Notes under the pieces: generated by a model
Seen by the model: only the letters and a program-made list of their open reading frames with translations
Told to the model about the DNA's origin: nothing
Databases searched by the model: none
Assembly: GCF_009938015.1 (NCBI RefSeq)
Contig: NZ_AP021884.1
Coordinates: 2,504,585-2,544,584, forward strand
Length of the DNA stretch: 40,000 nucleotides
DNA from: Sulfuriferula plumbiphila
GTDB taxonomy: Bacteria > Pseudomonadota > Gammaproteobacteria > Burkholderiales > Sulfuriferulaceae
Direction of reading: 5' to 3'
Shown: in pieces, positions 1 to 40,000 of the stretch
Layout of the letters: each line of letters starts with the position of its first letter
How positions within the stretch are numbered: position 1 is the first letter of the stretch
Made by a program: the position numbers and the translations under genes

Positions 1-1224
1 GCTGCCAACCGAAATGCACTCTTCCAGCTTGGCCACAAAAAGCCGGCCGATCTGGTGGGTCTCCAGTTGCGCGACCTGTTCAATACCGGCATGGCTGCCC
101 TGCTTGGTGGCAAGAGCCATGGCTGGCTTAACCCAGTACCATTCTATGAAGCTCGCCAAGGCAACCGTTTCTTTGGTCTGGTTAATCCACCAGAGAACCG
201 CTCTGTCTCCGGGGGCGCCTTACAGCGCAACGCCTCACCAGCGATCGCCGCCCCAGGCAAAGCCAGGATTGTACGTCTGACTGACCTGCAATTCGGTGAT
301 CAGACCATGGAATACAATGTGCGCTGTGTCAAACGGGTTCTAGACCGGGACATTCCCATTCTGCTTTCCGGCGAGACTGGTACCGGTAAGGAAATTTTCG
401 CCCATGCCATTCACGACGAACAAGTCGGCGAGGGACGTCCTTTTGTTGCGGTAAATTGCGCATCCATCCCGGAAACCCTGATTGAAAGCGAACTGTTTGG
501 CTATAAACCCGGCGCCTTCACCGGTGCCAGCAGGGAAGGTCGCCGCGGCAAGATTCTCCAGGCCAGCGGTGGAACCCTGTTCCTGGACGAAATCGGCGAC
601 ATGCCAGTCATGCTGCAGGCCCGTCTACTACGAGTGCTGGAGGAGCGTGAAGTCATTCCGCTGGGGGGTGAAACGCCGGTCAAAATTGACATCAAGCTGA
701 TCAGCGCTACCCACCGCAACTTGAAAGAACTCGTGGCGCAAGGCCGCTTCAGAGAAGACCTCTATTACCGCCTGCAGGGCATTACCCTGAATCTCCCCCC
801 GCTGCGTGAACGCCAGGACAAGCGCGAACTGATACACCACATCCTGTCACTGGAATGCAGTGACAAAGAGAATGTCAATCTCAGCGAAGGTGCCCTGCGC
901 AAATTGGAAGCGCACCCCTGGCCAGGCAATATCCGCCAATTGCGCAATGTGTTGCGCACTGCCCTTGCGCTGCACGATGGTTATGAAATCACAATTTATG
1001 ATCTGCCGGAGGAAATCAGCCAGCTAACGCCATCATCGCGCCCGGAGCGTCCTGAGGAGGCCCAACTATCCGCTCTGGAAATAGCCGAAAGCAATACCAT
1101 CCTGAAGGTATTGGAGAATTGCCGCTGGAATGTCACACTGGCAGCCCGGCACCTCAAAGTCAGTCGCAACACCCTGTACCGGAAGATGAATAATCTCAAG
1201 ATCCGCATCAACAAGGAGGAATGA
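1..1224 (+). CDS. sigma-54-dependent transcriptional activator (bacterial enhancer-binding protein, AcoR/NtrC-type); 5' end lies outside the window
   Basis: The frame is open from nt 1. The AAA+ core has Walker A GETGTGKE, the sigma-54 contact loop in GYKPGAFTGA, and FLDEIGD. The C-terminus has a Fis-type HTH (AARHLKVSRNTLYRKM). The stop is at 1222-1224. Confidence 0.85.
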   Translation, partial: AANRNALFQLGHKKPADLVGLQLRDLFNTGMAALLGGKSHGWLNPVPFYEARQGNRFFGLVNPPENRSVSGGALQRNASPAIAAPGKARIVRLTDLQFGDQTMEYNVRCVKRVLDRDIPILLSGETGTGKEIFAHAIHDEQVGEGRPFVAVNCASIPETLIESELFGYKPGAFTGASREGRRGKILQASGGTLFLDEIGDMPVMLQARLLRVLEEREVIPLGGETPVKIDIKLISATHRNLKELVAQGRFREDLYYRLQGITLNLPPLRERQDKRELIHHILSLECSDKENVNLSEGALRKLEAHPWPGNIRQLRNVLRTALALHDGYEITIYDLPEEISQLTPSSRPERPEEAQLSALEIAESNTILKVLENCRWNVTLAARHLKVSRNTLYRKMNNLKIRINKEE

Positions 1225-1535
1225 CTTGCTGCCATCTCCCTTCGCCACCTGGATCAAGGCCGTTGACCTGGGTTTCAACTCTGCTCATATCATCACTTAT
1301 TGCAATTTCGGCGAAAATCTCCAGCCTCATCATTTCCGCCGCGTAACTGCCCATAGAAGAGATGATTTTGCTGATGGAGCTTATCGCCTGTACATCAACG
1401 AGCGTCTCAGCGCGACCCAGCACCGAAAAACTCTGGCCAAGGGCGTCTGTCTGCCGAAAGTGCGCGTGGAGGAAGCCAAACACCAATGTGACATTTCACG
1501 CCCTATCATCCGACAGGGTGTCCCAGGCGGGATCC

Positions 1536-2093
1536 ATGACTAAGCCCGACACGCCGCGTATCGCCTGGGGCCTCACCGGTTCAGGTCATTATCTGCGCGA
1601 AAGCCTGGAAATCATCGAAAACCTGCCCGAGGTGGACCTTTTCGTTACCAAGGCAGCAACCGAAGTGCTCAACATGTACGGTATCCCGTTAAAGACCTTG
1701 AGCGAGAAAAGACGGGTTTACCAAGATCACACTGCCAGCAGCGTGCCGGTGGGCTTCCTCTACACTGGCCACTACCACATCCTGATCATCGGCCCGGCCA
1801 CCTCCAACACCGTGGCCAAATGTGTGGCTGGCATTTCCGACACCCTGGTCACCAATCTCTACGCCCAGGCCGGCAAATGCCACATCCACTCCATCGTGTT
1901 CGCCTGCGACAGTGAACCTACGGTCATCACCGAAGCCCCTGATCGTACCGTCATGGTTTATCCCCGTCCCATCGACCTGGAAAACACGCAACGTCTCAAG
2001 ACCTTTCCCTATACCACAGTGGTGGAAAGCATAGCGGCCCTCAAGACGGCCCTCAACCAACCACTGGCATGCCTGAACACATCCTATTCCTGA
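1536..2093 (+). CDS. flavoprotein of the AfpA / PPC-decarboxylase-like family (H4MPT-cluster flavoprotein, candidate dihydromethanopterin reductase)
   Basis: An internal ATG at 1536 gives MTKPDTPRIAWGLTGSGHYL, the typical flavoprotein N-terminal G-x-T-G-S-G nucleotide loop. The product is 185 aa. The upstream part of the listed ORF (1362-1535) looks non-coding. Confidence 0.7.
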   Translation: MTKPDTPRIAWGLTGSGHYLRESLEIIENLPEVDLFVTKAATEVLNMYGIPLKTLSEKRRVYQDHTASSVPVGFLYTGHYHILIIGPATSNTVAKCVAGISDTLVTNLYAQAGKCHIHSIVFACDSEPTVITEAPDRTVMVYPRPIDLENTQRLKTFPYTTVVESIAALKTALNQPLACLNTSYS

Positions 2094-3469
2094 CCGGCCG
2101 CCTAGCCGAGCCGCAACTCAAACGCGTGCTCACCAGCCTGGGCGACGCCGAATTTACCTGGAGCGTGCATGTGCTCGGCTTGCAAGTGGCCGGCTTGATG
2201 ACCGCGGACATGATCCGGCGCCGCTTGACGGATACCCAGGGCGCCGACCGCATCCTGGTGCCAGGCCGTTGCCGGGGCGATCTTGCGGCCCTGTCCAGCC
2301 ACTTCGGCATCCCCGTGGAACGAGGGCCGGACGAACTCATGGACCTGCCCGAATTCTTCGGCCGGCAACGCCATGCGCCCGACCTGACACGACACGACGT
2401 CACCCTGTTCGCCGAACTGGTGGACGCCCCGCGCATGAGCGTCGATGCCATTCTGGCCCAGGCCGCCGCTTACGCCGCCGACGGCGCCGACGTCATCGAC
2501 ATCGGCGGCTTGCCCCAGACCCATTTCCCCCACTTGGAAGAGGTCGTGCAGGCCCTCAAAGCCGAGGGCTACCGGGTCAGCGTCGATTCCCTGGACCCCG
2601 ACGAACTCCTGCGCGGCGGCCGCGCCGGCGCCGACTACCTGCTTTCCCTGACCCTGGACACCCTGCACCTGGCCGACGAGGTGGCGTCCATACCGGTACT
2701 CATTCCCGCCCACCACGGCGATCTGGACAACTTGATTGCCGCCATGGAACGGCTGGAGGCCAAAAACAAACCCTATCTGGCTGACCCGATCCTGGATCCG
2801 CTTCCCTTCGGCTTTGCTGCGTCCCTGGCCCGTTACCATGAACTGCGCCGACGCATGCCTCAGGCTGAAATCCTCATGGGTACCGGCAATGTCTCCGAAC
2901 TCACCGATGCCGACACCCCTGGCATCCATGCCCTGCTCTTGGGGATCATGGCAGAATTGAATATCCACGCCCTGCTCACCACCCAGGTCAGCCCCCACTG
3001 CCGCAGTGCCGTGCGCGAAATCGACGCCGCCCGCCGCCTCATGTTCGCCGCCCGCGAGGCACAGAGCCTGCCGCGAGACATTTCAGACGCCCTGCTCGGT
3101 CTGCGCCACCGCAAGCCTTTTCCCTATGCCTCGCATGAAATCGCTGCCATGGCCAGCGCAGTTAGGGACCCCAACTTCCGCATCCAGGTCAGCCAGACAG
3201 GAATTCATATTTACAACCGCGACGGCCTGCACATCGCTACCGATCCCTTTGATCTCTGGCCGCATCTCCAGCTGGAACACGACGGCAGCCACGCCTTCTA
3301 CCTGGGTGTGGAACTCGCCCGCGCCCAAATCGCCTGGCAACTTGGCAAGCGCTACAACCAGGACGAGGAACTCGCCTGGGGCTGCATGCTGCCACGCCAG
3401 GCGCAGGACCTGAACACTCATTGCGCCCCCGGCAGCACCCTCCGCAAGACACCGACCGAACCATCATGA
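2069..3469 (+). CDS. dihydropteroate-synthase-like pterin-binding protein (H4MPT biosynthesis type, with an N-terminal extra domain)
   Basis: The product is 466 aa. A central pterin-binding-barrel-like segment reads ADGADVIDIGG ... GYRVSVDSLDP ... LMGTGNVSELTDAD. It lies in an H4MPT gene context and overlaps the upstream gene by 25 nt. Confidence 0.75.
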   Translation: MPEHILFLTGRLAEPQLKRVLTSLGDAEFTWSVHVLGLQVAGLMTADMIRRRLTDTQGADRILVPGRCRGDLAALSSHFGIPVERGPDELMDLPEFFGRQRHAPDLTRHDVTLFAELVDAPRMSVDAILAQAAAYAADGADVIDIGGLPQTHFPHLEEVVQALKAEGYRVSVDSLDPDELLRGGRAGADYLLSLTLDTLHLADEVASIPVLIPAHHGDLDNLIAAMERLEAKNKPYLADPILDPLPFGFAASLARYHELRRRMPQAEILMGTGNVSELTDADTPGIHALLLGIMAELNIHALLTTQVSPHCRSAVREIDAARRLMFAAREAQSLPRDISDALLGLRHRKPFPYASHEIAAMASAVRDPNFRIQVSQTGIHIYNRDGLHIATDPFDLWPHLQLEHDGSHAFYLGVELARAQIAWQLGKRYNQDEELAWGCMLPRQAQDLNTHCAPGSTLRKTPTEPS

Positions 3470-4038
3470 GCCTGATCCACGAAGCCATCCTTACCACCGC
3501 CACCCTTGACGGCGGCACTCACATTGCCCCCCTGGGTTTCCGTCGCGAGGGGGCATACATCGTCCTGGCGCCCTTCCATCCCTCCCGCACCTTGGATAAC
3601 CTGCGCGCCACCGGCGTGGCCGCGCTCAGCCATACCGACGACGTGCGCGTGTTCGCTGGCTGCCTCACCGGTCGGCGGGAATGGCCACTGACACCCTGCG
3701 CGCATATCCCCTGTGGCCGACTGGGTAACGCCCTGAGCCACAGCGAACTGAATGTGATACGGGTGGAGGAAGACAGCGTGCGTCCCCGCTTCTATTGCCG
3801 GGAAGTGGCTAGCCATAACCATGCCCCGTTCCCGGGGCATAATCGGGCACAGGCCGCCGTCATCGAAGCCTGCATCCTGATAAGCCGGCTCGGCATGCTG
3901 CCCATGGACAAACTCGAACGGGAAATGGCCTACCTTGCCATCGCCATCGAAAAGACGGCCGGGCCACATGAAATGGAAGCCTGGGGCTGGCTAAAAGAGA
4001 AGATCGAGGCTCATCGGGCGGCGGAGAGGGTCGCATGA
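3466..4038 (+). CDS. DUF447-family protein (conserved H4MPT-cluster protein, FMN-binding split-barrel-like)
   Basis: The ATG at 3466 is embedded in an ATGA overlap with the upstream stop. The N-terminus MSLIHEAILTTATLDGGTHIAPLGF matches my recollection of DUF447 proteins. Confidence 0.7.
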   Translation: MSLIHEAILTTATLDGGTHIAPLGFRREGAYIVLAPFHPSRTLDNLRATGVAALSHTDDVRVFAGCLTGRREWPLTPCAHIPCGRLGNALSHSELNVIRVEEDSVRPRFYCREVASHNHAPFPGHNRAQAAVIEACILISRLGMLPMDKLEREMAYLAIAIEKTAGPHEMEAWGWLKEKIEAHRAAERVA

Positions 4039-4730
4039 CCGGCTGGCTGGCCAGCATCACCGGCATTGAGGAAGCGCGCCTGGCGCTTGCCGCCGGCGCC
4101 CACATCATCGATGCCAAGAACCCCCATGCCGGTGCCCTGGGCGCCCTGACCCATGCGACCGTGCACGCCCTCGTTGCCGAGGTGGCAGGCCGGGTACCCG
4201 TCAGCGCCACCATTGGCGACTTCCCCACCATGGACCCCCTGGCTGTGACTGGGGCCGTGGCCGAGATGGCAGCCACAGGCGTGGATTTCGTGAAAATCGG
4301 CTTGTTTCCTTCTCCCGCCTTGGCTGACTGTCTGGACGCCCTGGCTTCCCTGGCCCGTCAATACCGCCTGGTGGCCGTACTGTTCGCCGACCGGAACCCG
4401 GATCTGCAACTCCCTGCCCGGCTCGCCGCCATCGGATTCAACGGCGTCATGCTCGATACGGCGGACAAAACGGGTGGCGGCCTGCTTGCTCATCAGCCTG
4501 TGGCACGCCTGGCGGAATTTGTGGAGCAGGCCCGCTACTTGCATCTACTCAGCGGCCTGGCCGGCTCGTTGAAGCTCGCCGACATCCCCGTTCTGATGCC
4601 CCTCAAGCCAGATTACCTGGGCTTTCGCGGTGCCTTGTGCCATGGGCATACCCGCACCCATACCTTGAACACCAGCGCCATCGCGACGCTCGCTAAGGCC
4701 ATGGAAAAACAGGCGGCCCTGGAAAGATAA
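4035..4730 (+). CDS. mfnB: (5-formylfuran-3-yl)methyl phosphate synthase (methanofuran biosynthesis)
   Basis: The N-terminus WLASITGIEEARLALAAGAHIIDAKNPHAGALGA and FVKIGLF fit the MfnB (former DUF556) aldolase-barrel family. It has an ATGA overlap with the upstream gene. Confidence 0.8.
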   Translation: MTGWLASITGIEEARLALAAGAHIIDAKNPHAGALGALTHATVHALVAEVAGRVPVSATIGDFPTMDPLAVTGAVAEMAATGVDFVKIGLFPSPALADCLDALASLARQYRLVAVLFADRNPDLQLPARLAAIGFNGVMLDTADKTGGGLLAHQPVARLAEFVEQARYLHLLSGLAGSLKLADIPVLMPLKPDYLGFRGALCHGHTRTHTLNTSAIATLAKAMEKQAALER

Positions 4731-4741
4731 CACTTAACCAC

Positions 4742-6103
4742 TCAAGCCAGACAAGCGTCGGCCGCAGCTCCCAGGCGCGCCAGAATCTCCCCCATCCACT
4801 CGTGGTGTTCCGGCTTCATCAGGCAAGCGCGCAGGCAGATGATCTCGTCCGCATCCCATAGTACGACTGGGGCGATGGATTCCAGCATGGATCGTGGAAA
4901 TGTGGCCAAGGCCAAGTACAGATCCCGCTCCTTCGCGGCCTGGAATACTTGCCGCGCGCGCGCCGAGGCTGCGCTGGCCGAATCAGCGCGCACGGCCCAG
5001 GCTACGATGTCGAGTTGGGGCAAGAACAAGGGGGCGAAGCGCTGATCCCGCGCCAGCGCCTGATACAAGGCCAGCGCGGCCTCGCGGCCGGTCTCCAGAT
5101 TGCGGGCGAAGCCGCCGCCGGGAGTCAGGGGAAACATGCGCTGGGTGGTCCATAGCGCAACAGCCGCTGCCCCGGGACGGGAGCACTCCAACGAGATTTC
5201 TCCCAGGTGGGGATCGGAGGAACCCAGGTAGGTATAGGGCGAATCGTGCTGGTAGTAGTGTTTCACGCCAACGTCCCTGAACAGTACACAGCCGCAACCG
5301 TAAGGCTGGAGCCCGTGCTTGTGGGGGTCCACGGCGATGGAATCGGCCTGCGGGATGGCATCGAAGGCGCGCCGGGTCTCGGCATCCAGGTTGTCTGCCA
5401 GGGTGAAATAGCCACCATAGGCAGCATCCACATGGAGCCGGAAAGCGTGGCGCGCGCGCAGGGCGAGGATTTCGTGGAGCGGATCCACGGTGCCGGCGCC
5501 AGTGGTGCCGAGCGTGGCGACCACGGTACCGATCTCTCCATCGCGCAGCCTATCTTCCAGCGCTGCCATATCCATGCGCCCATGCTGATCCACCGGGATG
5601 GCGCGGAATGGCACACCCAGCACACCGGACAACCGCTCGTGGGTATAATGAGCCTGGGTCGAGGCGGCAATGGCCTTGCCGGGACGAAGCTCGCGCGCGA
5701 TCCAGAGCGCTTCGAAATTGGCCAGTGTGCCGCCGCTACACAAGTGACCCAGGTGGGTATCCCATCCGAACATGCGCGCGATCTGAGCCACCGCCTCCTG
5801 TTCCATGAGCGAACTTGCGCGACCGCCATCGAAGGCGTGGTTGTTGGGGTTGAGCCAGAGCGCCAACGTGTAGGCCAGTCTAGCCACTGGGTGAGGTGGT
5901 TTGAGCATCTGCCCAACGTACAGCGGGTGGTGGTAGGGGTCGTTGTCGCGCAGGCGTTCCGCGGCCACCAGCAGCACGTCGCGTAGTGGAGCAAGGTCGA
6001 TGGGCGACGTATCACCCGGCAGGCCGCGGAAGCCGTCCTCCAGAACGCGCAGGGCTTCGTCCAGCAGGACAAGACTTTCCCGGTCAAAAGGTTTTTCCGC
6101 CAA
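4742..6103 (-). CDS. PLP-dependent group II decarboxylase (tyrosine/aspartate decarboxylase, MfnA-like)
   Basis: The product is 453 aa with the PLP-lysine motif region SIAVDPHKHGLQPYGCG. The TTG start at 6103 is preceded by GAGGA with a 7-nt spacer. It is convergent with mfnB, with an 11-nt gap. Confidence 0.75.
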   Translation of the reverse strand: MAEKPFDRESLVLLDEALRVLEDGFRGLPGDTSPIDLAPLRDVLLVAAERLRDNDPYHHPLYVGQMLKPPHPVARLAYTLALWLNPNNHAFDGGRASSLMEQEAVAQIARMFGWDTHLGHLCSGGTLANFEALWIARELRPGKAIAASTQAHYTHERLSGVLGVPFRAIPVDQHGRMDMAALEDRLRDGEIGTVVATLGTTGAGTVDPLHEILALRARHAFRLHVDAAYGGYFTLADNLDAETRRAFDAIPQADSIAVDPHKHGLQPYGCGCVLFRDVGVKHYYQHDSPYTYLGSSDPHLGEISLECSRPGAAAVALWTTQRMFPLTPGGGFARNLETGREAALALYQALARDQRFAPLFLPQLDIVAWAVRADSASAASARARQVFQAAKERDLYLALATFPRSMLESIAPVVLWDADEIICLRACLMKPEHHEWMGEILARLGAAADACLA

Positions 6104-6421
6104 AGCTGTATTTCCTCATGTATTCAGGCTTGGAGGGCGCCGACAGAACCAGTGGCAAATTGACTTTTGCCCTAAACAAACCCTGTACCACCCGTTCGAT
6201 CTTCGGATAGTTCAAATCCACGTCCGCCAACGCCACTGTAAGACAATACGGCCTGATCTGCGATAGCCGTTCCCGGATAGATCGGGTTTCGACCTGCCAG
6301 GTTTCCAGACCGGTTTCGGGATTGCGAGTGGCATCGGCAGCAACGATGGGTCATCCACCGTACCAATAGCAACAAATCTGAATCTGCATTTTTGACTCAA
6401 GCGTTCTATGAAGGGCATCGA

Positions 6422-7003
6422 TCAGACCGGATGAGCTAACCACTCACCAAACACAGGGGCTTCCTGTCGGCCTAACAAATGAATCGGTTTCCCAAACGCT
6501 TTGGCGAAATGAGGAAAGGCTGTGTCGACCCAGCCTGCCAAAGCCAGTGCCCGGGGATCGATATCTACAGGGACTGTGTGCTTGACCAGGGCTAAGGCCT
6601 CTGCCCCCAGGCGAGCGGCCAGCCAGGCAGCCAGACTATCAGAAGTGACGGACCAGCTTTCCGGGATGTCGGCGGCGCCAACACATAGGGAAGAAGGCAG
6701 CCAGACGGGGGTTCGGCCCCGTACCAACACCCTGGCGATGTCCTCCGGATCACTGGCAGGAATCAGACCAGGTTCGAGAGCGCACAGCATCAGTCCATAC
6801 TGCTCCATGGCGAGCAAAGCCATGTGATGAGCTGCAGCGTCCGTAAACCCCCAGCGTGCCTGGGCGGCCCGTACCGCATCGGCGAAAGGGCCTCCTCCGG
6901 GCACCACCACGATGCGCCCGCCCGCCCGGGCCAGTACCTGTAACCAGTCTGCAAGCTCCGGCGCCTCATGCAGGTTGCCACCCAGCTTCACGACCCGGAG
7001 CAT
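6422..7003 (-). CDS. amino-acid-kinase-fold protein (uridylate/aspartate kinase-like; candidate MfnE-type furan-phosphate kinase)
   Basis: MLRVVKLGGNL ... IVVVPGGGPFAD is the typical AA_kinase N-terminal signature. The product is 193 aa. Its start overlaps the pabB stop by 16 nt. Confidence 0.65.
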   Translation of the reverse strand: MLRVVKLGGNLHEAPELADWLQVLARAGGRIVVVPGGGPFADAVRAAQARWGFTDAAAHHMALLAMEQYGLMLCALEPGLIPASDPEDIARVLVRGRTPVWLPSSLCVGAADIPESWSVTSDSLAAWLAARLGAEALALVKHTVPVDIDPRALALAGWVDTAFPHFAKAFGKPIHLLGRQEAPVFGEWLAHPV

Positions 7004-8382
7004 AGCTCACCGGCCTCCCCCCCTCCGTATTCCCTGACCAGACGCAACATGGCTGCCGCCTTGTCCAGGCACTCCTGGTATTCCTCGTCAGCCCGGGAAT
7101 CTGCAACGATGCCACCACCGGCCCAGAAACGCAGTTGGCTATCGGAACTGACCATAGTACGAATGGCGATGTTGCTGTCCATGTCGCCGTTGAAACCCAA
7201 CCAGCCCACCGCACCACAGTAAACCCCACGCCGATGGGGCTCCAACTCCTCGATAATCTCCATGGCCCGCAGCTTGGGCGCCCCGGTGATGGAGCCACCT
7301 GGAAAGGCGGCACGTAGCAGGGCCACAGCATCCACGCCATCGGCCAGATGGCCGGTGACGGTGCTGACCAAGTGGTGTACGGTGGCAAAGCTCTCGATTT
7401 CGAACAGCCGAGGCACAGCCACGGAGCTGGGTGTGCAGACCTTGCCCAGGTCGTTGCGCAGCAAGTCTACGATCATCAGATTCTCGGCCCGATCTTTTTC
7501 GCTGCGCTTGAGTTCCCTGGCCAGAGCCGAATCCGCCTCCGGAGCGGCGGCGCGCGGACGGGTGCCTTTGATGGGCTTGGTTTCCACCCGACCCTGTTTC
7601 ACTTCCAGAAAACGTTCCGGCGATGAGGACAGGATTCGCGCGCCGGGATGGTTGAGATAGGCCGAATAGGGAGCCGGGTTGAGCCGACGCAGAGCCTGGT
7701 AGCCCAGCCAGTGATCGCCGGACACCGGGACGGAGAAACGTTGGGCCAGGTTAACCTGATAACAGTCGCCAGCAGCGATGTAGCGCTGGATGCGAGAAAA
7801 CGCCTGCTGGTAGGCGCTCCGGTCGAAATTGATCGAAACCTCGCCGGTAACCCGGAACGGACACCGGAATTCTGGCAACGGCGGATCGGAAAACAAGGCG
7901 AGCAAGCCGTTCCAATCCGCTTCGGTACGGGGATCGCGGCCAGCGGCAACCAGCCAGCTCTCGCCCCGCTCGTGATCCACCACTGCGGCCCAATCGTAGA
8001 GACCCACTGCCATTTCCGGGATAGCTTCGGCGTCGCGGGATTTGGTTGGCAGGCGCTCGATGCGCCGGCCAAGGTCGTAGGCAAAGTAGCCGATGGCCCC
8101 ACCGGCGAAGGGCAGCGGCGTGGGTTGGCCATCCGCCGCCAGATAATGACGTAGCAATTTAAAAGGATCGGCAGGAGAGAGGGTGACTTCGCCGAACCTG
8201 CGGATCTCGGTCATGCCGCCCCGTGTAACCAGAGTGGCATAAGGCCGCGCCGCCAGGATGTCCATGCGCCCAGCGGTGGAACGCGGACGGGCGCTGTCCA
8301 GGAACACAGCCCAGGGTTCGTCGGCAATGGCTTCGAACAGTTCGGCACTGTCCGGACGATAGGGGATCGACGTCAGGTACAT
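6988..8382 (-). CDS. pabB: aminodeoxychorismate synthase component I
   Basis: It has the chorismate-binding fold with the C-terminal motif FPGGSITGAPKLRAMEIIEELE ... RGVYCGAVG. I moved the start to the ATG at 8382 because AAGGAG lies 6 nt upstream. PabB versus TrpE was decided by context only. Confidence 0.8.
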   Translation of the reverse strand: MYLTSIPYRPDSAELFEAIADEPWAVFLDSARPRSTAGRMDILAARPYATLVTRGGMTEIRRFGEVTLSPADPFKLLRHYLAADGQPTPLPFAGGAIGYFAYDLGRRIERLPTKSRDAEAIPEMAVGLYDWAAVVDHERGESWLVAAGRDPRTEADWNGLLALFSDPPLPEFRCPFRVTGEVSINFDRSAYQQAFSRIQRYIAAGDCYQVNLAQRFSVPVSGDHWLGYQALRRLNPAPYSAYLNHPGARILSSSPERFLEVKQGRVETKPIKGTRPRAAAPEADSALARELKRSEKDRAENLMIVDLLRNDLGKVCTPSSVAVPRLFEIESFATVHHLVSTVTGHLADGVDAVALLRAAFPGGSITGAPKLRAMEIIEELEPHRRGVYCGAVGWLGFNGDMDSNIAIRTMVSSDSQLRFWAGGGIVADSRADEEYQECLDKAAAMLRLVREYGGGEAGELCSGS

Positions 8383-8440
8383 AAAAAGCTCCTTTTGATC
8401 TTGTAGCATGCGGTGGTGAAATTCACCGGCATGAACGCAG

Positions 8441-9469
8441 CTACTTGCACTTTTTTTCTCCTGCCAGCAGCCAACCTACCGCCACCGCCGGCGCGCACCA
8501 GTCGACTTTCCCCGACATGGAATCCGCCGTCAACAGTTGTGAGAAATTCATGACCGGCCGTCCAAGCCGTGCCGCCAGCCGTTCTCCCAGGAACGCCCCG
8601 GTCCCGGCAATTACCAGAGGGGCATTCGGTTCCAGCAGTCCCCGGGACAGCACCTGCCGCGCAGCGCGGCTGATCCTCTCCAACTGGGCATTGGCGAACC
8701 AGGCTGCCAACTCGGCCCAGGCACCCTCCGGCAGGGCGCAGGCATCCCGGCCCATCATGCGGGCCAAGCGGGCACGGCTGGCTTCAGCTGTTTTGGGGCC
8801 GCCGTCCGCGCTGTCCTGCTGGTCGGCCGTCTCGGGCAACCAGCCCAGCACCCGGTAGACATCTGCACTGGTGGCGAAATGCTCCGCCATGAGGGGCGCC
8901 CAACGTCCGGCCACAGGGGCCTCGGCGGCCAAAGCCATGACTGGCGTGCGCACCACGCCAGTGTAGACCAGCTCACCGGCTACCAGACGGTCGCTGTCAC
9001 TGGTGCTGAAGGTGGCCACCCCCCCGTCGCGTATCGGTATGATGTCAGTGGTGGTGCTGCCGATATCGACCAGTAGCCCGTCGTCCAAGCGCGTCGCCAC
9101 CAGGTGGGCGGAGGCATGCCAGTTGGCGGAAGCCACCTGCTCTGCGTGCAGGCGAGTGGCGTCGGCATCAAGCCACCCCAGCGCGCCGCCATAGAAGCGC
9201 ACCCGGTCGCTCCCCAAGCGTTGGCACAACACGTCCACCAGAGCATGTACACCTGACCGGCGGGTCTTGAACAGGTCAGTCATTTCGCCTGTCATGGTAA
9301 CGGCATGCCAGGCCAGCGGCGTGCTCTCTGCCAGTATCCGGTCTATGGCCGCATGCAGGTGTTCCAGACCACGCCACAGGGGACAGGCCTCCTGCCAGAC
9401 TCCGGATATCCGGTCATTCCCCTCTACCCGGGCTGCTTTCAGGTGCGCACCGCCCACATCCCAGCCCAT
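8441..9469 (-). CDS. hydantoinase/oxoprolinase-like H4MPT/MFR-pathway protein (candidate MfnF-type)
   Basis: MGWDVGGAHLKAA ... LLVDIGSTTTDIIP is an actin-like ATPase (hydantoinase A) signature. The start at 9469 has GGGGAG upstream. An alternative ATG at 9526 also has GGAG and would overlap the upstream gene. Confidence 0.7.
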   Translation of the reverse strand: MGWDVGGAHLKAARVEGNDRISGVWQEACPLWRGLEHLHAAIDRILAESTPLAWHAVTMTGEMTDLFKTRRSGVHALVDVLCQRLGSDRVRFYGGALGWLDADATRLHAEQVASANWHASAHLVATRLDDGLLVDIGSTTTDIIPIRDGGVATFSTSDSDRLVAGELVYTGVVRTPVMALAAEAPVAGRWAPLMAEHFATSADVYRVLGWLPETADQQDSADGGPKTAEASRARLARMMGRDACALPEGAWAELAAWFANAQLERISRAARQVLSRGLLEPNAPLVIAGTGAFLGERLAARLGRPVMNFSQLLTADSMSGKVDWCAPAVAVGWLLAGEKKCK

Positions 9470-9515
9470 CACGGTCTCCCCTGTTTCTTGAGCGATCGGC
9501 TCGACCAGCCGGGAG

Positions 9516-10499
9516 TCAGCATGCATGAGTCGTCTCCAGTTGAACCGCATGTATGCCGCGACAGGGTCGCATCTCGGGGAGTAACAACACCCGCTCTGCC
9601 GGATTGCAATCAAGCGCGACCCGTAACCCGGCATAGGATACAGTAGGACGTGGATTCACTTCCAAAACACAGGGGCCGGATGGCGTCTCGATAAGGTCAA
9701 TCCCGACATAACCCCACAATCCGGGCAGGCTGGCCGTCACTTGTGCGGCCAAGCTTGCATAGACGCCATTCTCGTCGGCCAGAGCGTTAACTGTCACCCC
9801 GTCAAACCTGAATTGGTCATCTTGCAGGTCAATATGCTGACGGTTAACCGTCAGCAGCTGGGCGCGACCTTCGCAACATAACAGGGACAGGGAAAGCGCC
9901 TCGCCACCCACATAGGGCTGGAAGATAAAACCTTTTGATTCTTGCTGCATAGCCCAAGATTTGGCTTCATCCAGATGGGTAAAAAACAGCGTCTCTTGAC
10001 ATCCGGCGCCGTCGTCAGGCTTGGCTACCACCGCACCCTCAGCAATCATGAGAAACGGGGCGCTATAGGTCGGTACCACATTAATCCCGGCGGCGGCCAG
10101 ATGCCTTGCCGTGCTGGCTTTGCTTGCTGTAATCCCTATCGCCGTTGGCAGGCAGCCAAGCAGCCGCTTGCCGGCACAGAGAATATCCCGGTTCAGGCAT
10201 TCCAGTATGCCCGCTTCCTCCGGCGCCACAGGCCAAACCGCGTCCGCCATTGCCAGACAATGTCGAAAATCGCTGGCAAAACGCTCAGCATTGGTAGCCG
10301 TAACCACCAGATTCGGCAAATCCGGCCAATCCGGCAGGGCGAGACGATCATCGCGTAGCGTCATCACTTCCACCCCTTCAAGGGATATGAGATCATTCAC
10401 CAACGCCTGCCAAATCAATTCTCCTTCCATCCAAAAGCTTGGGAGTGGTTGTCCGGCAAACCCGCCACCCGTAACGAATTCATAAACAAAAATCTTCAT
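9516..10499 (-). CDS. ATP-grasp domain protein (H4MPT/MFR cluster type; candidate MfnD-like ligase)
   Basis: The internal ATG at 10499 gives MKIFVYEFVTGGGFAG, a typical pre-ATP-grasp N-terminus. AAGGA lies 7 nt upstream. The product is 328 aa. Confidence 0.7.
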   Translation of the reverse strand: MKIFVYEFVTGGGFAGQPLPSFWMEGELIWQALVNDLISLEGVEVMTLRDDRLALPDWPDLPNLVVTATNAERFASDFRHCLAMADAVWPVAPEEAGILECLNRDILCAGKRLLGCLPTAIGITASKASTARHLAAAGINVVPTYSAPFLMIAEGAVVAKPDDGAGCQETLFFTHLDEAKSWAMQQESKGFIFQPYVGGEALSLSLLCCEGRAQLLTVNRQHIDLQDDQFRFDGVTVNALADENGVYASLAAQVTASLPGLWGYVGIDLIETPSGPCVLEVNPRPTVSYAGLRVALDCNPAERVLLLPEMRPCRGIHAVQLETTHAC

Positions 10500-11250
10500 G
10501 CCTGCATCCTTACAGCTGATTCCGGTTCTGGACCTGATGGGCGGCCAAGTGGTACGCGCTCGCGCCGGACTCCGGGACGAGTACCTCCCCCTGCAATCCA
10601 GACTGTGCCAATCTAGCAGACCCGAAGCCGTGGTGGAGGGACTGCTCAGCCTGTTCCCATTTCGCCACTTGTACATAGCGGATCTGGATGCCATCCTCGG
10701 TCAGGGCAGCCACCAGACCACCCTGGAGTCCCTGCGCCGAGCCCATCCGGAGCTGGAATTCTGGGTGGATGCGGGCTTTGCCAATGTAGAGGCCGCCCGT
10801 ATTTGGCAGAGCAAAGGACTGGGTCGGCCGGTATTGGGGAGCGAGAGCCTGTCCGAGGTACCAGCCCGCTCCGTATTCCCTGTCGGCGGTGTGCTTTCCC
10901 TGGATTTCCGGGGCGATGACTTCCTGGGGCCGACCGCCTTGGTACGGGAAGCCGGACACTGGCCATCGGACGTTATTGTCATGACCCTGGCGCGGGTAGG
11001 AATGAGCGAAGGGCCCGATCTGGCCAGGCTGGAGGAGCTGCGACGGTTGGCCCCGGCATGCCGCCTGTACGCAGCAGGAGGGGTGCGTCACGCAGCAGAC
11101 CTGGTGGAACTGACCCAGGCCGGCGCCGCCGGCGTGCTGCTGGCTTCGGCTCTGCACGACGGGGCCATCAGCCGCACCGAGCTTGCCGCGCTTCGTGCCG
11201 GTATACCAGCACCAGGACCGGGGCGTTTCGTACAAGCTAAAATCCACTAG
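10498..11250 (+). CDS. HisA/HisF-family (beta/alpha)8 barrel protein, H4MPT-cluster type
   Basis: LIPVLDLMGGQVVRARAG resembles the HisA N-terminal I-P-A-I-D-L-x-G-G-x-V-R motif. The C-terminal YAAGGVRHAADL ... GVLLASALHDG resembles the phosphate-binding end. An in-frame stop at 10483-10485 forces the start to be at 10498. Confidence 0.7.
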   Translation: MPASLQLIPVLDLMGGQVVRARAGLRDEYLPLQSRLCQSSRPEAVVEGLLSLFPFRHLYIADLDAILGQGSHQTTLESLRRAHPELEFWVDAGFANVEAARIWQSKGLGRPVLGSESLSEVPARSVFPVGGVLSLDFRGDDFLGPTALVREAGHWPSDVIVMTLARVGMSEGPDLARLEELRRLAPACRLYAAGGVRHAADLVELTQAGAAGVLLASALHDGAISRTELAALRAGIPAPGPGRFVQAKIH

Positions 11251-11663
11251 GTCGGGCATGAAATCGATGAGCGGCTCCCATATTGTGAAGTGGAACGCCG
11301 GGTCAACTCCGGCCCGACGCAATTCGGGGTATGGTGGCCGAAATGCACCACCACAAGGGCGCTTCTCACCCGCTTGCGATAGGTGTAGTGCGGGCAGCCC
11401 ACGGCCGGCAATGGGATGATCTGACCAGCCACCGCCACGTGCCGTGCGCAGCGTCCGCAATGCAGCTTGCTGTACCTGGCGAGGTAATCGGTGAACCAGG
11501 GGACGGATTCGAACACCACGGCTTTGCTCACCGTGTCTTCCGGAGCCTCCAGGTGAAAGCGGGACCAGACGACTGCCATGACTTCCAGGCCGTCGAGCAG
11601 GCGTACGGCACCGGCCTGGGTCAGGCTGTGCAACAGGGGCGCACCCGCCGCCAGGAACTGCAT
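11247..11663 (-). CDS. hypothetical protein, 138 aa, Cys/His-rich
   Basis: The strong G/C third-position bias typical of this genome holds through about the first 115 codons. An in-frame stop 5 codons upstream fixes a unique ATG. I recognise no family. Confidence 0.45.
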   Translation of the reverse strand: MQFLAAGAPLLHSLTQAGAVRLLDGLEVMAVVWSRFHLEAPEDTVSKAVVFESVPWFTDYLARYSKLHCGRCARHVAVAGQIIPLPAVGCPHYTYRKRVRSALVVVHFGHHTPNCVGPELTRRSTSQYGSRSSISCPT

Positions 11664-11810
11664 AGCAAGCTCGTGGCCTCACAATAAAAATTCGCGCTGT
11701 CTCCTCGGCCTCATCTGTCAAGGCGAAGGGCAGGAACGGATAGCCGCCATACCGTGTGGTGGCATGGGCCAGATAAGTCGCATATTTCAAGCATTGTGTC
11801 GTTAGTGACA

Positions 11811-11866
11811 CCCTGGCGGATAGCCAGGGGTCAACTAATGGAGGCGCCCTGGCGGATAGCCAGGGG
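11811..11866. repeat. two direct copies of a 20-nt palindromic (REP-like) element CCCTGGCGGATAGCCAGGGG
   Basis: Exact copies lie at 11811-11830 and 11847-11866. Each forms a 7-bp stem (CCCTGGC/GCCAGGG) with a 5-nt loop. Confidence 0.65.
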
Positions 11867-12295
11867 CCAACCAGATAATGTTGCAGGATGCTTAACCGGC
11901 TATTCGCCCCGACCCGGTGGATACCGGGTACATCATGGCGAAGCCGGAAACCATAGGGAACGAGAGGTGCCATATCCCGCAACAATGGATCGAGGCAAAC
12001 TGCTTTGCCTTTCACAAGGCAAAGCGAGCAGCCTTCGTCCCGTATCCCGCTGGCCAGATTCAAGCCTGCAAGAAACCTTCGTACTGTTTCGTCAGGCACA
12101 GTAGCAGGCATTAACGGAAGCCCAGCCATCATTTCAACTATCCCAACCCTTGCCCCAACAGCTCGATGGGCTTGGCGTAATGCAAGGCATATTTCTGGAG
12201 GATGTGAACACTACAAACGTAAAGATGCTTAATGTGGAGAGATACATCACTGTGGCTCCGCATTTCTGGCAACATAGTCCCTCCCTCTCCTTATC

Positions 12296-12808
12296 TTAGA
12301 TGTGGGCTGCGAAGGGGTGGCCTGCGCTGCCCTTCTTGGCCACAACGTCCGCAGCCGTGGGTATGCCGGAAATGGCGTTCTTGATGGACTGCTTGGTGGC
12401 TTCGTAGTTGTAGTCCTGAATCTTGGCGTTGTCCGCCGCTTCCCAGTGGATGAACACGCCCACACAGATAAAGACATTGTCGGCTTCGTTGGCAGGAATG
12501 GTCCCATCTTCGACACAATCCGCTACTGCCATGGCCACGCCGCGCTGGGCCGGGCCGAACATCTGCACGGCTTGCGTTGCGCCCTTGATGGTGACTTTGT
12601 TGAACATCATGGTGTTGGGTTTGGTGGGCAGATTGGGCGCCACTATCGCCAGCAGGGAAGAATGACCCTCCTTGTTGTTGATCAGACCATTACAGAAGGC
12701 CATTTCTACAGCGCTGCCACGTGGCCCCATGATCAGGTCGATATGAGCCACTTCGTTGCCCTCACCCACCAGGGCCTCGCCCACCATTACGCGATCGATC
12801 TTTGCCAT
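12296..12808 (-). CDS. fae: formaldehyde-activating enzyme (5,6,7,8-tetrahydromethanopterin hydro-lyase)
   Basis: The 170-aa product [32 protein letters not shown] ... is a very characteristic Fae sequence. The start at 12808 has AAGGAGAG upstream. Confidence 0.92.
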
Positions 12809-12969
12809 AATTAATTCTCTCCTTGAATTGCACAGACTCGGTTGGATTAGAGTGGCTCGCCAGCGCCGAGTCATTCGTTGGCTGACCACTTGTTTCAAGC
12901 CCTAACAGGCATTTCAAAATATCGAATATCCTGGACGCCTCCTTTGGGCTGGTTTGAAGACAATACTTC

Positions 12970-13833
12970 TTAACCGTGCGTCAGCCGGTCTGCCAGCCAG
13001 GTGGCCACGGTCAGATCAGCGCTGGTGCCGGGGTTGATCGAGGTCAATTTGAGCTCATGATCCAGCGCTTCCAGGTGGCTCCGAACATCGGCCCAATCGG
13101 AACAGCGCGCTATGTTTGCAATACAGGTCCGGGTCATTTGGCGAACCTGTTCGGCTGTATCCGGACCGTATTTGCGCAATACATGGCTATCAGGGAAGTC
13201 CGCCAGGTAACCGAGGTAAACAGTCGTCACTGCCTCTGCCTCGCCACCCCAGCGGGCTCGTCCCTGCCGCAGCCTGACCATGCCCATGCCGAAGATGTCG
13301 GCGTAAGTACTGGCATACTGGTGGGCGATGCGGTCCCACCGCGCAGCTTCCTGCATGGCAACTAACAGGGTTACCGTAGGCGTGGTGTGGACATCGTGGC
13401 GTGTAGGCTCACCCAGCCCGCCGGGTGCGGCCAGGCAGATGGCACGATAAACCCAATCCGCGTCTTCCTGAGTTAATCCGGACAAGCTGAGGTACAGGCG
13501 TTGAGCCAGTGTCTCACCCGGCAAGCGGTGCTGGGCGGCGTGTATGAGAGGGACGGCCAGCAGCACGATACCCAGGTTGGTATTGCATGCCACTGCTTGG
13601 CGAGTGGCCTCGATGGCGCGGTATACACGCTCTCCCACCCCCAGCATCCGGTCTGCCACGTGGGGCGCGGCTACCCGGGCACTAACCACGAAGTCCTGCG
13701 CGGTCATGCCGTGGCCAGGGGAATCCATGCTTACGTTACCGGGTTTGAAGGCGAGGACATCCAGTTCGCAGGCCGCCCGAAACGCATCCGAGGCGGCCAG
13801 AATATCGGGCTGCAGTGCCATGGGCGAATTCAT
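12970..13833 (-). CDS. triphosphoribosyl-dephospho-CoA synthase (CitG/MdcB)-like protein of the H4MPT cluster
   Basis: The product is 287 aa with LAFKPGNVS ... NTNLGIVLL motifs as in CitG-family proteins. It has an ATGA overlap with the upstream RimK-like gene. Confidence 0.75.
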   Translation of the reverse strand: MNSPMALQPDILAASDAFRAACELDVLAFKPGNVSMDSPGHGMTAQDFVVSARVAAPHVADRMLGVGERVYRAIEATRQAVACNTNLGIVLLAVPLIHAAQHRLPGETLAQRLYLSLSGLTQEDADWVYRAICLAAPGGLGEPTRHDVHTTPTVTLLVAMQEAARWDRIAHQYASTYADIFGMGMVRLRQGRARWGGEAEAVTTVYLGYLADFPDSHVLRKYGPDTAEQVRQMTRTCIANIARCSDWADVRSHLEALDHELKLTSINPGTSADLTVATWLADRLTHG

Positions 13834-14744
13834 GCGAAGTGCTCCTGGAGCGGCTTGATCACGTGTCGGTCAAGAAAGTCGTCCACCAGCATGCCGGCAA
13901 TGTCCGCCTCCACCACGGACTGCAAGCCCAACCAGGCAGGAATGCTGTTTACCTCCAGCACAGTGAGGTGGCCTTCCCGGTCGCGAATCATATCGACTCC
14001 CGCGTAATCCATATCAAGTGCGTGGGTTGCTGCCTCGGCCAGACGGAACAGCATCGAATCCTCCGGGGCGGGCAGACAAGCGGCACCCTGAGCTACGTTG
14101 TTGATCCAGCCCGTCCCCCTGCGGGTCATGGCGGCCCGGCTGGTACCGCCGATGACCAGCACGCGGTAGTCCTCCCCTGCCCCCGCCTCCGCACCCACGT
14201 AACGCTGAAGGTAATATAGTCCCTGGTAATCCTCCACCGGGGGCAGGTCGCCGGGATGGGCCAAGCGCCGCAACCCTGTCCCTTGGGAGCCGAATAGGGG
14301 CTTAAGCACAAGTTCGTGACCTCGAGCCACTTCGCGCATCAGGAGCGCGCGGGCCTGCGTTTCCGACTCCAGTACCCAGGTAAGCGGTGTGGAGACGTCT
14401 GCCTGCTTCAGCAGCAGGCTGGTCATGGCCTTGTCCACGCTCTTCTCGATGGCCCGCGCCGAGTTGTAGACCGGTACGCCGATAGCCGGCAGCACATGCA
14501 GGAAATCCAGACGCAGGATCACTTGCTCCAGCGTGCCGCCGGGCACGCCGCGTACGAATACCCCGTCCGGCAAACGATCCTCGAAGCCCGGCAAGACCAC
14601 GCCGCCGATGCCTTCTTCCAAGTCCACCCTGCAATCCATTAATGACAGATAAACTGCCTCGTAGCCCCGCGCCGCGAAGGCCTGTTTAAGACGCTTGCCG
14701 TGCCAGCCGGGGTCGTCAGTAAAAATTGCAATGCGCCCGTTCAT
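13830..14744 (-). CDS. RimK-family ATP-grasp alpha-L-glutamate ligase (tetrahydromethanopterin:glutamate ligase type)
   Basis: MNGRIAIFTDDPGWHGKRL ... LVLKPLFGSQGTGLRR ... LEVNSIPAW are RimK-like motifs. It has an ATGA overlap with mch. Confidence 0.8.
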   Translation of the reverse strand: MNGRIAIFTDDPGWHGKRLKQAFAARGYEAVYLSLMDCRVDLEEGIGGVVLPGFEDRLPDGVFVRGVPGGTLEQVILRLDFLHVLPAIGVPVYNSARAIEKSVDKAMTSLLLKQADVSTPLTWVLESETQARALLMREVARGHELVLKPLFGSQGTGLRRLAHPGDLPPVEDYQGLYYLQRYVGAEAGAGEDYRVLVIGGTSRAAMTRRGTGWINNVAQGAACLPAPEDSMLFRLAEAATHALDMDYAGVDMIRDREGHLTVLEVNSIPAWLGLQSVVEADIAGMLVDDFLDRHVIKPLQEHFA

Positions 14745-15709
14745 GTAAAGGAACGCTCCAGCAAGTCTGCGTTGAGCTGTCCCGCCCGGAAACTGCGGCC
14801 GGTGGTCAGGCAGGTGACCGTTACCTGGGCAGGGGCGAACAACAGGGGATCTATCTTATAAAAGTCGTGGTCTGCCGCCTTGAACACCTGGGCAAAGGGC
14901 TGCCCATAGTCGGCGGAGGCCTCGCTGGGCAGGCGTCGGGCCAGATCCTCGGCGGCTGCCTGTTCGCCACTGACGAACAGGTGGACCCGGCTGCCAAACA
15001 GGATGGCGTCGTTGGTACGGCCCATGGCGGTGAGAAAGTCAGGCGCGGGCGGACAGACTGGTGCCGTGCCCATACCATCGACAATGTGATCCAGCGGGAA
15101 GCCGAGGAAATGAGCCTTGTGCAGAGCCACCTCCAGCACCCGGGCAACCACCTGCACGCTACCGGCCAGGCTGGAGGTGGGCGTCAGGATCAGGGTGAGA
15201 CTTTCCGGCGGTATGCCACACTGGTCCGCGATCTTGTCCAGAAGAGGTAAAGGCGGCGTTTTGTCGGTTTCCAGCACCAGGCAAGTGGAAGCAGCCGTAT
15301 CACGATAGCCCATTTCCCGGAACAGCTCTTCCTTATAGGCCAGGGCACGCCCGGGGCCTGAACCCATGGCGAAGAAGGATCCCTTGCCTTCGCCATGAAC
15401 CAAGATCCAGCCCGCGTATTGGCTGCCCAGGCAGGCCAGCACTGGCTGGGCGGTTGAAACCGCCAATTCCCAAGCCCAGGCGGCGTCGGCTCCGGCGGGT
15501 ACCAGGCTCACCCGTCCCAAGCCGCCCAGACATATCTCGGCAATGCGCCGGCCCGCCTCGATGCCGCCGGCAACCTGGATGCCCGCGTCCACGATGCGTA
15601 CGCCGTTGTCCTGGCGAGCCACGGCTAGGCGCAACTGGGGTGCTTCTTCCACCAGGCGTTCTACCAGGGGCGCAGTGAGTTGGTTGATGCTGATAATCAT
15701 GTCAGTCAT
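14741..15709 (-). CDS. mch: methenyltetrahydromethanopterin cyclohydrolase
   Basis: The product is 322 aa. INQLTAPLVERLVEEA ... IVDAGIQVAGGIEAGRRIAEICLGGLG is typical of Mch. It occupies the conserved position between the ATP-grasp and RimK-like genes. Confidence 0.9.
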   Translation of the reverse strand: MTDMIISINQLTAPLVERLVEEAPQLRLAVARQDNGVRIVDAGIQVAGGIEAGRRIAEICLGGLGRVSLVPAGADAAWAWELAVSTAQPVLACLGSQYAGWILVHGEGKGSFFAMGSGPGRALAYKEELFREMGYRDTAASTCLVLETDKTPPLPLLDKIADQCGIPPESLTLILTPTSSLAGSVQVVARVLEVALHKAHFLGFPLDHIVDGMGTAPVCPPAPDFLTAMGRTNDAILFGSRVHLFVSGEQAAAEDLARRLPSEASADYGQPFAQVFKAADHDFYKIDPLLFAPAQVTVTCLTTGRSFRAGQLNADLLERSFT

Positions 15710-15712
15710 TTT

Positions 15713-16885
15713 TCAGGCCACGGCTGCTTGGGTTTCGTGCCTTGGCGGGTGATCATTGTCGCCAGGACGGAAAACAGCCAACCGGTCGAGGATCGTTTGG
15801 CGCCGCTCCAGGGCTTGCTGCTCGACCTCGGTCACGTCCGCACCTTCGGCGTGGACTGTGCAGACCGGCTCACCCATCTGCATGACGCAGCCCACTTGGG
15901 GCAGATCCGCGCTCCAGTTCGGCCAGGGGAAGGAAGCAGGCACACACATTGTGGTTTCCGCATAAGTCACTGCCACCGCCATGGCGCCCTCGGGCTGCGG
16001 CAGCCCCACTGGTAGCCGACCGAGGCAGGCCTGCATGTGGAGATCAAACAAGGGCGGTACGGGTGGCACATCCCATAGCTCAAGCGTGGCGGTAGGCCGA
16101 GGGTTGAGTTCCAGTAGCGTCCATCCCGTGTCCGTGATGATGAAATCCAGGCCATTCAGACCTTTGAGACCGAGGTTGCAGGTCAGGGCTCGGGCTGCGT
16201 CCACCACTGCCTCGCCAATCAGGGCCGGAGCCTGAACCTGGCGTATGGCGCCGGCATAGCTCCAAGGGCCGGGCGCCTGAGGTGGAGTCAGAAGGGCGCG
16301 GTTGAATCCCACCGGGCAAACCCCGTGTCCGTTGGCCAGAAACAGCAGTGACCAGTTCTCACCCGACACGGCGCGTTGGAAATAGCGGCCCGCTTCATCG
16401 CCGGTTTGGGTCGATGCCGAACGTACATGAGTTCCGCCGCTGGCACCGGCTTTCTTGCTTAGCCAGCCGACATGAGGAGTCGGGCGTTGCGCTCTCACTT
16501 GTGGATGGGGAATGCCGAGCTGATCCAGCAGGGCAAAGAATCTGGTCGGGTTCGCCACAGTTTCCAGCACCGCGGGGGTATTGCCCAACAGTGGCCGGCT
16601 CTCGGCCAGGCGCCGCAACAGATCCGGCCGGGCTTCGAAGCCCGAGCCATATACCAGCCCGAGACAGCGATCTTTGGGGCAGATCGCCTCTGCCGCCGCC
16701 AGCATGGCCGCCGGTTGCACATTCCAGTCAGGGTCCAGGGGTACCCGGGCCCATTCCCGGGCGAGACTGCAGGTATCCCGGTCGGCAAACGCATCCACTC
16801 CGACGGCGCGCCGGCCTGAACGAGCCGCCGCCTGTGCCAGAATGCGCCCGGATAGAGAAACAATAAGAAAAGCTTTATCGGGCAT
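15713..16885 (-). CDS. ATP-grasp domain protein (conserved H4MPT-cluster gene between mtdB and mch)
   Basis: The internal ATG at 16885 gives MPDKAFLIVSLSGRILAQAAARSG. The C-terminal half has ATP-grasp-like GLNGLDFII ... LLELNPRP. It overlaps the mtdB stop by 11 nt. The upstream part of the listed ORF is antisense to mtdB. Confidence 0.7.
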   Translation of the reverse strand: MPDKAFLIVSLSGRILAQAAARSGRRAVGVDAFADRDTCSLAREWARVPLDPDWNVQPAAMLAAAEAICPKDRCLGLVYGSGFEARPDLLRRLAESRPLLGNTPAVLETVANPTRFFALLDQLGIPHPQVRAQRPTPHVGWLSKKAGASGGTHVRSASTQTGDEAGRYFQRAVSGENWSLLFLANGHGVCPVGFNRALLTPPQAPGPWSYAGAIRQVQAPALIGEAVVDAARALTCNLGLKGLNGLDFIITDTGWTLLELNPRPTATLELWDVPPVPPLFDLHMQACLGRLPVGLPQPEGAMAVAVTYAETTMCVPASFPWPNWSADLPQVGCVMQMGEPVCTVHAEGADVTEVEQQALERRQTILDRLAVFRPGDNDHPPRHETQAAVA

Positions 16886-17777
16886 GCCGGCAGGCCTCTT
16901 CCAGACAGTCGGCAAAACCCAGATACAAGGGACTGTCAGCTCCCCGCATCGCTTGTAATAAAGCTTGTTGAACCTTGTATTTGACGTTACCGATAGCCAA
17001 AGGGCCAATACCCACGGCCCGGCCAGAGCCGGCAGAAAGATGTGCGGCATCGTCCATGACACCGATACCCGCCACACCGGCAGGTGGCACAGCATTGATG
17101 TCCGCTGCCACCAGCAGTTTGGAAGCCAAAGCAAGATGTTCAGCGGAGAGCACCTGCACCCCGGCCTTGGCGGTGGCGAGGATAATTTCTGCGTCAGCCA
17201 GTAACGCCACTTTACTTATCTCGGAATGGGTGTCAGCCGGGCGCACGACTATGCCGAAACGGGCATTGATGGTCTCGGTAACAGCCACAGCCCGAGCCAG
17301 GCCGTCATGGCTAGTGATGGTGACCTCGGCCCCCGCTTGCGCCGCCAACACCGCCACAATCTTGCCCACCGGGCCGGTACCTCCGAATACCACCACCTGG
17401 CGACCTGTCAAGCTTAAACCGTGAACCTTAGCCAAGGATTGTTCCACCTTGGCCAGCATGGCCGCTGCCGTAGTGTAGGCGCCGCTGGGGTCAGCGAAGA
17501 CGGAAACCTGGAAGGGCGGCACCATAGCCTTGCGAGCCGCATCCAGCATGTCAGTAGCGAGCACTGCATCGCGTCCGCCGATGAAAATGCCCGTATGCTT
17601 CACCCCCTTAGCCCCCCTGGAAAAGATGACATCCTGGGTAAAATTGGCTATCTCTTCCAAGCCTACGCCCGCATAGGGAATCACCGCATCCCAGCCGGCA
17701 TCGTAGGCCATGTTCACATCGAAGGGGCTGACACGTTCGCCCGGTGTGGCGAAGTGCAGTAAATAGGGTTTCTCCAT
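16875..17777 (-). CDS. mtdB: NAD(P)-dependent methylene-tetrahydromethanopterin dehydrogenase
   Basis: The product is 300 aa, MEKPYLLHFATPGERVSPFDVNMAYDAGWDAVIPY ... with the Rossmann loop VVFGGTGPVG. This matches the MtdA/MtdB family, and the context favours mtdB. Confidence 0.88.
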   Translation of the reverse strand: MEKPYLLHFATPGERVSPFDVNMAYDAGWDAVIPYAGVGLEEIANFTQDVIFSRGAKGVKHTGIFIGGRDAVLATDMLDAARKAMVPPFQVSVFADPSGAYTTAAAMLAKVEQSLAKVHGLSLTGRQVVVFGGTGPVGKIVAVLAAQAGAEVTITSHDGLARAVAVTETINARFGIVVRPADTHSEISKVALLADAEIILATAKAGVQVLSAEHLALASKLLVAADINAVPPAGVAGIGVMDDAAHLSAGSGRAVGIGPLAIGNVKYKVQQALLQAMRGADSPLYLGFADCLEEACRHAR

Positions 17778-17807
17778 CGTTATCCTCGTAATTCTGTTTT
17801 TGATTTT

Positions 17808-18797
17808 TTATTTGGCTTGCGCCAGGGCCTGGTGAGCTTCGGTGCGTATTTCCGCCCCCCGGTTTCGCCCGGCACAAACCATAAATTCCAGGTTGTCTGC
17901 GGCAAATTCGGTACGCGCCGACCGGGCCAAGGCATGAGCCGACATTTCGGACTCCGCCAGCACGAAGCCGGTTGGCCCCCAGGAGCTCTGCCCCACTCCA
18001 GCAGCGCCGTTGCGCCCGAACCACTTAAGGGCACGCGCCACCCGGGGACTGGCAAAACGTCCACCTTGAGCAGGCGCGAAATGGTCGCCCACCACTTCCT
18101 GGATTGTGCTGACAGCGACCCCGAAGCCAGCGATATCCCATTCCGCCAAGGCAGGCATGGCCTGCATCAGAGCCAGACGACACAGGCGACCAGCACTGGC
18201 TTCCGGAAAGTTTGGCAAGGCGGCGAAGGCTTGTTTTTCCTGTTCGCCGTGCAATCCCGTGTAGGTGCGGTCGAACACCAAAACCAGACGCCAGTGAGCC
18301 GGAAATTCCAGGCGGGAAATCACTGTGGGTGGCGCATCTTGTCCGCCCCGGCCGCCATCCACGACGAATCCGCCGTGCTCGAACAGGCCAAGCCCGATAC
18401 CGGAACGCCCACCCCGGTTCATAGCCGTGGCCATGTCGCGCAAGGGCCATTCCACTCCATAGAGACGGGACAGTGCAGTTCCCACCGCCAGAGCCAGCTG
18501 GGTGCCTGATCCCAAGCCTGCATGTTCGGGGATTGCTTGCTGTACCTGCAGGCGTGCCCCCCCTTTGATGCCCATGCTGACCAAGGCCTGGCGCGCGAAA
18601 GCCTGGGCGCGTTCAGCCTGGGGGCCCTGAGCGGATATCCGATCGTCCGGATGAGCCGTGACCGTGGTGGCCAATTCCTCGATCGCCAGACCCAGGCTAC
18701 CGAAGCGCCTCCCCAAGCTGCCGTTGAGGTCGAGGAATCCCATGTGCAGTCGTGCTGGAGCTCGTACGGTTGCGCTTAGATAGGCTGTAGGGGACAT
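17808..18797 (-). CDS. mptG: beta-ribofuranosylaminobenzene 5'-phosphate synthase (GHMP-kinase fold)
   Basis: The product is 329 aa. VRAPARLHMGFLDLNG ... IPEHAGLGSGTQLALA is the GHMP motif as in MptG. Confidence 0.85.
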   Translation of the reverse strand: MSPTAYLSATVRAPARLHMGFLDLNGSLGRRFGSLGLAIEELATTVTAHPDDRISAQGPQAERAQAFARQALVSMGIKGGARLQVQQAIPEHAGLGSGTQLALAVGTALSRLYGVEWPLRDMATAMNRGGRSGIGLGLFEHGGFVVDGGRGGQDAPPTVISRLEFPAHWRLVLVFDRTYTGLHGEQEKQAFAALPNFPEASAGRLCRLALMQAMPALAEWDIAGFGVAVSTIQEVVGDHFAPAQGGRFASPRVARALKWFGRNGAAGVGQSSWGPTGFVLAESEMSAHALARSARTEFAADNLEFMVCAGRNRGAEIRTEAHQALAQAK

Positions 18798-18834
18798 ATT
18801 TTTAAAAATTGGATCATTAATTTGTCACCAGATT

Positions 18835-18850
18835 AGCAATCTCCATGCCA
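18835..18850 (-). promoter_or_regulatory. candidate sigma-54 (-24/-12) promoter for the mptG-mtdB-mch-fae direction
   Basis: The minus strand reads TGGCATGGAGATTGCT against the consensus TGGCACG-N4-TTGCW. The GG-N10-GC spacing is exact. 38 nt separate the -12 GC from the mptG ATG. Confidence 0.5.
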
Positions 18851-19039
18851 TAAAAAAACGCATATCAATCAGCCTGCTAGTACCCATACATCGTGCAGAA
18901 GTGTGACACACTGTCCCATCGATCACCCCGCGCGTGGTACATCCAGGGTCGCATAACCACACTCACGGATGTCAGGAAAATATTTGATTCGCCAGACATA
19001 ATCCAAGAGATCCCAATGGATTCCAATGGATTCCATGCA

Positions 19040-19055
19040 TGGCATGAAAAATGCT
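19040..19055 (+). promoter_or_regulatory. candidate sigma-54 (-24/-12) promoter for fhcBADC
   Basis: The plus strand reads TGGCATGAAAAATGCT. The GG-N10-GC spacing is exact. 39 nt separate the -12 GC from the fhcB ATG at 19094. Confidence 0.5.
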
Positions 19056-19093
19056 TATATTGCAGCACCCCTCCTGTTAAAATCCTTTATCCG

Positions 19094-20341
19094 ATGTCTG
19101 ATACCTTTGTCTGTTGCCCATTCTGTGGCTTGCTTTGCGATGATCTGACTATCGCCCTTAACAAGGGTCAGGCACAGATCGAAAGTGCGGGCTGTGCCCG
19201 CGCTGTCAAACTGTTTGTTGTTCCCAGGCAGAGTCAGGCTCTGGTCGCCGGCCAGGCAGTCGACTTGGCCGCTGCCTATCGCGCTGCGGCCGCCATCCTC
19301 ACGCGTTCGCAGCACCCTTTGATGGGCGGCCTGGCCTGCGATGTCACAGGCCATCGCGCAGCCTTGGCTCTGGCGGAGAAAGTTGGCGGCGTAGTCGACC
19401 ACATGAATGGGCAGGCTCAGTTCCGCAACTGGCTGCCCTTCCAGGACGGCGGCTGGATGACCACCACACTGTCCGAAGTGCGCAACCGGGCTGATCTGAT
19501 CGTGTTAGCCGGCACCGATACCTCCCGTTTTCCCCGTTTTTTCGAGCGTTGCCTGACACCCGAGTCCCAGTTTGGCGAGCTGCATCGGCAGATCATCGCT
19601 TTGGGAACCAATCTTCCCTTGATCCCGGGACGCCCCACCGATACAGACCTCGCCATTCCCATTCAGAATGAGCGCCTGGGTGAGTTGTTCGCGGCTTTGC
19701 GCGCTCGCTTAGCTGGACACCGGCTAGACGCTCCCGATATTGCCGGCGTACCGCTGGCGCAAATCGATGCCCTGTTGGTTGCCCTGCATGCCGCCCGCTA
19801 TGGTGTGCTGGTATGGAATGCGGCAGAGCTGGATTTTCCCAACGCCGACCTGGCCATCCAGGCCATGGTGAATCTGATCAAGGACCTCAACCGCACTACC
19901 CGCTGGTCCGGCCTGCCCTTAGGCGGCAACGACGGGGACACTTCCGCCGCCCAGGTCTGCACCTGGCAGGCGGGCTATCCCCTGCGCACCACGTTCGAGG
20001 CCAGTGGCCCCCATTACGAACCCATGCTCTACGCGACGGATGCCCTCCTGGAAAGCGGCGATGTGGATGCCCTGGTTTGGATATCCGCCTTCGACCCTGA
20101 ACGCACCCCTCCAACCGCAAATTGCCCCACCATCGTCTTGGGACGCCCCGACATGATCTTCACCCGCCCACCGGATGTCTTTATTCCGGTCGCGGTACCG
20201 GGCGTGCAACACACCGGCTTCCTGCACCGCATGGACGCGGTGGTGGCCCTGCCTCTGAGCGCGCCGGCCCCTGCCGACCTGCCCAGCGTAGCCCAGGCCC
20301 TGGTGGCCATCCAACAGAAATTGAACCATGCTGCGGCTTAA
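19094..20341 (+). CDS. fhcB: formyltransferase/hydrolase complex subunit B (formylmethanofuran dehydrogenase subunit B homologue)
   Basis: The internal ATG at 19094 gives MSDTFVCCPFCGLLCDDL, a typical FwdB/FhcB N-terminal Cys motif. The product is 415 aa. The upstream part of the listed ORF covers the AT-rich promoter region. Confidence 0.85.
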   Translation: MSDTFVCCPFCGLLCDDLTIALNKGQAQIESAGCARAVKLFVVPRQSQALVAGQAVDLAAAYRAAAAILTRSQHPLMGGLACDVTGHRAALALAEKVGGVVDHMNGQAQFRNWLPFQDGGWMTTTLSEVRNRADLIVLAGTDTSRFPRFFERCLTPESQFGELHRQIIALGTNLPLIPGRPTDTDLAIPIQNERLGELFAALRARLAGHRLDAPDIAGVPLAQIDALLVALHAARYGVLVWNAAELDFPNADLAIQAMVNLIKDLNRTTRWSGLPLGGNDGDTSAAQVCTWQAGYPLRTTFEASGPHYEPMLYATDALLESGDVDALVWISAFDPERTPPTANCPTIVLGRPDMIFTRPPDVFIPVAVPGVQHTGFLHRMDAVVALPLSAPAPADLPSVAQALVAIQQKLNHAAA

Positions 20342-21992
20342 AGGCGGACGCCTGTACGACCCCGCCCATGGCATCGACGGTCAGGTGGGGGACCTCTATG
20401 TCGAGGACGGCCGCATCGTTGCCGATCCAGGCCCCGATGCCGTCATCCACCAGGAAATCGACTTGACGAACCGGGTGGTGATGGCCGGTGCCATCGACCT
20501 GCATACCCACATCGGCGGCGGCAAGGTGAACATCGCCCGTGCCCTGCTGCCGGAAGACCACCGATTCGACCCGGCGCCCGCCACGGACCTCATGCACGCT
20601 GGTTGTGGCCACGCCGCGCCCTCTACCTGGACCACCGGTTATCGCTATGCGGAGATGGGCTATACCGCCTGTTTCGAGCCGGCTATGCTACCTTCCAACG
20701 CGCGCCACGCCCATCTGGAAATGGGCGACATCCCCATGGTGGACAAAGGTGCCTACGCCATGCTGGGCAGCGACGATTTCTTCCTGCGCCTGTTGGCCAC
20801 CGGCGCCGACCAGCGTTTGGTCAACGACTATGTGGGCTGGACCTTGGACAGCAGCCAAGCCATGGCCATCAAGGTGGTGAATCCGGGTGGCATTTCCGCT
20901 TTCAAGTTCAATGCCCGCAACCTGGACCTGGACGAGGCTCACCCCTACTATAGCGTAACGCCGCGGCAGGTGATCCAGACCCTGGCCCGGGCCGTGCACG
21001 ACTTGGGCGTGGCCCACCCGCTCCATGTGCATGCCAGTAATCTGGGCATCCCCGGCAACGCCGATACCACGCTGGCCACCATGGCGGCGGCAGAGGGCCT
21101 GCCCATCCACATCACTCACATCCAGTTCCACAGCTACGGTATGGAAGGCGAGCGCAAGTTTTCTTCCGAAGCCGAGCGCATCGCCGACGCCATCAACCAC
21201 ATGGGCAACGTGAGCGCGGACGTGGGGCAGATTCTTTTTGGACAAACTGTCACCGCCTCTGGCGATACCATGATCCAGCACCGCAACCGCCGTCATGCCA
21301 GCCCGGACAAATGGGTATGTATGGATATCGAATGCGACGCGGGTTGCGGCGTGGTACCCTTCAAGTATCGCGACAAGAACTTCGTCAACGCCCTGCAATG
21401 GGCCATCGGCCTGGAACTGTTCCTGCGGGTGACCGACCCATGGCGCATCTTCCTCACCACCGACCACCCCAACGGGGCGCCCTTCACCAGCTACCCGCAT
21501 CTGATCCGTCTGCTCATGGATCGGAATTTCCGCAATTCAAAATTGGACGAGATCAACCCGGAAGCCGCTGCCCACAGCCAGCTGCGGCAACTGGCACGGG
21601 AATACGACCTGTACGAGATCGCCATCATGACGCGCGCTGCGCCGGCCCGCTCCCTGGGCCTTTCCGACCGGGGCCACCTGGGCGTTGGCGCTGCAGCCGA
21701 CATCGTGGTCTATCGGGACGATACCGACCGGGAGGTGATGTTCGCCAAACCCGAGTACGTGTTCAAGGATGGCCGTCTGATCGTGCGTGATGGCCGTGTG
21801 GTGGAGGTGGTCAACGGCGCGGTCCATGTGGTTAAACCCGAATACGACAAGGGCATCGAAAAGCCCCTGAAGGACTATTTCGATCGTTACATGACGGTGA
21901 AGATGGAACACATAAAAGTAAGCGACGACGAAATATGCAGCTGCGGCGCCAGCAGGCTCATTCCTCACAAGTGCTCGGTGAGCAGCTCATGA
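20328..21992 (+). CDS. fhcA: formyltransferase/hydrolase complex subunit A (amidohydrolase-fold, FwdA homologue)
   Basis: The product is 554 aa. GAIDLHTHIGGG is the metal-binding HxH region of the amidohydrolase fold as in FwdA/FhcA. It overlaps fhcB by 14 nt. Confidence 0.88.
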   Translation: MLRLKGGRLYDPAHGIDGQVGDLYVEDGRIVADPGPDAVIHQEIDLTNRVVMAGAIDLHTHIGGGKVNIARALLPEDHRFDPAPATDLMHAGCGHAAPSTWTTGYRYAEMGYTACFEPAMLPSNARHAHLEMGDIPMVDKGAYAMLGSDDFFLRLLATGADQRLVNDYVGWTLDSSQAMAIKVVNPGGISAFKFNARNLDLDEAHPYYSVTPRQVIQTLARAVHDLGVAHPLHVHASNLGIPGNADTTLATMAAAEGLPIHITHIQFHSYGMEGERKFSSEAERIADAINHMGNVSADVGQILFGQTVTASGDTMIQHRNRRHASPDKWVCMDIECDAGCGVVPFKYRDKNFVNALQWAIGLELFLRVTDPWRIFLTTDHPNGAPFTSYPHLIRLLMDRNFRNSKLDEINPEAAAHSQLRQLAREYDLYEIAIMTRAAPARSLGLSDRGHLGVGAAADIVVYRDDTDREVMFAKPEYVFKDGRLIVRDGRVVEVVNGAVHVVKPEYDKGIEKPLKDYFDRYMTVKMEHIKVSDDEICSCGASRLIPHKCSVSSS

Positions 21993-22885
21993 TCCATAAC
22001 GGCGTCCTCATCGACGACACCTATGCCGAGGCCTTCGGCATGAAGGCCACCCGCATCATCATCACGGCGGACAACCTCACCTGGGCGAAAAACGCCGCCA
22101 ACGCCGCCTTCGGCTTCGCCACCTCGGTCATCGCCTGCGGTTGCGAGGCGGGCATCGAGCGGGAACTCGCGCCGGACGAGACACCGGATGGCCGACCCGG
22201 TGTGGCCGGCCTGCTGTTCGCGATGTCAACAAAAGAACTCGCCAAGCAGTTGGAGCGCCGTATTGGCCAAGGCGTGCTCACCTGCCCCAGTACCGCCGTG
22301 TTCGCCGGCTGCGACAGTGAGGAAAAACTTCCCCTGGGCAAGAACCTGCGCTATTTCGGGGACGGCTGGCAAATATCCAAGGTCATCGCCGGTCGCCGCT
22401 ACTGGCGCATCCCGGTGATGGACGGGGAATTCCTGGCCGAGGAAAGCACAGGCCTGCTGCGTTCCGTGGGCGGCGGCAACTTCTTGGTGCTGGCGCGTTC
22501 ACGTTGTCAGGCACTAAGCGCGTGCGAAGCGGCTGTGCTGGCCATCGCCAAGGTACCGGGTGTCATCACGCCCTTCCCCGGTGGCGTGGTTCGCTCCGGC
22601 TCAAAAATAGGTTCCAAGTACAAGGCTTTGCCCGCCTCCACCAACGATGCCTTCTGTCCCACCCTGCGTGGCGTCACGGAATCCGAACTGTCACCAGAGG
22701 TGGAGGCTGTGCTGGAAATCGTCATCGACGGGTTGTCCGATGCCGATATGCACGCCGCCATGAAAGCGGGCCTGGAGGCAATTTGCGAGATTGGCGCGGC
22801 GGGTGGCATCGTGCGCCTGTCCGCTGGCAACTATGGCGGCAAATTGGGGCAATTCCACTATCGTCTGCGGGAGATACTGGCATGA
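21989..22885 (+). CDS. fhcD: formylmethanofuran:tetrahydromethanopterin formyltransferase
   Basis: The ATG at 21989 sits in an ATGA overlap with fhcA. MIHNGVLIDDTYAEAFGMKATRIIITA is a typical Ftr/FhcD N-terminus. The product is 298 aa. Confidence 0.88.
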   Translation: MIHNGVLIDDTYAEAFGMKATRIIITADNLTWAKNAANAAFGFATSVIACGCEAGIERELAPDETPDGRPGVAGLLFAMSTKELAKQLERRIGQGVLTCPSTAVFAGCDSEEKLPLGKNLRYFGDGWQISKVIAGRRYWRIPVMDGEFLAEESTGLLRSVGGGNFLVLARSRCQALSACEAAVLAIAKVPGVITPFPGGVVRSGSKIGSKYKALPASTNDAFCPTLRGVTESELSPEVEAVLEIVIDGLSDADMHAAMKAGLEAICEIGAAGGIVRLSAGNYGGKLGQFHYRLREILA

Positions 22886-23688
22886 GCGCCCTGACCCTGA
22901 CCTTGCGTGCGGCGCCTCAAGGCCGGGTGGATATGAGCGGCGTTTTGCCGGCGGCCCTGGCAGGGCTTTCCGTCGCCGCGATCGCCGCCCTGCCTTTGAT
23001 CATGAATGGCCGACCGGTGGCTTTGGGCGAGCTGTTCGATGTGGCACCAGGAGAGGCGAACCGACTCGTGATCTGCACCGCCACCAATTGCCTGGATTAC
23101 CTGGGCAAGGGCATGACCGCCGGGACGATTACCGTGGAAGGTCCGGCCGGTCATTACACCGGCCAGAACCTGTGTGGCGGTAAACTCGTTGTCCGTGGCC
23201 ATGCCGGTCAATTCGCCGCCAGCGGCATGAAGGGGGGCCTGCTGCACATCGTCGGCAACGCTGGCGACTGGCTCGGTGCCGCGCTGATTGGCGACCGGGC
23301 CGGCATGGCCGGTGGCGTGGTAGCGGTGGAAGGCGATGTAGGTGACCGCGCCGGTGACAGGATGCGACGCGGTTTGATCCTGGTCCGTGGCCGCGCCGGT
23401 GACGCCTGCGCGACGCGGCTTCTGGCCGGCACCTTGGTTGTAGCCGGAGGGTGCGGCGACCAGCCCGGTTTCGGCCTGCGCCGTGGCAGCCTGATCCTCG
23501 GCCACGCCCCGGCTACCCTGCCGACGACATTCAACCACGCCGGCGTTGTGGATCTGCCCTATCTGGACCTGTTGCGTCGCCACGCCGCGGGCATCCTGCC
23601 CGGCGTGGTTCCCGCCCTGTCGCGCGTGCGTCGCTATGTGGGCGACCTGACTTGCGGCGGCAAGGGAGAAATCCTGGTGGCAACATGA
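22882..23688 (+). CDS. fhcC: formyltransferase/hydrolase complex subunit C (FwdC homologue, beta-helix G-rich repeats)
   Basis: The ATG at 22882 sits in an ATGA overlap. Repeated GxxGxxxG(A)xMxGGxxxVxGxAG segments (VVRGHAGQFAASGMKGGLLHIVGNAGDWLG ...) resemble FwdC/GltB-C-terminal-type repeats. Confidence 0.85.
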   Translation: MSALTLTLRAAPQGRVDMSGVLPAALAGLSVAAIAALPLIMNGRPVALGELFDVAPGEANRLVICTATNCLDYLGKGMTAGTITVEGPAGHYTGQNLCGGKLVVRGHAGQFAASGMKGGLLHIVGNAGDWLGAALIGDRAGMAGGVVAVEGDVGDRAGDRMRRGLILVRGRAGDACATRLLAGTLVVAGGCGDQPGFGLRRGSLILGHAPATLPTTFNHAGVVDLPYLDLLRRHAAGILPGVVPALSRVRRYVGDLTCGGKGEILVAT

Positions 23689-24224
23689 AGTTGATTTTTC
23701 TACGCCACGGCGAATCCGAATACAACCTGCTCGGCCGCTGCAACGCCGACCCGGTCGTGGCGGTACCCCTGACACCGCTCGGCCGCCGCCAGGCCGAGGC
23801 GGCGGCCGGGCGGCTGCGTGACCTGCCGATTCGGCGAATGTACGTCTCGCGTTTGCAACGCGCCCAGGAAACAGCAGCCATCGTCAATGCGAGCCACGGT
23901 GCCCGTATCCACGTGGATACCCGCCTGGACGACCGCAATACTGGCTTCGAAGGCCTACAGGTAAAGGATTATCTGCGCGCCATGCGTGGCGCGCCCGACC
24001 CTTACGGCTGGAAGGCGCCGACGGGCGAGTCCTATCGGGAAATGGTGGCGCGGGCGCATGCCTTTCTGGAGGACCTTTCCCGGCTGGATGAACCAGCGGT
24101 ACTGGTGGTGACGCATCACGAAGTGCTGCAGGCCGTGGCGGGACACTTCCAGGGTCTGAGTCTAACGCAGATGTGGCAGGTATGGGTTGGCAACGGCGAA
24201 ATTCTGGAATTTGGATCGGGCTGA
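23685..24224 (+). CDS. histidine phosphatase family protein (phosphoglycerate-mutase-like)
   Basis: MKLIFLRHGESEYN carries the RHG catalytic motif, and there is a downstream VVTHHEVL. It has an ATGA overlap with fhcC. The product is 179 aa. Confidence 0.8.
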   Translation: MKLIFLRHGESEYNLLGRCNADPVVAVPLTPLGRRQAEAAAGRLRDLPIRRMYVSRLQRAQETAAIVNASHGARIHVDTRLDDRNTGFEGLQVKDYLRAMRGAPDPYGWKAPTGESYREMVARAHAFLEDLSRLDEPAVLVVTHHEVLQAVAGHFQGLSLTQMWQVWVGNGEILEFGSG

Positions 24225-24227
24225 GGG

Positions 24228-25049
24228 ATGTTCGTCTGCAATCGATTCCATTTCACATTGGAGCACCCGCTGGTGATGGGCATCGTCAATGTCACACCCG
24301 ATTCCTTCTCCGATGGCGGCAGTTTCGCCGCCGCCGAACGGGCTATCGAACATGGCCTGCGCTTGCGAGAGGAGGGGGCGGACATTCTTGATGTCGGTGG
24401 CGAATCCACGCGTCCCGGAGCCACGCCAGTTGAGGTTCAGCTGGAACTGGACCGGGTACTGCCGGTGTTGGCCGGCCTGCTGGAGTGCGGGGCCGCCCTG
24501 TCGGTCGATACCATGAAACCCCAGGTCATGGCGGCCGTGTTGATGGCTGGTGCGGACATGATTAACGATGTGAATGCCTTGTCTGCCCCCGGCGCACTGG
24601 AGGCGGTAGCCGCCTCGGACTGCGGCGTCTGCCTGATGCACATGCAGGGCAGTCCCCGCACCATGCAGGCCGCACCCCAATACCACAACGTGGTGGCGGA
24701 GGTGCTGGACTATCTGCGTGCCCGCATCGTGGTGGCGGAGCACGCAGGCATAGTCCGGGAGCGCCTGGTAGTGGATCCTGGTTTCGGTTTCGGCAAGACC
24801 TCCGCCCATGATCTCTCCCTGTTCAGGCACCTGGATCATTTCGCTGAACTGGCTCCACTGCTTATAGGGGTATCGCGCAAGTCTCTGTTCGGCGTGCTCA
24901 CGGAGCGGCCGCTACAGGAACGGCTGGTGGGCAGTGTCACCGCGGCCATGTTGGCGGCGATGAAAGGGGCGGCCATCCTGCGTGTCCACGACGTCGCGGC
25001 GACGGTGCACGCCTTAAAAGTCATGCACACACTCGCTGCTGAACAATAA
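24228..25049 (+). CDS. folP: dihydropteroate synthase (canonical folate type)
   Basis: MGIVNVTPDSFSDGG ... GADILDVGGESTRPGA ... SVDT ... INDV ... GFGFGK are canonical FolP motifs. Confidence 0.9.
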   Translation: MFVCNRFHFTLEHPLVMGIVNVTPDSFSDGGSFAAAERAIEHGLRLREEGADILDVGGESTRPGATPVEVQLELDRVLPVLAGLLECGAALSVDTMKPQVMAAVLMAGADMINDVNALSAPGALEAVAASDCGVCLMHMQGSPRTMQAAPQYHNVVAEVLDYLRARIVVAEHAGIVRERLVVDPGFGFGKTSAHDLSLFRHLDHFAELAPLLIGVSRKSLFGVLTERPLQERLVGSVTAAMLAAMKGAAILRVHDVAATVHALKVMHTLAAEQ

Positions 25050-25217
25050 GTTTCCCGCCATAACGTACGAGTATCGCAAAGCGTAACCGAATCCACCCTT
25101 TCCTGTTTAATGTTTAACCTGATGTTCGCTTCCCTAGCCCATGCGGCCGAGGTCGAGGTAGAAAACGCCTGGATCCGTGCCCCTGAGTATTGCTCTTTTT
25201 TCTCAAGGCCGCTCTTA

Positions 25218-25970
25218 ATGATGATATGGCTTCTCTTGGTTTCCCTTGGCGCCGGCATTCTGATTGGCGCCGTTGGTATCGGAGGAATCCTTCTGATTCC
25301 CGCACTCAACGTTCTAGGGGGGCTAACAATCCACCAGGCAATGGCAACCGCCTTATTTACCTTTATTTTTACCGGTGCCATAGGCACCTTTTCGTTTCAG
25401 CGCCGCGGAAGTATCGACTGGAGCATTACTGCGCCGCTGTGCCTTGGCGCAGCAATTTTTGGATTTCTGGGCGCTTGGGCGAATGCGAAAATCGATGCGT
25501 ACATACTTTCCCTAATCCTGTCGTCAATTATCATTTTTGCCGGCATTTACACTATTTCCACTCACAGCCTGGCAAGACCGGCCATTCTCCAAGGCCGGCC
25601 GGGGCTGCAGCAGGCCTTCTTGGTTGGCATAGGTGCCGTTGTGGGTTTCGGCTCAGGCCTGACTGGGGTGGGGGGTCCTGCTTTATCTGTTCCCATGATG
25701 ATTTTGTTTGGGTTCTCCCCACTGACCACAATAGGCGCAAGCCAGGTAATTCAGATCCTCGCCGGAATCTCGGGAACGGCAGGGAATATGCAGTACGGCT
25801 CAATCAATTTCAATCTCGTAACCATCTTAACTATTTTCGAGGTCATAGGGGTCCAAATCGGCGTGCGGATCGTACACGCCGTGAACGCTCAATCTCTGCG
25901 CCGCTACGTAGGCGTACTGTGCATTCTTGTTGGCGCGGGACTCATGATGCGTGCATTAGGACTCTTTTAG
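25218..25970 (+). CDS. TauE/SafE-family (sulfite exporter-like) membrane protein
   Basis: The protein is polytopic and hydrophobic with two GxGGGxxxxP-type motifs (GAVGIGGILLIPAL, TGVGGPALSVPMMI). I placed the start at the ATG at 25218 (MMIWLLLV). The listed upstream 36 codons look like an unrelated gene remnant. Confidence 0.75.
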   Translation: MMIWLLLVSLGAGILIGAVGIGGILLIPALNVLGGLTIHQAMATALFTFIFTGAIGTFSFQRRGSIDWSITAPLCLGAAIFGFLGAWANAKIDAYILSLILSSIIIFAGIYTISTHSLARPAILQGRPGLQQAFLVGIGAVVGFGSGLTGVGGPALSVPMMILFGFSPLTTIGASQVIQILAGISGTAGNMQYGSINFNLVTILTIFEVIGVQIGVRIVHAVNAQSLRRYVGVLCILVGAGLMMRALGLF

Positions 25971-26490
25971 AGTCAATCAGCGTTCAAACAAGAACGCCGG
26001 CGCCCAAGCAGTCTGTTGAAAAAACTGATTAGCAAGCCCTTCCCCCGCCGCCTCCCATCAAGGGGTCGGTGGGGTTAACAGCCTGGATCCTAAACCGCTC
26101 ATCTGGACAGCCCAAGCCACTGACATCCTCGCAAAAGTCACTCGCGCTCAGACCAGGCTTCATTAAGAGATAATCCGTTTGACGCACTACACCAGAACAC
26201 CAGGATTTTACGAAATTGTCTGGTAATAGAAATTCTGCTGGTGATTGACCTGCGCGAAAGAAGAACCGGCGTTCAGCGATCAATCCCATGTATTGCGCAA
26301 TGAACACTGCGCACAGAAAGCTGGCCGAGGTGGTCCCCATCAACAATTTGTTTCGGGTACCCTATTCCCCTCATCTGCCTCGGCTTATCGGGCTGCCGTG
26401 CACAGTCGTTTTTGATGTGGCAAAGGTGATGCGCGCCCGCGGTGTGTCTTAAGACAGGAGACGCGCCGTGTCGAGGGGGAAATTCACCCT

Positions 26491-26961
26491 TCACAAATCT
26501 GATCGCTCTTTTGCACCGTTAGGTCGGCAATACCAGCTGAAGCCATGCTTCTCGAAGCCAAGCGATTCATAGAATTTATGCGCCCCTTCTCGTTTCAGAT
26601 GGCTCGATAAGGCGAGCTTGTAACAGCCTCTTTTTTTACAGCACGCCATCGCGAACCGCATCATCTTTTTTCCGATTCCTTTTCCTTGCCAATCGTCGGA
26701 AACGACAACATCTTCGACAATTCCAAAAGGCTTGCCGCCGTGCGCCAGGCTATCGATTATGATCAACGCGAAAGTACCGGCAATTACTCCGGCAGATTCA
26801 GCAATATAGACACGATAATCAGGATATTCCCGGTAGAGCAAAAATCGCAGCCGCGCTTTATCCAATGAAAGTTTTTTTGCAGGTCCGAATTCGAGCAGCA
26901 TATAAAGCTCAAGCAGCCGAGGCAGATCGGACAATACCGCTTCTCTAATGACGATTTTCAT
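26491..26961 (-). CDS. GNAT-family N-acetyltransferase
   Basis: The product is 156 aa. The acetyl-CoA loop WQGKGIGKKMM (Q/R-x-x-G-x-G/A) and a C-terminal YESLGF are present. Confidence 0.85.
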   Translation of the reverse strand: MKIVIREAVLSDLPRLLELYMLLEFGPAKKLSLDKARLRFLLYREYPDYRVYIAESAGVIAGTFALIIIDSLAHGGKPFGIVEDVVVSDDWQGKGIGKKMMRFAMACCKKRGCYKLALSSHLKREGAHKFYESLGFEKHGFSWYCRPNGAKERSDL

Positions 26962-27215
26962 TCCGCTGGCAACGCCTCACCTTCCAAAACCGAATACCTC
27001 AGTCGCTGCCAAAAATGACAGTGTGGGTATACCTGGATTTAACAGAAACGTTCACATCGATCCGAATATGCGACCCTGGTTTTCGCCTGCCTTCCTCCTT
27101 GGAGCCAATCTCCCAAGAAACGTCTGAACAGGTCGGACTACCCCGTCATATTCGCAAAAAGTTCGATGACACAGCAGACTTGAAAGCCCGCCCCGGGCGC
27201 GGTTCCGCCGCCTCT

Positions 27216-28076
27216 TTAAATCTCAAGCTTAAGCACCCGTTTTGCATTCTGATAGAGCACCTGGTCCAGAACTTCCTCTCTGAAGCCCAGCTCCCTGTAG
27301 TCCTCCAGTGATTGCCCCATTGCACGGAAAGGATATGAACTGCCGAACATCAGCTGGTCCTTCATGAAACCGTTTGCGGCCTCGACATAAAGGTTTCCGC
27401 CCGGAAGGAAGATGTACATGTCGGGTACGAGGTAAACGTTCTCATAGCGGAAGGCGACCCCTATTATTTCATTCACATACGGATAAAATCCGTGGTAGCA
27501 AACGATCGACAGATTTGGGAATGCGCGTGCAATCCGGCCCACTGGGGCGGGGTCGGTCAGTTCGAGACTGGGGGATGTCGGCCCCGACATGATGCAAACA
27601 GGAACGCCCAGCTGGTCACAGGCGTCGTAGATCGGATACAGCAGCGGATCGTCGGCCTTCATGGGAGTGCTGGCAAACCCGGGTTCCAGATTAATGCCCT
27701 TCAGCCCCAGTGTCTTGATAGCCCGCTCTACTTCGGTAGCCGAACCATTAATGCCCACTGAGCCAATACCAACGAGCTCCTTGTGTCCTCCGGTTATTTC
27801 ACTGATCTGATCGTTGGAATGTCTGATCCCTGGAGTGTCGCGGCCCACCACCACGGCTGCCGTTATACCGGTTTCACGGATCTCCTCCACAAATCCCGCA
27901 ACGGTCTTCGACCGGGTAAAGTGCTCATCATCTTTTGAGCCCACCCGCCGGTTTAGCCATTTAACAACCTCATATTCCTTCGTACCAGGCGTTGCGCCAT
28001 AAAAATCGTGCAGGAATGAAGGCCTGCTGCGCATATCTATTACTTTTTTTACTTTTCCTATTACTTTCTTTACCAT
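27216..28076 (-). CDS. amidohydrolase_2-family (ACMSD/LigW-like TIM-barrel) protein
   Basis: The C-terminal signatures LMFGSSYPF and LYQNAKRVL and an internal CYHGF fit the family. The ATG at 28076 has GGGAGA 7 nt upstream. The N-terminal metal motif is atypical (IDMRSRP). Confidence 0.72.
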   Translation of the reverse strand: MVKKVIGKVKKVIDMRSRPSFLHDFYGATPGTKEYEVVKWLNRRVGSKDDEHFTRSKTVAGFVEEIRETGITAAVVVGRDTPGIRHSNDQISEITGGHKELVGIGSVGINGSATEVERAIKTLGLKGINLEPGFASTPMKADDPLLYPIYDACDQLGVPVCIMSGPTSPSLELTDPAPVGRIARAFPNLSIVCYHGFYPYVNEIIGVAFRYENVYLVPDMYIFLPGGNLYVEAANGFMKDQLMFGSSYPFRAMGQSLEDYRELGFREEVLDQVLYQNAKRVLKLEI

Positions 28077-28406
28077 TTCCAAATCTCCCTATCTTAAAAA
28101 ATCCGGTTCAGTGTCATAACCAGTGTCAACTTGCTTCAATGGCAACGCGCGAGGCGCGATGTCTCTTACCTACTTCTACCCAACTTTTCTGGAAAAAATT
28201 ACTCAATGGCTGCTTAGTACTTAATACCTGTTTAATGCTGGCATGCAGGCTCCTCGTTCCTGCTGCGCTAATTGACGGAAACGTATTACCTCCCAATCAA
28301 TTGGAGTCGACATGACAACCGCAGCTCCCGTCAAGTCCAGGGCTTTGCGTTGACGCCACAGATTGGCGACATTAATCTGGTGGCGCATCTCTTCCCGGTC
28401 GTCTTG

Positions 28407-28622
28407 TTATGTTCTTGCGCCGATGGCGACATGGAAAATACCTGCACCAATGAACAGAATCATGCTTGCAGCCATGAACACATAGGCAATAACATTCCAC
28501 CGCCTGACACTGGGTTCCGATGCTGTGCCTCGTGCCTGACACCACGAAGCAAGCACAGCGCAAACCCCGCCAAGAACCGCGAGGATAACTATCGTTGTAC
28601 GGCTGAATAACCAATCCATCAT
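28407..28622 (-). CDS. small two-TM membrane protein (hypothetical)
   Basis: The product is 71 aa with two clear hydrophobic helices separated by a basic loop (QARGTASEPSVRRW). It starts 26 nt after the ABC ATPase stop on the same strand. The SD is weak. Confidence 0.35.
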   Translation of the reverse strand: MMDWLFSRTTIVILAVLGGVCAVLASWCQARGTASEPSVRRWNVIAYVFMAASMILFIGAGIFHVAIGART

Positions 28623-28647
28623 AGCGACTCAATATCACACTCTTTGC

Positions 28648-29562
28648 TTAACTACCCGGGCCAGTCTTGTCCGCGCGTCTTGAATAGGCTTCAACGAAAT
28701 CAGTTGCTGCCTTACTTCCGCCCGCAAACGATTTCATCGCTTCCTCGTGCAGCAGGGACAAGGCTTCCGTCTTCACTTCATTCGCACGCTTACTGTCAAA
28801 CACGAAAGCCAACCGTCTCGGCCGGGGCAAGTCGACTTCAATCGTAGCCCGGACCTGTCCGGGAATATTGGTCATGATCAGCAAGCGGTCAGCCAGGAAG
28901 ATCGCCTCATCAATATCCGTCGTAACAAAGAAATTGGTTCTCCGCGACTCCTCGTAGAGTCCTGCGTAATATTCCCACATCAACTCCTTGGACATACAAT
29001 CCAGGCCACGAAATGGTTCATCAAGAATCATGACTTCGGGGTCATTGATCATTGCACGGGCTAGTTCAGCACGGCGCTGCATGCCGCCAGAGAGCTGCGG
29101 CGGATATTTATTCCGGAACGCTGTTAAACCCACCTTTTCAAGCAGAAATTTGGCCAGGTCACGGGCTTGTTGCGTATCCTCGCCGCGCGCTCTGGGTCCA
29201 TACATTATGTTGTCATAGGTTGTCATCCACGGAAACAAGGCAGATTCCTGGAACACAACCAGGCGATCTCGATCAGGGCCGGTTATTGGCTTTCCATTTA
29301 TTTTAATACTGCCGGTCGTAGGCTTTTCAAACCCGGCCAGAAGTCGTATCAACGTACTTTTACCGCAGCCCGATGGGCCAATCATCACGGTAAGTTTGTT
29401 GCGCTCGATGGTAAATGAGCAGTCCTTGACTACTTCCTTCGTAAACAGCCCAGCACCATATGACTTGCTGACATTGCTTACCGTGATTTCACCGGCACTG
29501 ACCTGCGGCCTCAGGCTAGCCGATGAATCAGACAGATCATGGGAGATATTTGTCATATTCAT
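28648..29562 (-). CDS. ABC transporter ATP-binding protein (NitT/TauT-type importer)
   Basis: It has Walker A GPSGCGKST, the signature LSGGMQRR and Walker B VMILDEPF. The second ATG at 29556 has better SD spacing (AAGGA plus 7 nt). Confidence 0.9.
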   Translation of the reverse strand: MNMTNISHDLSDSSASLRPQVSAGEITVSNVSKSYGAGLFTKEVVKDCSFTIERNKLTVMIGPSGCGKSTLIRLLAGFEKPTTGSIKINGKPITGPDRDRLVVFQESALFPWMTTYDNIMYGPRARGEDTQQARDLAKFLLEKVGLTAFRNKYPPQLSGGMQRRAELARAMINDPEVMILDEPFRGLDCMSKELMWEYYAGLYEESRRTNFFVTTDIDEAIFLADRLLIMTNIPGQVRATIEVDLPRPRRLAFVFDSKRANEVKTEALSLLHEEAMKSFAGGSKAATDFVEAYSRRADKTGPGS

Positions 29563-29567
29563 ATCCT

Positions 29568-30392
29568 TTATCGTTTCTTCAACCAGGGTGTGACGAAGCC
29601 GCCGAGCGCACGCAAGGTCGCGCTACAAAGATAACCAGCAACGCCGATGCTGATCATGCCCACAACAATCTGTGCGTAGGAACCGCCCACATAGGAGTTC
29701 CAGATAAAAAAGCCGAGCCCACCGCCTGATCCGCCCGCCTGGCTGCCGCCACCCGAAATCATTTCCGCTGCGACCACCACCTCCCAGGTAATCCCCATGC
29801 CTACTGCAGCTCCGACGACAATCGAAGGTAGTGTTGCGGGAAAAACGACACGGCGGAAAATATCCCACTGCGAGGCTCCCATTGCTTGAGCCGATTGAAA
29901 ATACCGGATGTCGATCGATTTTGCGCCACCCAGCACATTGATCACGACAGTAAAAAACGCACCGAGAAAGGTAACAAAGGTGATGGACAATTCCTGCGTC
30001 GGCCAAAAGATGATCGATGCGGGGACCCAAGCCAGCGGCGGGATCGGACGCAATAGCTCAAAGGACGGGAAGGCCAGACTTCTAAACGTTTTGCTTACTG
30101 CCATGAGCAGGCCGAAGGGAATACCAATCAACATGGCAACAAGGAATCCCGTCAAAACCCGGATCAGGCTCATATACCAGCTTTGCCAATATCCCGAATC
30201 GCCAACCAGTCCGATCCATGCTTTGAGTACAGCGGTTGGAGCGGGCACCTGACCAATCCATGGCAGAGCAAAGCCTAGCCACTGCTTGGACTGCGAGCCC
30301 GCTTCCCATAGCACCAGAAACGCGACAATGCCGACAATTCCGCGCAGGGTAGAGCGGCTAAATAGTGTTTTTTTAAATCTGTTGAGGTTCAT
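29568..30392 (-). CDS. ABC transporter permease (BPD_transp_1, NitT/TauT-type)
   Basis: The product is a 274-aa polytopic protein. The EAA-like loop region reads QSAQAMGASQWDIFRRVVFPATLP. Confidence 0.85.
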   Translation of the reverse strand: MNLNRFKKTLFSRSTLRGIVGIVAFLVLWEAGSQSKQWLGFALPWIGQVPAPTAVLKAWIGLVGDSGYWQSWYMSLIRVLTGFLVAMLIGIPFGLLMAVSKTFRSLAFPSFELLRPIPPLAWVPASIIFWPTQELSITFVTFLGAFFTVVINVLGGAKSIDIRYFQSAQAMGASQWDIFRRVVFPATLPSIVVGAAVGMGITWEVVVAAEMISGGGSQAGGSGGGLGFFIWNSYVGGSYAQIVVGMISIGVAGYLCSATLRALGGFVTPWLKKR

Positions 30393-30398
30393 GTTCGC

Positions 30399-31262
30399 CT
30401 ACCCTTCTTTTTCGCCTGCTGCAAAAGACTTCTTGGCTTCTTCATGCACGAGCTCTATGACTTCATCCATCAGTTCGCGATACCGTGCGCTGGTCAGTAC
30501 GCTGTAATCGCGTGGATGAGGGATGTCGATGTCAAGAATCTTCTTTGGCTTGCAAGGCCGCGAAGACATGATGACTACTCGGTGGCCGAGAAAAATCGCT
30601 TCTTCCAAATCGTGGGTGATAAAGAAAATGGTGACCTTGTTCTTGTAGTAAATTTCCAGCAATGCCTCATGCATTACCGACTTGGTAAGCGAGTCGAGTG
30701 CGCGGTAAGGCTCATCGAACAACAGCACCTTGGGGTCGTTCATCAATGCCCGGACAATTTCCACCCGGCGGCGCAAACCGGAGGAAACTTCGCCCGGATA
30801 ATTGTTTTCGGTGCCACCCAGTCCGGCATCAGCCATCATGTTGCGGGCTTTTTCATAGATTTCTTTTTTGCTCATCTTGCCTTGCATCAGAGGGCCGAAA
30901 GCAATGTTTTCCAGGTTGGTTTTCCACGGGAACAGTGCGCCGTTCTGAAACACCACAATGCGGTCTGAGCCCGGCTCTGCCATGGGTTTATCCGGGCCAC
31001 ACAAGAGCTTGTCATCGAGGTAAATCTTGCCGGATGTAATACTGTGAAACCCGGCAATCGCATTCAACAAAGTGGTTTTCCCGCAACCGGATGGCCCTAC
31101 AATCATGCAGATTTCTCCTGCCGAGATATCCAGCGAACAATGATCCACCGCCATCACTGCGGCGCCTTCCGGGTCATAGATTTTGACGACATCCTCGATC
31201 CGGATTGCGCCCTGCGATATGGCTTTTTCCGACTTTGCGCTTGTTTCCAGTACATAGCTCAT
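30399..31262 (-). CDS. ABC transporter ATP-binding protein (second, distinct NBD)
   Basis: It has Walker A GPSGCGKTT, the signature VSSGLRRR and Walker B LLFDEPY. The ATG at 31262 overlaps the upstream stop by 1 nt (TGATG). Confidence 0.9.
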   Translation of the reverse strand: MSYVLETSAKSEKAISQGAIRIEDVVKIYDPEGAAVMAVDHCSLDISAGEICMIVGPSGCGKTTLLNAIAGFHSITSGKIYLDDKLLCGPDKPMAEPGSDRIVVFQNGALFPWKTNLENIAFGPLMQGKMSKKEIYEKARNMMADAGLGGTENNYPGEVSSGLRRRVEIVRALMNDPKVLLFDEPYRALDSLTKSVMHEALLEIYYKNKVTIFFITHDLEEAIFLGHRVVIMSSRPCKPKKILDIDIPHPRDYSVLTSARYRELMDEVIELVHEEAKKSFAAGEKEG

Positions 31263-32599
31263 CAACGGCCTCCCAAGGCAAGTTCACGTACCCGCCACTG
31301 CATCATGTAATCACCGATCATGCGCACCAGGGCGCTGGTGGAATAGCCAACCGCGCCAAGGGTGATCATGCCGATCACGATCGTCGGATAGCGAACCATC
31401 GTATAGGATGTATTGATCAGATAGCCAAGCCCGAACTGGCCGGAAACCATTTCTCCCGCCACCAGTGAAAACCAGGCGACACCGACGGATATTTGCAGGC
31501 CGGTAAAAATGAACGGCATGGCGCCCGGCACAATCACTTCCCTGAAGGATTGCCACCGACTCGCACCCAGGCATGAGGCCGCCCGAATATAGGACTCGTC
31601 GATAGAATCGACGCCGAGCATGGTATTCAGGGCGGTGGCGAAAAAAGAAGCGAGAAAAGTAAGAAAAATGACCGGGGTTTCGGAGCCGCTGAACATCAAG
31701 ATTGCCAATGGCACCCACGCGAGAACAGGGATGGGACGCAGGGTTTCAAAAAGAGGAAAGATGTATTCGCGAAACTTCTTGGACCAGCCCAAAAACAATC
31801 CGAGCGGCACACCTAAAAGTGTTGCCAGGAAAAACGCAATCCCCACACGGCGAACGCTGATCCAGATGTCATGGTAATACTCGGGGGTATAAAGCGACAC
31901 ACCATAGACTGGATTTTTACTGAAAAGCTCTTTTACAACCACGGTCAGTCCAGGCATATCTTCGAAGCGGGGCAATTTCCAGACCTCGACAGCGAAGTAC
32001 CAAAAGCCCAATAGAATCGCGAATCCGGTGATCATCAGATAAGGATCAGGGCTCTTCACCCACTGCGACACGCGAAACAGCGTCAAGGTCAAGCCGGTTG
32101 CCATGGTAGCTTGCAGCTGGGGCAGAGTCTGCTCTCCGGGGGGAAAATGACGCACCTGCGTAGCCACTGCTTCCGGCAGGGTAAATTCCTTGTTGATCAT
32201 GGTGGCAAAGCGGCTCATGACAACATCGCCAATAGAAGGGGACGCCTTGAAAAGATTGATCAGATCCTCGCCGTTAATCCGGATAAGCTCAGTCCGTTCC
32301 AGGCAGACGGTTTTCGCCAAACGTTTGCGCTGGCCTTCGAGCACGGCTGCCCATCCGAACACGCCGCCGCTGTATACGGTTTTATCCGGATGGATCGCAT
32401 GAGCGTCTATTCCGAGAGTGTGCTGCACGCTGCCTGAGGACACAACGTATATATCTTCAGCCTTATCACCTATTTGATAAAGTACATCGCCCCGCGCGTG
32501 TGACTCCCACTTAGCAAGCCCGGCGATAGCCAGGAGCATACTGTCCGGCACCATCTGGAACGGCATTGTGCGTTTCAACAAGGCTATGAGTTGTTCCAT
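31262..32599 (-). CDS. fusion protein: N-terminal cyclic-nucleotide-binding-like (CAP effector) domain plus ABC transporter permease
   Basis: The start at 32599 has GGAGGA 4 nt upstream. Residues about 1-135 show a cNMP-domain pattern (ARGDVLYQIGDKAEDIYVVSSGSV ... GGVFGWAAVLEGQRKRLAKTVCLERTELIRINGEDL). The C-terminal ~290 aa form a NitT/TauT-type permease (RAASCLGASRWQSFREVIVPGAMP). Confidence 0.8.
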   Translation of the reverse strand: MEQLIALLKRTMPFQMVPDSMLLAIAGLAKWESHARGDVLYQIGDKAEDIYVVSSGSVQHTLGIDAHAIHPDKTVYSGGVFGWAAVLEGQRKRLAKTVCLERTELIRINGEDLINLFKASPSIGDVVMSRFATMINKEFTLPEAVATQVRHFPPGEQTLPQLQATMATGLTLTLFRVSQWVKSPDPYLMITGFAILLGFWYFAVEVWKLPRFEDMPGLTVVVKELFSKNPVYGVSLYTPEYYHDIWISVRRVGIAFFLATLLGVPLGLFLGWSKKFREYIFPLFETLRPIPVLAWVPLAILMFSGSETPVIFLTFLASFFATALNTMLGVDSIDESYIRAASCLGASRWQSFREVIVPGAMPFIFTGLQISVGVAWFSLVAGEMVSGQFGLGYLINTSYTMVRYPTIVIGMITLGAVGYSTSALVRMIGDYMMQWRVRELALGGR

Positions 32600-32627
32600 T
32601 AATCCTCCGTGTGGCATATTTTTGGAT

Positions 32628-33743
32628 TCATTTAGGGGCTTTGGAAACGTCTTGTGCCTGGATGCTCCCCAGAGGTAAGCGAACACCGGCGTCCTTGGCA
32701 ATCTTGCGTGCGACCGAGTCATCCAGCACACCCGCAGGTGCCTGATCCACGTTGATTATTTTGTTCTTGTAAAGAAACTGGTAGATGCCGACGAGTTGAT
32801 TACGAATACGGTCGTCGAAGACAAACGGCTTTTCGTCCTTGATCGGACTGCCACCAGCGTATGCGGGTATCCTGCCGTATTCGGAGAACCAGGCCATCGG
32901 GACGGTAATCCCGTTGGTCTGCCCTTTGACGATCTCGGCAACCTTGACCCAGTTTTTCGGGTTCAGCACGAAGCGCTGCGCTTCCAGTTCGGTCTTCAAC
33001 CAGTCTTCGACGATATCCGGCCGCTGCTTCATGAAATCTTCGCGCATCGCGATAAAGCCGGAATCGGGCATGCCGAACGTATTCCCGGTGACTGCGTATT
33101 TCGCGATTCCCTCGCCAACCAGGTTGCCGATTCTCGATGCCGTGGGTTCCCAGAGCACAACGGCATCGAGTTTCTTCGCGCGCATGTTGGTGCTAAGAAC
33201 CTCGAGCGACTGGTTCATGATCGCCGCCGGCTTGATTTTTGATTTCTCTATAACGTAGCCCAGAAAGCGATCCGCGCAACTGCCTTTCGGTGTTGCAATG
33301 GTCTTGCCATTCAGCCACTTGACGGCTTCTTCGGGGGATTTGAAGTTCGGTGCGTCGGCGCGCACCATAATCACATTGCAACGCTGTCCCGGAGAAAATC
33401 CGGTGTTGGCCACCAGCTTGATTTTGGCCACATCCTGCTTGGTCGTTGCCACTACCGCAGGCATGTCGCCGAGATAACCAATTTGTTGCTTACCCGCGAG
33501 CATTTGATTGACGATGATCGAACCTTGCAGACCACCCTGGAATTGGACCTCGCTACCGGGGGGCAAATATTTCTTCCACAGTCCCAATGCGCGGATTACC
33601 GCTGCCGAGTACGAAACAGTGTCGTAGGGCTGGTAACCGACAGTCAGCTTCACTGGTTCGGCCGCGCGCACTGCAGTCAGCTGGACAACATTGAAAATTA
33701 TCAGTGCTAACGCAAGCATGGCGGTTTTAGCGTGTGATTTCAT
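32628..33743 (-). CDS. periplasmic substrate-binding protein (NMT1/THI5-like, NitT/TauT family), copy 1
   Basis: The ATG at 33743 has AAGGAG upstream. The signal peptide is MKSHAKTAMLALALIIFNVVQLTAVRA. The motif MLAGKQQIGYLGDMPAVVATTK is shared with copy 2. Confidence 0.85.
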   Translation of the reverse strand: MKSHAKTAMLALALIIFNVVQLTAVRAAEPVKLTVGYQPYDTVSYSAAVIRALGLWKKYLPPGSEVQFQGGLQGSIIVNQMLAGKQQIGYLGDMPAVVATTKQDVAKIKLVANTGFSPGQRCNVIMVRADAPNFKSPEEAVKWLNGKTIATPKGSCADRFLGYVIEKSKIKPAAIMNQSLEVLSTNMRAKKLDAVVLWEPTASRIGNLVGEGIAKYAVTGNTFGMPDSGFIAMREDFMKQRPDIVEDWLKTELEAQRFVLNPKNWVKVAEIVKGQTNGITVPMAWFSEYGRIPAYAGGSPIKDEKPFVFDDRIRNQLVGIYQFLYKNKIINVDQAPAGVLDDSVARKIAKDAGVRLPLGSIQAQDVSKAPK

Positions 33744-33865
33744 TACAGCTCCTTGATTATTATTATTAACTCGGCCATCAAATCTGGCGTGCATTTCGCC
33801 CTCAAACCCGCATGAATAAAGGGCTAGCTTAAGCGATTTGATGGTCGGCTCTATAGATATGTGAG

Positions 33866-35014
33866 CTACTTGCCTTTGTAGTCGGTTTCAGGCAACGCCT
33901 TAATCACGCCAACCGGGGATGTGAGTCCGCGCTCCTTCAATATTGCCTGGGTAAACTCCGGCATGACAGCGTCCGGCCGCAGCTTGTCCACATCGATACT
34001 CTTGATGGAGTGAAGAAACTTGGTCGCCCTCGTGATCAGGTCCGAAGCTTCCGGAGTGATTGTATAAGGCAGCACTAGCCGTACTGGCGTACCACCCTGA
34101 GCATCCGGAATCCTGCCGTACAGGGCACTCCACAGCTCCTTCTCTTTAAATCCGGTGGTTTGCGCCAACACCATGCGGATTACTGCATCGGCATTCTTCG
34201 GGTCCGCCATGTATTGCTCTGCATCCAGCTCTGCATTGAGCCACGCCTTGACCACATCCGGGCGCTGTTTGATGAGGTCGGCGCGCATCACCAGGAACGC
34301 GCCGTCGTGTTCATTCACCGCATTGCCGGACGCAATACGCTTGGCGAGACCTTCTGCCACCAGACGCGACGCGGTTGGCTCCCAGATGACCGCAGCATCG
34401 ATCTTGCCGACCCGAAAACCGCTGGTAATGACTTCAATGTTTTGATTCAGATAAGCCGAAGGCTTAACACCCATTTTCTCGAACACGGCTTGCGCGAAAC
34501 GGTCTGCGCAGGCGCCCTTGGGCACCGCCACCTGTTTTCCGTTCAGCCAATTGATGGCCTCTTTCTGATTGGCAAACTTCGGGGCGTCGGTTCTTGCGAG
34601 AAAGTTGTTGCATTGATCAACGCCCAAACCCACTGTCGCAACGATGCGCAAATCCGCGACATTCTCTTTGGTGGTAGAGACGATAGCCGGCATGTCTCCC
34701 ATGTAACCGATTTGCTGTTTGCCGGCGAGCATTGCATTGACGATAATGGCACCCTGCAAGCCGACCGCGAACTCCACGGTTGATCCCTTGGGCAAGTATT
34801 TTTCATAAAACTTCATGGGCCGCATCACCACACCGGACCAGGACTCCGTATAGTAAGGCTGGTAACCCACCACCAAATGGACTGGACTCCCCACCTTGCC
34901 GTAATCCAGTTCACCCGCGAACGCGGAAGACACGCTGCCCCCCGCGGTAAAGCCAAAAATCGTGGCCAAGACTACTAACGTGACACGTACCCATCGATTA
35001 ATAAAGCATGCCAT
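33866..35014 (-). CDS. periplasmic substrate-binding protein (NMT1/THI5-like, NitT/TauT family), copy 2 (paralogue)
   Basis: AGGAGGAG lies 6 nt upstream of the ATG. The signal peptide ends SSAFA. By eye roughly half of the residues are identical to copy 1 (VGYQPY, MLAGKQQIGYMGDMPA, WLNGK, PKGACADRF, WEPTASR). Confidence 0.85.
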   Translation of the reverse strand: MACFINRWVRVTLVVLATIFGFTAGGSVSSAFAGELDYGKVGSPVHLVVGYQPYYTESWSGVVMRPMKFYEKYLPKGSTVEFAVGLQGAIIVNAMLAGKQQIGYMGDMPAIVSTTKENVADLRIVATVGLGVDQCNNFLARTDAPKFANQKEAINWLNGKQVAVPKGACADRFAQAVFEKMGVKPSAYLNQNIEVITSGFRVGKIDAAVIWEPTASRLVAEGLAKRIASGNAVNEHDGAFLVMRADLIKQRPDVVKAWLNAELDAEQYMADPKNADAVIRMVLAQTTGFKEKELWSALYGRIPDAQGGTPVRLVLPYTITPEASDLITRATKFLHSIKSIDVDKLRPDAVMPEFTQAILKERGLTSPVGVIKALPETDYKGK

Positions 35015-35152
35015 GATGAACTCCTCCTATTGTTAAATACTTCCCAAATAGGGTCGTATTAAAAATACGCTTCTTTGTTAGTTCCCGTTCGTATCCAGAT
35101 GAGGTGGGAACTGACGTTGGCGTAAAATCTCCTTAGCAAGTTAAAGCTTGGG

Positions 35153-35878
35153 CTATTTTTCCCCCGGGGAGCCCAGATGCCGGGTGATCAGGGTCGAAAG
35201 CTTGCGCATGACGAGATACCCGGAAGCCGGATCAGATTCGAGGACTTTCAGGGTTTCCTCGCCGTTCAGTCGCAGCAGAGCCGACTTTTCCAGGCAGGTA
35301 GCTTTGGCAATGCGGCGGGGTTGATGCTCGAGCAGCGCCGCCCAGCCGAACACCTCGCCTTTGCGCAGAACAAAACCGGCGGGGCTGGTACCATCGCGGC
35401 CAATGAGAAATTCGACGCGGCCAGATTCAAGAATATAGAGATCGTCAGTCGGATCACCGATGTTGTAGAGGGTGCTGCCGCTTTCGTATTCTTCGCGACA
35501 TGCGAGCTGATCAAGCCTTTGCAGCGTATCGTCAGAAATGTCCATAAACAACTGCGCCGCTTTCAGCGCGCTGGATTGCAGCACGAATATCTCACCATCC
35601 TCGACCTTGACTTCGTATTTTTCCAGAGGGGCTTCGGCGAGACCAAGCGCTTTCCCGGTAGTAATATCCCACTGCCATAAATGCTGGTGACAGGTGAGCA
35701 CCGCGCCATCATAATATCCTTCGGCCAGACAGACTTCCTGGTGGGGGCAAATGCCTTGATAAGCGTAATAGCAGTCTCCGGCGTTGGCGATCAGGACTTT
35801 CAGCCCACCTTCAATGTCATAGTCCTTCATCCCGTTGGTAGGAATTTCGGCCGAATTGCATATGCGTATCTTGCTCAT
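35153..35878 (-). CDS. fusion protein: Rieske [2Fe-2S] ferredoxin plus C-terminal cyclic-nucleotide-binding-like (CAP effector) domain
   Basis: The Rieske motif is C44-P-H46 ... C63-H-Q-H66 (CxH-x16-CxxH) within about 100 aa, the size of a ferredoxin. Residues about 105-235 show the cNMP-domain pattern (SGSTLYNIGDPTDDLYILESGRV ... GEVFGWAALLEHQPRRIAKATCLEKSALLRLNGEETL). Confidence 0.8.
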   Translation of the reverse strand: MSKIRICNSAEIPTNGMKDYDIEGGLKVLIANAGDCYYAYQGICPHQEVCLAEGYYDGAVLTCHQHLWQWDITTGKALGLAEAPLEKYEVKVEDGEIFVLQSSALKAAQLFMDISDDTLQRLDQLACREEYESGSTLYNIGDPTDDLYILESGRVEFLIGRDGTSPAGFVLRKGEVFGWAALLEHQPRRIAKATCLEKSALLRLNGEETLKVLESDPASGYLVMRKLSTLITRHLGSPGEK

Positions 35879-35887
35879 ACCGCATTC

Positions 35888-36925
35888 CTAACTGAATTTG
35901 TCATAGCAAATATTATCGGTGGTCAATCTCGCCTGTAGCAGTATGCGGACGGCAGCATCCACCATCGGTGGTGGGCCGGCGAGATAGGCCCTGACGTTTT
36001 GATAGCGGTCTTGCATATGACGTCCCGCTACCTCGTGCACAAAACCCTTGTCAAACGCCAGTTGCGGATAGTCAGCCAGGGCGGAGGCGGGTGCATCCTC
36101 TCTTGACAGGGCGATGGTTATATTCAGTTTGTCGCCGCACTGGGCGCGTAACTGGGAGAATTCATGGAGAAAAAAGGCGTCCTTCATTGTTTGCACCCCG
36201 AAGAACACATCACCCTTATATTGAGTGAAATAGCCGTCCTGCGCAGCCCGCGACAGAATGGACATCATTCCGGCGATGCCGCTGCCACCGGCGATACAAA
36301 GAATGTTTTTGGCCAGGCTCGGATAAAAAGTCGCGCGCCCCAAAGGACCGAATAGTTCAACTTCCACGCCCTCGCACTGGTTATTGAACAGCCATTCGGA
36401 AATACCTCCTCCGGGCTTTTTCTTGACAACAAAGTTGAGCGTTTCCGCATGACGCTGATAATTCACCATGGACCAGCCGCGAAAGCCTGCCACTCCGGGC
36501 ACCTGGATCATCACAAACTGGCCGGCGTCAAACTCCATCGCCTGGTTCAGGTCGATCTGGAGATGAATCACATCAGGAGTCAAAAGCTTTACAGAGCTTA
36601 TACGCCCGTTTATTGAGGCAGGCACACAGGCACCTGCACCCATGGTCTGGACAAAGCTTGACACTTCAATTGAGACGTCAGTTTTAGCTGTACACTGACA
36701 CATCAGAAACTCGTCCTGACCTTTCAGATACTTGCGCCCTGGAGCCTCGGGCCAGGGATCAGAAATCTCCCCTGAGATCAACCGGGCTTTACATGTTCCA
36801 CACGTTCCACTACCACATTCATAAGGCAGGTCGACAGCGCTACTCAACCCGGCATAGAGTATTTTTTTGCCATCAGCAGCATCAAAATGATGTGCCCGGT
36901 TTCTGGCGTTGAGCTGGATTTTCAT
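35888..36925 (-). CDS. oxygenase reductase component: plant-type [2Fe-2S] ferredoxin domain plus FAD/NAD(P)-binding FNR-like domains
   Basis: The N-terminal motif is CGSGTCGTCKARL ... C. There follow an FNR-like RxWS-type FAD region (FRGWSMVN) and the NAD loop CIAGGSGIAGM. The product is 345 aa. Confidence 0.88.
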   Translation of the reverse strand: MKIQLNARNRAHHFDAADGKKILYAGLSSAVDLPYECGSGTCGTCKARLISGEISDPWPEAPGRKYLKGQDEFLMCQCTAKTDVSIEVSSFVQTMGAGACVPASINGRISSVKLLTPDVIHLQIDLNQAMEFDAGQFVMIQVPGVAGFRGWSMVNYQRHAETLNFVVKKKPGGGISEWLFNNQCEGVEVELFGPLGRATFYPSLAKNILCIAGGSGIAGMMSILSRAAQDGYFTQYKGDVFFGVQTMKDAFFLHEFSQLRAQCGDKLNITIALSREDAPASALADYPQLAFDKGFVHEVAGRHMQDRYQNVRAYLAGPPPMVDAAVRILLQARLTTDNICYDKFS

Positions 36926-36949
36926 GGTGTTGTTCGGCGCAGGGGCTTA

Positions 36950-37411
36950 TCAGAATGGAATGTGAGAGCCGAAACCGAACAGCCGCGTATCAAGGCGGAT
37001 ATTGCGATCCAGCAATTTCGGGCCGCCGTCCCCAAGTGCGATAGTGTCGTAAACTTTACCCACCACAAACAGCTCGGTTGCACCGCCGTCAAGCGATGTC
37101 TTGAAGACCTGCAGCGCGCTGATCACTTTGGCTTGTTGCCTGGCTTCGTCGTGGTCAACTATATACACCGTGGCGTGACGGCTGAGCGGCGAATGGTCGC
37201 TGTTGTGCTTGGGTAGATTATCGAATAACGTCTTCATCCCCGCCTTGTCATGCTCAAGCCAGGTCATTTCTTTGCGGATTTCCGGACTGTAGGCGGTAAT
37301 GGCATAGTGAAACGCCGGATCGCACAATTCCAGGTAACCCGCAAAGTCCTTGGCGTCCAATGCAAGGCAAGATCGGTAAATTAGCTCATTGATAGATTGT
37401 TTGGGTTCCAC
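36950..37411 (-). CDS. aromatic-ring-hydroxylating oxygenase beta (small) subunit, NTF2-like
   Basis: The product is 153 aa with a typical N-terminal helix (INELIYRSCLALDAKDFAGYLELC) and lies directly downstream of the alpha subunit. The GTG start has AGAGGA 5 nt upstream. Confidence 0.85.
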   Translation of the reverse strand: MEPKQSINELIYRSCLALDAKDFAGYLELCDPAFHYAITAYSPEIRKEMTWLEHDKAGMKTLFDNLPKHNSDHSPLSRHATVYIVDHDEARQQAKVISALQVFKTSLDGGATELFVVGKVYDTIALGDGGPKLLDRNIRLDTRLFGFGSHIPF

Positions 37412-37459
37412 GCTAATCCTCTATAAAGTAATGAAATGAAAGTTTGCGAATAGATGCAC

Positions 37460-38668
37460 TCACGCCGCAGCGGAGTCCTCTTTTTTAACATAGGGATCGG
37501 ATGCCATGCGCCCCATGCGCTTGCTCCACTCGGCGTAAAAATGCCGCATTCCAATCTCATCGTGTATCGTCGAATTTTCTTCACGACCATGAATAACCCA
37601 TTTGCTGTCGGTACGCTCACGCATGGCCAGTCCCTGCCCATGCACCGCCAATAGATCTTCATGCAGGTTGCGACCGAACGGCCCCCATATCTGGTTGTGA
37701 TCGCGGATCCGCTCGGCGCGCTGCTCGGGCGTGTCGCTCTTCAGCCCCAGCCCGCGGAACTCGATAAGCAGTTTGTTCGGTCCCAAAGGAATGGCCGTGT
37801 CCATACGCAACACCGAGGTGCGCAGGTTGTAAGTCATGCCGGGGAAAATATCGATCAGTATCCAGCCACCTGGCGCCAACCCCGGCCAACCCACACCGCG
37901 CTCCTTGCTGCCTTCGTAAGCATCGTATTTGATCGCCATTGAACCCACTGACGCGTGACCATTCGGATAACCTGTGTACTTGCGATCAAAGTAGCCTGGT
38001 TGGATCATGCCAGTGATGCGGTTGAAGTAGTGTACGTAGTCATGATAGAACTCGCTGTTGGTGTCATGCCACAGCTTGTAATTGGTGTTGACGATCGCCT
38101 TGTGATAATGGATGACCTCCAAAGGCATGCTGAGATTCTCGTCCAGCATCCCCATCGCATCGCCTATGTATTCCTCCAGCGTGCAGCTATCATCATCCAC
38201 ATTTACCCAGACGAAGCCGCCGTAGCCGATTGCGCTTTTGACTTCGCGCAGACCAGCGTCCTTGCAGCCGAAGCGTTCTTGATAGCCTTCCTTGCCGCGG
38301 GTAATATCTATGCAATCCCCTTTGGGATTAAATGACCAGGCATGAAAAATACAGGTGATGCGTTTGGCGTTGCCGACGGGATCGTAGAGGAGCGTGTTGC
38401 CGCGGTGCGGACAGATGTTGTAGAAGCTGCGCACTTTCATGTCTTCGCCGCGAATAACGAAGATTGGCTCGCCACCCGGATGGCTGAAAGTCCGGTAATC
38501 GTAGGCGTTCGGCAGTTCCGATTCGTGACAGGCGATAATCCAGCACTTATTAAAAATCTTTTCCTGTTCCTCCCGGAAAATCTGTTCGTCGGTATAAATC
38601 CCGGTATCTACAAAATGAGTAGGAGGAAATTTTGGTCTTTCTTTCCATTCAATTTCAGTGCGCGACAT
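37460..38668 (-). CDS. Rieske non-haem-iron oxygenase alpha (large) subunit
   Basis: The start at 38668 has AAGGAG 8 nt upstream. The Rieske motif is CPHRG-x16-CIFHAW. The catalytic-domain His-rich segment is NSEFYHDYVHYF. The product is 402 aa. Confidence 0.9.
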   Translation of the reverse strand: MSRTEIEWKERPKFPPTHFVDTGIYTDEQIFREEQEKIFNKCWIIACHESELPNAYDYRTFSHPGGEPIFVIRGEDMKVRSFYNICPHRGNTLLYDPVGNAKRITCIFHAWSFNPKGDCIDITRGKEGYQERFGCKDAGLREVKSAIGYGGFVWVNVDDDSCTLEEYIGDAMGMLDENLSMPLEVIHYHKAIVNTNYKLWHDTNSEFYHDYVHYFNRITGMIQPGYFDRKYTGYPNGHASVGSMAIKYDAYEGSKERGVGWPGLAPGGWILIDIFPGMTYNLRTSVLRMDTAIPLGPNKLLIEFRGLGLKSDTPEQRAERIRDHNQIWGPFGRNLHEDLLAVHGQGLAMRERTDSKWVIHGREENSTIHDEIGMRHFYAEWSKRMGRMASDPYVKKEDSAAA

Positions 38669-38750
38669 TCTTTGGCTCCTTGGATACGTTAAGGAAAAAA
38701 CATCATAGCTATCAATGAGAGACGAATAAGCGTCGTCTATGCAGGCATAA

Positions 38751-38766
38751 AGCATAGTCTGTGCCA
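38751..38766 (-). promoter_or_regulatory. candidate sigma-54 (-24/-12) promoter of the oxygenase/ABC operon
   Basis: The minus strand reads TGGCACAGACTATGCT. TGGCAC is perfect and the GG-N10-GC spacing is exact. The predicted TSS near 38740 lies about 70 nt upstream of the alpha-subunit ATG. Confidence 0.5.
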
Positions 38767-39055
38767 GGTCGATTTAATTGGCTTCGTGTACAGCGCCACT
38801 AGCGTCACTGCCGTTATGGAAGATATCATCAGGCCAAAACGCGCCAAGTTGTTGCTACGTGTCATGACAGAGTGCGTCAAATCTGTAACAGCAACCCGCT
38901 TTATGGCGCGCCCGTGCCAGGATAGTTTGTAAGGTGTTTTTTTGGCATCACCACCACCATCATGAGGGTCGGAGTGCTGCCATGTCATGCATGTCTATGG
39001 CTCGCAAAGAAGCCATCCTTAATAAAATGCTGTTAACCAAACCACCGCCGATCAG

Positions 39056-39690
39056 TGCCCCGACTGTAGTGATCCCCACTTTCCGGACGGTGGTTTAAGA
39101 TGGTAGCCTGCTGTAAAAGGAGCAGGTGATGAGTGAGACGAAACGCAAAAATTCAGTGGTTAGTACTGTGGAGTCAAAACGGTAAACGAGATTGCCCCGA
39201 ATTTGGGGTACATCTGCCCCAAGTTGGGCTGTGTAAACAGGAACTGCCAGAACAGGCCTCATCCTTGTTTGACGTCAAGTGCAACCGCAGGCCAGTGGAA
39301 GACCGCCAGCACTGGGGCTGCCCACTTGATCCCTTGGTGCTGATCCGGCAATGTGAACAATCCGGCGGCGTCCGCTCCCGCGCCCATGCCCCGCATCTGG
39401 CCGCTGAACCAGACGAACAGCAATTGACGCTGCCGCGGGAGATCGACACCGAATACTCGCGTCACCCGTCCTATGGCAGCCCAAGATGAGCGTGTATCTG
39501 CGCAGCAAAGGGTATCAGATCAACCGCAAGCGGGTCGGCGACTGCTGGGTCGGTGTACTGAGAACTGGCAGGCATAGCACCGGGACCGATACCATGTCGC
39601 ATCCAGTACATCATGCTGTCCATCTGCATCCAAAACTTACCCATCTCAGCGTCGAACTTTGCCAGTATGCAAAATGAGAAGAATGCAAAA
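39056..39690 (+). pseudogene. degenerate IS3-family insertion sequence remnant (orfA plus the start of orfB, multiply frame-broken and internally deleted)
   Basis: It starts with TG(CCCC...), like IS3-family ends. The ATG at 39129 gives MSETKRKNS..., which stops after 18 codons. In other frames I read NEIAPEFGVH-PQVG--KQEL-EQASSLFD and REIDTEYSRHPSYGSPRMSVYLRSKGYQINRKRV. These match my recollection of IS3-family OrfA and OrfB N-terminal regions. Confidence 0.6.
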
Positions 39691-39698
39691 ATATTATT

Positions 39699-40000
39699 GA
39701 GATACTGCACTAGGGAAACTCTGCAAAACCCCCACTTCTGCGCCCCGCACCCGAGTCCATTGTGGCAATATTAAGCCCATGAAACAAACCACCCTGAATC
39801 TAGACCTCAGTCTCAAGCGCACGCGCAAGCGTGAATTTCTCGAGCAGATGGAACACGTCGTACCGTGGGCAGCGCTGGTCAAGCTGATTGCCCCGCACTA
39901 CCCCCAAGGCAACAACGGGCGTCCGCCGTTCCCGCTCGAAACCATGCTGCGCATCCACTTCATGCAGCAATGGTTCAGCCTGTCCGATCCGGGCATGGAA
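39699..40000 (+). mobile_element. IS5-family insertion sequence, left end and 5' part of the transposase (runs off the window)
   Basis: The ORF starting at the ATG at 39779 is open to the window end. Its product MKQTTLNLDLSLKRTRKREFLEQMEHVVPWAALVKLIAPHYPQGNNGRPPFPLETMLRIHFMQQWFSLSDPGME is a hallmark IS5-family transposase N-terminus. I only guessed the left boundary, from GAGATACTGC at 39699. Confidence 0.8.

What the first reader, a model, noticed from the sequence alone, without database searches (positions are those of the whole stretch)
28407..38766. One unusual sensor-like domain is fused to both the importer permease and the oxygenase ferredoxin of the same operon
Seen in sequence:
- A single minus-strand gene string runs: sigma-54-type promoter, Rieske oxygenase alpha, beta, Fd-FNR reductase, Rieske ferredoxin, 2 SBPs, permease, ATPase, permease, ATPase, small membrane ORF.
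- Two of its proteins carry a CAP-effector (cNMP-binding-like) domain. It is at the C-terminus of the Rieske ferredoxin and at the N-terminus of one permease.
- The two domains are clearly closer to each other than to generic cNMP domains. Both have GxVFGWAA(L/V)LExQx(R/K)R(I/L)AK(A/T)xCLExxxL(L/I)R(L/I)NGE(E/D).

Established knowledge:
- In canonical cAMP/cGMP binders the phosphate-binding cassette reads FGE(L/I)A(L/I)...R(S/T)A.
- Here the ribose-contacting Glu is replaced by Trp and the R(S/T)A by R(I/L)A.
- This kind of divergence is seen in CAP-fold proteins that bind other ligands.

Inference:
- The same small molecule may allosterically gate both uptake and electron delivery to the oxygenase. 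This would be post-translational feed-forward or feedback control of a catabolic module.
- That molecule could be the substrate, a product or a nucleotide.
- I know of no described system with this paired architecture.
Basis: partly seen in the sequence, partly recalled or inferred. Interest (0 to 1): 0.8.

Follow-up and report, generated by a model that had tools for sequence, protein, structure and literature searches.

The report
Sensor domains on methanesulfonate importer and ferredoxin
A methanesulfonate-type uptake-and-oxidation operon of Sulfuriferula carries the same unusual, probably non-nucleotide "CAP" sensor domain on both its importer permease and its Rieske ferredoxin; the arrangement is conserved in many sulfur-oxidising and methylotrophic bacteria and I found no description of it, which suggests direct protein-level control of a pathway that releases toxic sulfite and formaldehyde.

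Summary
The minus-strand operon (28407-38766) encodes:
- a sigma-54-type promoter;
- an MsmA-like Rieske oxygenase alpha/beta pair;
- an Fd-FNR reductase;
- a Rieske ferredoxin with a C-terminal CAP domain;
- two SsuA-type binding proteins;
- a CAP-permease;
- ATPase, permease, ATPase;
- a conserved 2-TM ORF.

Both CAP domains pass Pfam PF00027. They are 38% identical to each other (E 1e-27), against about 23% to CRP.

Both fusions are intact in about 80 and about 55 other genomes, and 50 of 53 neighbouring permeases carry the CAP.

The system is an msmABCD/msmEFGH-like methanesulfonate cluster, not an aromatic one. Its neighbours handle sulfite and formaldehyde.

The CAP domains belong to a distinct "FGW" subfamily in which the ribose-binding Glu is always Trp, the Arg is kept and Ser/Thr is replaced by Ile/Leu/Met. 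Wherever a readable context was obtained, it was an msm-type cluster. The subfamily also occurs as free ~150-aa proteins.

The two fusions arose independently. Their pockets differ at two positions, and the oxygenase-side CAP can occur without the permease CAP.

Post-translational sensing of a pathway metabolite is the best reading, but it is untested. "One shared ligand" is not established.

The parts
38751..38766 (-). Sigma-54-type -24/-12 promoter element TGGCAC-N5-ATGCT, 98 nt upstream of the likely alpha start
   Evidence: Sequence read. The same element type lies 55-98 nt upstream of the alpha gene in 21/62 related loci, background 0.018 per 300 nt.
37460..38668 (-). MsmA-like Rieske oxygenase alpha subunit, short-spacer type (CPH-X17-CIFH); likely start at Met30 of the listed ORF
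   Evidence: Pfam Rieske + Ring_hydroxyl_A. Homologs at 74-88% identity are named methanesulfonate monooxygenase large subunit by JGI. Spacer count. Closest solved structure is terephthalate dioxygenase alpha, E 8e-31.
36950..37411 (-). Oxygenase beta subunit (MsmB-like)
   Evidence: Pfam Ring_hydroxyl_B 33 bits; conserved in all related loci.
35888..36925 (-). Reductase (MsmD-like): plant-type 2Fe-2S + FAD + NAD domains
   Evidence: Pfam Fer2, FAD_binding_6, NAD_binding_1. It is followed by an Fd-CAP gene, or in split clusters by a CAP-only gene, in every locus where the reductase gene is in view.
35579..35878 (-). Rieske ferredoxin domain of the Fd-CAP protein (aa 1-100; ligands C44, H46, C63, H66; CXH-X16-CXXH)
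   Evidence: Pfam Rieske 47.9 bits. Ligands invariant in 16 homologs. The AF2 model superposes on T4moC: target-normalised TM 0.85, 35% identity.
35156..35572 (-). FGW-type CAP domain fused to the ferredoxin C-terminus (aa 103-241); cassette FGWAALLEHQPRRIAKATC
   Evidence: PF00027 58.4 bits. CAP fold matches CRP, GlxR and Dnr structures at 20-28% identity. Fixed-length junction in 77/80 homologs.
33866..35014 (-). Periplasmic binding protein 1 (MsmE-like, NMT1/SsuA family)
   Evidence: Pfam NMT1_2, NCBIfam SsuA_fam. 66-70% identical to the binding protein of clusters with canonical X26 MsmA.
32628..33794 (-). Periplasmic binding protein 2 (paralog; present in only a few related loci)
   Evidence: Pfam NMT1_2. 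Found only in L058, L068, L073, L091 and L092.
32150..32599 (-). FGW-type CAP domain at the N-terminus of the permease (aa 1-150); cassette FGWAAVLEGQRKRLAKTVC
   Evidence: PF00027 40.9 bits. Start codon and GGAGGA. AF2 pLDDT about 80 for this domain only.
31262..32149 (-). Linker (40-51 aa, variable in length) plus the MsmF-like BPD_transp_1 membrane domain of the CAP-permease
   Evidence: Pfam BPD_transp_1 94.8 bits. Linker statistics; linker pLDDT below 50.
30399..31265 (-). ABC ATPase 1 (MsmG-like)
   Evidence: Pfam ABC_tran 102.8 bits.
29568..30392 (-). Second permease (MsmH-like), without a CAP domain
   Evidence: Pfam BPD_transp_1 75 bits; no CAP HMM hit.
28648..29562 (-). ABC ATPase 2
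   Evidence: Pfam ABC_tran 120.6 bits.
28407..28622 (-). Small 71-aa two-helix membrane ORF
   Evidence: ORF. tblastn hits just downstream of the second ATPase gene in 20 of the related loci, 35-71% identity.
27216..28082 (-). Amidohydrolase_2-family protein, conserved downstream of the transporter
   Evidence: Pfam PF04909 79 bits. 66-89% identical copies at the same position in most loci.
26491..26961 (-). GNAT acetyltransferase, often conserved with the cluster
   Evidence: Pfam Acetyltransf_1; present in many related loci.
25110..25970 (+). TauE/SafE-family anion (sulfite) exporter linked to the cluster
   Evidence: Pfam TauE 128.8 bits. A TauE gene lies near the operon in most loci.

Best explanation
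SHOWN. The window (Sulfuriferula plumbiphila) carries an msmABCD/msmEFGH-type cluster for uptake and oxygenolytic cleavage of methanesulfonate, or of a very similar small sulfonate, to formaldehyde and sulfite. Two of its proteins bear a CAP-fold domain of one distinct "FGW" subfamily: the Rieske ferredoxin and the MsmF-type permease. Wherever enough context could be read, this subfamily sat in msm-type clusters. There it occurs:
- fused to a Rieske ferredoxin;
- fused to the permease, sometimes in tandem;
- as a free ~150-aa protein after the reductase gene, next to TauE, or among C1-folate genes.

INFERRED. These domains are cytoplasmic small-molecule sensors that no longer bind cAMP or cGMP. 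They more likely bind an anionic pathway metabolite: methanesulfonate itself, or sulfite/hydroxymethanesulfonate.
- The permease-borne copy, tethered by a 40-51-aa flexible linker, would throttle import from the inside. This resembles trans-inhibition in MetNI and ModBC.
- The ferredoxin-borne copy is joined rigidly to the Rieske domain and always sits next to the reductase gene. It would permit or block electron flow from reductase to oxygenase.

Together they would match uptake and NADH consumption to the cell's capacity to dispose of two toxic products. Each CAP probably acts on its own carrier. The two need not bind the same ligand.
For: Identity of the pathway
- JGI/KEGG names alpha homologs (74-88% identity) as methanesulfonate monooxygenase.
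- Gene order matches msmA-B-(C)-D and msmE-F-G-H plus a second ATPase, as described for Filomicrobium and Methylosulfonomonas (PMC4433239).
- The same reductase-FdCAP-transporter module (about 65-80% identity) sits behind canonical X26-spacer MsmA in six gammaproteobacterial loci.
- Neighbours deal with the predicted products. These are TauE; a molybdopterin oxidoreductase trio resembling SoeABC (L018), and FolD plus a GcvT-like protein (L056); FTHFS; and a full H4MPT/methanofuran formaldehyde-oxidation cluster in window 1-24 kb.

The CAP subfamily
- All single-domain hits above about 95 bits in 1.84 billion representatives whose cassette could be read have Trp at the Glu position, with two exceptions. 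Canonical FGE domains score at most 62 bits per domain.
- Trp (for Glu72), Arg82 and Ala84 are 100% conserved in 163 domains. Ser83 is replaced by Ile, Leu or Met.
- No such cassette appears among the 30 described CNB families.

Conservation of the fusions and their co-occurrence.

Free CAP genes in msm clusters.

Linker geometry.
Against: - No ligand, binding or gating has been measured.
- Nothing shows that the X17 short-spacer oxygenase clade oxidises methanesulfonate. PMC4433239 says so explicitly, and in Methyloversatilis the genes were silent on methanol and methylamine.
- Pocket positions differ between the clades.
- Structure searches gave only generic CAP matches and no ligand clue.
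- The sample of loci was collected through the Fd-CAP itself, so the co-occurrence figures are conditional on it. Three further free-CAP contexts were on contigs too short to read.
- In some loci the free CAP gene follows a sigma-54 activator gene. At least that clade could instead act on transcription.
Confidence: 0.5

Rival explanations
1. The CAP domains are genuine cAMP/cGMP (or other cyclic nucleotide) receptors. They would impose second-messenger (catabolite-type) control directly on transport and electron transfer.
For: - Both domains pass the Pfam cNMP_binding threshold.
- The phosphate-contacting Arg and the Gly of the cassette are invariant.
- Epac binds cAMP with Gln instead of Glu in the cassette (PBC table in PMC2246266), so the Glu is not absolutely required.
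Against: - The ribose-contacting Glu is Trp in 163/163 domains and the Ser/Thr is hydrophobic.
- None of the nucleotide-binding families listed in PMC2246266 has such a cassette.
- The subfamily was found only in one metabolic gene cluster type, not spread as a global second-messenger receptor would be.
Confidence: 0.12
2. The CAP domains are ligand-independent docking or dimerisation modules. They would hold the ferredoxin (and thus the oxygenase) at the importer, and the free CAP at TauE, forming a membrane-associated metabolon so that the substrate is oxidised as it enters.
For: - CAP domains commonly dimerise through their C-helix (established knowledge).
- The C-helix pattern is shared by all three clades.
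- Only one of the two permeases carries a CAP, so it lacks a partner within the transporter.
- Tandem CAP-CAP permeases exist (L057).
- 50/53 co-occurrence.
Against: - Oxygenase-side CAPs occur with CAP-less permeases (L026, L069, L073, L096) and without any adjacent transporter (L034, L078).
- The invariant Trp and Arg of the cassette point to a conserved ligand pocket rather than a mere interface.
Confidence: 0.18
3. The Fd-CAP is not the working ferredoxin. It would be a redox-plus-ligand sensor that regulates the reductase or a sigma-54 activator, and the free CAPs likewise act on transcription factors.
For: - Clusters with canonical MsmA keep a plain MsmC ferredoxin in addition to the Fd-CAP.
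- The CAP or Fd-CAP gene always directly follows the reductase gene.
- Free CAP genes follow a sigma-54 activator gene in L010 and L018, and activator genes lie near CAP/TauE in about ten loci.
Against: - In the window and in the 62 X17-type alpha genes counted there is no other Rieske ferredoxin in the operon, while characterised MSAMO needs all four components (PMC4433239).
- The Rieske ligands are invariant, and the N-terminal domain is a close structural match to T4moC.
- The protein has no DNA-binding domain.
Confidence: 0.15
4. The fusions are assembly or frameshift artefacts, or decaying remnants without function.
For: The operon lies in a low-GC island next to IS remnants.
Against: - Identical architectures occur in about 80 independent genomes and in more than 1000 protein clusters.
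- Domain junctions are conserved.
- Sequence conservation of the CAP domains is high.
Confidence: 0.01

Closest known systems
Methanesulfonate monooxygenase MsmABCD with the MsmEFGH importer (Methylosulfonomonas methylovora M2, Marinosulfonomonas, Filomicrobium; PMC4433239)
   Same: - Four-component Rieske oxygenase (alpha, beta, Rieske ferredoxin, Fer2-FNR reductase).
- NitT/TauT-family importer with the order SBP-permease-ATPase-permease(-ATPase).
- Neighbouring sulfite-exporter and C1-folate genes.
- KEGG-based annotation of alpha homologs as MsmA.
   Different: - The characterised alphaproteobacterial systems have a plain 125-aa MsmC and a 295-aa MsmF without CAP domains (gene coordinates in PMC4433239).
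- The window alpha has the X17 Rieske spacer, not the diagnostic X26.
- Activity of the X17 clade on methanesulfonate is unproven.
CRP/FNR-superfamily effector (CAP/CNB) domains that sense non-nucleotide ligands (CooA haem/CO, NtcA 2-oxoglutarate, CprK chlorophenols, PrfA glutathione)
   Same: Same fold (Foldseek matches to CRP, GlxR, Dnr and NtcA). The phosphate-binding cassette has diverged, which implies a different ligand.
   Different: - Those are transcription factors with a C-terminal HTH. Here the domain is fused to an electron carrier or a transporter, or stands alone.
- The FGW cassette is not among the 30 described CNB families.
Trans-inhibited or domain-regulated ABC importers (MetNI C2 domain, ModBC, cyanobacterial NrtC C-terminal domain, OpuA CBS domains)
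   Same: A cytoplasmic ligand-binding domain attached to an ABC importer that could shut down uptake according to the internal state (mechanism recalled from established knowledge, not tested here).
   Different: - In those systems the regulatory domain sits on the ATPase. Here it is on the N-terminus of one permease.
- Here it is a CAP fold.
- A paralogous domain is on the cognate catabolic enzyme system.
Rieske ferredoxins of class III oxygenases and diiron monooxygenases (T4moC, CarAc, BphF, NDO ferredoxin)
   Same: The N-terminal 100 aa share fold, cluster ligands and size (35% identity to T4moC, target-normalised TM 0.85). It is paired with a Fer2-FNR reductase, as in naphthalene dioxygenase.
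   Different: To my knowledge none of these carries an appended sensor domain.
CNB-domain-gated membrane or compartment proteins (MloK1/SthK channels, family 2B encapsulins with an inserted CNB domain)
   Same: A CNB/CAP domain directly controlling a non-transcriptional protein. NCBIfam encap_f2b gave weak hits to both CAPs, and 9bhu appears in the fold search.
   Different: Those bind cAMP through canonical cassettes. They have different partner proteins and no pairing across a pathway.

Membership tests
Pfam cNMP_binding (CAP/CNB fold) | Significant match to PF00027 and a beta-barrel plus C-helix fold | tested here: met
   58.4 and 40.9 bits against a cutoff of 27.5. The AF2 model matches CRP, GlxR and Dnr structures.
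Functional cyclic-nucleotide receptors | Phosphate-binding cassette G-E-x-A-L ... R-[ST]-A, with Glu contacting the ribose 2'-OH and Arg plus Ser/Thr contacting the phosphate | tested here: not met
   Glu is replaced by Trp in 163/163 domains and Ser/Thr by Ile, Leu or Met. Arg and Ala are retained.
Functional cyclic-nucleotide receptors | Measured binding of cAMP or cGMP | not testable with these tools
   Needs ITC or thermal shift on the isolated domains.
Rieske-type ferredoxin | CXH-X15-17-CXXH cluster ligands in a ~100-aa soluble domain | tested here: met
   C44-P-H46-X16-C63-H-Q-H66, invariant in 16 homologs. Pfam Rieske 47.9 bits. T4moC superposition at rmsd 2.1 A.
Methanesulfonate monooxygenase (MSAMO, MsmABCD) | Four components: alpha, beta, Rieske ferredoxin, Fer2-FAD-NAD reductase | tested here: met
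   All four are encoded consecutively.
Methanesulfonate monooxygenase (MSAMO, MsmABCD) | 26-residue spacer in the MsmA Rieske motif (CXH-X26-CXXH), held to be diagnostic (PMC4433239) | tested here: not met
   The window alpha has X17. Six loci that share the window's reductase-FdCAP-transporter module (L026, L029, L038, L040, L042, L048) and two split clusters with a free CAP after the reductase (L081, L085) have X26.
Methanesulfonate monooxygenase (MSAMO, MsmABCD) | Conversion of methanesulfonate to formaldehyde and sulfite | not testable with these tools
   Only contextual support: TauE, a SoeABC-like trio, FolD/GcvT/FTHFS, and an H4MPT cluster.
NitT/TauT-family ABC importer (MsmEFGH-like) | NMT1/SsuA-type binding protein, BPD_transp_1 permeases, ABC_tran ATPases | tested here: met
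   Pfam and NCBIfam hits for all six proteins.
Sigma-54-dependent promoter | GG-N10-GC (-24/-12) element at a suitable distance from the gene, conserved among orthologous loci | tested here: met
   TGGCAC-N5-ATGCT at -98. Present in 21/62 loci, against a background of 0.018 per 300 nt.
Sigma-54-dependent promoter | A cognate enhancer-binding activator | tested here: inconclusive
   A sigma-54 activator, cut by the window edge (1-1224), is 50% identical to the msm-adjacent activator of L038. It lies 37 kb away.

The most novel reading that the evidence does not exclude
A pathway-dedicated, non-nucleotide CAP sensor family binds methanesulfonate or its toxic product sulfite. By being grafted onto the importer, onto the electron carrier and (as a free subunit) onto the exporter side, it coordinates uptake, oxygenase electron supply and product disposal entirely at the protein level. 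This would include the first ligand-gated ferredoxin.
Probability: 0.3. Interest if true: 0.85.

Novelty: new variant of a known kind. Interest (0 to 1): 0.68.

Why it matters
- **Sulfur cycle.** Methanesulfonate is a major intermediate of the atmospheric and marine sulfur cycle. The beta- and gammaproteobacterial msm-like clusters (Thiobacillus, Sulfuriferula, Methyloversatilis, Methylibium, Thiodiazotropha symbionts) are abundant in metagenomes but uncharacterised.
- **Rieske oxygenases.** A sensor domain on a Rieske ferredoxin would be a new way to control these enzymes. It could prevent uncoupled NADH and O2 consumption, and prevent sulfite and formaldehyde poisoning.
- **ABC importers.** A CAP domain on an importer permease would add a new class of regulated importer.
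- **A handle on the pathway.** The FGW signature gives a simple marker for this pathway type. Its ligand, once found, would probably reveal the true substrate or product of the debated short-spacer "MsmA" clade.
- **Engineering.** The domain could be reused as a biosensor module.

Tried and rejected
1. **Aromatic-ring dioxygenase reading.** The closest solved structure is terephthalate dioxygenase. NCBIfam gives only partial hits far below cutoff. Annotation of homologs and all neighbours point to a C1-sulfonate system instead.
2. **Frameshift or assembly artefact.** Rejected by conservation.
3. **Obligatory CAP-CAP pairing between ferredoxin and permease.** Rejected as a general rule, because L026, L069, L073 and L096 have an oxygenase-side CAP with a CAP-less permease.
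4. **The two window CAPs as a recent duplicate pair.** An unbootstrapped NJ tree and bit scores place each nearer to a different free CAP class.
5. **AF2 model of the CAP-permease.** Mean pLDDT 54 and the membrane part unreliable. It was used only to note a folded CAP and a disordered linker.
6. **Foldseek of the Fd-CAP model.** It gave generic CAP and Rieske matches and no ligand clue.
7. **Contexts of P0390, P0416 and P0401.** The contigs were too short to say anything.
8. **The 88-aa ORF 28372-28638.** Dropped in favour of the overlapping 71-aa 2-TM ORF, which is the conserved one.
9. **Literature searches for a described Rieske-CAP or CAP-permease system.** They found nothing.

Full report
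**1. What is in the sequence**

The window is from Sulfuriferula plumbiphila: the ferredoxin fusion is 100% identical to hypothetical protein TPL01_10760.

- a sigma-54-like -24/-12 element, TGGCAC-N5-ATGCT, at 38766-38751;
- a Rieske oxygenase alpha subunit. The ORF runs 37460-38755, but its first ATG lies inside the promoter element, so Met30 at 38668 is the likely start;
- a beta subunit (36950-37411);
- a Fer2-FAD-NAD reductase (35888-36925);
- a 241-aa protein with an N-terminal Rieske domain and a C-terminal cNMP_binding domain (35153-35878);
- two NMT1/SsuA-type periplasmic binding proteins (33866-35014, 32628-33794);
- a permease with an N-terminal cNMP_binding domain (31262-32599; start ATG preceded by GGAGGA);
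- an ATPase, a second permease without a CAP, and a second ATPase;
- a 71-aa two-helix membrane ORF (28407-28622).

The -24/-12 element recurs 55-98 nt upstream of the alpha gene in 21 of 62 related loci, against a background of 0.018 per 300 nt. The small ORF is conserved just downstream of the second ATPase gene in 20 of the related loci.

**2. The two CAP domains**

- Both pass the Pfam gathering threshold: 58.4 and 40.9 bits against 27.5.
- In domain-only BLASTP they score 98.6 bits against each other. Against E. coli CRP they score 31 and 23 bits.
- Against two canonical FGE-type domains taken from the 1.84-billion-protein search, the ferredoxin CAP scores 54 bits against both. The permease CAP scores 57 bits against one and gives no hit against the other.

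The observation, including "closer to each other than to generic cNMP domains", is therefore confirmed.

**3. The fusions are real and widespread**

- The Rieske-CAP protein has 1308 database relatives. The top 120 clusters, at 66% identity or more, all carry both Pfam domains.
- The top 120 permease relatives all carry cNMP_binding plus BPD_transp_1.
- A scan of one genome per species found 183 genomes with a relative of the ferredoxin fusion. They include Thiobacillus thioparus DSM 505, T. denitrificans DSM 12475, Methyloversatilis universalis FAM5, Methylibium, Glaciimonas immobilis, Candidatus Thiodiazotropha and Arenicellales.
- In the 80 loci fetched, the order alpha-beta-reductase-FdCAP-SBP-CAPpermease-ATPase-permease-ATPase, usually followed by amidohydrolase_2 and GNAT genes, is conserved.
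- Of 55 loci with enough sequence after the Fd-CAP gene, 53 have the permease. In 50 of those it carries the CAP domain.
- The Rieske-to-CAP spacing is identical in 77 of 80 proteins. The permease CAP is joined to the membrane domain by a 40-51-residue linker of variable length, which is also disordered in the AF2 model.

A sequencing or frameshift artefact is excluded.

**4. What the operon is**

The closest solved oxygenase is terephthalate dioxygenase, but only at E 8e-31. NCBIfam aromatic dioxygenase models are hit far below their cutoffs.

Homologs of the alpha subunit at 74-88% identity are named "methanesulfonate monooxygenase large subunit" by JGI. The gene order equals msmA-B-(C)-D plus msmE-F-G-H and a second ATPase, as in characterised methanesulfonate (MSA) degraders (PMC4433239).

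That paper states that proven MsmA proteins have a diagnostic CXH-X26-CXXH Rieske motif. It also notes that proteins annotated as MsmA in Methylibium, Methyloversatilis and Thiobacillus have an X17 spacer and no proven activity. The window alpha belongs to this X17 clade. Among the alpha genes in the loci, 62 have X17 and 8 have X26.

Six gammaproteobacterial loci, for example L038 from Thiodiazotropha, combine the following:
- a canonical X26 MsmA, MsmB and a plain 125-aa ferredoxin MsmC;
- then the same reductase, Fd-CAP, binding protein (66-70% identical to the window's) and, in five of the six, a CAP-permease as in the window.

The CAP-bearing module therefore serves both MsmA types. The high similarity of the binding proteins argues that the transported substrate is the same or very similar.

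The surroundings fit the products of MSA cleavage, formaldehyde and sulfite:
- a TauE/SafE exporter lies near the operon in the window (25110-25970) and in most loci;
- L018 has a molybdopterin oxidoreductase, a 4Fe-4S protein and a DmsC-type anchor, resembling the cytoplasmic sulfite dehydrogenase SoeABC;
- L056 has two FolD genes and a GcvT-like folate protein;
- other clusters have formate-THF ligase and 5-formyl-THF cyclo-ligase;
- window positions 1-24 kb encode a complete H4MPT/methanofuran formaldehyde-oxidation module: Fae, Mch, MtdB, FhcA/C/D and cofactor-biosynthesis genes.

I conclude that this is an MSA-type (C1 or small sulfonate) uptake-and-oxidation cluster. The caveat is that activity of the X17 clade is unproven. 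In Methyloversatilis the "methanesulfonate" genes were not expressed on methanol or methylamine (PMC5023235).

**5. The CAP domains form a distinct subfamily tied to this pathway**

A profile of the two CAP types was searched against 1.84 billion representative proteins.
- All single-domain hits above about 95 bits whose cassette could be read have Trp at the Glu position, with two exceptions. The preceding residue is usually Phe (FGW), occasionally Leu, Ile, Val or Tyr. A number of further hits had cassettes my pattern could not read.
- Canonical FGE domains reach at most 62 bits per domain.

Mapped onto E. coli CRP, across 163 domains:
- the ribose-contacting Glu72 is Trp in 100%;
- the phosphate-contacting Arg82 and Ala84 are kept in 100%;
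- Ser83 is Ile, Leu or Met.

None of the 30 CNB families classified by Kannan et al. has such a cassette, or a Rieske or importer-permease partner (PMC2246266).

Besides the two fusions, the subfamily contains many free CAP-only proteins of about 150-190 aa. Every context long enough to read was an msm-type cluster:
- directly upstream of TauE: 14 of 31 TauE genes on the same strand, and 5 more convergent;
- directly after the reductase gene, in clusters with X26 MsmA and a plain ferredoxin. This is in effect a "split" Fd-CAP (L081, L085, L095, L096);
- between 5-formyl-THF cyclo-ligase and FTHFS, upstream of an X17 alpha that is 80% identical to the window's (L088-L090).

Tandem CAP-CAP-permeases also exist (L057, P0129-P0135).

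An NJ tree without bootstrap support groups the permease CAPs with the FTHFS-adjacent free CAPs. It groups the ferredoxin CAPs with the reductase-adjacent free CAPs, and the TauE-adjacent ones form a clade of their own. Bit scores agree: the Fd CAP scores 116 bits against the reductase-adjacent free CAP and 98.6 against the permease CAP. The two fusions in the window are therefore independent recruitments of paralogs, not a recent duplication.

**6. How it probably works**

Shown:
- an intact Rieske ferredoxin domain. Its ligands are invariant and it is a close structural match to T4moC;
- that domain is rigidly joined to a CAP domain;
- a CAP domain without a signal peptide sits at the N-terminus of one of two permeases, tethered by a flexible linker;
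- the cassette retains the anion-binding Arg but has lost the ribose-binding Glu;
- the subfamily is strictly associated with one pathway, in fused and free forms.

Inferred:
- the CAPs sense a pathway metabolite rather than a cyclic nucleotide;
- given the retained Arg, the new Trp and the chemistry of the pathway, methanesulfonate or sulfite/hydroxymethanesulfonate are the most economical candidates;
- on the importer the domain would act like the trans-inhibition domains of MetNI or ModBC;
- on the ferredoxin it would switch electron delivery from the adjacent reductase to the oxygenase. This would avoid uncoupled turnover and overproduction of sulfite and formaldehyde.

I put about 0.5 on this overall reading.

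**7.

The claim that the same molecule gates both proteins is not established.
- Pocket positions equivalent to CRP Val49 and Ser62 are Phe/Phe in the ferredoxin clade. They are His (100%) and Lys (73%) in the permease clade, and Phe plus Gln/Asp/Glu in the TauE-adjacent clade.
- An oxygenase-side CAP occurs with CAP-less permeases (L026, L069, L073, L096) or with no adjacent transporter (L034, L078). The two are therefore separable.
- This also argues against an obligatory CAP-CAP heterodimer that tethers the ferredoxin to the importer. A facultative docking role remains a rival.
- Where canonical MsmA is present, a plain MsmC coexists with the Fd-CAP. There the fusion may be a regulator rather than the main carrier.
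- Some free CAP genes follow sigma-54 activator genes. A transcriptional role is possible for that clade.

**8. Novelty**

Full-text searches found no description of a Rieske-CAP ferredoxin, a CAP-fused NitT/TauT permease, or CAP proteins in msm clusters. The msm papers describe only plain MsmC and MsmF.

The building blocks are all known: MSAMO-type oxygenase, ABC importer, CAP fold, and regulatory domains on importers. I therefore class this as a new variant of a known kind. The truly unusual element is a sensor domain on an electron-transfer ferredoxin, together with paralogs of the same domain distributed over import, oxidation and export functions of one pathway.

**9. Caveats**

- The loci were collected through the Fd-CAP, so co-occurrence is conditional on it.
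- The tree has no support values.
- Names from JGI are similarity-based.
- The AF2 models are of moderate (78.7) and low (54.3) confidence and gave no ligand information.
- No experiment supports any ligand.

Noticed in passing
window 1-24200: A complete H4MPT/methanofuran-dependent formaldehyde-oxidation and cofactor-biosynthesis cluster sits at about 62% GC, directly beside the ~52% GC msm-like island. Assigned genes: Fae 12296-12898, Mch 14741-15709, MtdB 16875-17777, FhcA 20328-21992, FhcD 21935-22885, FhcC-like about 22504-23688, 4-HFC-P synthase 4035-4730 and a PLP decarboxylase 4742-6103. ATP-grasp, CitG-like and GHMP-kinase genes are also present.
   Followed up: partly
window 38800-40000: The region upstream of the operon has no long ORF. 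An IS5-family transposase gene starts at about 39781 on the + strand (MKQTTLNLDLSLKRTRKREFLEQ...) and runs off the window. GC falls from about 0.62 to about 0.52 from about 25 kb onward, which suggests that the msm-like cluster is a horizontally acquired island.
   Followed up: partly
window 1-1224 (+): A sigma-54 enhancer-binding activator is cut by the window edge. It is 50% identical, over its whole visible length, to the GAF-sigma54 activator that sits beside the msm cluster in Thiodiazotropha (L038 2979-4919). It could be the activator of the 38766 promoter, although it lies 37 kb away.
   Followed up: partly
window 32628-33794 and 33866-35014: The window has two paralogous SsuA-type binding proteins, whereas most related loci have one. 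The second type recurs only in L058, L068, L073, L091 and L092. This may broaden the substrate range.
   Followed up: no
window 27216-28082 and 26491-26961: An amidohydrolase_2 gene (66-89% identical across loci, including those with canonical X26 MsmA) and a GNAT acetyltransferase travel with the transporter. Neither has an obvious role in methanesulfonate cleavage.
   Followed up: no
L057 12016-13941; proteins P0129, P0130, P0134, P0135: Permease variants of 616-625 aa carry two tandem FGW-type CAP domains ahead of the membrane domain.
   Followed up: partly
L002 4219-6009 and L054 1969-3900: A second alpha/beta oxygenase pair (about 60% identical to the main pair, also with the X17 spacer) lies next to the main operon, without a reductase or ferredoxin of its own. 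It may share the electron-transfer components to act on another substrate.
   Followed up: no
L018 2044-7129; L056 16238-19140: In L018 a molybdopterin oxidoreductase, a 4Fe-4S protein and a DmsC-type anchor (resembling SoeABC sulfite dehydrogenase) lie beside the operon. In L056 two FolD genes and a GcvT-like folate protein lie beside it.
   Followed up: partly
L038 8427-8804 and equivalent genes in L026, L029, L040, L042, L048: Clusters with canonical X26 MsmA carry a plain MsmC ferredoxin, which in L038 ends in a very acidic C-terminal tail, in addition to the Fd-CAP. They therefore have two Rieske ferredoxins in one operon.
   Followed up: partly
window 28407-28622 (-): The 71-aa two-helix ORF after the last ATPase is conserved in at least 20 loci. 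Its only Pfam hit is faint (Sdh_cyt, E 7e-4, below cutoff). Function unknown.
   Followed up: partly

Follow-up and report, generated by a model that had tools for sequence, protein, structure and literature searches.

An ABC importer permease that begins with a domain resembling cyclic-nucleotide-binding (CNB) proteins raises two questions: whether the fusion is genuine, and what such a domain might sense from the membrane subunit of a transporter. The gene in question lies at 31262..32599 (-) in a stretch of 40,000 nucleotides from Sulfuriferula plumbiphila, which is called the window here.

Reading frame and domains of the CNB-permease

The open reading frame, matches to both PF00027 and PF00528, and full-length homologues indicate a permease of the MsmF type that begins with a CNB-fold domain, with a product of 445 amino acids plus stop. 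A Shine-Dalgarno sequence, GGAGG, was read at 32604..32608 (-), separated by a 4-nt spacer from the ATG at 32599-32597. Since 45 aligned homologues begin with the same M-[DE]-Q, this ATG is the conserved start, as the initial annotation had proposed from its Shine-Dalgarno sequence. A longer ORF with a GTG start at 32731 is unsupported and runs into the 3′ end of the upstream binding-protein gene. Initiation within the frame, at Met166, would give an unfused isoform; it was rejected, as no Shine-Dalgarno sequence is nearby and the residue is not conserved.

Both domains are found at full coverage in all of the best 120 protein clusters (72-95% identity), and the cluster count for the fusion, more than 120, is a lower bound. 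The initial annotation had called for a survey of proteins with PF00027 N-terminal to BPD_transp_1 and of their neighbourhoods, and in this survey the best 80 genome loci at species level included 60 with the full-length fusion, the ORF being uninterrupted in all 60. Neither a stop codon nor a frameshift separates the domains in the independent isolates Thiobacillus denitrificans DSM 12475, T. thioparus DSM 505, Glaciimonas immobilis DSM 23240 and Methylibium sp. Root1272. Thus, the fusion on the permease gene is real. An artefact of annotation or assembly, i.e., a true start further downstream or two genes joined by a sequencing error, is extremely improbable; no point in its favour was found, and the conserved ATG, the unbroken frame in independent isolates and the properties of Met166 all speak against it. 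In some lineages the permease carries two tandem CNB domains, so that the idea of a single sensor domain on the permease holds for the window but not for these variants.

Pfam places cNMP_binding (PF00027) at aa 33-119 (41.2 bits, cut-off 27.5, E 1.7e-10) and BPD_transp_1 (PF00528) at aa 263-427 (95 bits, cut-off 26.4). The CNB-fold domain covers aa 1-147 (32159..32599 (-)) and, according to Pfam, AlphaFold2 secondary structure and Foldseek, has the eight-stranded beta-barrel and the C-helix (aa 121-146) of the fold. The model of the N-terminal part reached a pLDDT of about 80 and matched CNB domains of CNG channels, GlxR/CRP, PKG and MlotiK1 in Foldseek at E-values of 1e-8 to 1e-10; weak sequence matches to FtrB, NtcA and CRP models were also detected. 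The protein is not a CRP/FNR factor, as what comes after the CNB domain is a linker and then a permease, not a helix-turn-helix. Within aa 1-150, about 30 positions never vary in an alignment of 46 homologues. In related loci, identity is lower over the CNB part (38-82%) than over the permease core (73-89%). The linker, aa 148-168 (32096..32158 (-)), has an AlphaFold2 pLDDT below 50. It comprises about 20 aa, not about 30 aa as originally stated, and varies among homologues in length and sequence, with no conservation.

The remaining part, aa 169-445 (31265..32095 (-)), is a core permease of the NitT/TauT type with six hydrophobic segments, based on PF00528, CmpB/NrtB homology and hydropathy. 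Its nearest solved relatives are CmpB (9u9z, E 1.6e-32) and NrtB (8w9m, E 2.2e-30), and the best NCBIfam matches, SaoP, NtrB and TauC, all fall below threshold. An EAA loop, read from the sequence at aa 329-354 (DESYIRAASCLGASRWQSFREVIVPG; 31538-31615 (-)), sits between helices 4 and 5 in the hydropathy scan. These features, in an operon with binding-protein and ATPase genes, are those of a type I ABC importer permease, and the earlier assignment to the NitT/TauT type with an EAA-like loop stands. Unfused orthologues start at query residues ~160-170; the conserved amphipathic helix (aa 169-182) is therefore part of the core permease. Six segments with the EAA loop between helices 4 and 5 put the N-terminus on the cytoplasmic side, and standard type I importer topology together with CmpB/NrtB homology predicts that the CNB domain is cytoplasmic as well. 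The HMM and hydropathy check of this location, which the initial annotation had assumed, agrees with it. The AlphaFold2 model of the whole protein, built with 46 homologues, had a pLDDT of 53 (below 50 in the permease core); it is usable for the CNB fold only and gives nothing on the docking position of the CNB domain.

A probable methanesulfonate-type importer next to a Rieske oxygenase operon

ATPase 1 (288 aa; 30399..31265 (-); ORF list, sequence and PF00005) has a start codon which overlaps the stop codon of the CNB-permease (TGATG), suggesting translational coupling. It is followed by a second permease (274 aa; 29568..30392 (-)) and ATPase 2 (304 aa; 28648..29562 (-); PF00005). On the other side lie the genes of two periplasmic binding proteins: binding protein 1 (33866..35014 (-)), SsuA/NMT1-like according to Pfam, NCBIfam and synteny, and its paralogue, binding protein 2 (32628..33794 (-)), which is 46% identical to it and is missing from most related loci. 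That the second permease and both ATPases lack an extra domain was confirmed by Pfam, the second permease matching PF00528 only. No C-terminal regulatory domain was found in the ATPases, which consist of ABC_tran and the short tail usual in the family, the same in fused and unfused loci. Further, a co-varying docking element was sought in the C-termini of both ATPases and of the second permease and not found; the termini of all three have the same length in fused and in unfused loci, and their sequences are alike.

Importers of the MsmEFGH type are encoded beside msmABCD in Methylosulfonomonas methylovora and Filomicrobium (PMC4433239). The window resembles these loci in the order binding protein, permease, ATPase, permease, plus a second ATPase, and in its sulfite- and formaldehyde-handling neighbourhood, but canonical MsmF has no N-terminal domain. 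At 20 loci with canonical msmABCD, the gene order is the same as in the window and the permease core is 76-80% identical (aa ~136-170 to 445). ATPase 1 shares 71-87% identity with its counterparts beside canonical msmA with the 26-aa spacer, and binding protein 1 shares 57-69% with the binding proteins of canonical msm loci (57-79% with related-locus counterparts). Judged by these comparisons, the transporter of the window is orthologous to the importers beside canonical methanesulfonate monooxygenase genes. Permeases beside canonical msmABCD are generally unfused. Nevertheless, six fused permeases fall inside the clade of msm-linked permeases, five of them beside msmA with the 26-aa spacer and the sixth (L034) on a contig without an oxygenase gene. 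Since msm-linked permeases of 76-80% identity lack a CNB domain, and since fused permeases are scattered among unfused ones in the tree, the CNB module seems to be accessory and not required for transport.

In the window, the transporter genes come after those of an MsmA-like Rieske oxygenase. Its alpha subunit (37460..38755 (-)) has the motif CXH-X17-CXXH according to its translation and a spacer survey; the true start is probably M30 at 38668, and homologues have 399-402 aa. The beta subunit (36950..37411 (-); PF00866), a reductase with Fer2, FAD and NAD domains (35888..36925 (-); Pfam, BenC/MmoC-like below cut-off) and a ferredoxin (35153..35878 (-)) follow. This ferredoxin combines a Rieske domain (aa 1-100; PF00355) with a paralogous CNB domain (aa 101-241; PF00027, 58 bits). 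The order alpha, beta, reductase, CNB-fused ferredoxin differs from canonical msm, as does the Rieske spacer of 17 aa: while the permease is an apparent MsmF orthologue, the locus itself has no MsmA with the 26-aa spacer. According to PMC4433239, enzymes with the 17-aa spacer are not known to oxidise methanesulfonate. The importer is probably a methanesulfonate-type (C1-sulfonate) ABC transporter, judging from its relatives. Upstream of the oxygenase gene, a pattern match revealed a sigma-54-like -24/-12 element (TGGCACAGACTATGC; 38752..38766 (-)). The pattern is not enriched across the window (4 matches vs 4.7 expected), and 21 of 44 related loci have a comparable element at about the same distance; it is position and recurrence alone which are suggestive of a promoter.

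Further genes hint at the pathway products. A TauE/SafE sulfite exporter gene (25110..25970 (+); PF01925) adjoins the operon and recurs in related loci, and Fae and H4MPT genes are present in the window. Related loci contain sulfite oxidase/cytochrome c, a DMSO-reductase-family complex and SulP, and Thiobacillus loci have methanethiol-oxidase and formate-dehydrogenase neighbours. The molybdoenzyme complex beside related operons received no NCBIfam name; we tentatively take it to be SoeABC-like. Because of TauE and Fae/H4MPT in the window and of sulfite-handling and C1 genes in related loci, the pathway is predicted to yield sulfite and formaldehyde. At the operon end, an Amidohydrolase_2 gene (27216..28082 (-); PF04909, synteny) is kept in most loci with the 17-aa spacer; the nearest PDB entry, 3irs, is uncharacterised. 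As the PDB matches of the oxygenase alpha subunit are terephthalate and phenylpropionate dioxygenases, an operon for the degradation of aromatic acids was considered. It was rejected in favour of a C1-sulfonate pathway because of the C1/H4MPT and sulfite context, the orthology of the transporter to msm-linked importers and the literature on MsmA-like enzymes. An Rfam scan of the window detected no RNA family.

Three classes of CNB domain with an altered pocket

The CNB domain of the ferredoxin is 38% identical to that of the permease, and the Rieske-CNB architecture occurs in more than 120 homologous clusters. In related loci there is a third, free-standing copy of 152 aa which matches PF00027 only. 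It is encoded by the third and last gene of an operon for a histidine kinase and a sigma-54 response regulator, which lies beside sulfite-handling genes and the oxygenase operon. A role of this copy as a TauE partner was considered and dropped, as in wider contexts it is constantly accompanied by the histidine kinase and sigma-54 regulator. The distribution of the classes is not strictly coupled. A plain ferredoxin is kept beside the CNB-fused one in L030, L046, L048, L060 and L062-L064, fused permeases occur without a ferredoxin CNB in L035, L037 and L049 (the latter two on short contigs), and a tandem-CNB permease coexists with a ferredoxin CNB in L004. An asymmetric complex with a single sensor had been proposed initially. 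This is correct in that the ATPases and the second permease are plain, but the ferredoxin CNB and the free copy are further sensor-like domains.

The equivalent of the phosphate-binding cassette, aa 78-97 (GGVFGWAAVLEGQRKRLAKT; 32309..32368 (-)), is modified, as seen in alignment to CRP and across the three CNB classes, which share the pocket motif FGWAA-x7-R-[LI]-A. In 62 permease-linked, 54 ferredoxin-linked and 12 free-standing copies, W83 (codon 32351-32353 (-)), R93 (codon 32321-32323 (-)) and A95 are conserved to 98-100%, and F81-G82-W83-A84-A85 and R93-[LI]-A95 to 92-100%. In the alignment with CRP, W83 corresponds to Glu72, R93 to Arg82, L/I94 to Ser83 and A95 to Ala84; likewise, a profile search aligned GW to GE and R-l-A to R-S-A of PKG domains. 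The ribose-binding Glu is thus replaced by Trp83 in 100% of ~130 copies and Ser/Thr by Leu/Ile94, while Arg93 and Ala95 are kept; the canonical Gly-Glu ... Arg-[Ser/Thr]-Ala is absent. No Trp variant turned up among solved structures in the profile search. Of the initial description as a cNMP-binding-like domain, the fold is supported by PF00027 and Foldseek, but a plain cNMP binder is contradicted by these two replacements, which make cAMP or cGMP unlikely ligands. His60 is invariant in the permease class only, and C-helix residues also differ between classes; the three may therefore not bind exactly the same ligand. All three classes retain the hydrophobic C-helix positions M128, F/L131, M/L134 and I135.

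Possible functions of the CNB domain and comparison with known systems

Our favoured reading, to which we assign a probability of about one half from sequence and analogy, is an MsmF-type permease whose CNB domain senses a small oxyanion of the pathway and gates import. Since the arginine is kept and the residues that would hold ribose and phosphate are now bulky and hydrophobic, the ligand is most likely a small oxyanion rather than a nucleotide, with sulfite (the product) or methanesulfonate (the substrate) as candidates. Non-nucleotide ligands are known in CRP-family domains: NtcA holds 2-oxoglutarate with the cassette arginine, and CprK (chlorophenolacetate) and CooA (haem) are further cases in which the CNB fold was repurposed for a metabolite, as proposed here. 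The output differs from that of CRP/FNR effectors, as there is no helix-turn-helix but a transporter, a ferredoxin or, in the free-standing form, nothing. Tethered by its flexible linker beside the two ATPases, the domain would gate the transport cycle allosterically, by analogy to the trans- or auto-inhibition known from MetNI, ModBC and CmpABCD. A copy of the module is also carried by the Rieske ferredoxin feeding the oxygenase, and in related genomes another is a small protein of the histidine-kinase/sigma-54 regulator operon. As the module occurs in three places, one metabolite could coordinate uptake, oxidation and transcription, with less build-up of toxic sulfite and formaldehyde. It is a more tentative proposal that the copies form a new family of CNB sensors for a C1-sulfur oxyanion (sulfite or methanesulfonate), wired as a three-tier circuit of permease, ferredoxin and histidine kinase/sigma-54 partner. 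In addition, CNB-CNB pairing might allow the copies to communicate with one another.

Such pairing is at the centre of a different explanation, which we regard as possible though doubtful. Here, the domain is a ligand-free interaction module and CNB copies pair via their C-helices, through which CRP-family domains dimerise. One CNB on the importer with partner CNBs on the ferredoxin and as a free protein, together with the C-helix positions conserved in all classes, would suit this, and Trp and Leu/Ile could fill the pocket entirely. Either the ferredoxin, and hence the oxygenase, would be tethered to the importer, or the importer would be coupled to the CNB protein of the kinase operon and report transport to the two-component system (trigger-transporter). 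In loci which also keep a plain ferredoxin, the CNB-fused copy could be non-catalytic. However, the cassette Arg and Ala retained in ~130 copies are hard to explain without an anionic ligand, and the fused permeases lacking a ferredoxin CNB, as well as the tandem-CNB permease alongside one, do not fit well. KCNH CNB-homology domains (eukaryotic, C-terminal) are ligand-free with a self-occluded pocket, and they share with our protein the CNB fold, a non-canonical pocket and the location on a membrane transport protein. Unlike in KCNH, the cassette arginine is strictly conserved here, which argues for a ligand.

True gating by cAMP or cGMP, tying sulfonate import to a global second messenger, is improbable. 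The PF00027 match above the curated cut-off, the fold of cNMP-binding domains and the conserved phosphate-binding Arg with its next-but-one Ala are compatible with it, and a protein with a guanylate-cyclase domain is encoded ~5 kb away on one related contig (L092). On the other hand, the Glu which binds the 2'-OH is Trp in every copy and the phosphate-binding Ser/Thr is Leu/Ile, no cyclase is conserved in related loci, and the module is confined to one catabolic island instead of being spread over many systems. Very improbable, finally, is a domain with no regulatory role, i.e., a neutral or structural appendage such as an aid for folding or membrane insertion, or a decaying relic. Close orthologues do work without the CNB domain, and its conservation is lower than that of the core, but against this the ORF is unbroken in the 60 fused loci and in more than 120 clusters, about 30 N-terminal residues are invariant, one pocket motif is maintained in three protein contexts, and the domain was duplicated in tandem in some lineages.

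Regulatory domains in MetNI (C2), ModBC, MalK and OpuA (CBS) sit on the ATPase subunits, usually in two copies. The concept of a cytoplasmic ligand-binding domain throttling an importer may be common to them and the CNB-permease by analogy; the folds differ, and so does the subunit. In CmpABCD and NrtABCD, a regulatory domain on one ATPase (CmpC, NrtC) locks the ATPases until a ligand binds (PMC13287603). These transporters belong to the same family, are heteromeric and have a single cytoplasmic sensor domain for a small anion, as proposed here. An asymmetric importer with one sensor is thus already known, through CmpC/NrtC, in the family to which the transporter of the window belongs. Their sensor controls the ATPase dimer, and a likeness in this respect is a proposal. 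Unlike the CNB fold at the N-terminus of our permease, the CmpC/NrtC domain resembles a binding protein and forms the C-terminal end of the ATPase. In a 2023 review of how transporters are regulated (PMC10710835), all domains listed for ABC importers are attached to an ATPase, and fusions to CNB domains are mentioned for MFS proteins alone; this supports the initial view that a sensor on the transmembrane subunit is unusual; in the literature searched, we found no description of a CNB domain fused to an ABC importer permease. Cytoplasmic CNB domains on transport proteins are found in MlotiK1, CNG/HCN channels, SLC9C1, MFS-CNB proteins (PMC10710835) and bacteriocin-exporter CNB proteins (TIGR03896), but these have Gly-Glu ... 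Arg-Ser/Thr-Ala and bind cAMP or cGMP, in contrast to Gly-Trp ... Arg-Leu/Ile-Ala here.

If true, placing the sensor on the membrane subunit would depart in architecture from the ATPase-attached control of ABC importers, and close orthologues with zero, one or two CNB copies offer a natural control set for experiments. The domains would form a non-nucleotide, probably oxyanion-binding branch of the CNB superfamily, with a single module serving as sensor for uptake, electron transfer and transcription in one pathway. Further, the ‘MsmA-like’ oxygenases with the 17-aa spacer in Thiobacillus, Methylibium, Methyloversatilis and relatives are linked here to a methanesulfonate-type importer and to genes for sulfite and formaldehyde detoxification. 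Through this link, a role of these oxygenases in methanesulfonate turnover in soil and groundwater becomes testable in cultured strains.

Fusion of a CNB domain to an importer permease

The 445-aa CNB-permease (31262–32599, minus strand) combines two Pfam domains, cNMP_binding (PF00027; aa 33–119, 41.2 bits with a cut-off of 27.5) and BPD_transp_1 (PF00528; aa 263–427, 95 bits). According to AlphaFold and Foldseek, residues 1–147 adopt a cyclic-nucleotide-binding (CNB) fold with a beta-barrel and a C-helix (aa 121–146). The pLDDT of about 80 applies to this segment only, the full-length model being unreliable. Foldseek matched the segment to CNB domains of CNG channels, GlxR/CRP, PKG and MlotiK1 (E 1e-8 to 1e-10). 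A linker of variable length and sequence among homologs (aa 148–168) leads to the core permease (aa 169–445), whose closest solved relatives are CmpB (E 1e-32) and NrtB (E 1e-30); unfused orthologs start at about residues 160–170 of the CNB-permease. The core contains six hydrophobic segments, the fourth of which is followed by the EAA loop (aa 329–354); given the known topology of the family, the N-terminus is predicted to be cytoplasmic.

The ATG at 32599 is preceded, at a distance of 4 bases, by GGAGG, and 45 aligned homologs share an M-[DE]-Q start, which confirms the Shine-Dalgarno-supported start proposed in the initial annotation. Its claim that CNB domain and permease form one protein was likewise borne out, by Pfam and by homologs: both domains and complete query coverage were found in all of the 120 best protein clusters (72–95% identity), and the full-length fusion is encoded in 60 of the 80 best genome loci, counted with one genome per species. 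Carriers include Thiobacillus denitrificans DSM 12475, T. thioparus DSM 505, Glaciimonas immobilis DSM 23240, Methylibium sp. Root1272, Imbroritus primus and Methyloversatilis sp. MC4-4. A misassigned start or a falsely joined assembly is therefore ruled out by the conserved start and the full-length homologs in clusters and genomes. The stop codon of the CNB-permease gene and the start codon of ATPase 1 overlap in TGATG. Database names of these proteins are generic, either “ABC transporter permease subunit” or “cyclic nucleotide-binding domain-containing protein”.

The fusion recalls the trans- or auto-inhibited importers MetNI, ModBC, MalK, OpuA and CmpC/NrtC. However, these carry the regulatory domain on the ATPase, whereas Pfam detected no extra domain on either ATPase or on the second permease of our importer, as initially annotated. 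The N-terminal part of the CNB-permease folds like cNMP receptors, yet without their canonical cassette, and no DNA-binding domain of the CRP/FNR type follows it. A review from 2023 describes ABC importer regulators as attached to the ATPase throughout and notes CNB fusions for MFS transporters alone (PMC10710835); no description of a CNB-ABC importer permease architecture was found in the literature searched.

Operon context and transporter identity

The gene belongs to an operon at 27216–38755 (minus strand). In transcription order, it encodes a Rieske oxygenase alpha subunit (37460–38755), the beta subunit, a reductase, a Rieske ferredoxin with a fused CNB domain (35153–35878), two SsuA-like binding proteins (33866–35014 and 32628–33794), the CNB-permease, an ATPase, the second permease, the second ATPase and, last, an Amidohydrolase_2 protein (27216–28082). 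The second binding protein, whose gene lies between that of the first and the CNB-permease gene, shares 46% identity with the first; in nearly all related loci a single gene of this kind is present, and L027, like the window, has both types. The Amidohydrolase_2 gene closes the operon in most loci whose alpha subunit has a 17-aa Rieske spacer and is missing from canonical msm loci. No NCBIfam model matched its product, and its sole PDB relative is the uncharacterized BB4693 (3irs); speculatively, it might use a hydroxymethanesulfonate intermediate as substrate.

A methylotrophy island (1362–25049) takes up most of the window and contains genes for the tetrahydromethanopterin formaldehyde-oxidation pathway, namely Fae (12296–12898) and Mch (14741–15709), an MtdB-like dehydrogenase (16875–17777), the formyltransferase/hydrolase complex (20328–23688) and several genes of tetrahydromethanopterin/methanofuran biosynthesis type. 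Together with a TauE sulfite exporter encoded in the window, this pathway supports a C1-sulfonate route. In related loci the operon adjoins genes for sulfite oxidase and cytochrome c, TauE, SulP, a DMSO-reductase-family complex, formate dehydrogenase, Fae, folate enzymes and a methanethiol-oxidase cluster. Genes for SulP, the three-subunit DMSO-reductase-family complex and TauE are often found upstream of this operon in divergent orientation (L001 1–4517, L003 1–4431, L088 11898–19292, L090 10472–17743). The complex comprises a molybdopterin subunit of ~970 aa, an Fe-S subunit and a DmsC-like anchor; NCBIfam gave it no name, with PhsA as top sub-threshold match, and we take it to resemble the cytoplasmic sulfite dehydrogenase SoeABC. 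The window ends, ~1 kb upstream from the oxygenase operon, inside an IS5-family transposase gene and includes only its 5′ portion (39779–40000, plus strand).

The Rieske motif of the alpha subunit is CXH-X17-CXXH, with a shorter spacer than the 26 aa by which proven methanesulfonate monooxygenases are recognized, and about 50 loci combine this type with CNB fusions. CXH-X26-CXXH is the signature of MsmA, and 17-aa types in Methylibium, Methyloversatilis and Thiobacillus have been annotated as MsmA with activity unproven (PMC4433239). In alpha-subunit homologs (399–402 aa), the first residue corresponds to M30 (38668), which is probably the true start instead of the first ATG (38755). Overlapping this first ATG, upstream of the probable start, is a sigma-54-like −24/−12 element, TGGCAC-N5-ATGC (38752–38766, minus strand). 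Similar elements (TGGCACGGxCTATGCT) precede the predicted start by roughly 40–110 nt in 21 of 44 related loci, and the pattern is not enriched across the window overall; as an oxygenase promoter, the element is suggestive only.

The 80 genome loci are of three kinds. Canonical msmABCD loci with an unfused permease (20/80) occur in marine Gammaproteobacteria and in Alphaproteobacteria; their proteins are 76–80% (permease core), 71–87% (ATPase 1) and 57–69% (binding protein) identical to those of the window. Window-type loci, mainly betaproteobacterial, have the 17-aa spacer, and mixed loci join the 26-aa MsmA either to both CNB-permease and CNB-ferredoxin (L030, L046, L048) or to the CNB-permease only (L037, L049). 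We conclude that the CNB-permease is of the MsmF type and belongs to an importer of the methanesulfonate type, whose substrate we infer. Near-identical loci also occur in several metagenome-assembled genomes under the labels Anaerolineales, Rhizobium, Chthonomonadales, Enterobacteriaceae or Polaribacter (L007, L008, L028, L044, L067), and these labels suggest errors in binning or else recent transfer; because of such implausible labels, we state the taxonomic range only broadly.

Three deployments of the CNB module

Fused and unfused permeases interleave in a neighbor-joining tree of the permease core (no bootstrap), which points to gain, loss or exchange of the CNB domain among closely related orthologs. 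Some permeases (616–625 aa; P0009, P0010, P0014, P0015) carry two CNB domains in tandem ahead of the membrane part. One tandem permease is encoded in L004 (10001–11851; contig shared with L039), where the ferredoxin keeps its own CNB domain.

The initial annotation had inferred an asymmetric importer with a single sensor. A survey of such permeases and their neighborhoods bore out the fusion and showed that CNB domains also occur outside the importer, on the ferredoxin and in a kinase operon. The C-terminal CNB domain of the ferredoxin is 38% identical to that of the permease, and the [2Fe-2S] cluster ligands of the ferredoxin are intact (CPH...CHQH). This architecture is kept in >120 protein clusters and is named by the sources only “toluene monooxygenase system ferredoxin subunit” or “cyclic nucleotide-binding domain-containing protein”. 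A ferredoxin that senses a ligand would itself be unusual. The third class is a 152-aa protein (311 relatives; motif FGWAA...RIA) with PF00027 only, in which no DNA-binding or other domain was found. Its gene is the third and last of a histidine kinase/sigma-54 response-regulator operon, which is absent from the window and in more than a dozen loci adjoins the oxygenase operon, beside SulP, the molybdoenzyme complex and TauE (L090 7489–10459, plus strand; also L088, L092, L025, L029, L033, L038, L042, L043, L045, L054 and L058). Upstream of its oxygenase gene, L045 additionally encodes a free-standing 214-aa protein (2227–2871, plus strand) resembling the permease-type CNB (VFGWGALL...RLAKT...VLSRFATM), besides its fused and kinase-operon copies.

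When 62 permease-linked, 54 ferredoxin-linked and 12 free CNB copies are aligned, F81-G82-W83-A84-A85 and R93-[L/I]94-A95 are 92–100% conserved within each class. Compared with E. coli CRP, W83 replaces Glu72 (ribose 2′-OH contact), R93 corresponds to Arg82 (phosphate contact) and L/I94 replaces Ser83. A PDB profile search gave the same pocket alignment to PKG domains and yielded no solved structure with the Trp variant. A search of 1.84 billion representatives returned only 9 clusters below 1e-30; the FGW-type motif was present in 37 of the 150 best matches, chiefly fragments of the three classes or small stand-alone proteins.

Possible role of the CNB domain

Judging from sequence, context and homology, on which all functional statements about the module rest, we consider it about 50% probable that the CNB domain is a cytoplasmic sensor of a small pathway oxyanion which modulates the transport cycle. 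In the pocket, Arg and Ala are strictly conserved, which speaks for an anionic ligand; the side chains of Trp and Leu/Ile are bulky and would make the nucleotide pocket smaller; and the location of the free-standing CNB protein in a signal-transduction operon favors a ligand-sensing role. CmpABCD, of the same transporter family, sets a precedent, as a single regulatory domain keeps its ATPases locked until anion binding (PMC13287603).

Instead of binding a ligand, CNB copies could pair with each other, tethering the ferredoxin to the importer or relaying flux to the kinase. One CNB domain per complex, a conserved C-helix face and additional plain ferredoxins in some loci fit such pairing, but the invariant pocket Arg and the existence of fused permeases without a ferredoxin CNB agree with it less well; we regard it as rather unlikely. 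Genuine control of the importer by cAMP or cGMP is improbable in a pocket without Glu and Ser/Thr. We give very little credence to a functionless domain on the permease, and an artefactual fusion is practically negligible given the conserved start and the uninterrupted fusion in clusters and genomes.

As an oxyanion sensor, the domain would adjust uptake and electron supply to downstream capacity, which makes physiological sense because sulfite and formaldehyde, the products of the pathway, are toxic. One family of non-nucleotide CNB sensors may provide a three-tier control circuit responding to a single metabolite.

Follow-up and report, generated by a model that had tools for sequence, protein, structure and literature searches.

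Control of Rieske oxygenases is thought to lie in transcription and in substrate gating at the oxygenase, with the ferredoxin treated as a passive shuttle. In the toluene-4-monooxygenase (T4moC) system, regulation is exerted by a separate effector protein that competes for the docking site, and no regulatory domain is carried on the ferredoxin itself. MsmC, the ferredoxin of methanesulfonate monooxygenase (MSAMO), was reportedly noted by De Marco et al. in 1999 to be similar to toluene-monooxygenase ferredoxins. The closest described counterpart of the locus studied here is msmABCD of Methylosulfonomonas methylovora M2 and Filomicrobium, in which a reductase, the stand-alone MsmC (16 kDa, ~125 aa) and an alpha/beta oxygenase are encoded beside the msmEFGH sulfonate ABC importer. 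MSAMO activity is reported to need all four components; the CXH-x26-CXXH Rieske spacer is diagnostic of a true MsmA, and the proven methanesulfonate growers are all of this x26 type, whereas the 'MsmA' proteins of Methylibium and Methyloversatilis have an x17 spacer and an unproven function (Henriques and De Marco, PMC4433239). Additionally, the 'methanesulfonate' module of M. universalis FAM5 showed no expression on methanol or methylamine (PMC5023235).

We analysed a 40,000-nucleotide stretch of the Sulfuriferula plumbiphila genome (the window), which contains a minus-strand operon in the order alpha-beta-reductase-FdCNB-SBP-permease-ATPase (Table 1), where FdCNB is a Rieske ferredoxin joined to a domain of the CAP/CNB fold. 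As read from the sequence, what is new here is an MSAMO-like three-component Rieske monooxygenase with a non-canonical CAP-fold sensor on both its shuttle and its importer. Like MsmC, FdCNB belongs to a reductase-ferredoxin-alpha/beta system beside an msmEFGH-like sulfonate ABC importer, and its N-terminal domain has a T4moC-like Rieske fold and shares 42% identity with an MsmC-like ferredoxin that stands alone in a related x26 operon (L038). It differs from MsmC in having an additional 140-aa sensor domain, in an operon order of alpha-beta-reductase-ferredoxin rather than A-B-C-D, and in a partner alpha subunit with an x17 instead of an x26 spacer. The class III-like, three-component setting proposed in the initial annotation is borne out by the genes for an Fd-FNR reductase, alpha and beta directly upstream.

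Table 1 Positions of FdCNB, its domains and the neighbouring genes in the window.
Feature	Coordinates	Strand	Details
Sigma54-like -24/-12 element upstream of alpha	38752..38766	minus	TGGCACagactATGC; one mismatch
Oxygenase alpha	37460..38755	minus	CPH-x17-CIFH Rieske motif; true start probably M30 at 38668
Oxygenase beta subunit	36950..37411	minus	
Reductase, MsmD/BenC/MmoC-like	35888..36925	minus	plant-type [2Fe-2S] + FAD + NAD
FdCNB, Rieske ferredoxin + CAP/CNB-fold sensor	35153..35878	minus	241 aa; ORF, Pfam, AF2 and Foldseek
Rieske [2Fe-2S] ferredoxin domain of FdCNB	35579..35878	minus	residues 1-100; Pfam, T4moC match, MsmC-like identity
Cluster ligands C44, H46, C63, H66 of FdCNB	codons at 35681-35749	minus	
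CNB/CAP-effector-fold domain of FdCNB	35171..35572	minus	residues 103-236; N-terminal helices, beta-roll, C-terminal helix 217-236
Non-canonical 'phosphate-binding cassette' of FdCNB	35306..35359	minus	G174-E-V-F-G-W179-A-A-L-L-E-H-Q-P-R-R189-I-A191
SsuA-family periplasmic sulfonate-binding protein 1	33866..35014	minus	
SsuA-family binding protein 2	32628..33794	minus	46% identical to binding protein 1
ABC permease with N-terminal CNB, TauC/SsuC-like	31262..32617	minus	CNB of the same subtype at ~32168-32599, carries FGWAAVLEGQRKRLA
ABC ATPase	30399-31265	minus	
Second permease	29568-30392	minus	
Second ATPase	28648-29562	minus	
TauE/SafE sulfite-exporter family gene near operon	25110..25970	plus	

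Beyond the transporter genes, an Amidohydro_2 protein and a GNAT protein are also encoded downstream of FdCNB, and elsewhere the window holds an H4MPT/methanofuran formaldehyde-oxidation and cofactor-biosynthesis cluster, the TauE/SafE gene and a sigma54 activator. The sigma54-like element before alpha is conserved at about -70 in the Thiobacillus loci. Across the window, sigma54 consensus sites were not enriched (61 versus 57.8 by chance), and the site upstream of alpha is the only one supported by its position.

The FdCNB reading frame begins with an ATG that follows the reductase stop by 9 nt and an AGGA ribosome-binding site by 8 nt, and an identical protein is deposited in GenBank (Sulfuriferula plumbiphila TPL01_10760). 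Both halves of the protein are recognised by Pfam, with PF00355 (Rieske) matching residues 4-80 at 47.9 bits (cut-off 20.3) and PF00027 (cNMP_binding) matching residues 129-216 at 58.4 bits (cut-off 27.5); none of the curated NCBIfam models reaches its cut-off. The four ligands of the cluster motif, C44-P-H46-x16-C63-H-Q-H66, are all invariant in 16 diverse homologues. T4moC is the best PDB sequence match of the Rieske domain (E 2.7e-18), and in Foldseek searches of the PDB the N-terminal domain aligned with T4moC (1vm9) at 38% identity, an rmsd of 1.4 Å and a TM score of 0.85, and also matched CarAc. The initial annotation had read a complete, ferredoxin-sized Rieske module (CPH-x16-CHQH, residues ~1-100) from the sequence, in agreement with this fold match and with the above-threshold Pfam hit. 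T4moC is thus the best solved relative of the N-terminal domain (PDB 1VM9, 4P1B/4P1C) and likewise receives its electrons from a plant-Fd/FNR reductase, but it serves a diiron hydroxylase.

An AF2 model based on 16 homologues (mean pLDDT 81.7) assigns residues 96-100 to the last strand of the Rieske domain and residues 104-107 to the first CNB helix, leaving a linker of about 3 residues, although with a pTM of 0.60 the geometry between the domains is uncertain. The model contains both a cassette helix (179-182) and a C-helix (217-236), and the C-terminal domain matches the fold of the GlxR, CRP, DNR and CNG-channel CNB domains in Foldseek (E ~1e-9 to 1e-10, rmsd 2-3 Å over 135-140 columns). 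Of the ~135-aa part that had been described as cNMP-type, the CAP/CNB fold therefore stands on the PF00027 and Foldseek matches, with no unrelated fold assigned to this half by the HMM analysis, while binding of a cyclic nucleotide is unlikely, two of the three cNMP-contact residues being missing. No helix-turn-helix family in Pfam or NCBIfam matched after the effector domain, and the protein stops 5 residues past the C-helix; without this C-terminal DNA-binding element, an identity as a CRP/FNR transcription factor was ruled out.

A protein of this kind might arise trivially, if two separate genes had been joined in an assembly or annotation by the loss of a stop codon or by a frameshift, and one such event was indeed found among the relatives: at locus L034, a 587-aa reductase-FdCNB reading frame is a read-through artefact caused by a frameshift at the reductase C-terminus. 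For the Rieske-CNB junction, this explanation has a vanishingly small probability and is refuted by the recurrence of the same architecture. In tblastn searches, FdCNB residues 1-241 align as a single segment in 80 independent genome assemblies, where the reading frame of 241-243 aa recurs, and both Pfam domains occur together at this length in at least 120 representatives of 90%-identity clusters, down to 66% identity, so that the uninterrupted frame noted in the initial annotation, and the domain combination whose search it had proposed, are both found repeatedly. Isolates with the intact fusion include Thiobacillus thioparus DSM 505, T. denitrificans DSM 12475, Methyloversatilis universalis FAM5, Methylibium sp. 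Root1272 and Glaciimonas immobilis, and no conserved internal start is present at the domain boundary in the 16 homologues. When each GTDB species was represented by one genome and these were scanned, 183 encoded a relative, among them Thiobacillus, Methyloversatilis, Methylibium and Thiodiazotropha symbionts. Given this spread and the 80 intact assemblies, the fusion is no artefact.

The family is compact. Only 19 proteins match FdCNB at E<=1e-30 among 1.84 billion representatives at 50% identity, and the full-length two-domain matches collapse to very few clusters at this level, an indication that the fusion arose only once. We found no independent second Rieske-CNB family among the 1.84 billion representatives, and no fused version on the plasmids of PLSDB. 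Two candidates with two matching stretches (P0196 and P0237) turned out to be double-Rieske proteins with no CNB fusion. Members of the fusion family are found in databases under generic names; JGI applies the name 'toluene monooxygenase system ferredoxin subunit' to the fusion and to stand-alone CNB proteins alike.

From the 183 species genomes with a relative, we fetched 80 loci and compared their gene content. Alpha, beta and reductase genes are present in 61 of the 62 loci with enough upstream DNA, and a binding protein together with a CNB-bearing permease in 52 of the 57 with enough downstream DNA. An identity of the oxygenase as an aromatic ring dioxygenase was rejected, the system being methanesulfonate-monooxygenase-like and accompanied by a sulfonate ABC importer. 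The window contains the full MSAMO parts list, namely alpha, beta, a Rieske ferredoxin, a plant-Fd/FNR reductase and an adjacent sulfonate ABC importer, but its alpha subunit lacks the diagnostic x26 spacer and has x17. An x26 alpha occurs in six related gammaproteobacterial loci (Candidatus Thiodiazotropha and Arenicellales), in which FdCNB is also present. Aligned with the x26 MsmA-type alpha of L038, the window alpha is 50% identical over 406 residues, and a 9-residue gap falls exactly in the Rieske spacer. Between x17 and x26 operons, the reductase, FdCNB, binding protein and permease are 61-82% identical, with values of 65-75% for the first three, whereas alpha (~50%) and beta (~35%) have diverged; judged by these identities, reductase-FdCNB-importer is a conserved module that pairs with either alpha/beta type.

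Related loci add genes for TauE, a GcvT-like protein, FolD, formate-THF ligase, an SoeABC-like molybdoenzyme and formate dehydrogenase, which together represent equipment for handling formaldehyde and sulfite. The putative reaction of the x17 system would be the conversion of methanesulfonate to formaldehyde and sulfite, as supported by this gene context together with the H4MPT cluster and the TauE gene of the window, on which the substrate assignment rests given the unproven function of x17 proteins and the silent FAM5 module.

Ferredoxins dock at the cluster-binding region of Rieske oxygenases, as in the CarAa-CarAc complexes, and the alpha spacer loop lies there. In our sample, spacer type and ferredoxin type correlate perfectly. 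FdCNB is the only Rieske ferredoxin encoded in all 56 x17 loci, and all six x26 loci encode a stand-alone MsmC besides FdCNB, its gene lying between those for beta and reductase. With the spacer loop situated in the docking region, this link may mean partner specificity. Since MSAMO requires all four of its components (PMC4433239), FdCNB as the sole Rieske ferredoxin is the obvious candidate shuttle in x17 systems. The plain MsmC in x26 operons shows that the fusion is not always the sole shuttle; there FdCNB would be dispensable in that capacity and, on this gene content, must have a further role. Overall, we consider it likely that FdCNB is the ferredoxin of an msm-like oxygenase.

This further role could be taken to mean that FdCNB is a redox sensor or brake instead of a working shuttle, with the Rieske cluster registering how reduced the reductase pool is, or O2 and reactive oxygen species, and the CNB relaying the signal to the importer, or with FdCNB competing with the true ferredoxin. 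Besides the coexisting MsmC, the position of the FdCNB gene at the junction of oxygenase and transporter genes would fit such a role, as would the reductase, whose resemblance to BenC of two-component systems makes a ferredoxin-independent route, with electrons in principle fed directly to alpha, conceivable. We nevertheless hold this to be very unlikely, because the x17 loci offer no other Rieske ferredoxin to an enzyme type that needs one (PMC4433239), the Rieske domain matches the catalytic components in its degree of conservation, and the proteins nearest to it are T4moC/CarAc-type shuttles.

In the canonical CNB cassette, F-G-E-x-A-L ... R-[ST]-A, the Glu contacts the ribose 2'-OH, and the Arg and Ser/Thr contact the phosphate. 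FdCNB departs from this pattern at two of these three positions, with Glu replaced by Trp179 and Ser/Thr by Ile190, both invariant, and only Arg189 and Ala191 retained. The assignment of positions follows from HMMER alignments, in which F-G-W179 falls on the F-G-E of the PKG and PKA phosphate-binding cassettes, and from a family-profile alignment, in which R189 (invariant), I190 and A191 are placed opposite the cassette Arg, Ser/Thr and Ala, respectively, and one residue is inserted, as is also the case in CRP. Canonical multi-CNB proteins recovered in the same search read FGE...PR[ST]A. Three families, the ferredoxin fusions, the permease fusions and stand-alone proteins of ~150 aa, share the signature 'FGWAAL....R[IL]A' among the best 150 representatives, and in all three the Glu position is Trp and the Ser/Thr position Ile or Leu; we call this subtype GW-type.

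The loss of two of three contact residues makes a cyclic-nucleotide ligand (cAMP or cGMP) unlikely for FdCNB. If the domain were nonetheless a true cAMP/cGMP receptor, a global second messenger would switch ferredoxin and importer together, as a protein-level form of catabolite control, and the well above-threshold cNMP_binding match, the PKG/PKA CNB domains as best sequence matches of the C-terminal domain and the retained cassette Arg and Gly residues would all fit. We regard this as quite unlikely: beyond the substitutions at the ribose and phosphate contacts, which hold across all three families, the GW subtype was found only in the neighbourhood of this pathway in every context sampled, and no cyclase domain occurs among the called genes of loci L081 and L083-L086. 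The fold itself has been adapted to other ligands, and the CRP/FNR effector domains of NtcA, DNR, CooA and CprK share its beta-roll and C-helix. In NtcA, the CRP-type regulatory domain has been re-tooled to bind 2-oxoglutarate, a precedent for a cAMP pocket rebuilt around an anionic metabolite (PMC6243067). Compared with these regulators, FdCNB has no helix-turn-helix, its output would be an electron-transfer protein, and its signature is FGW...R-I-A. With the Arg and helix-dipole anion site kept and the ribose contact lost, a small oxyanion is favoured, and the ligand is probably an oxyanion of the pathway, sulfite or methanesulfonate, rather than cAMP or cGMP; that a sulfur oxyanion is what the GW-type CNB binds is, taken by itself, a tentative assignment.

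The same sensor subtype recurs on the importer. The N-terminal CNB of the permease is 38% identical to the C-terminal domain of FdCNB (E 1e-27), and a comparison of 81 ferredoxin with 41 permease domains shows that the cassette pattern G-x-V-F-G-W-A-A-x-L...R-x-A...E reaches 90% conservation or more in each set. The stand-alone GW-type family comprises 579 matches at E<=1e-5, in which the Y, G-W and R-x-A residues are invariant. A third, stand-alone GW-type CNB adjoins TauE in 15 of the 80 loci, and in all four further contexts sampled, a stand-alone CNB lies in a HisKA/sigma54-regulator/PanB-like/CNB/TauE/GcvT operon next to msm-like genes. A search of the representatives for CNB-TauE or other GW-CNB fusions returned nothing beyond permease fusions, stand-alone forms and a single 4HB_MCP protein. 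Judged by these neighbourhoods, the GW-type CNB is a pathway-specific module on uptake and electron supply, near a sulfite-export gene in many genomes, and its presence on the permease and, in relatives, next to TauE argues for control that is pathway-wide and not specific to the shuttle.

Sharing of a subtype could also reflect pairing. The CNBs might serve mainly as protein-protein modules, with the permease CNB pairing through its C-helix with the ferredoxin CNB, with or without a ligand, so that electron shuttle and oxygenase would be tethered to the importer as a metabolon. The C-helix is indeed the dimerisation element of CRP-type domains (PMC6243067), a single CNB is present per heterodimeric permease pair and per ferredoxin, C-helix positions P217, G220, M224 and I231 are conserved in both CNB families, and one permease (L057) carries two tandem CNB domains, which suggests that the domains like to pair. 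However, the best-conserved stretch common to the ferredoxin and permease CNBs is the ligand cassette and not the helix, and the two partners do not strictly co-occur, with FdCNB persisting at some loci without an adjoining transporter (L034, L078) and some permeases lacking a CNB (L026, L073). We therefore consider a principal role in pairing fairly unlikely, and prefer a ligand-sensing role for both domains.

ABC importers with cytoplasmic regulatory domains are known, including MetNI and ModBC, which undergo trans-inhibition, and the cyanobacterial NrtC with its regulatory domain. Ligand sensing by the permease CNB would resemble these in principle, in that a NitT/TauT- or Met-type importer would be gated after translation in response to a ligand. 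The regulatory domains of the known importers belong to the ATPase subunit and adopt other folds, whereas here a CNB is found at the N-terminus of the permease, with a second copy on the ferredoxin.

Taken together, these observations suggest a mechanism in which electrons would pass from NADH through the Fd-FNR reductase and FdCNB to the alpha/beta oxygenase, yielding formaldehyde and sulfite. A common ligand would bind the cassette of the GW-type CNB and, acting through the very short linker, would alter docking of the Rieske domain or electron transfer with the reductase or the oxygenase; this ligand would likewise act on the importer, through the permease CNB. Gating of the shuttle by ligand occupancy as a brake on uncoupling, as the initial annotation had proposed, is plausible. 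Uptake, oxidation and, in relatives, sulfite export could in this way be switched together after translation, which would limit wasted NADH, reactive oxygen and the build-up of toxic sulfite and formaldehyde. Sulfite as the ligand would provide feedback by a toxic product, and methanesulfonate would provide feed-forward control or trans-inhibition by the substrate. We see an even chance that FdCNB is an MsmC-equivalent Rieske ferredoxin with a rigidly attached small-ligand sensor, acting as a ligand-gated shuttle co-regulated with import; for FdCNB as a ligand-gated electron shuttle as such, our estimate is slightly below even. The specific version, in which the GW-type CNB would sense a sulfur oxyanion and, from its places on the ferredoxin, on the permease of the importer and next to the sulfite exporter, form a purely post-translational circuit, is possible but doubtful.

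The literature covered, with most subscription journals outside it, yielded no description of a Rieske ferredoxin with a CNB, of a CNB-bearing sulfonate permease or of this CNB subtype, and publications on msm genes in these taxa gave no account of the fusion or of the CNB-permease. This is in line with the statement in the initial annotation that no regulatory domain is known on such a shuttle, none being described in the literature found. If the proposed mechanism is true, FdCNB would be the first electron shuttle of any Rieske oxygenase to be described as ligand-gated; through the sensor on the shuttle, with its paralogue on the importer, electron flow and uncoupling would be open to control at a new point, and the CAP/CNB fold would gain a new ligand class. 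The arrangement would also give biocatalysis a naturally occurring template for redox partners that can be switched. With the system present in cultured strains such as T. thioparus DSM 505 and M. universalis FAM5, these predictions are directly testable. More broadly, our analysis flags a short-spacer MsmA-like system that is widespread but uncharacterised among sulfur oxidisers and methylotrophs of the Beta- and Gammaproteobacteria, which bears on the question of who consumes methanesulfonate in the sulfur cycle.

The module of reductase, FdCNB (the fusion of a Rieske ferredoxin with a CNB-fold sensor domain) and importer found in the window is shared with gammaproteobacterial operons, represented by L038, L026, L029, L040, L042 and L048, in which it is paired with an oxygenase alpha subunit carrying the x26 spacer diagnostic of MsmA. 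These operons additionally encode a stand-alone MsmC-like ferredoxin with an acidic tail. In another related locus, L034, an apparent 587-aa reductase-FdCNB fusion (8963-10726, +) was rejected, as it arises from a frameshift close to the reductase C-terminus, which is probably a sequencing error in the MAG.

In the importer of the window itself, one ABC permease (BPD_transp_1), whose reading frame probably begins at the ATG at 32617, bears a CNB domain at its N-terminus; this domain is 38% identical to the ferredoxin CNB, with the FGWAA-L...R-x-A cassette that marks the GW type common to both. A 640-aa permease in L057 (12022-13944, +) carries two GW-type CNB domains in tandem. Most related loci encode one SsuA-family binding protein; L058 and L073 encode two, as does the window, where the tandem pair shows 46% identity. 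The Amidohydro_2 and GNAT genes that follow the transporter are kept in many related loci.

Features of the window and of related loci
Feature	Locus	Position	Strand
sigma54 activator gene	window	55-1224	
Methanofuran/H4MPT biosynthesis and formaldehyde-oxidation cluster	window	1362-24300	
MfnB-like	window	4035-4730	
Decarboxylase	window	4742-6103	
Mtd-like	window	16875-17777	
Fhc/Ftr	window	18893-22885	
GNAT	window	26491-26961	-
Amidohydro_2	window	27216-28082	-
CNB-bearing permease	window	31262-32731	-
SsuA-family	window	32628-33794	-
SsuA-family	window	33866-35014	-
sigma54-type -24/-12 element TGGCACagactATGC	window	38752-38766	-
x26-spacer alpha	L038	6307-7680	
MsmC-like ferredoxin	L038	8427-8804	
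Stand-alone GW-type CNB	L056	19920-20384	-
Stand-alone GW-type CNB	L010	~5250-5705	+
Stand-alone GW-type CNB	L081	9001-9501	
Stand-alone GW-type CNB	L083	9001-9504	
Stand-alone GW-type CNB	L085	8001-8465	
Stand-alone GW-type CNB	L086	8001-8468	

The first ATG of the alpha reading frame in the window is overlapped by the sigma54-type element TGGCACagactATGC, making M30 (38668) the probable true start; in Thiobacillus loci, a similar element lies ~70 nt upstream. Within the large C1 cluster, two long reading frames (10510-12132 and 22858-23775) had no Pfam match.

The window holds no stand-alone GW-type CNB copy; in the six related loci tabulated, such a protein of ~154 aa adjoins TauE, a sulfite-exporter family member. 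Both the fusion and the Rieske-less stand-alone CNB proteins bear the JGI name 'toluene monooxygenase system ferredoxin subunit', which, on the latter, looks like annotation transferred from the fused family. The relatives' CNB/TauE operons also encode HisKA, a sigma54 regulator, a PanB-like protein, GcvT, FolD or FTHFS, with SoeABC-like or formate-dehydrogenase genes nearby.
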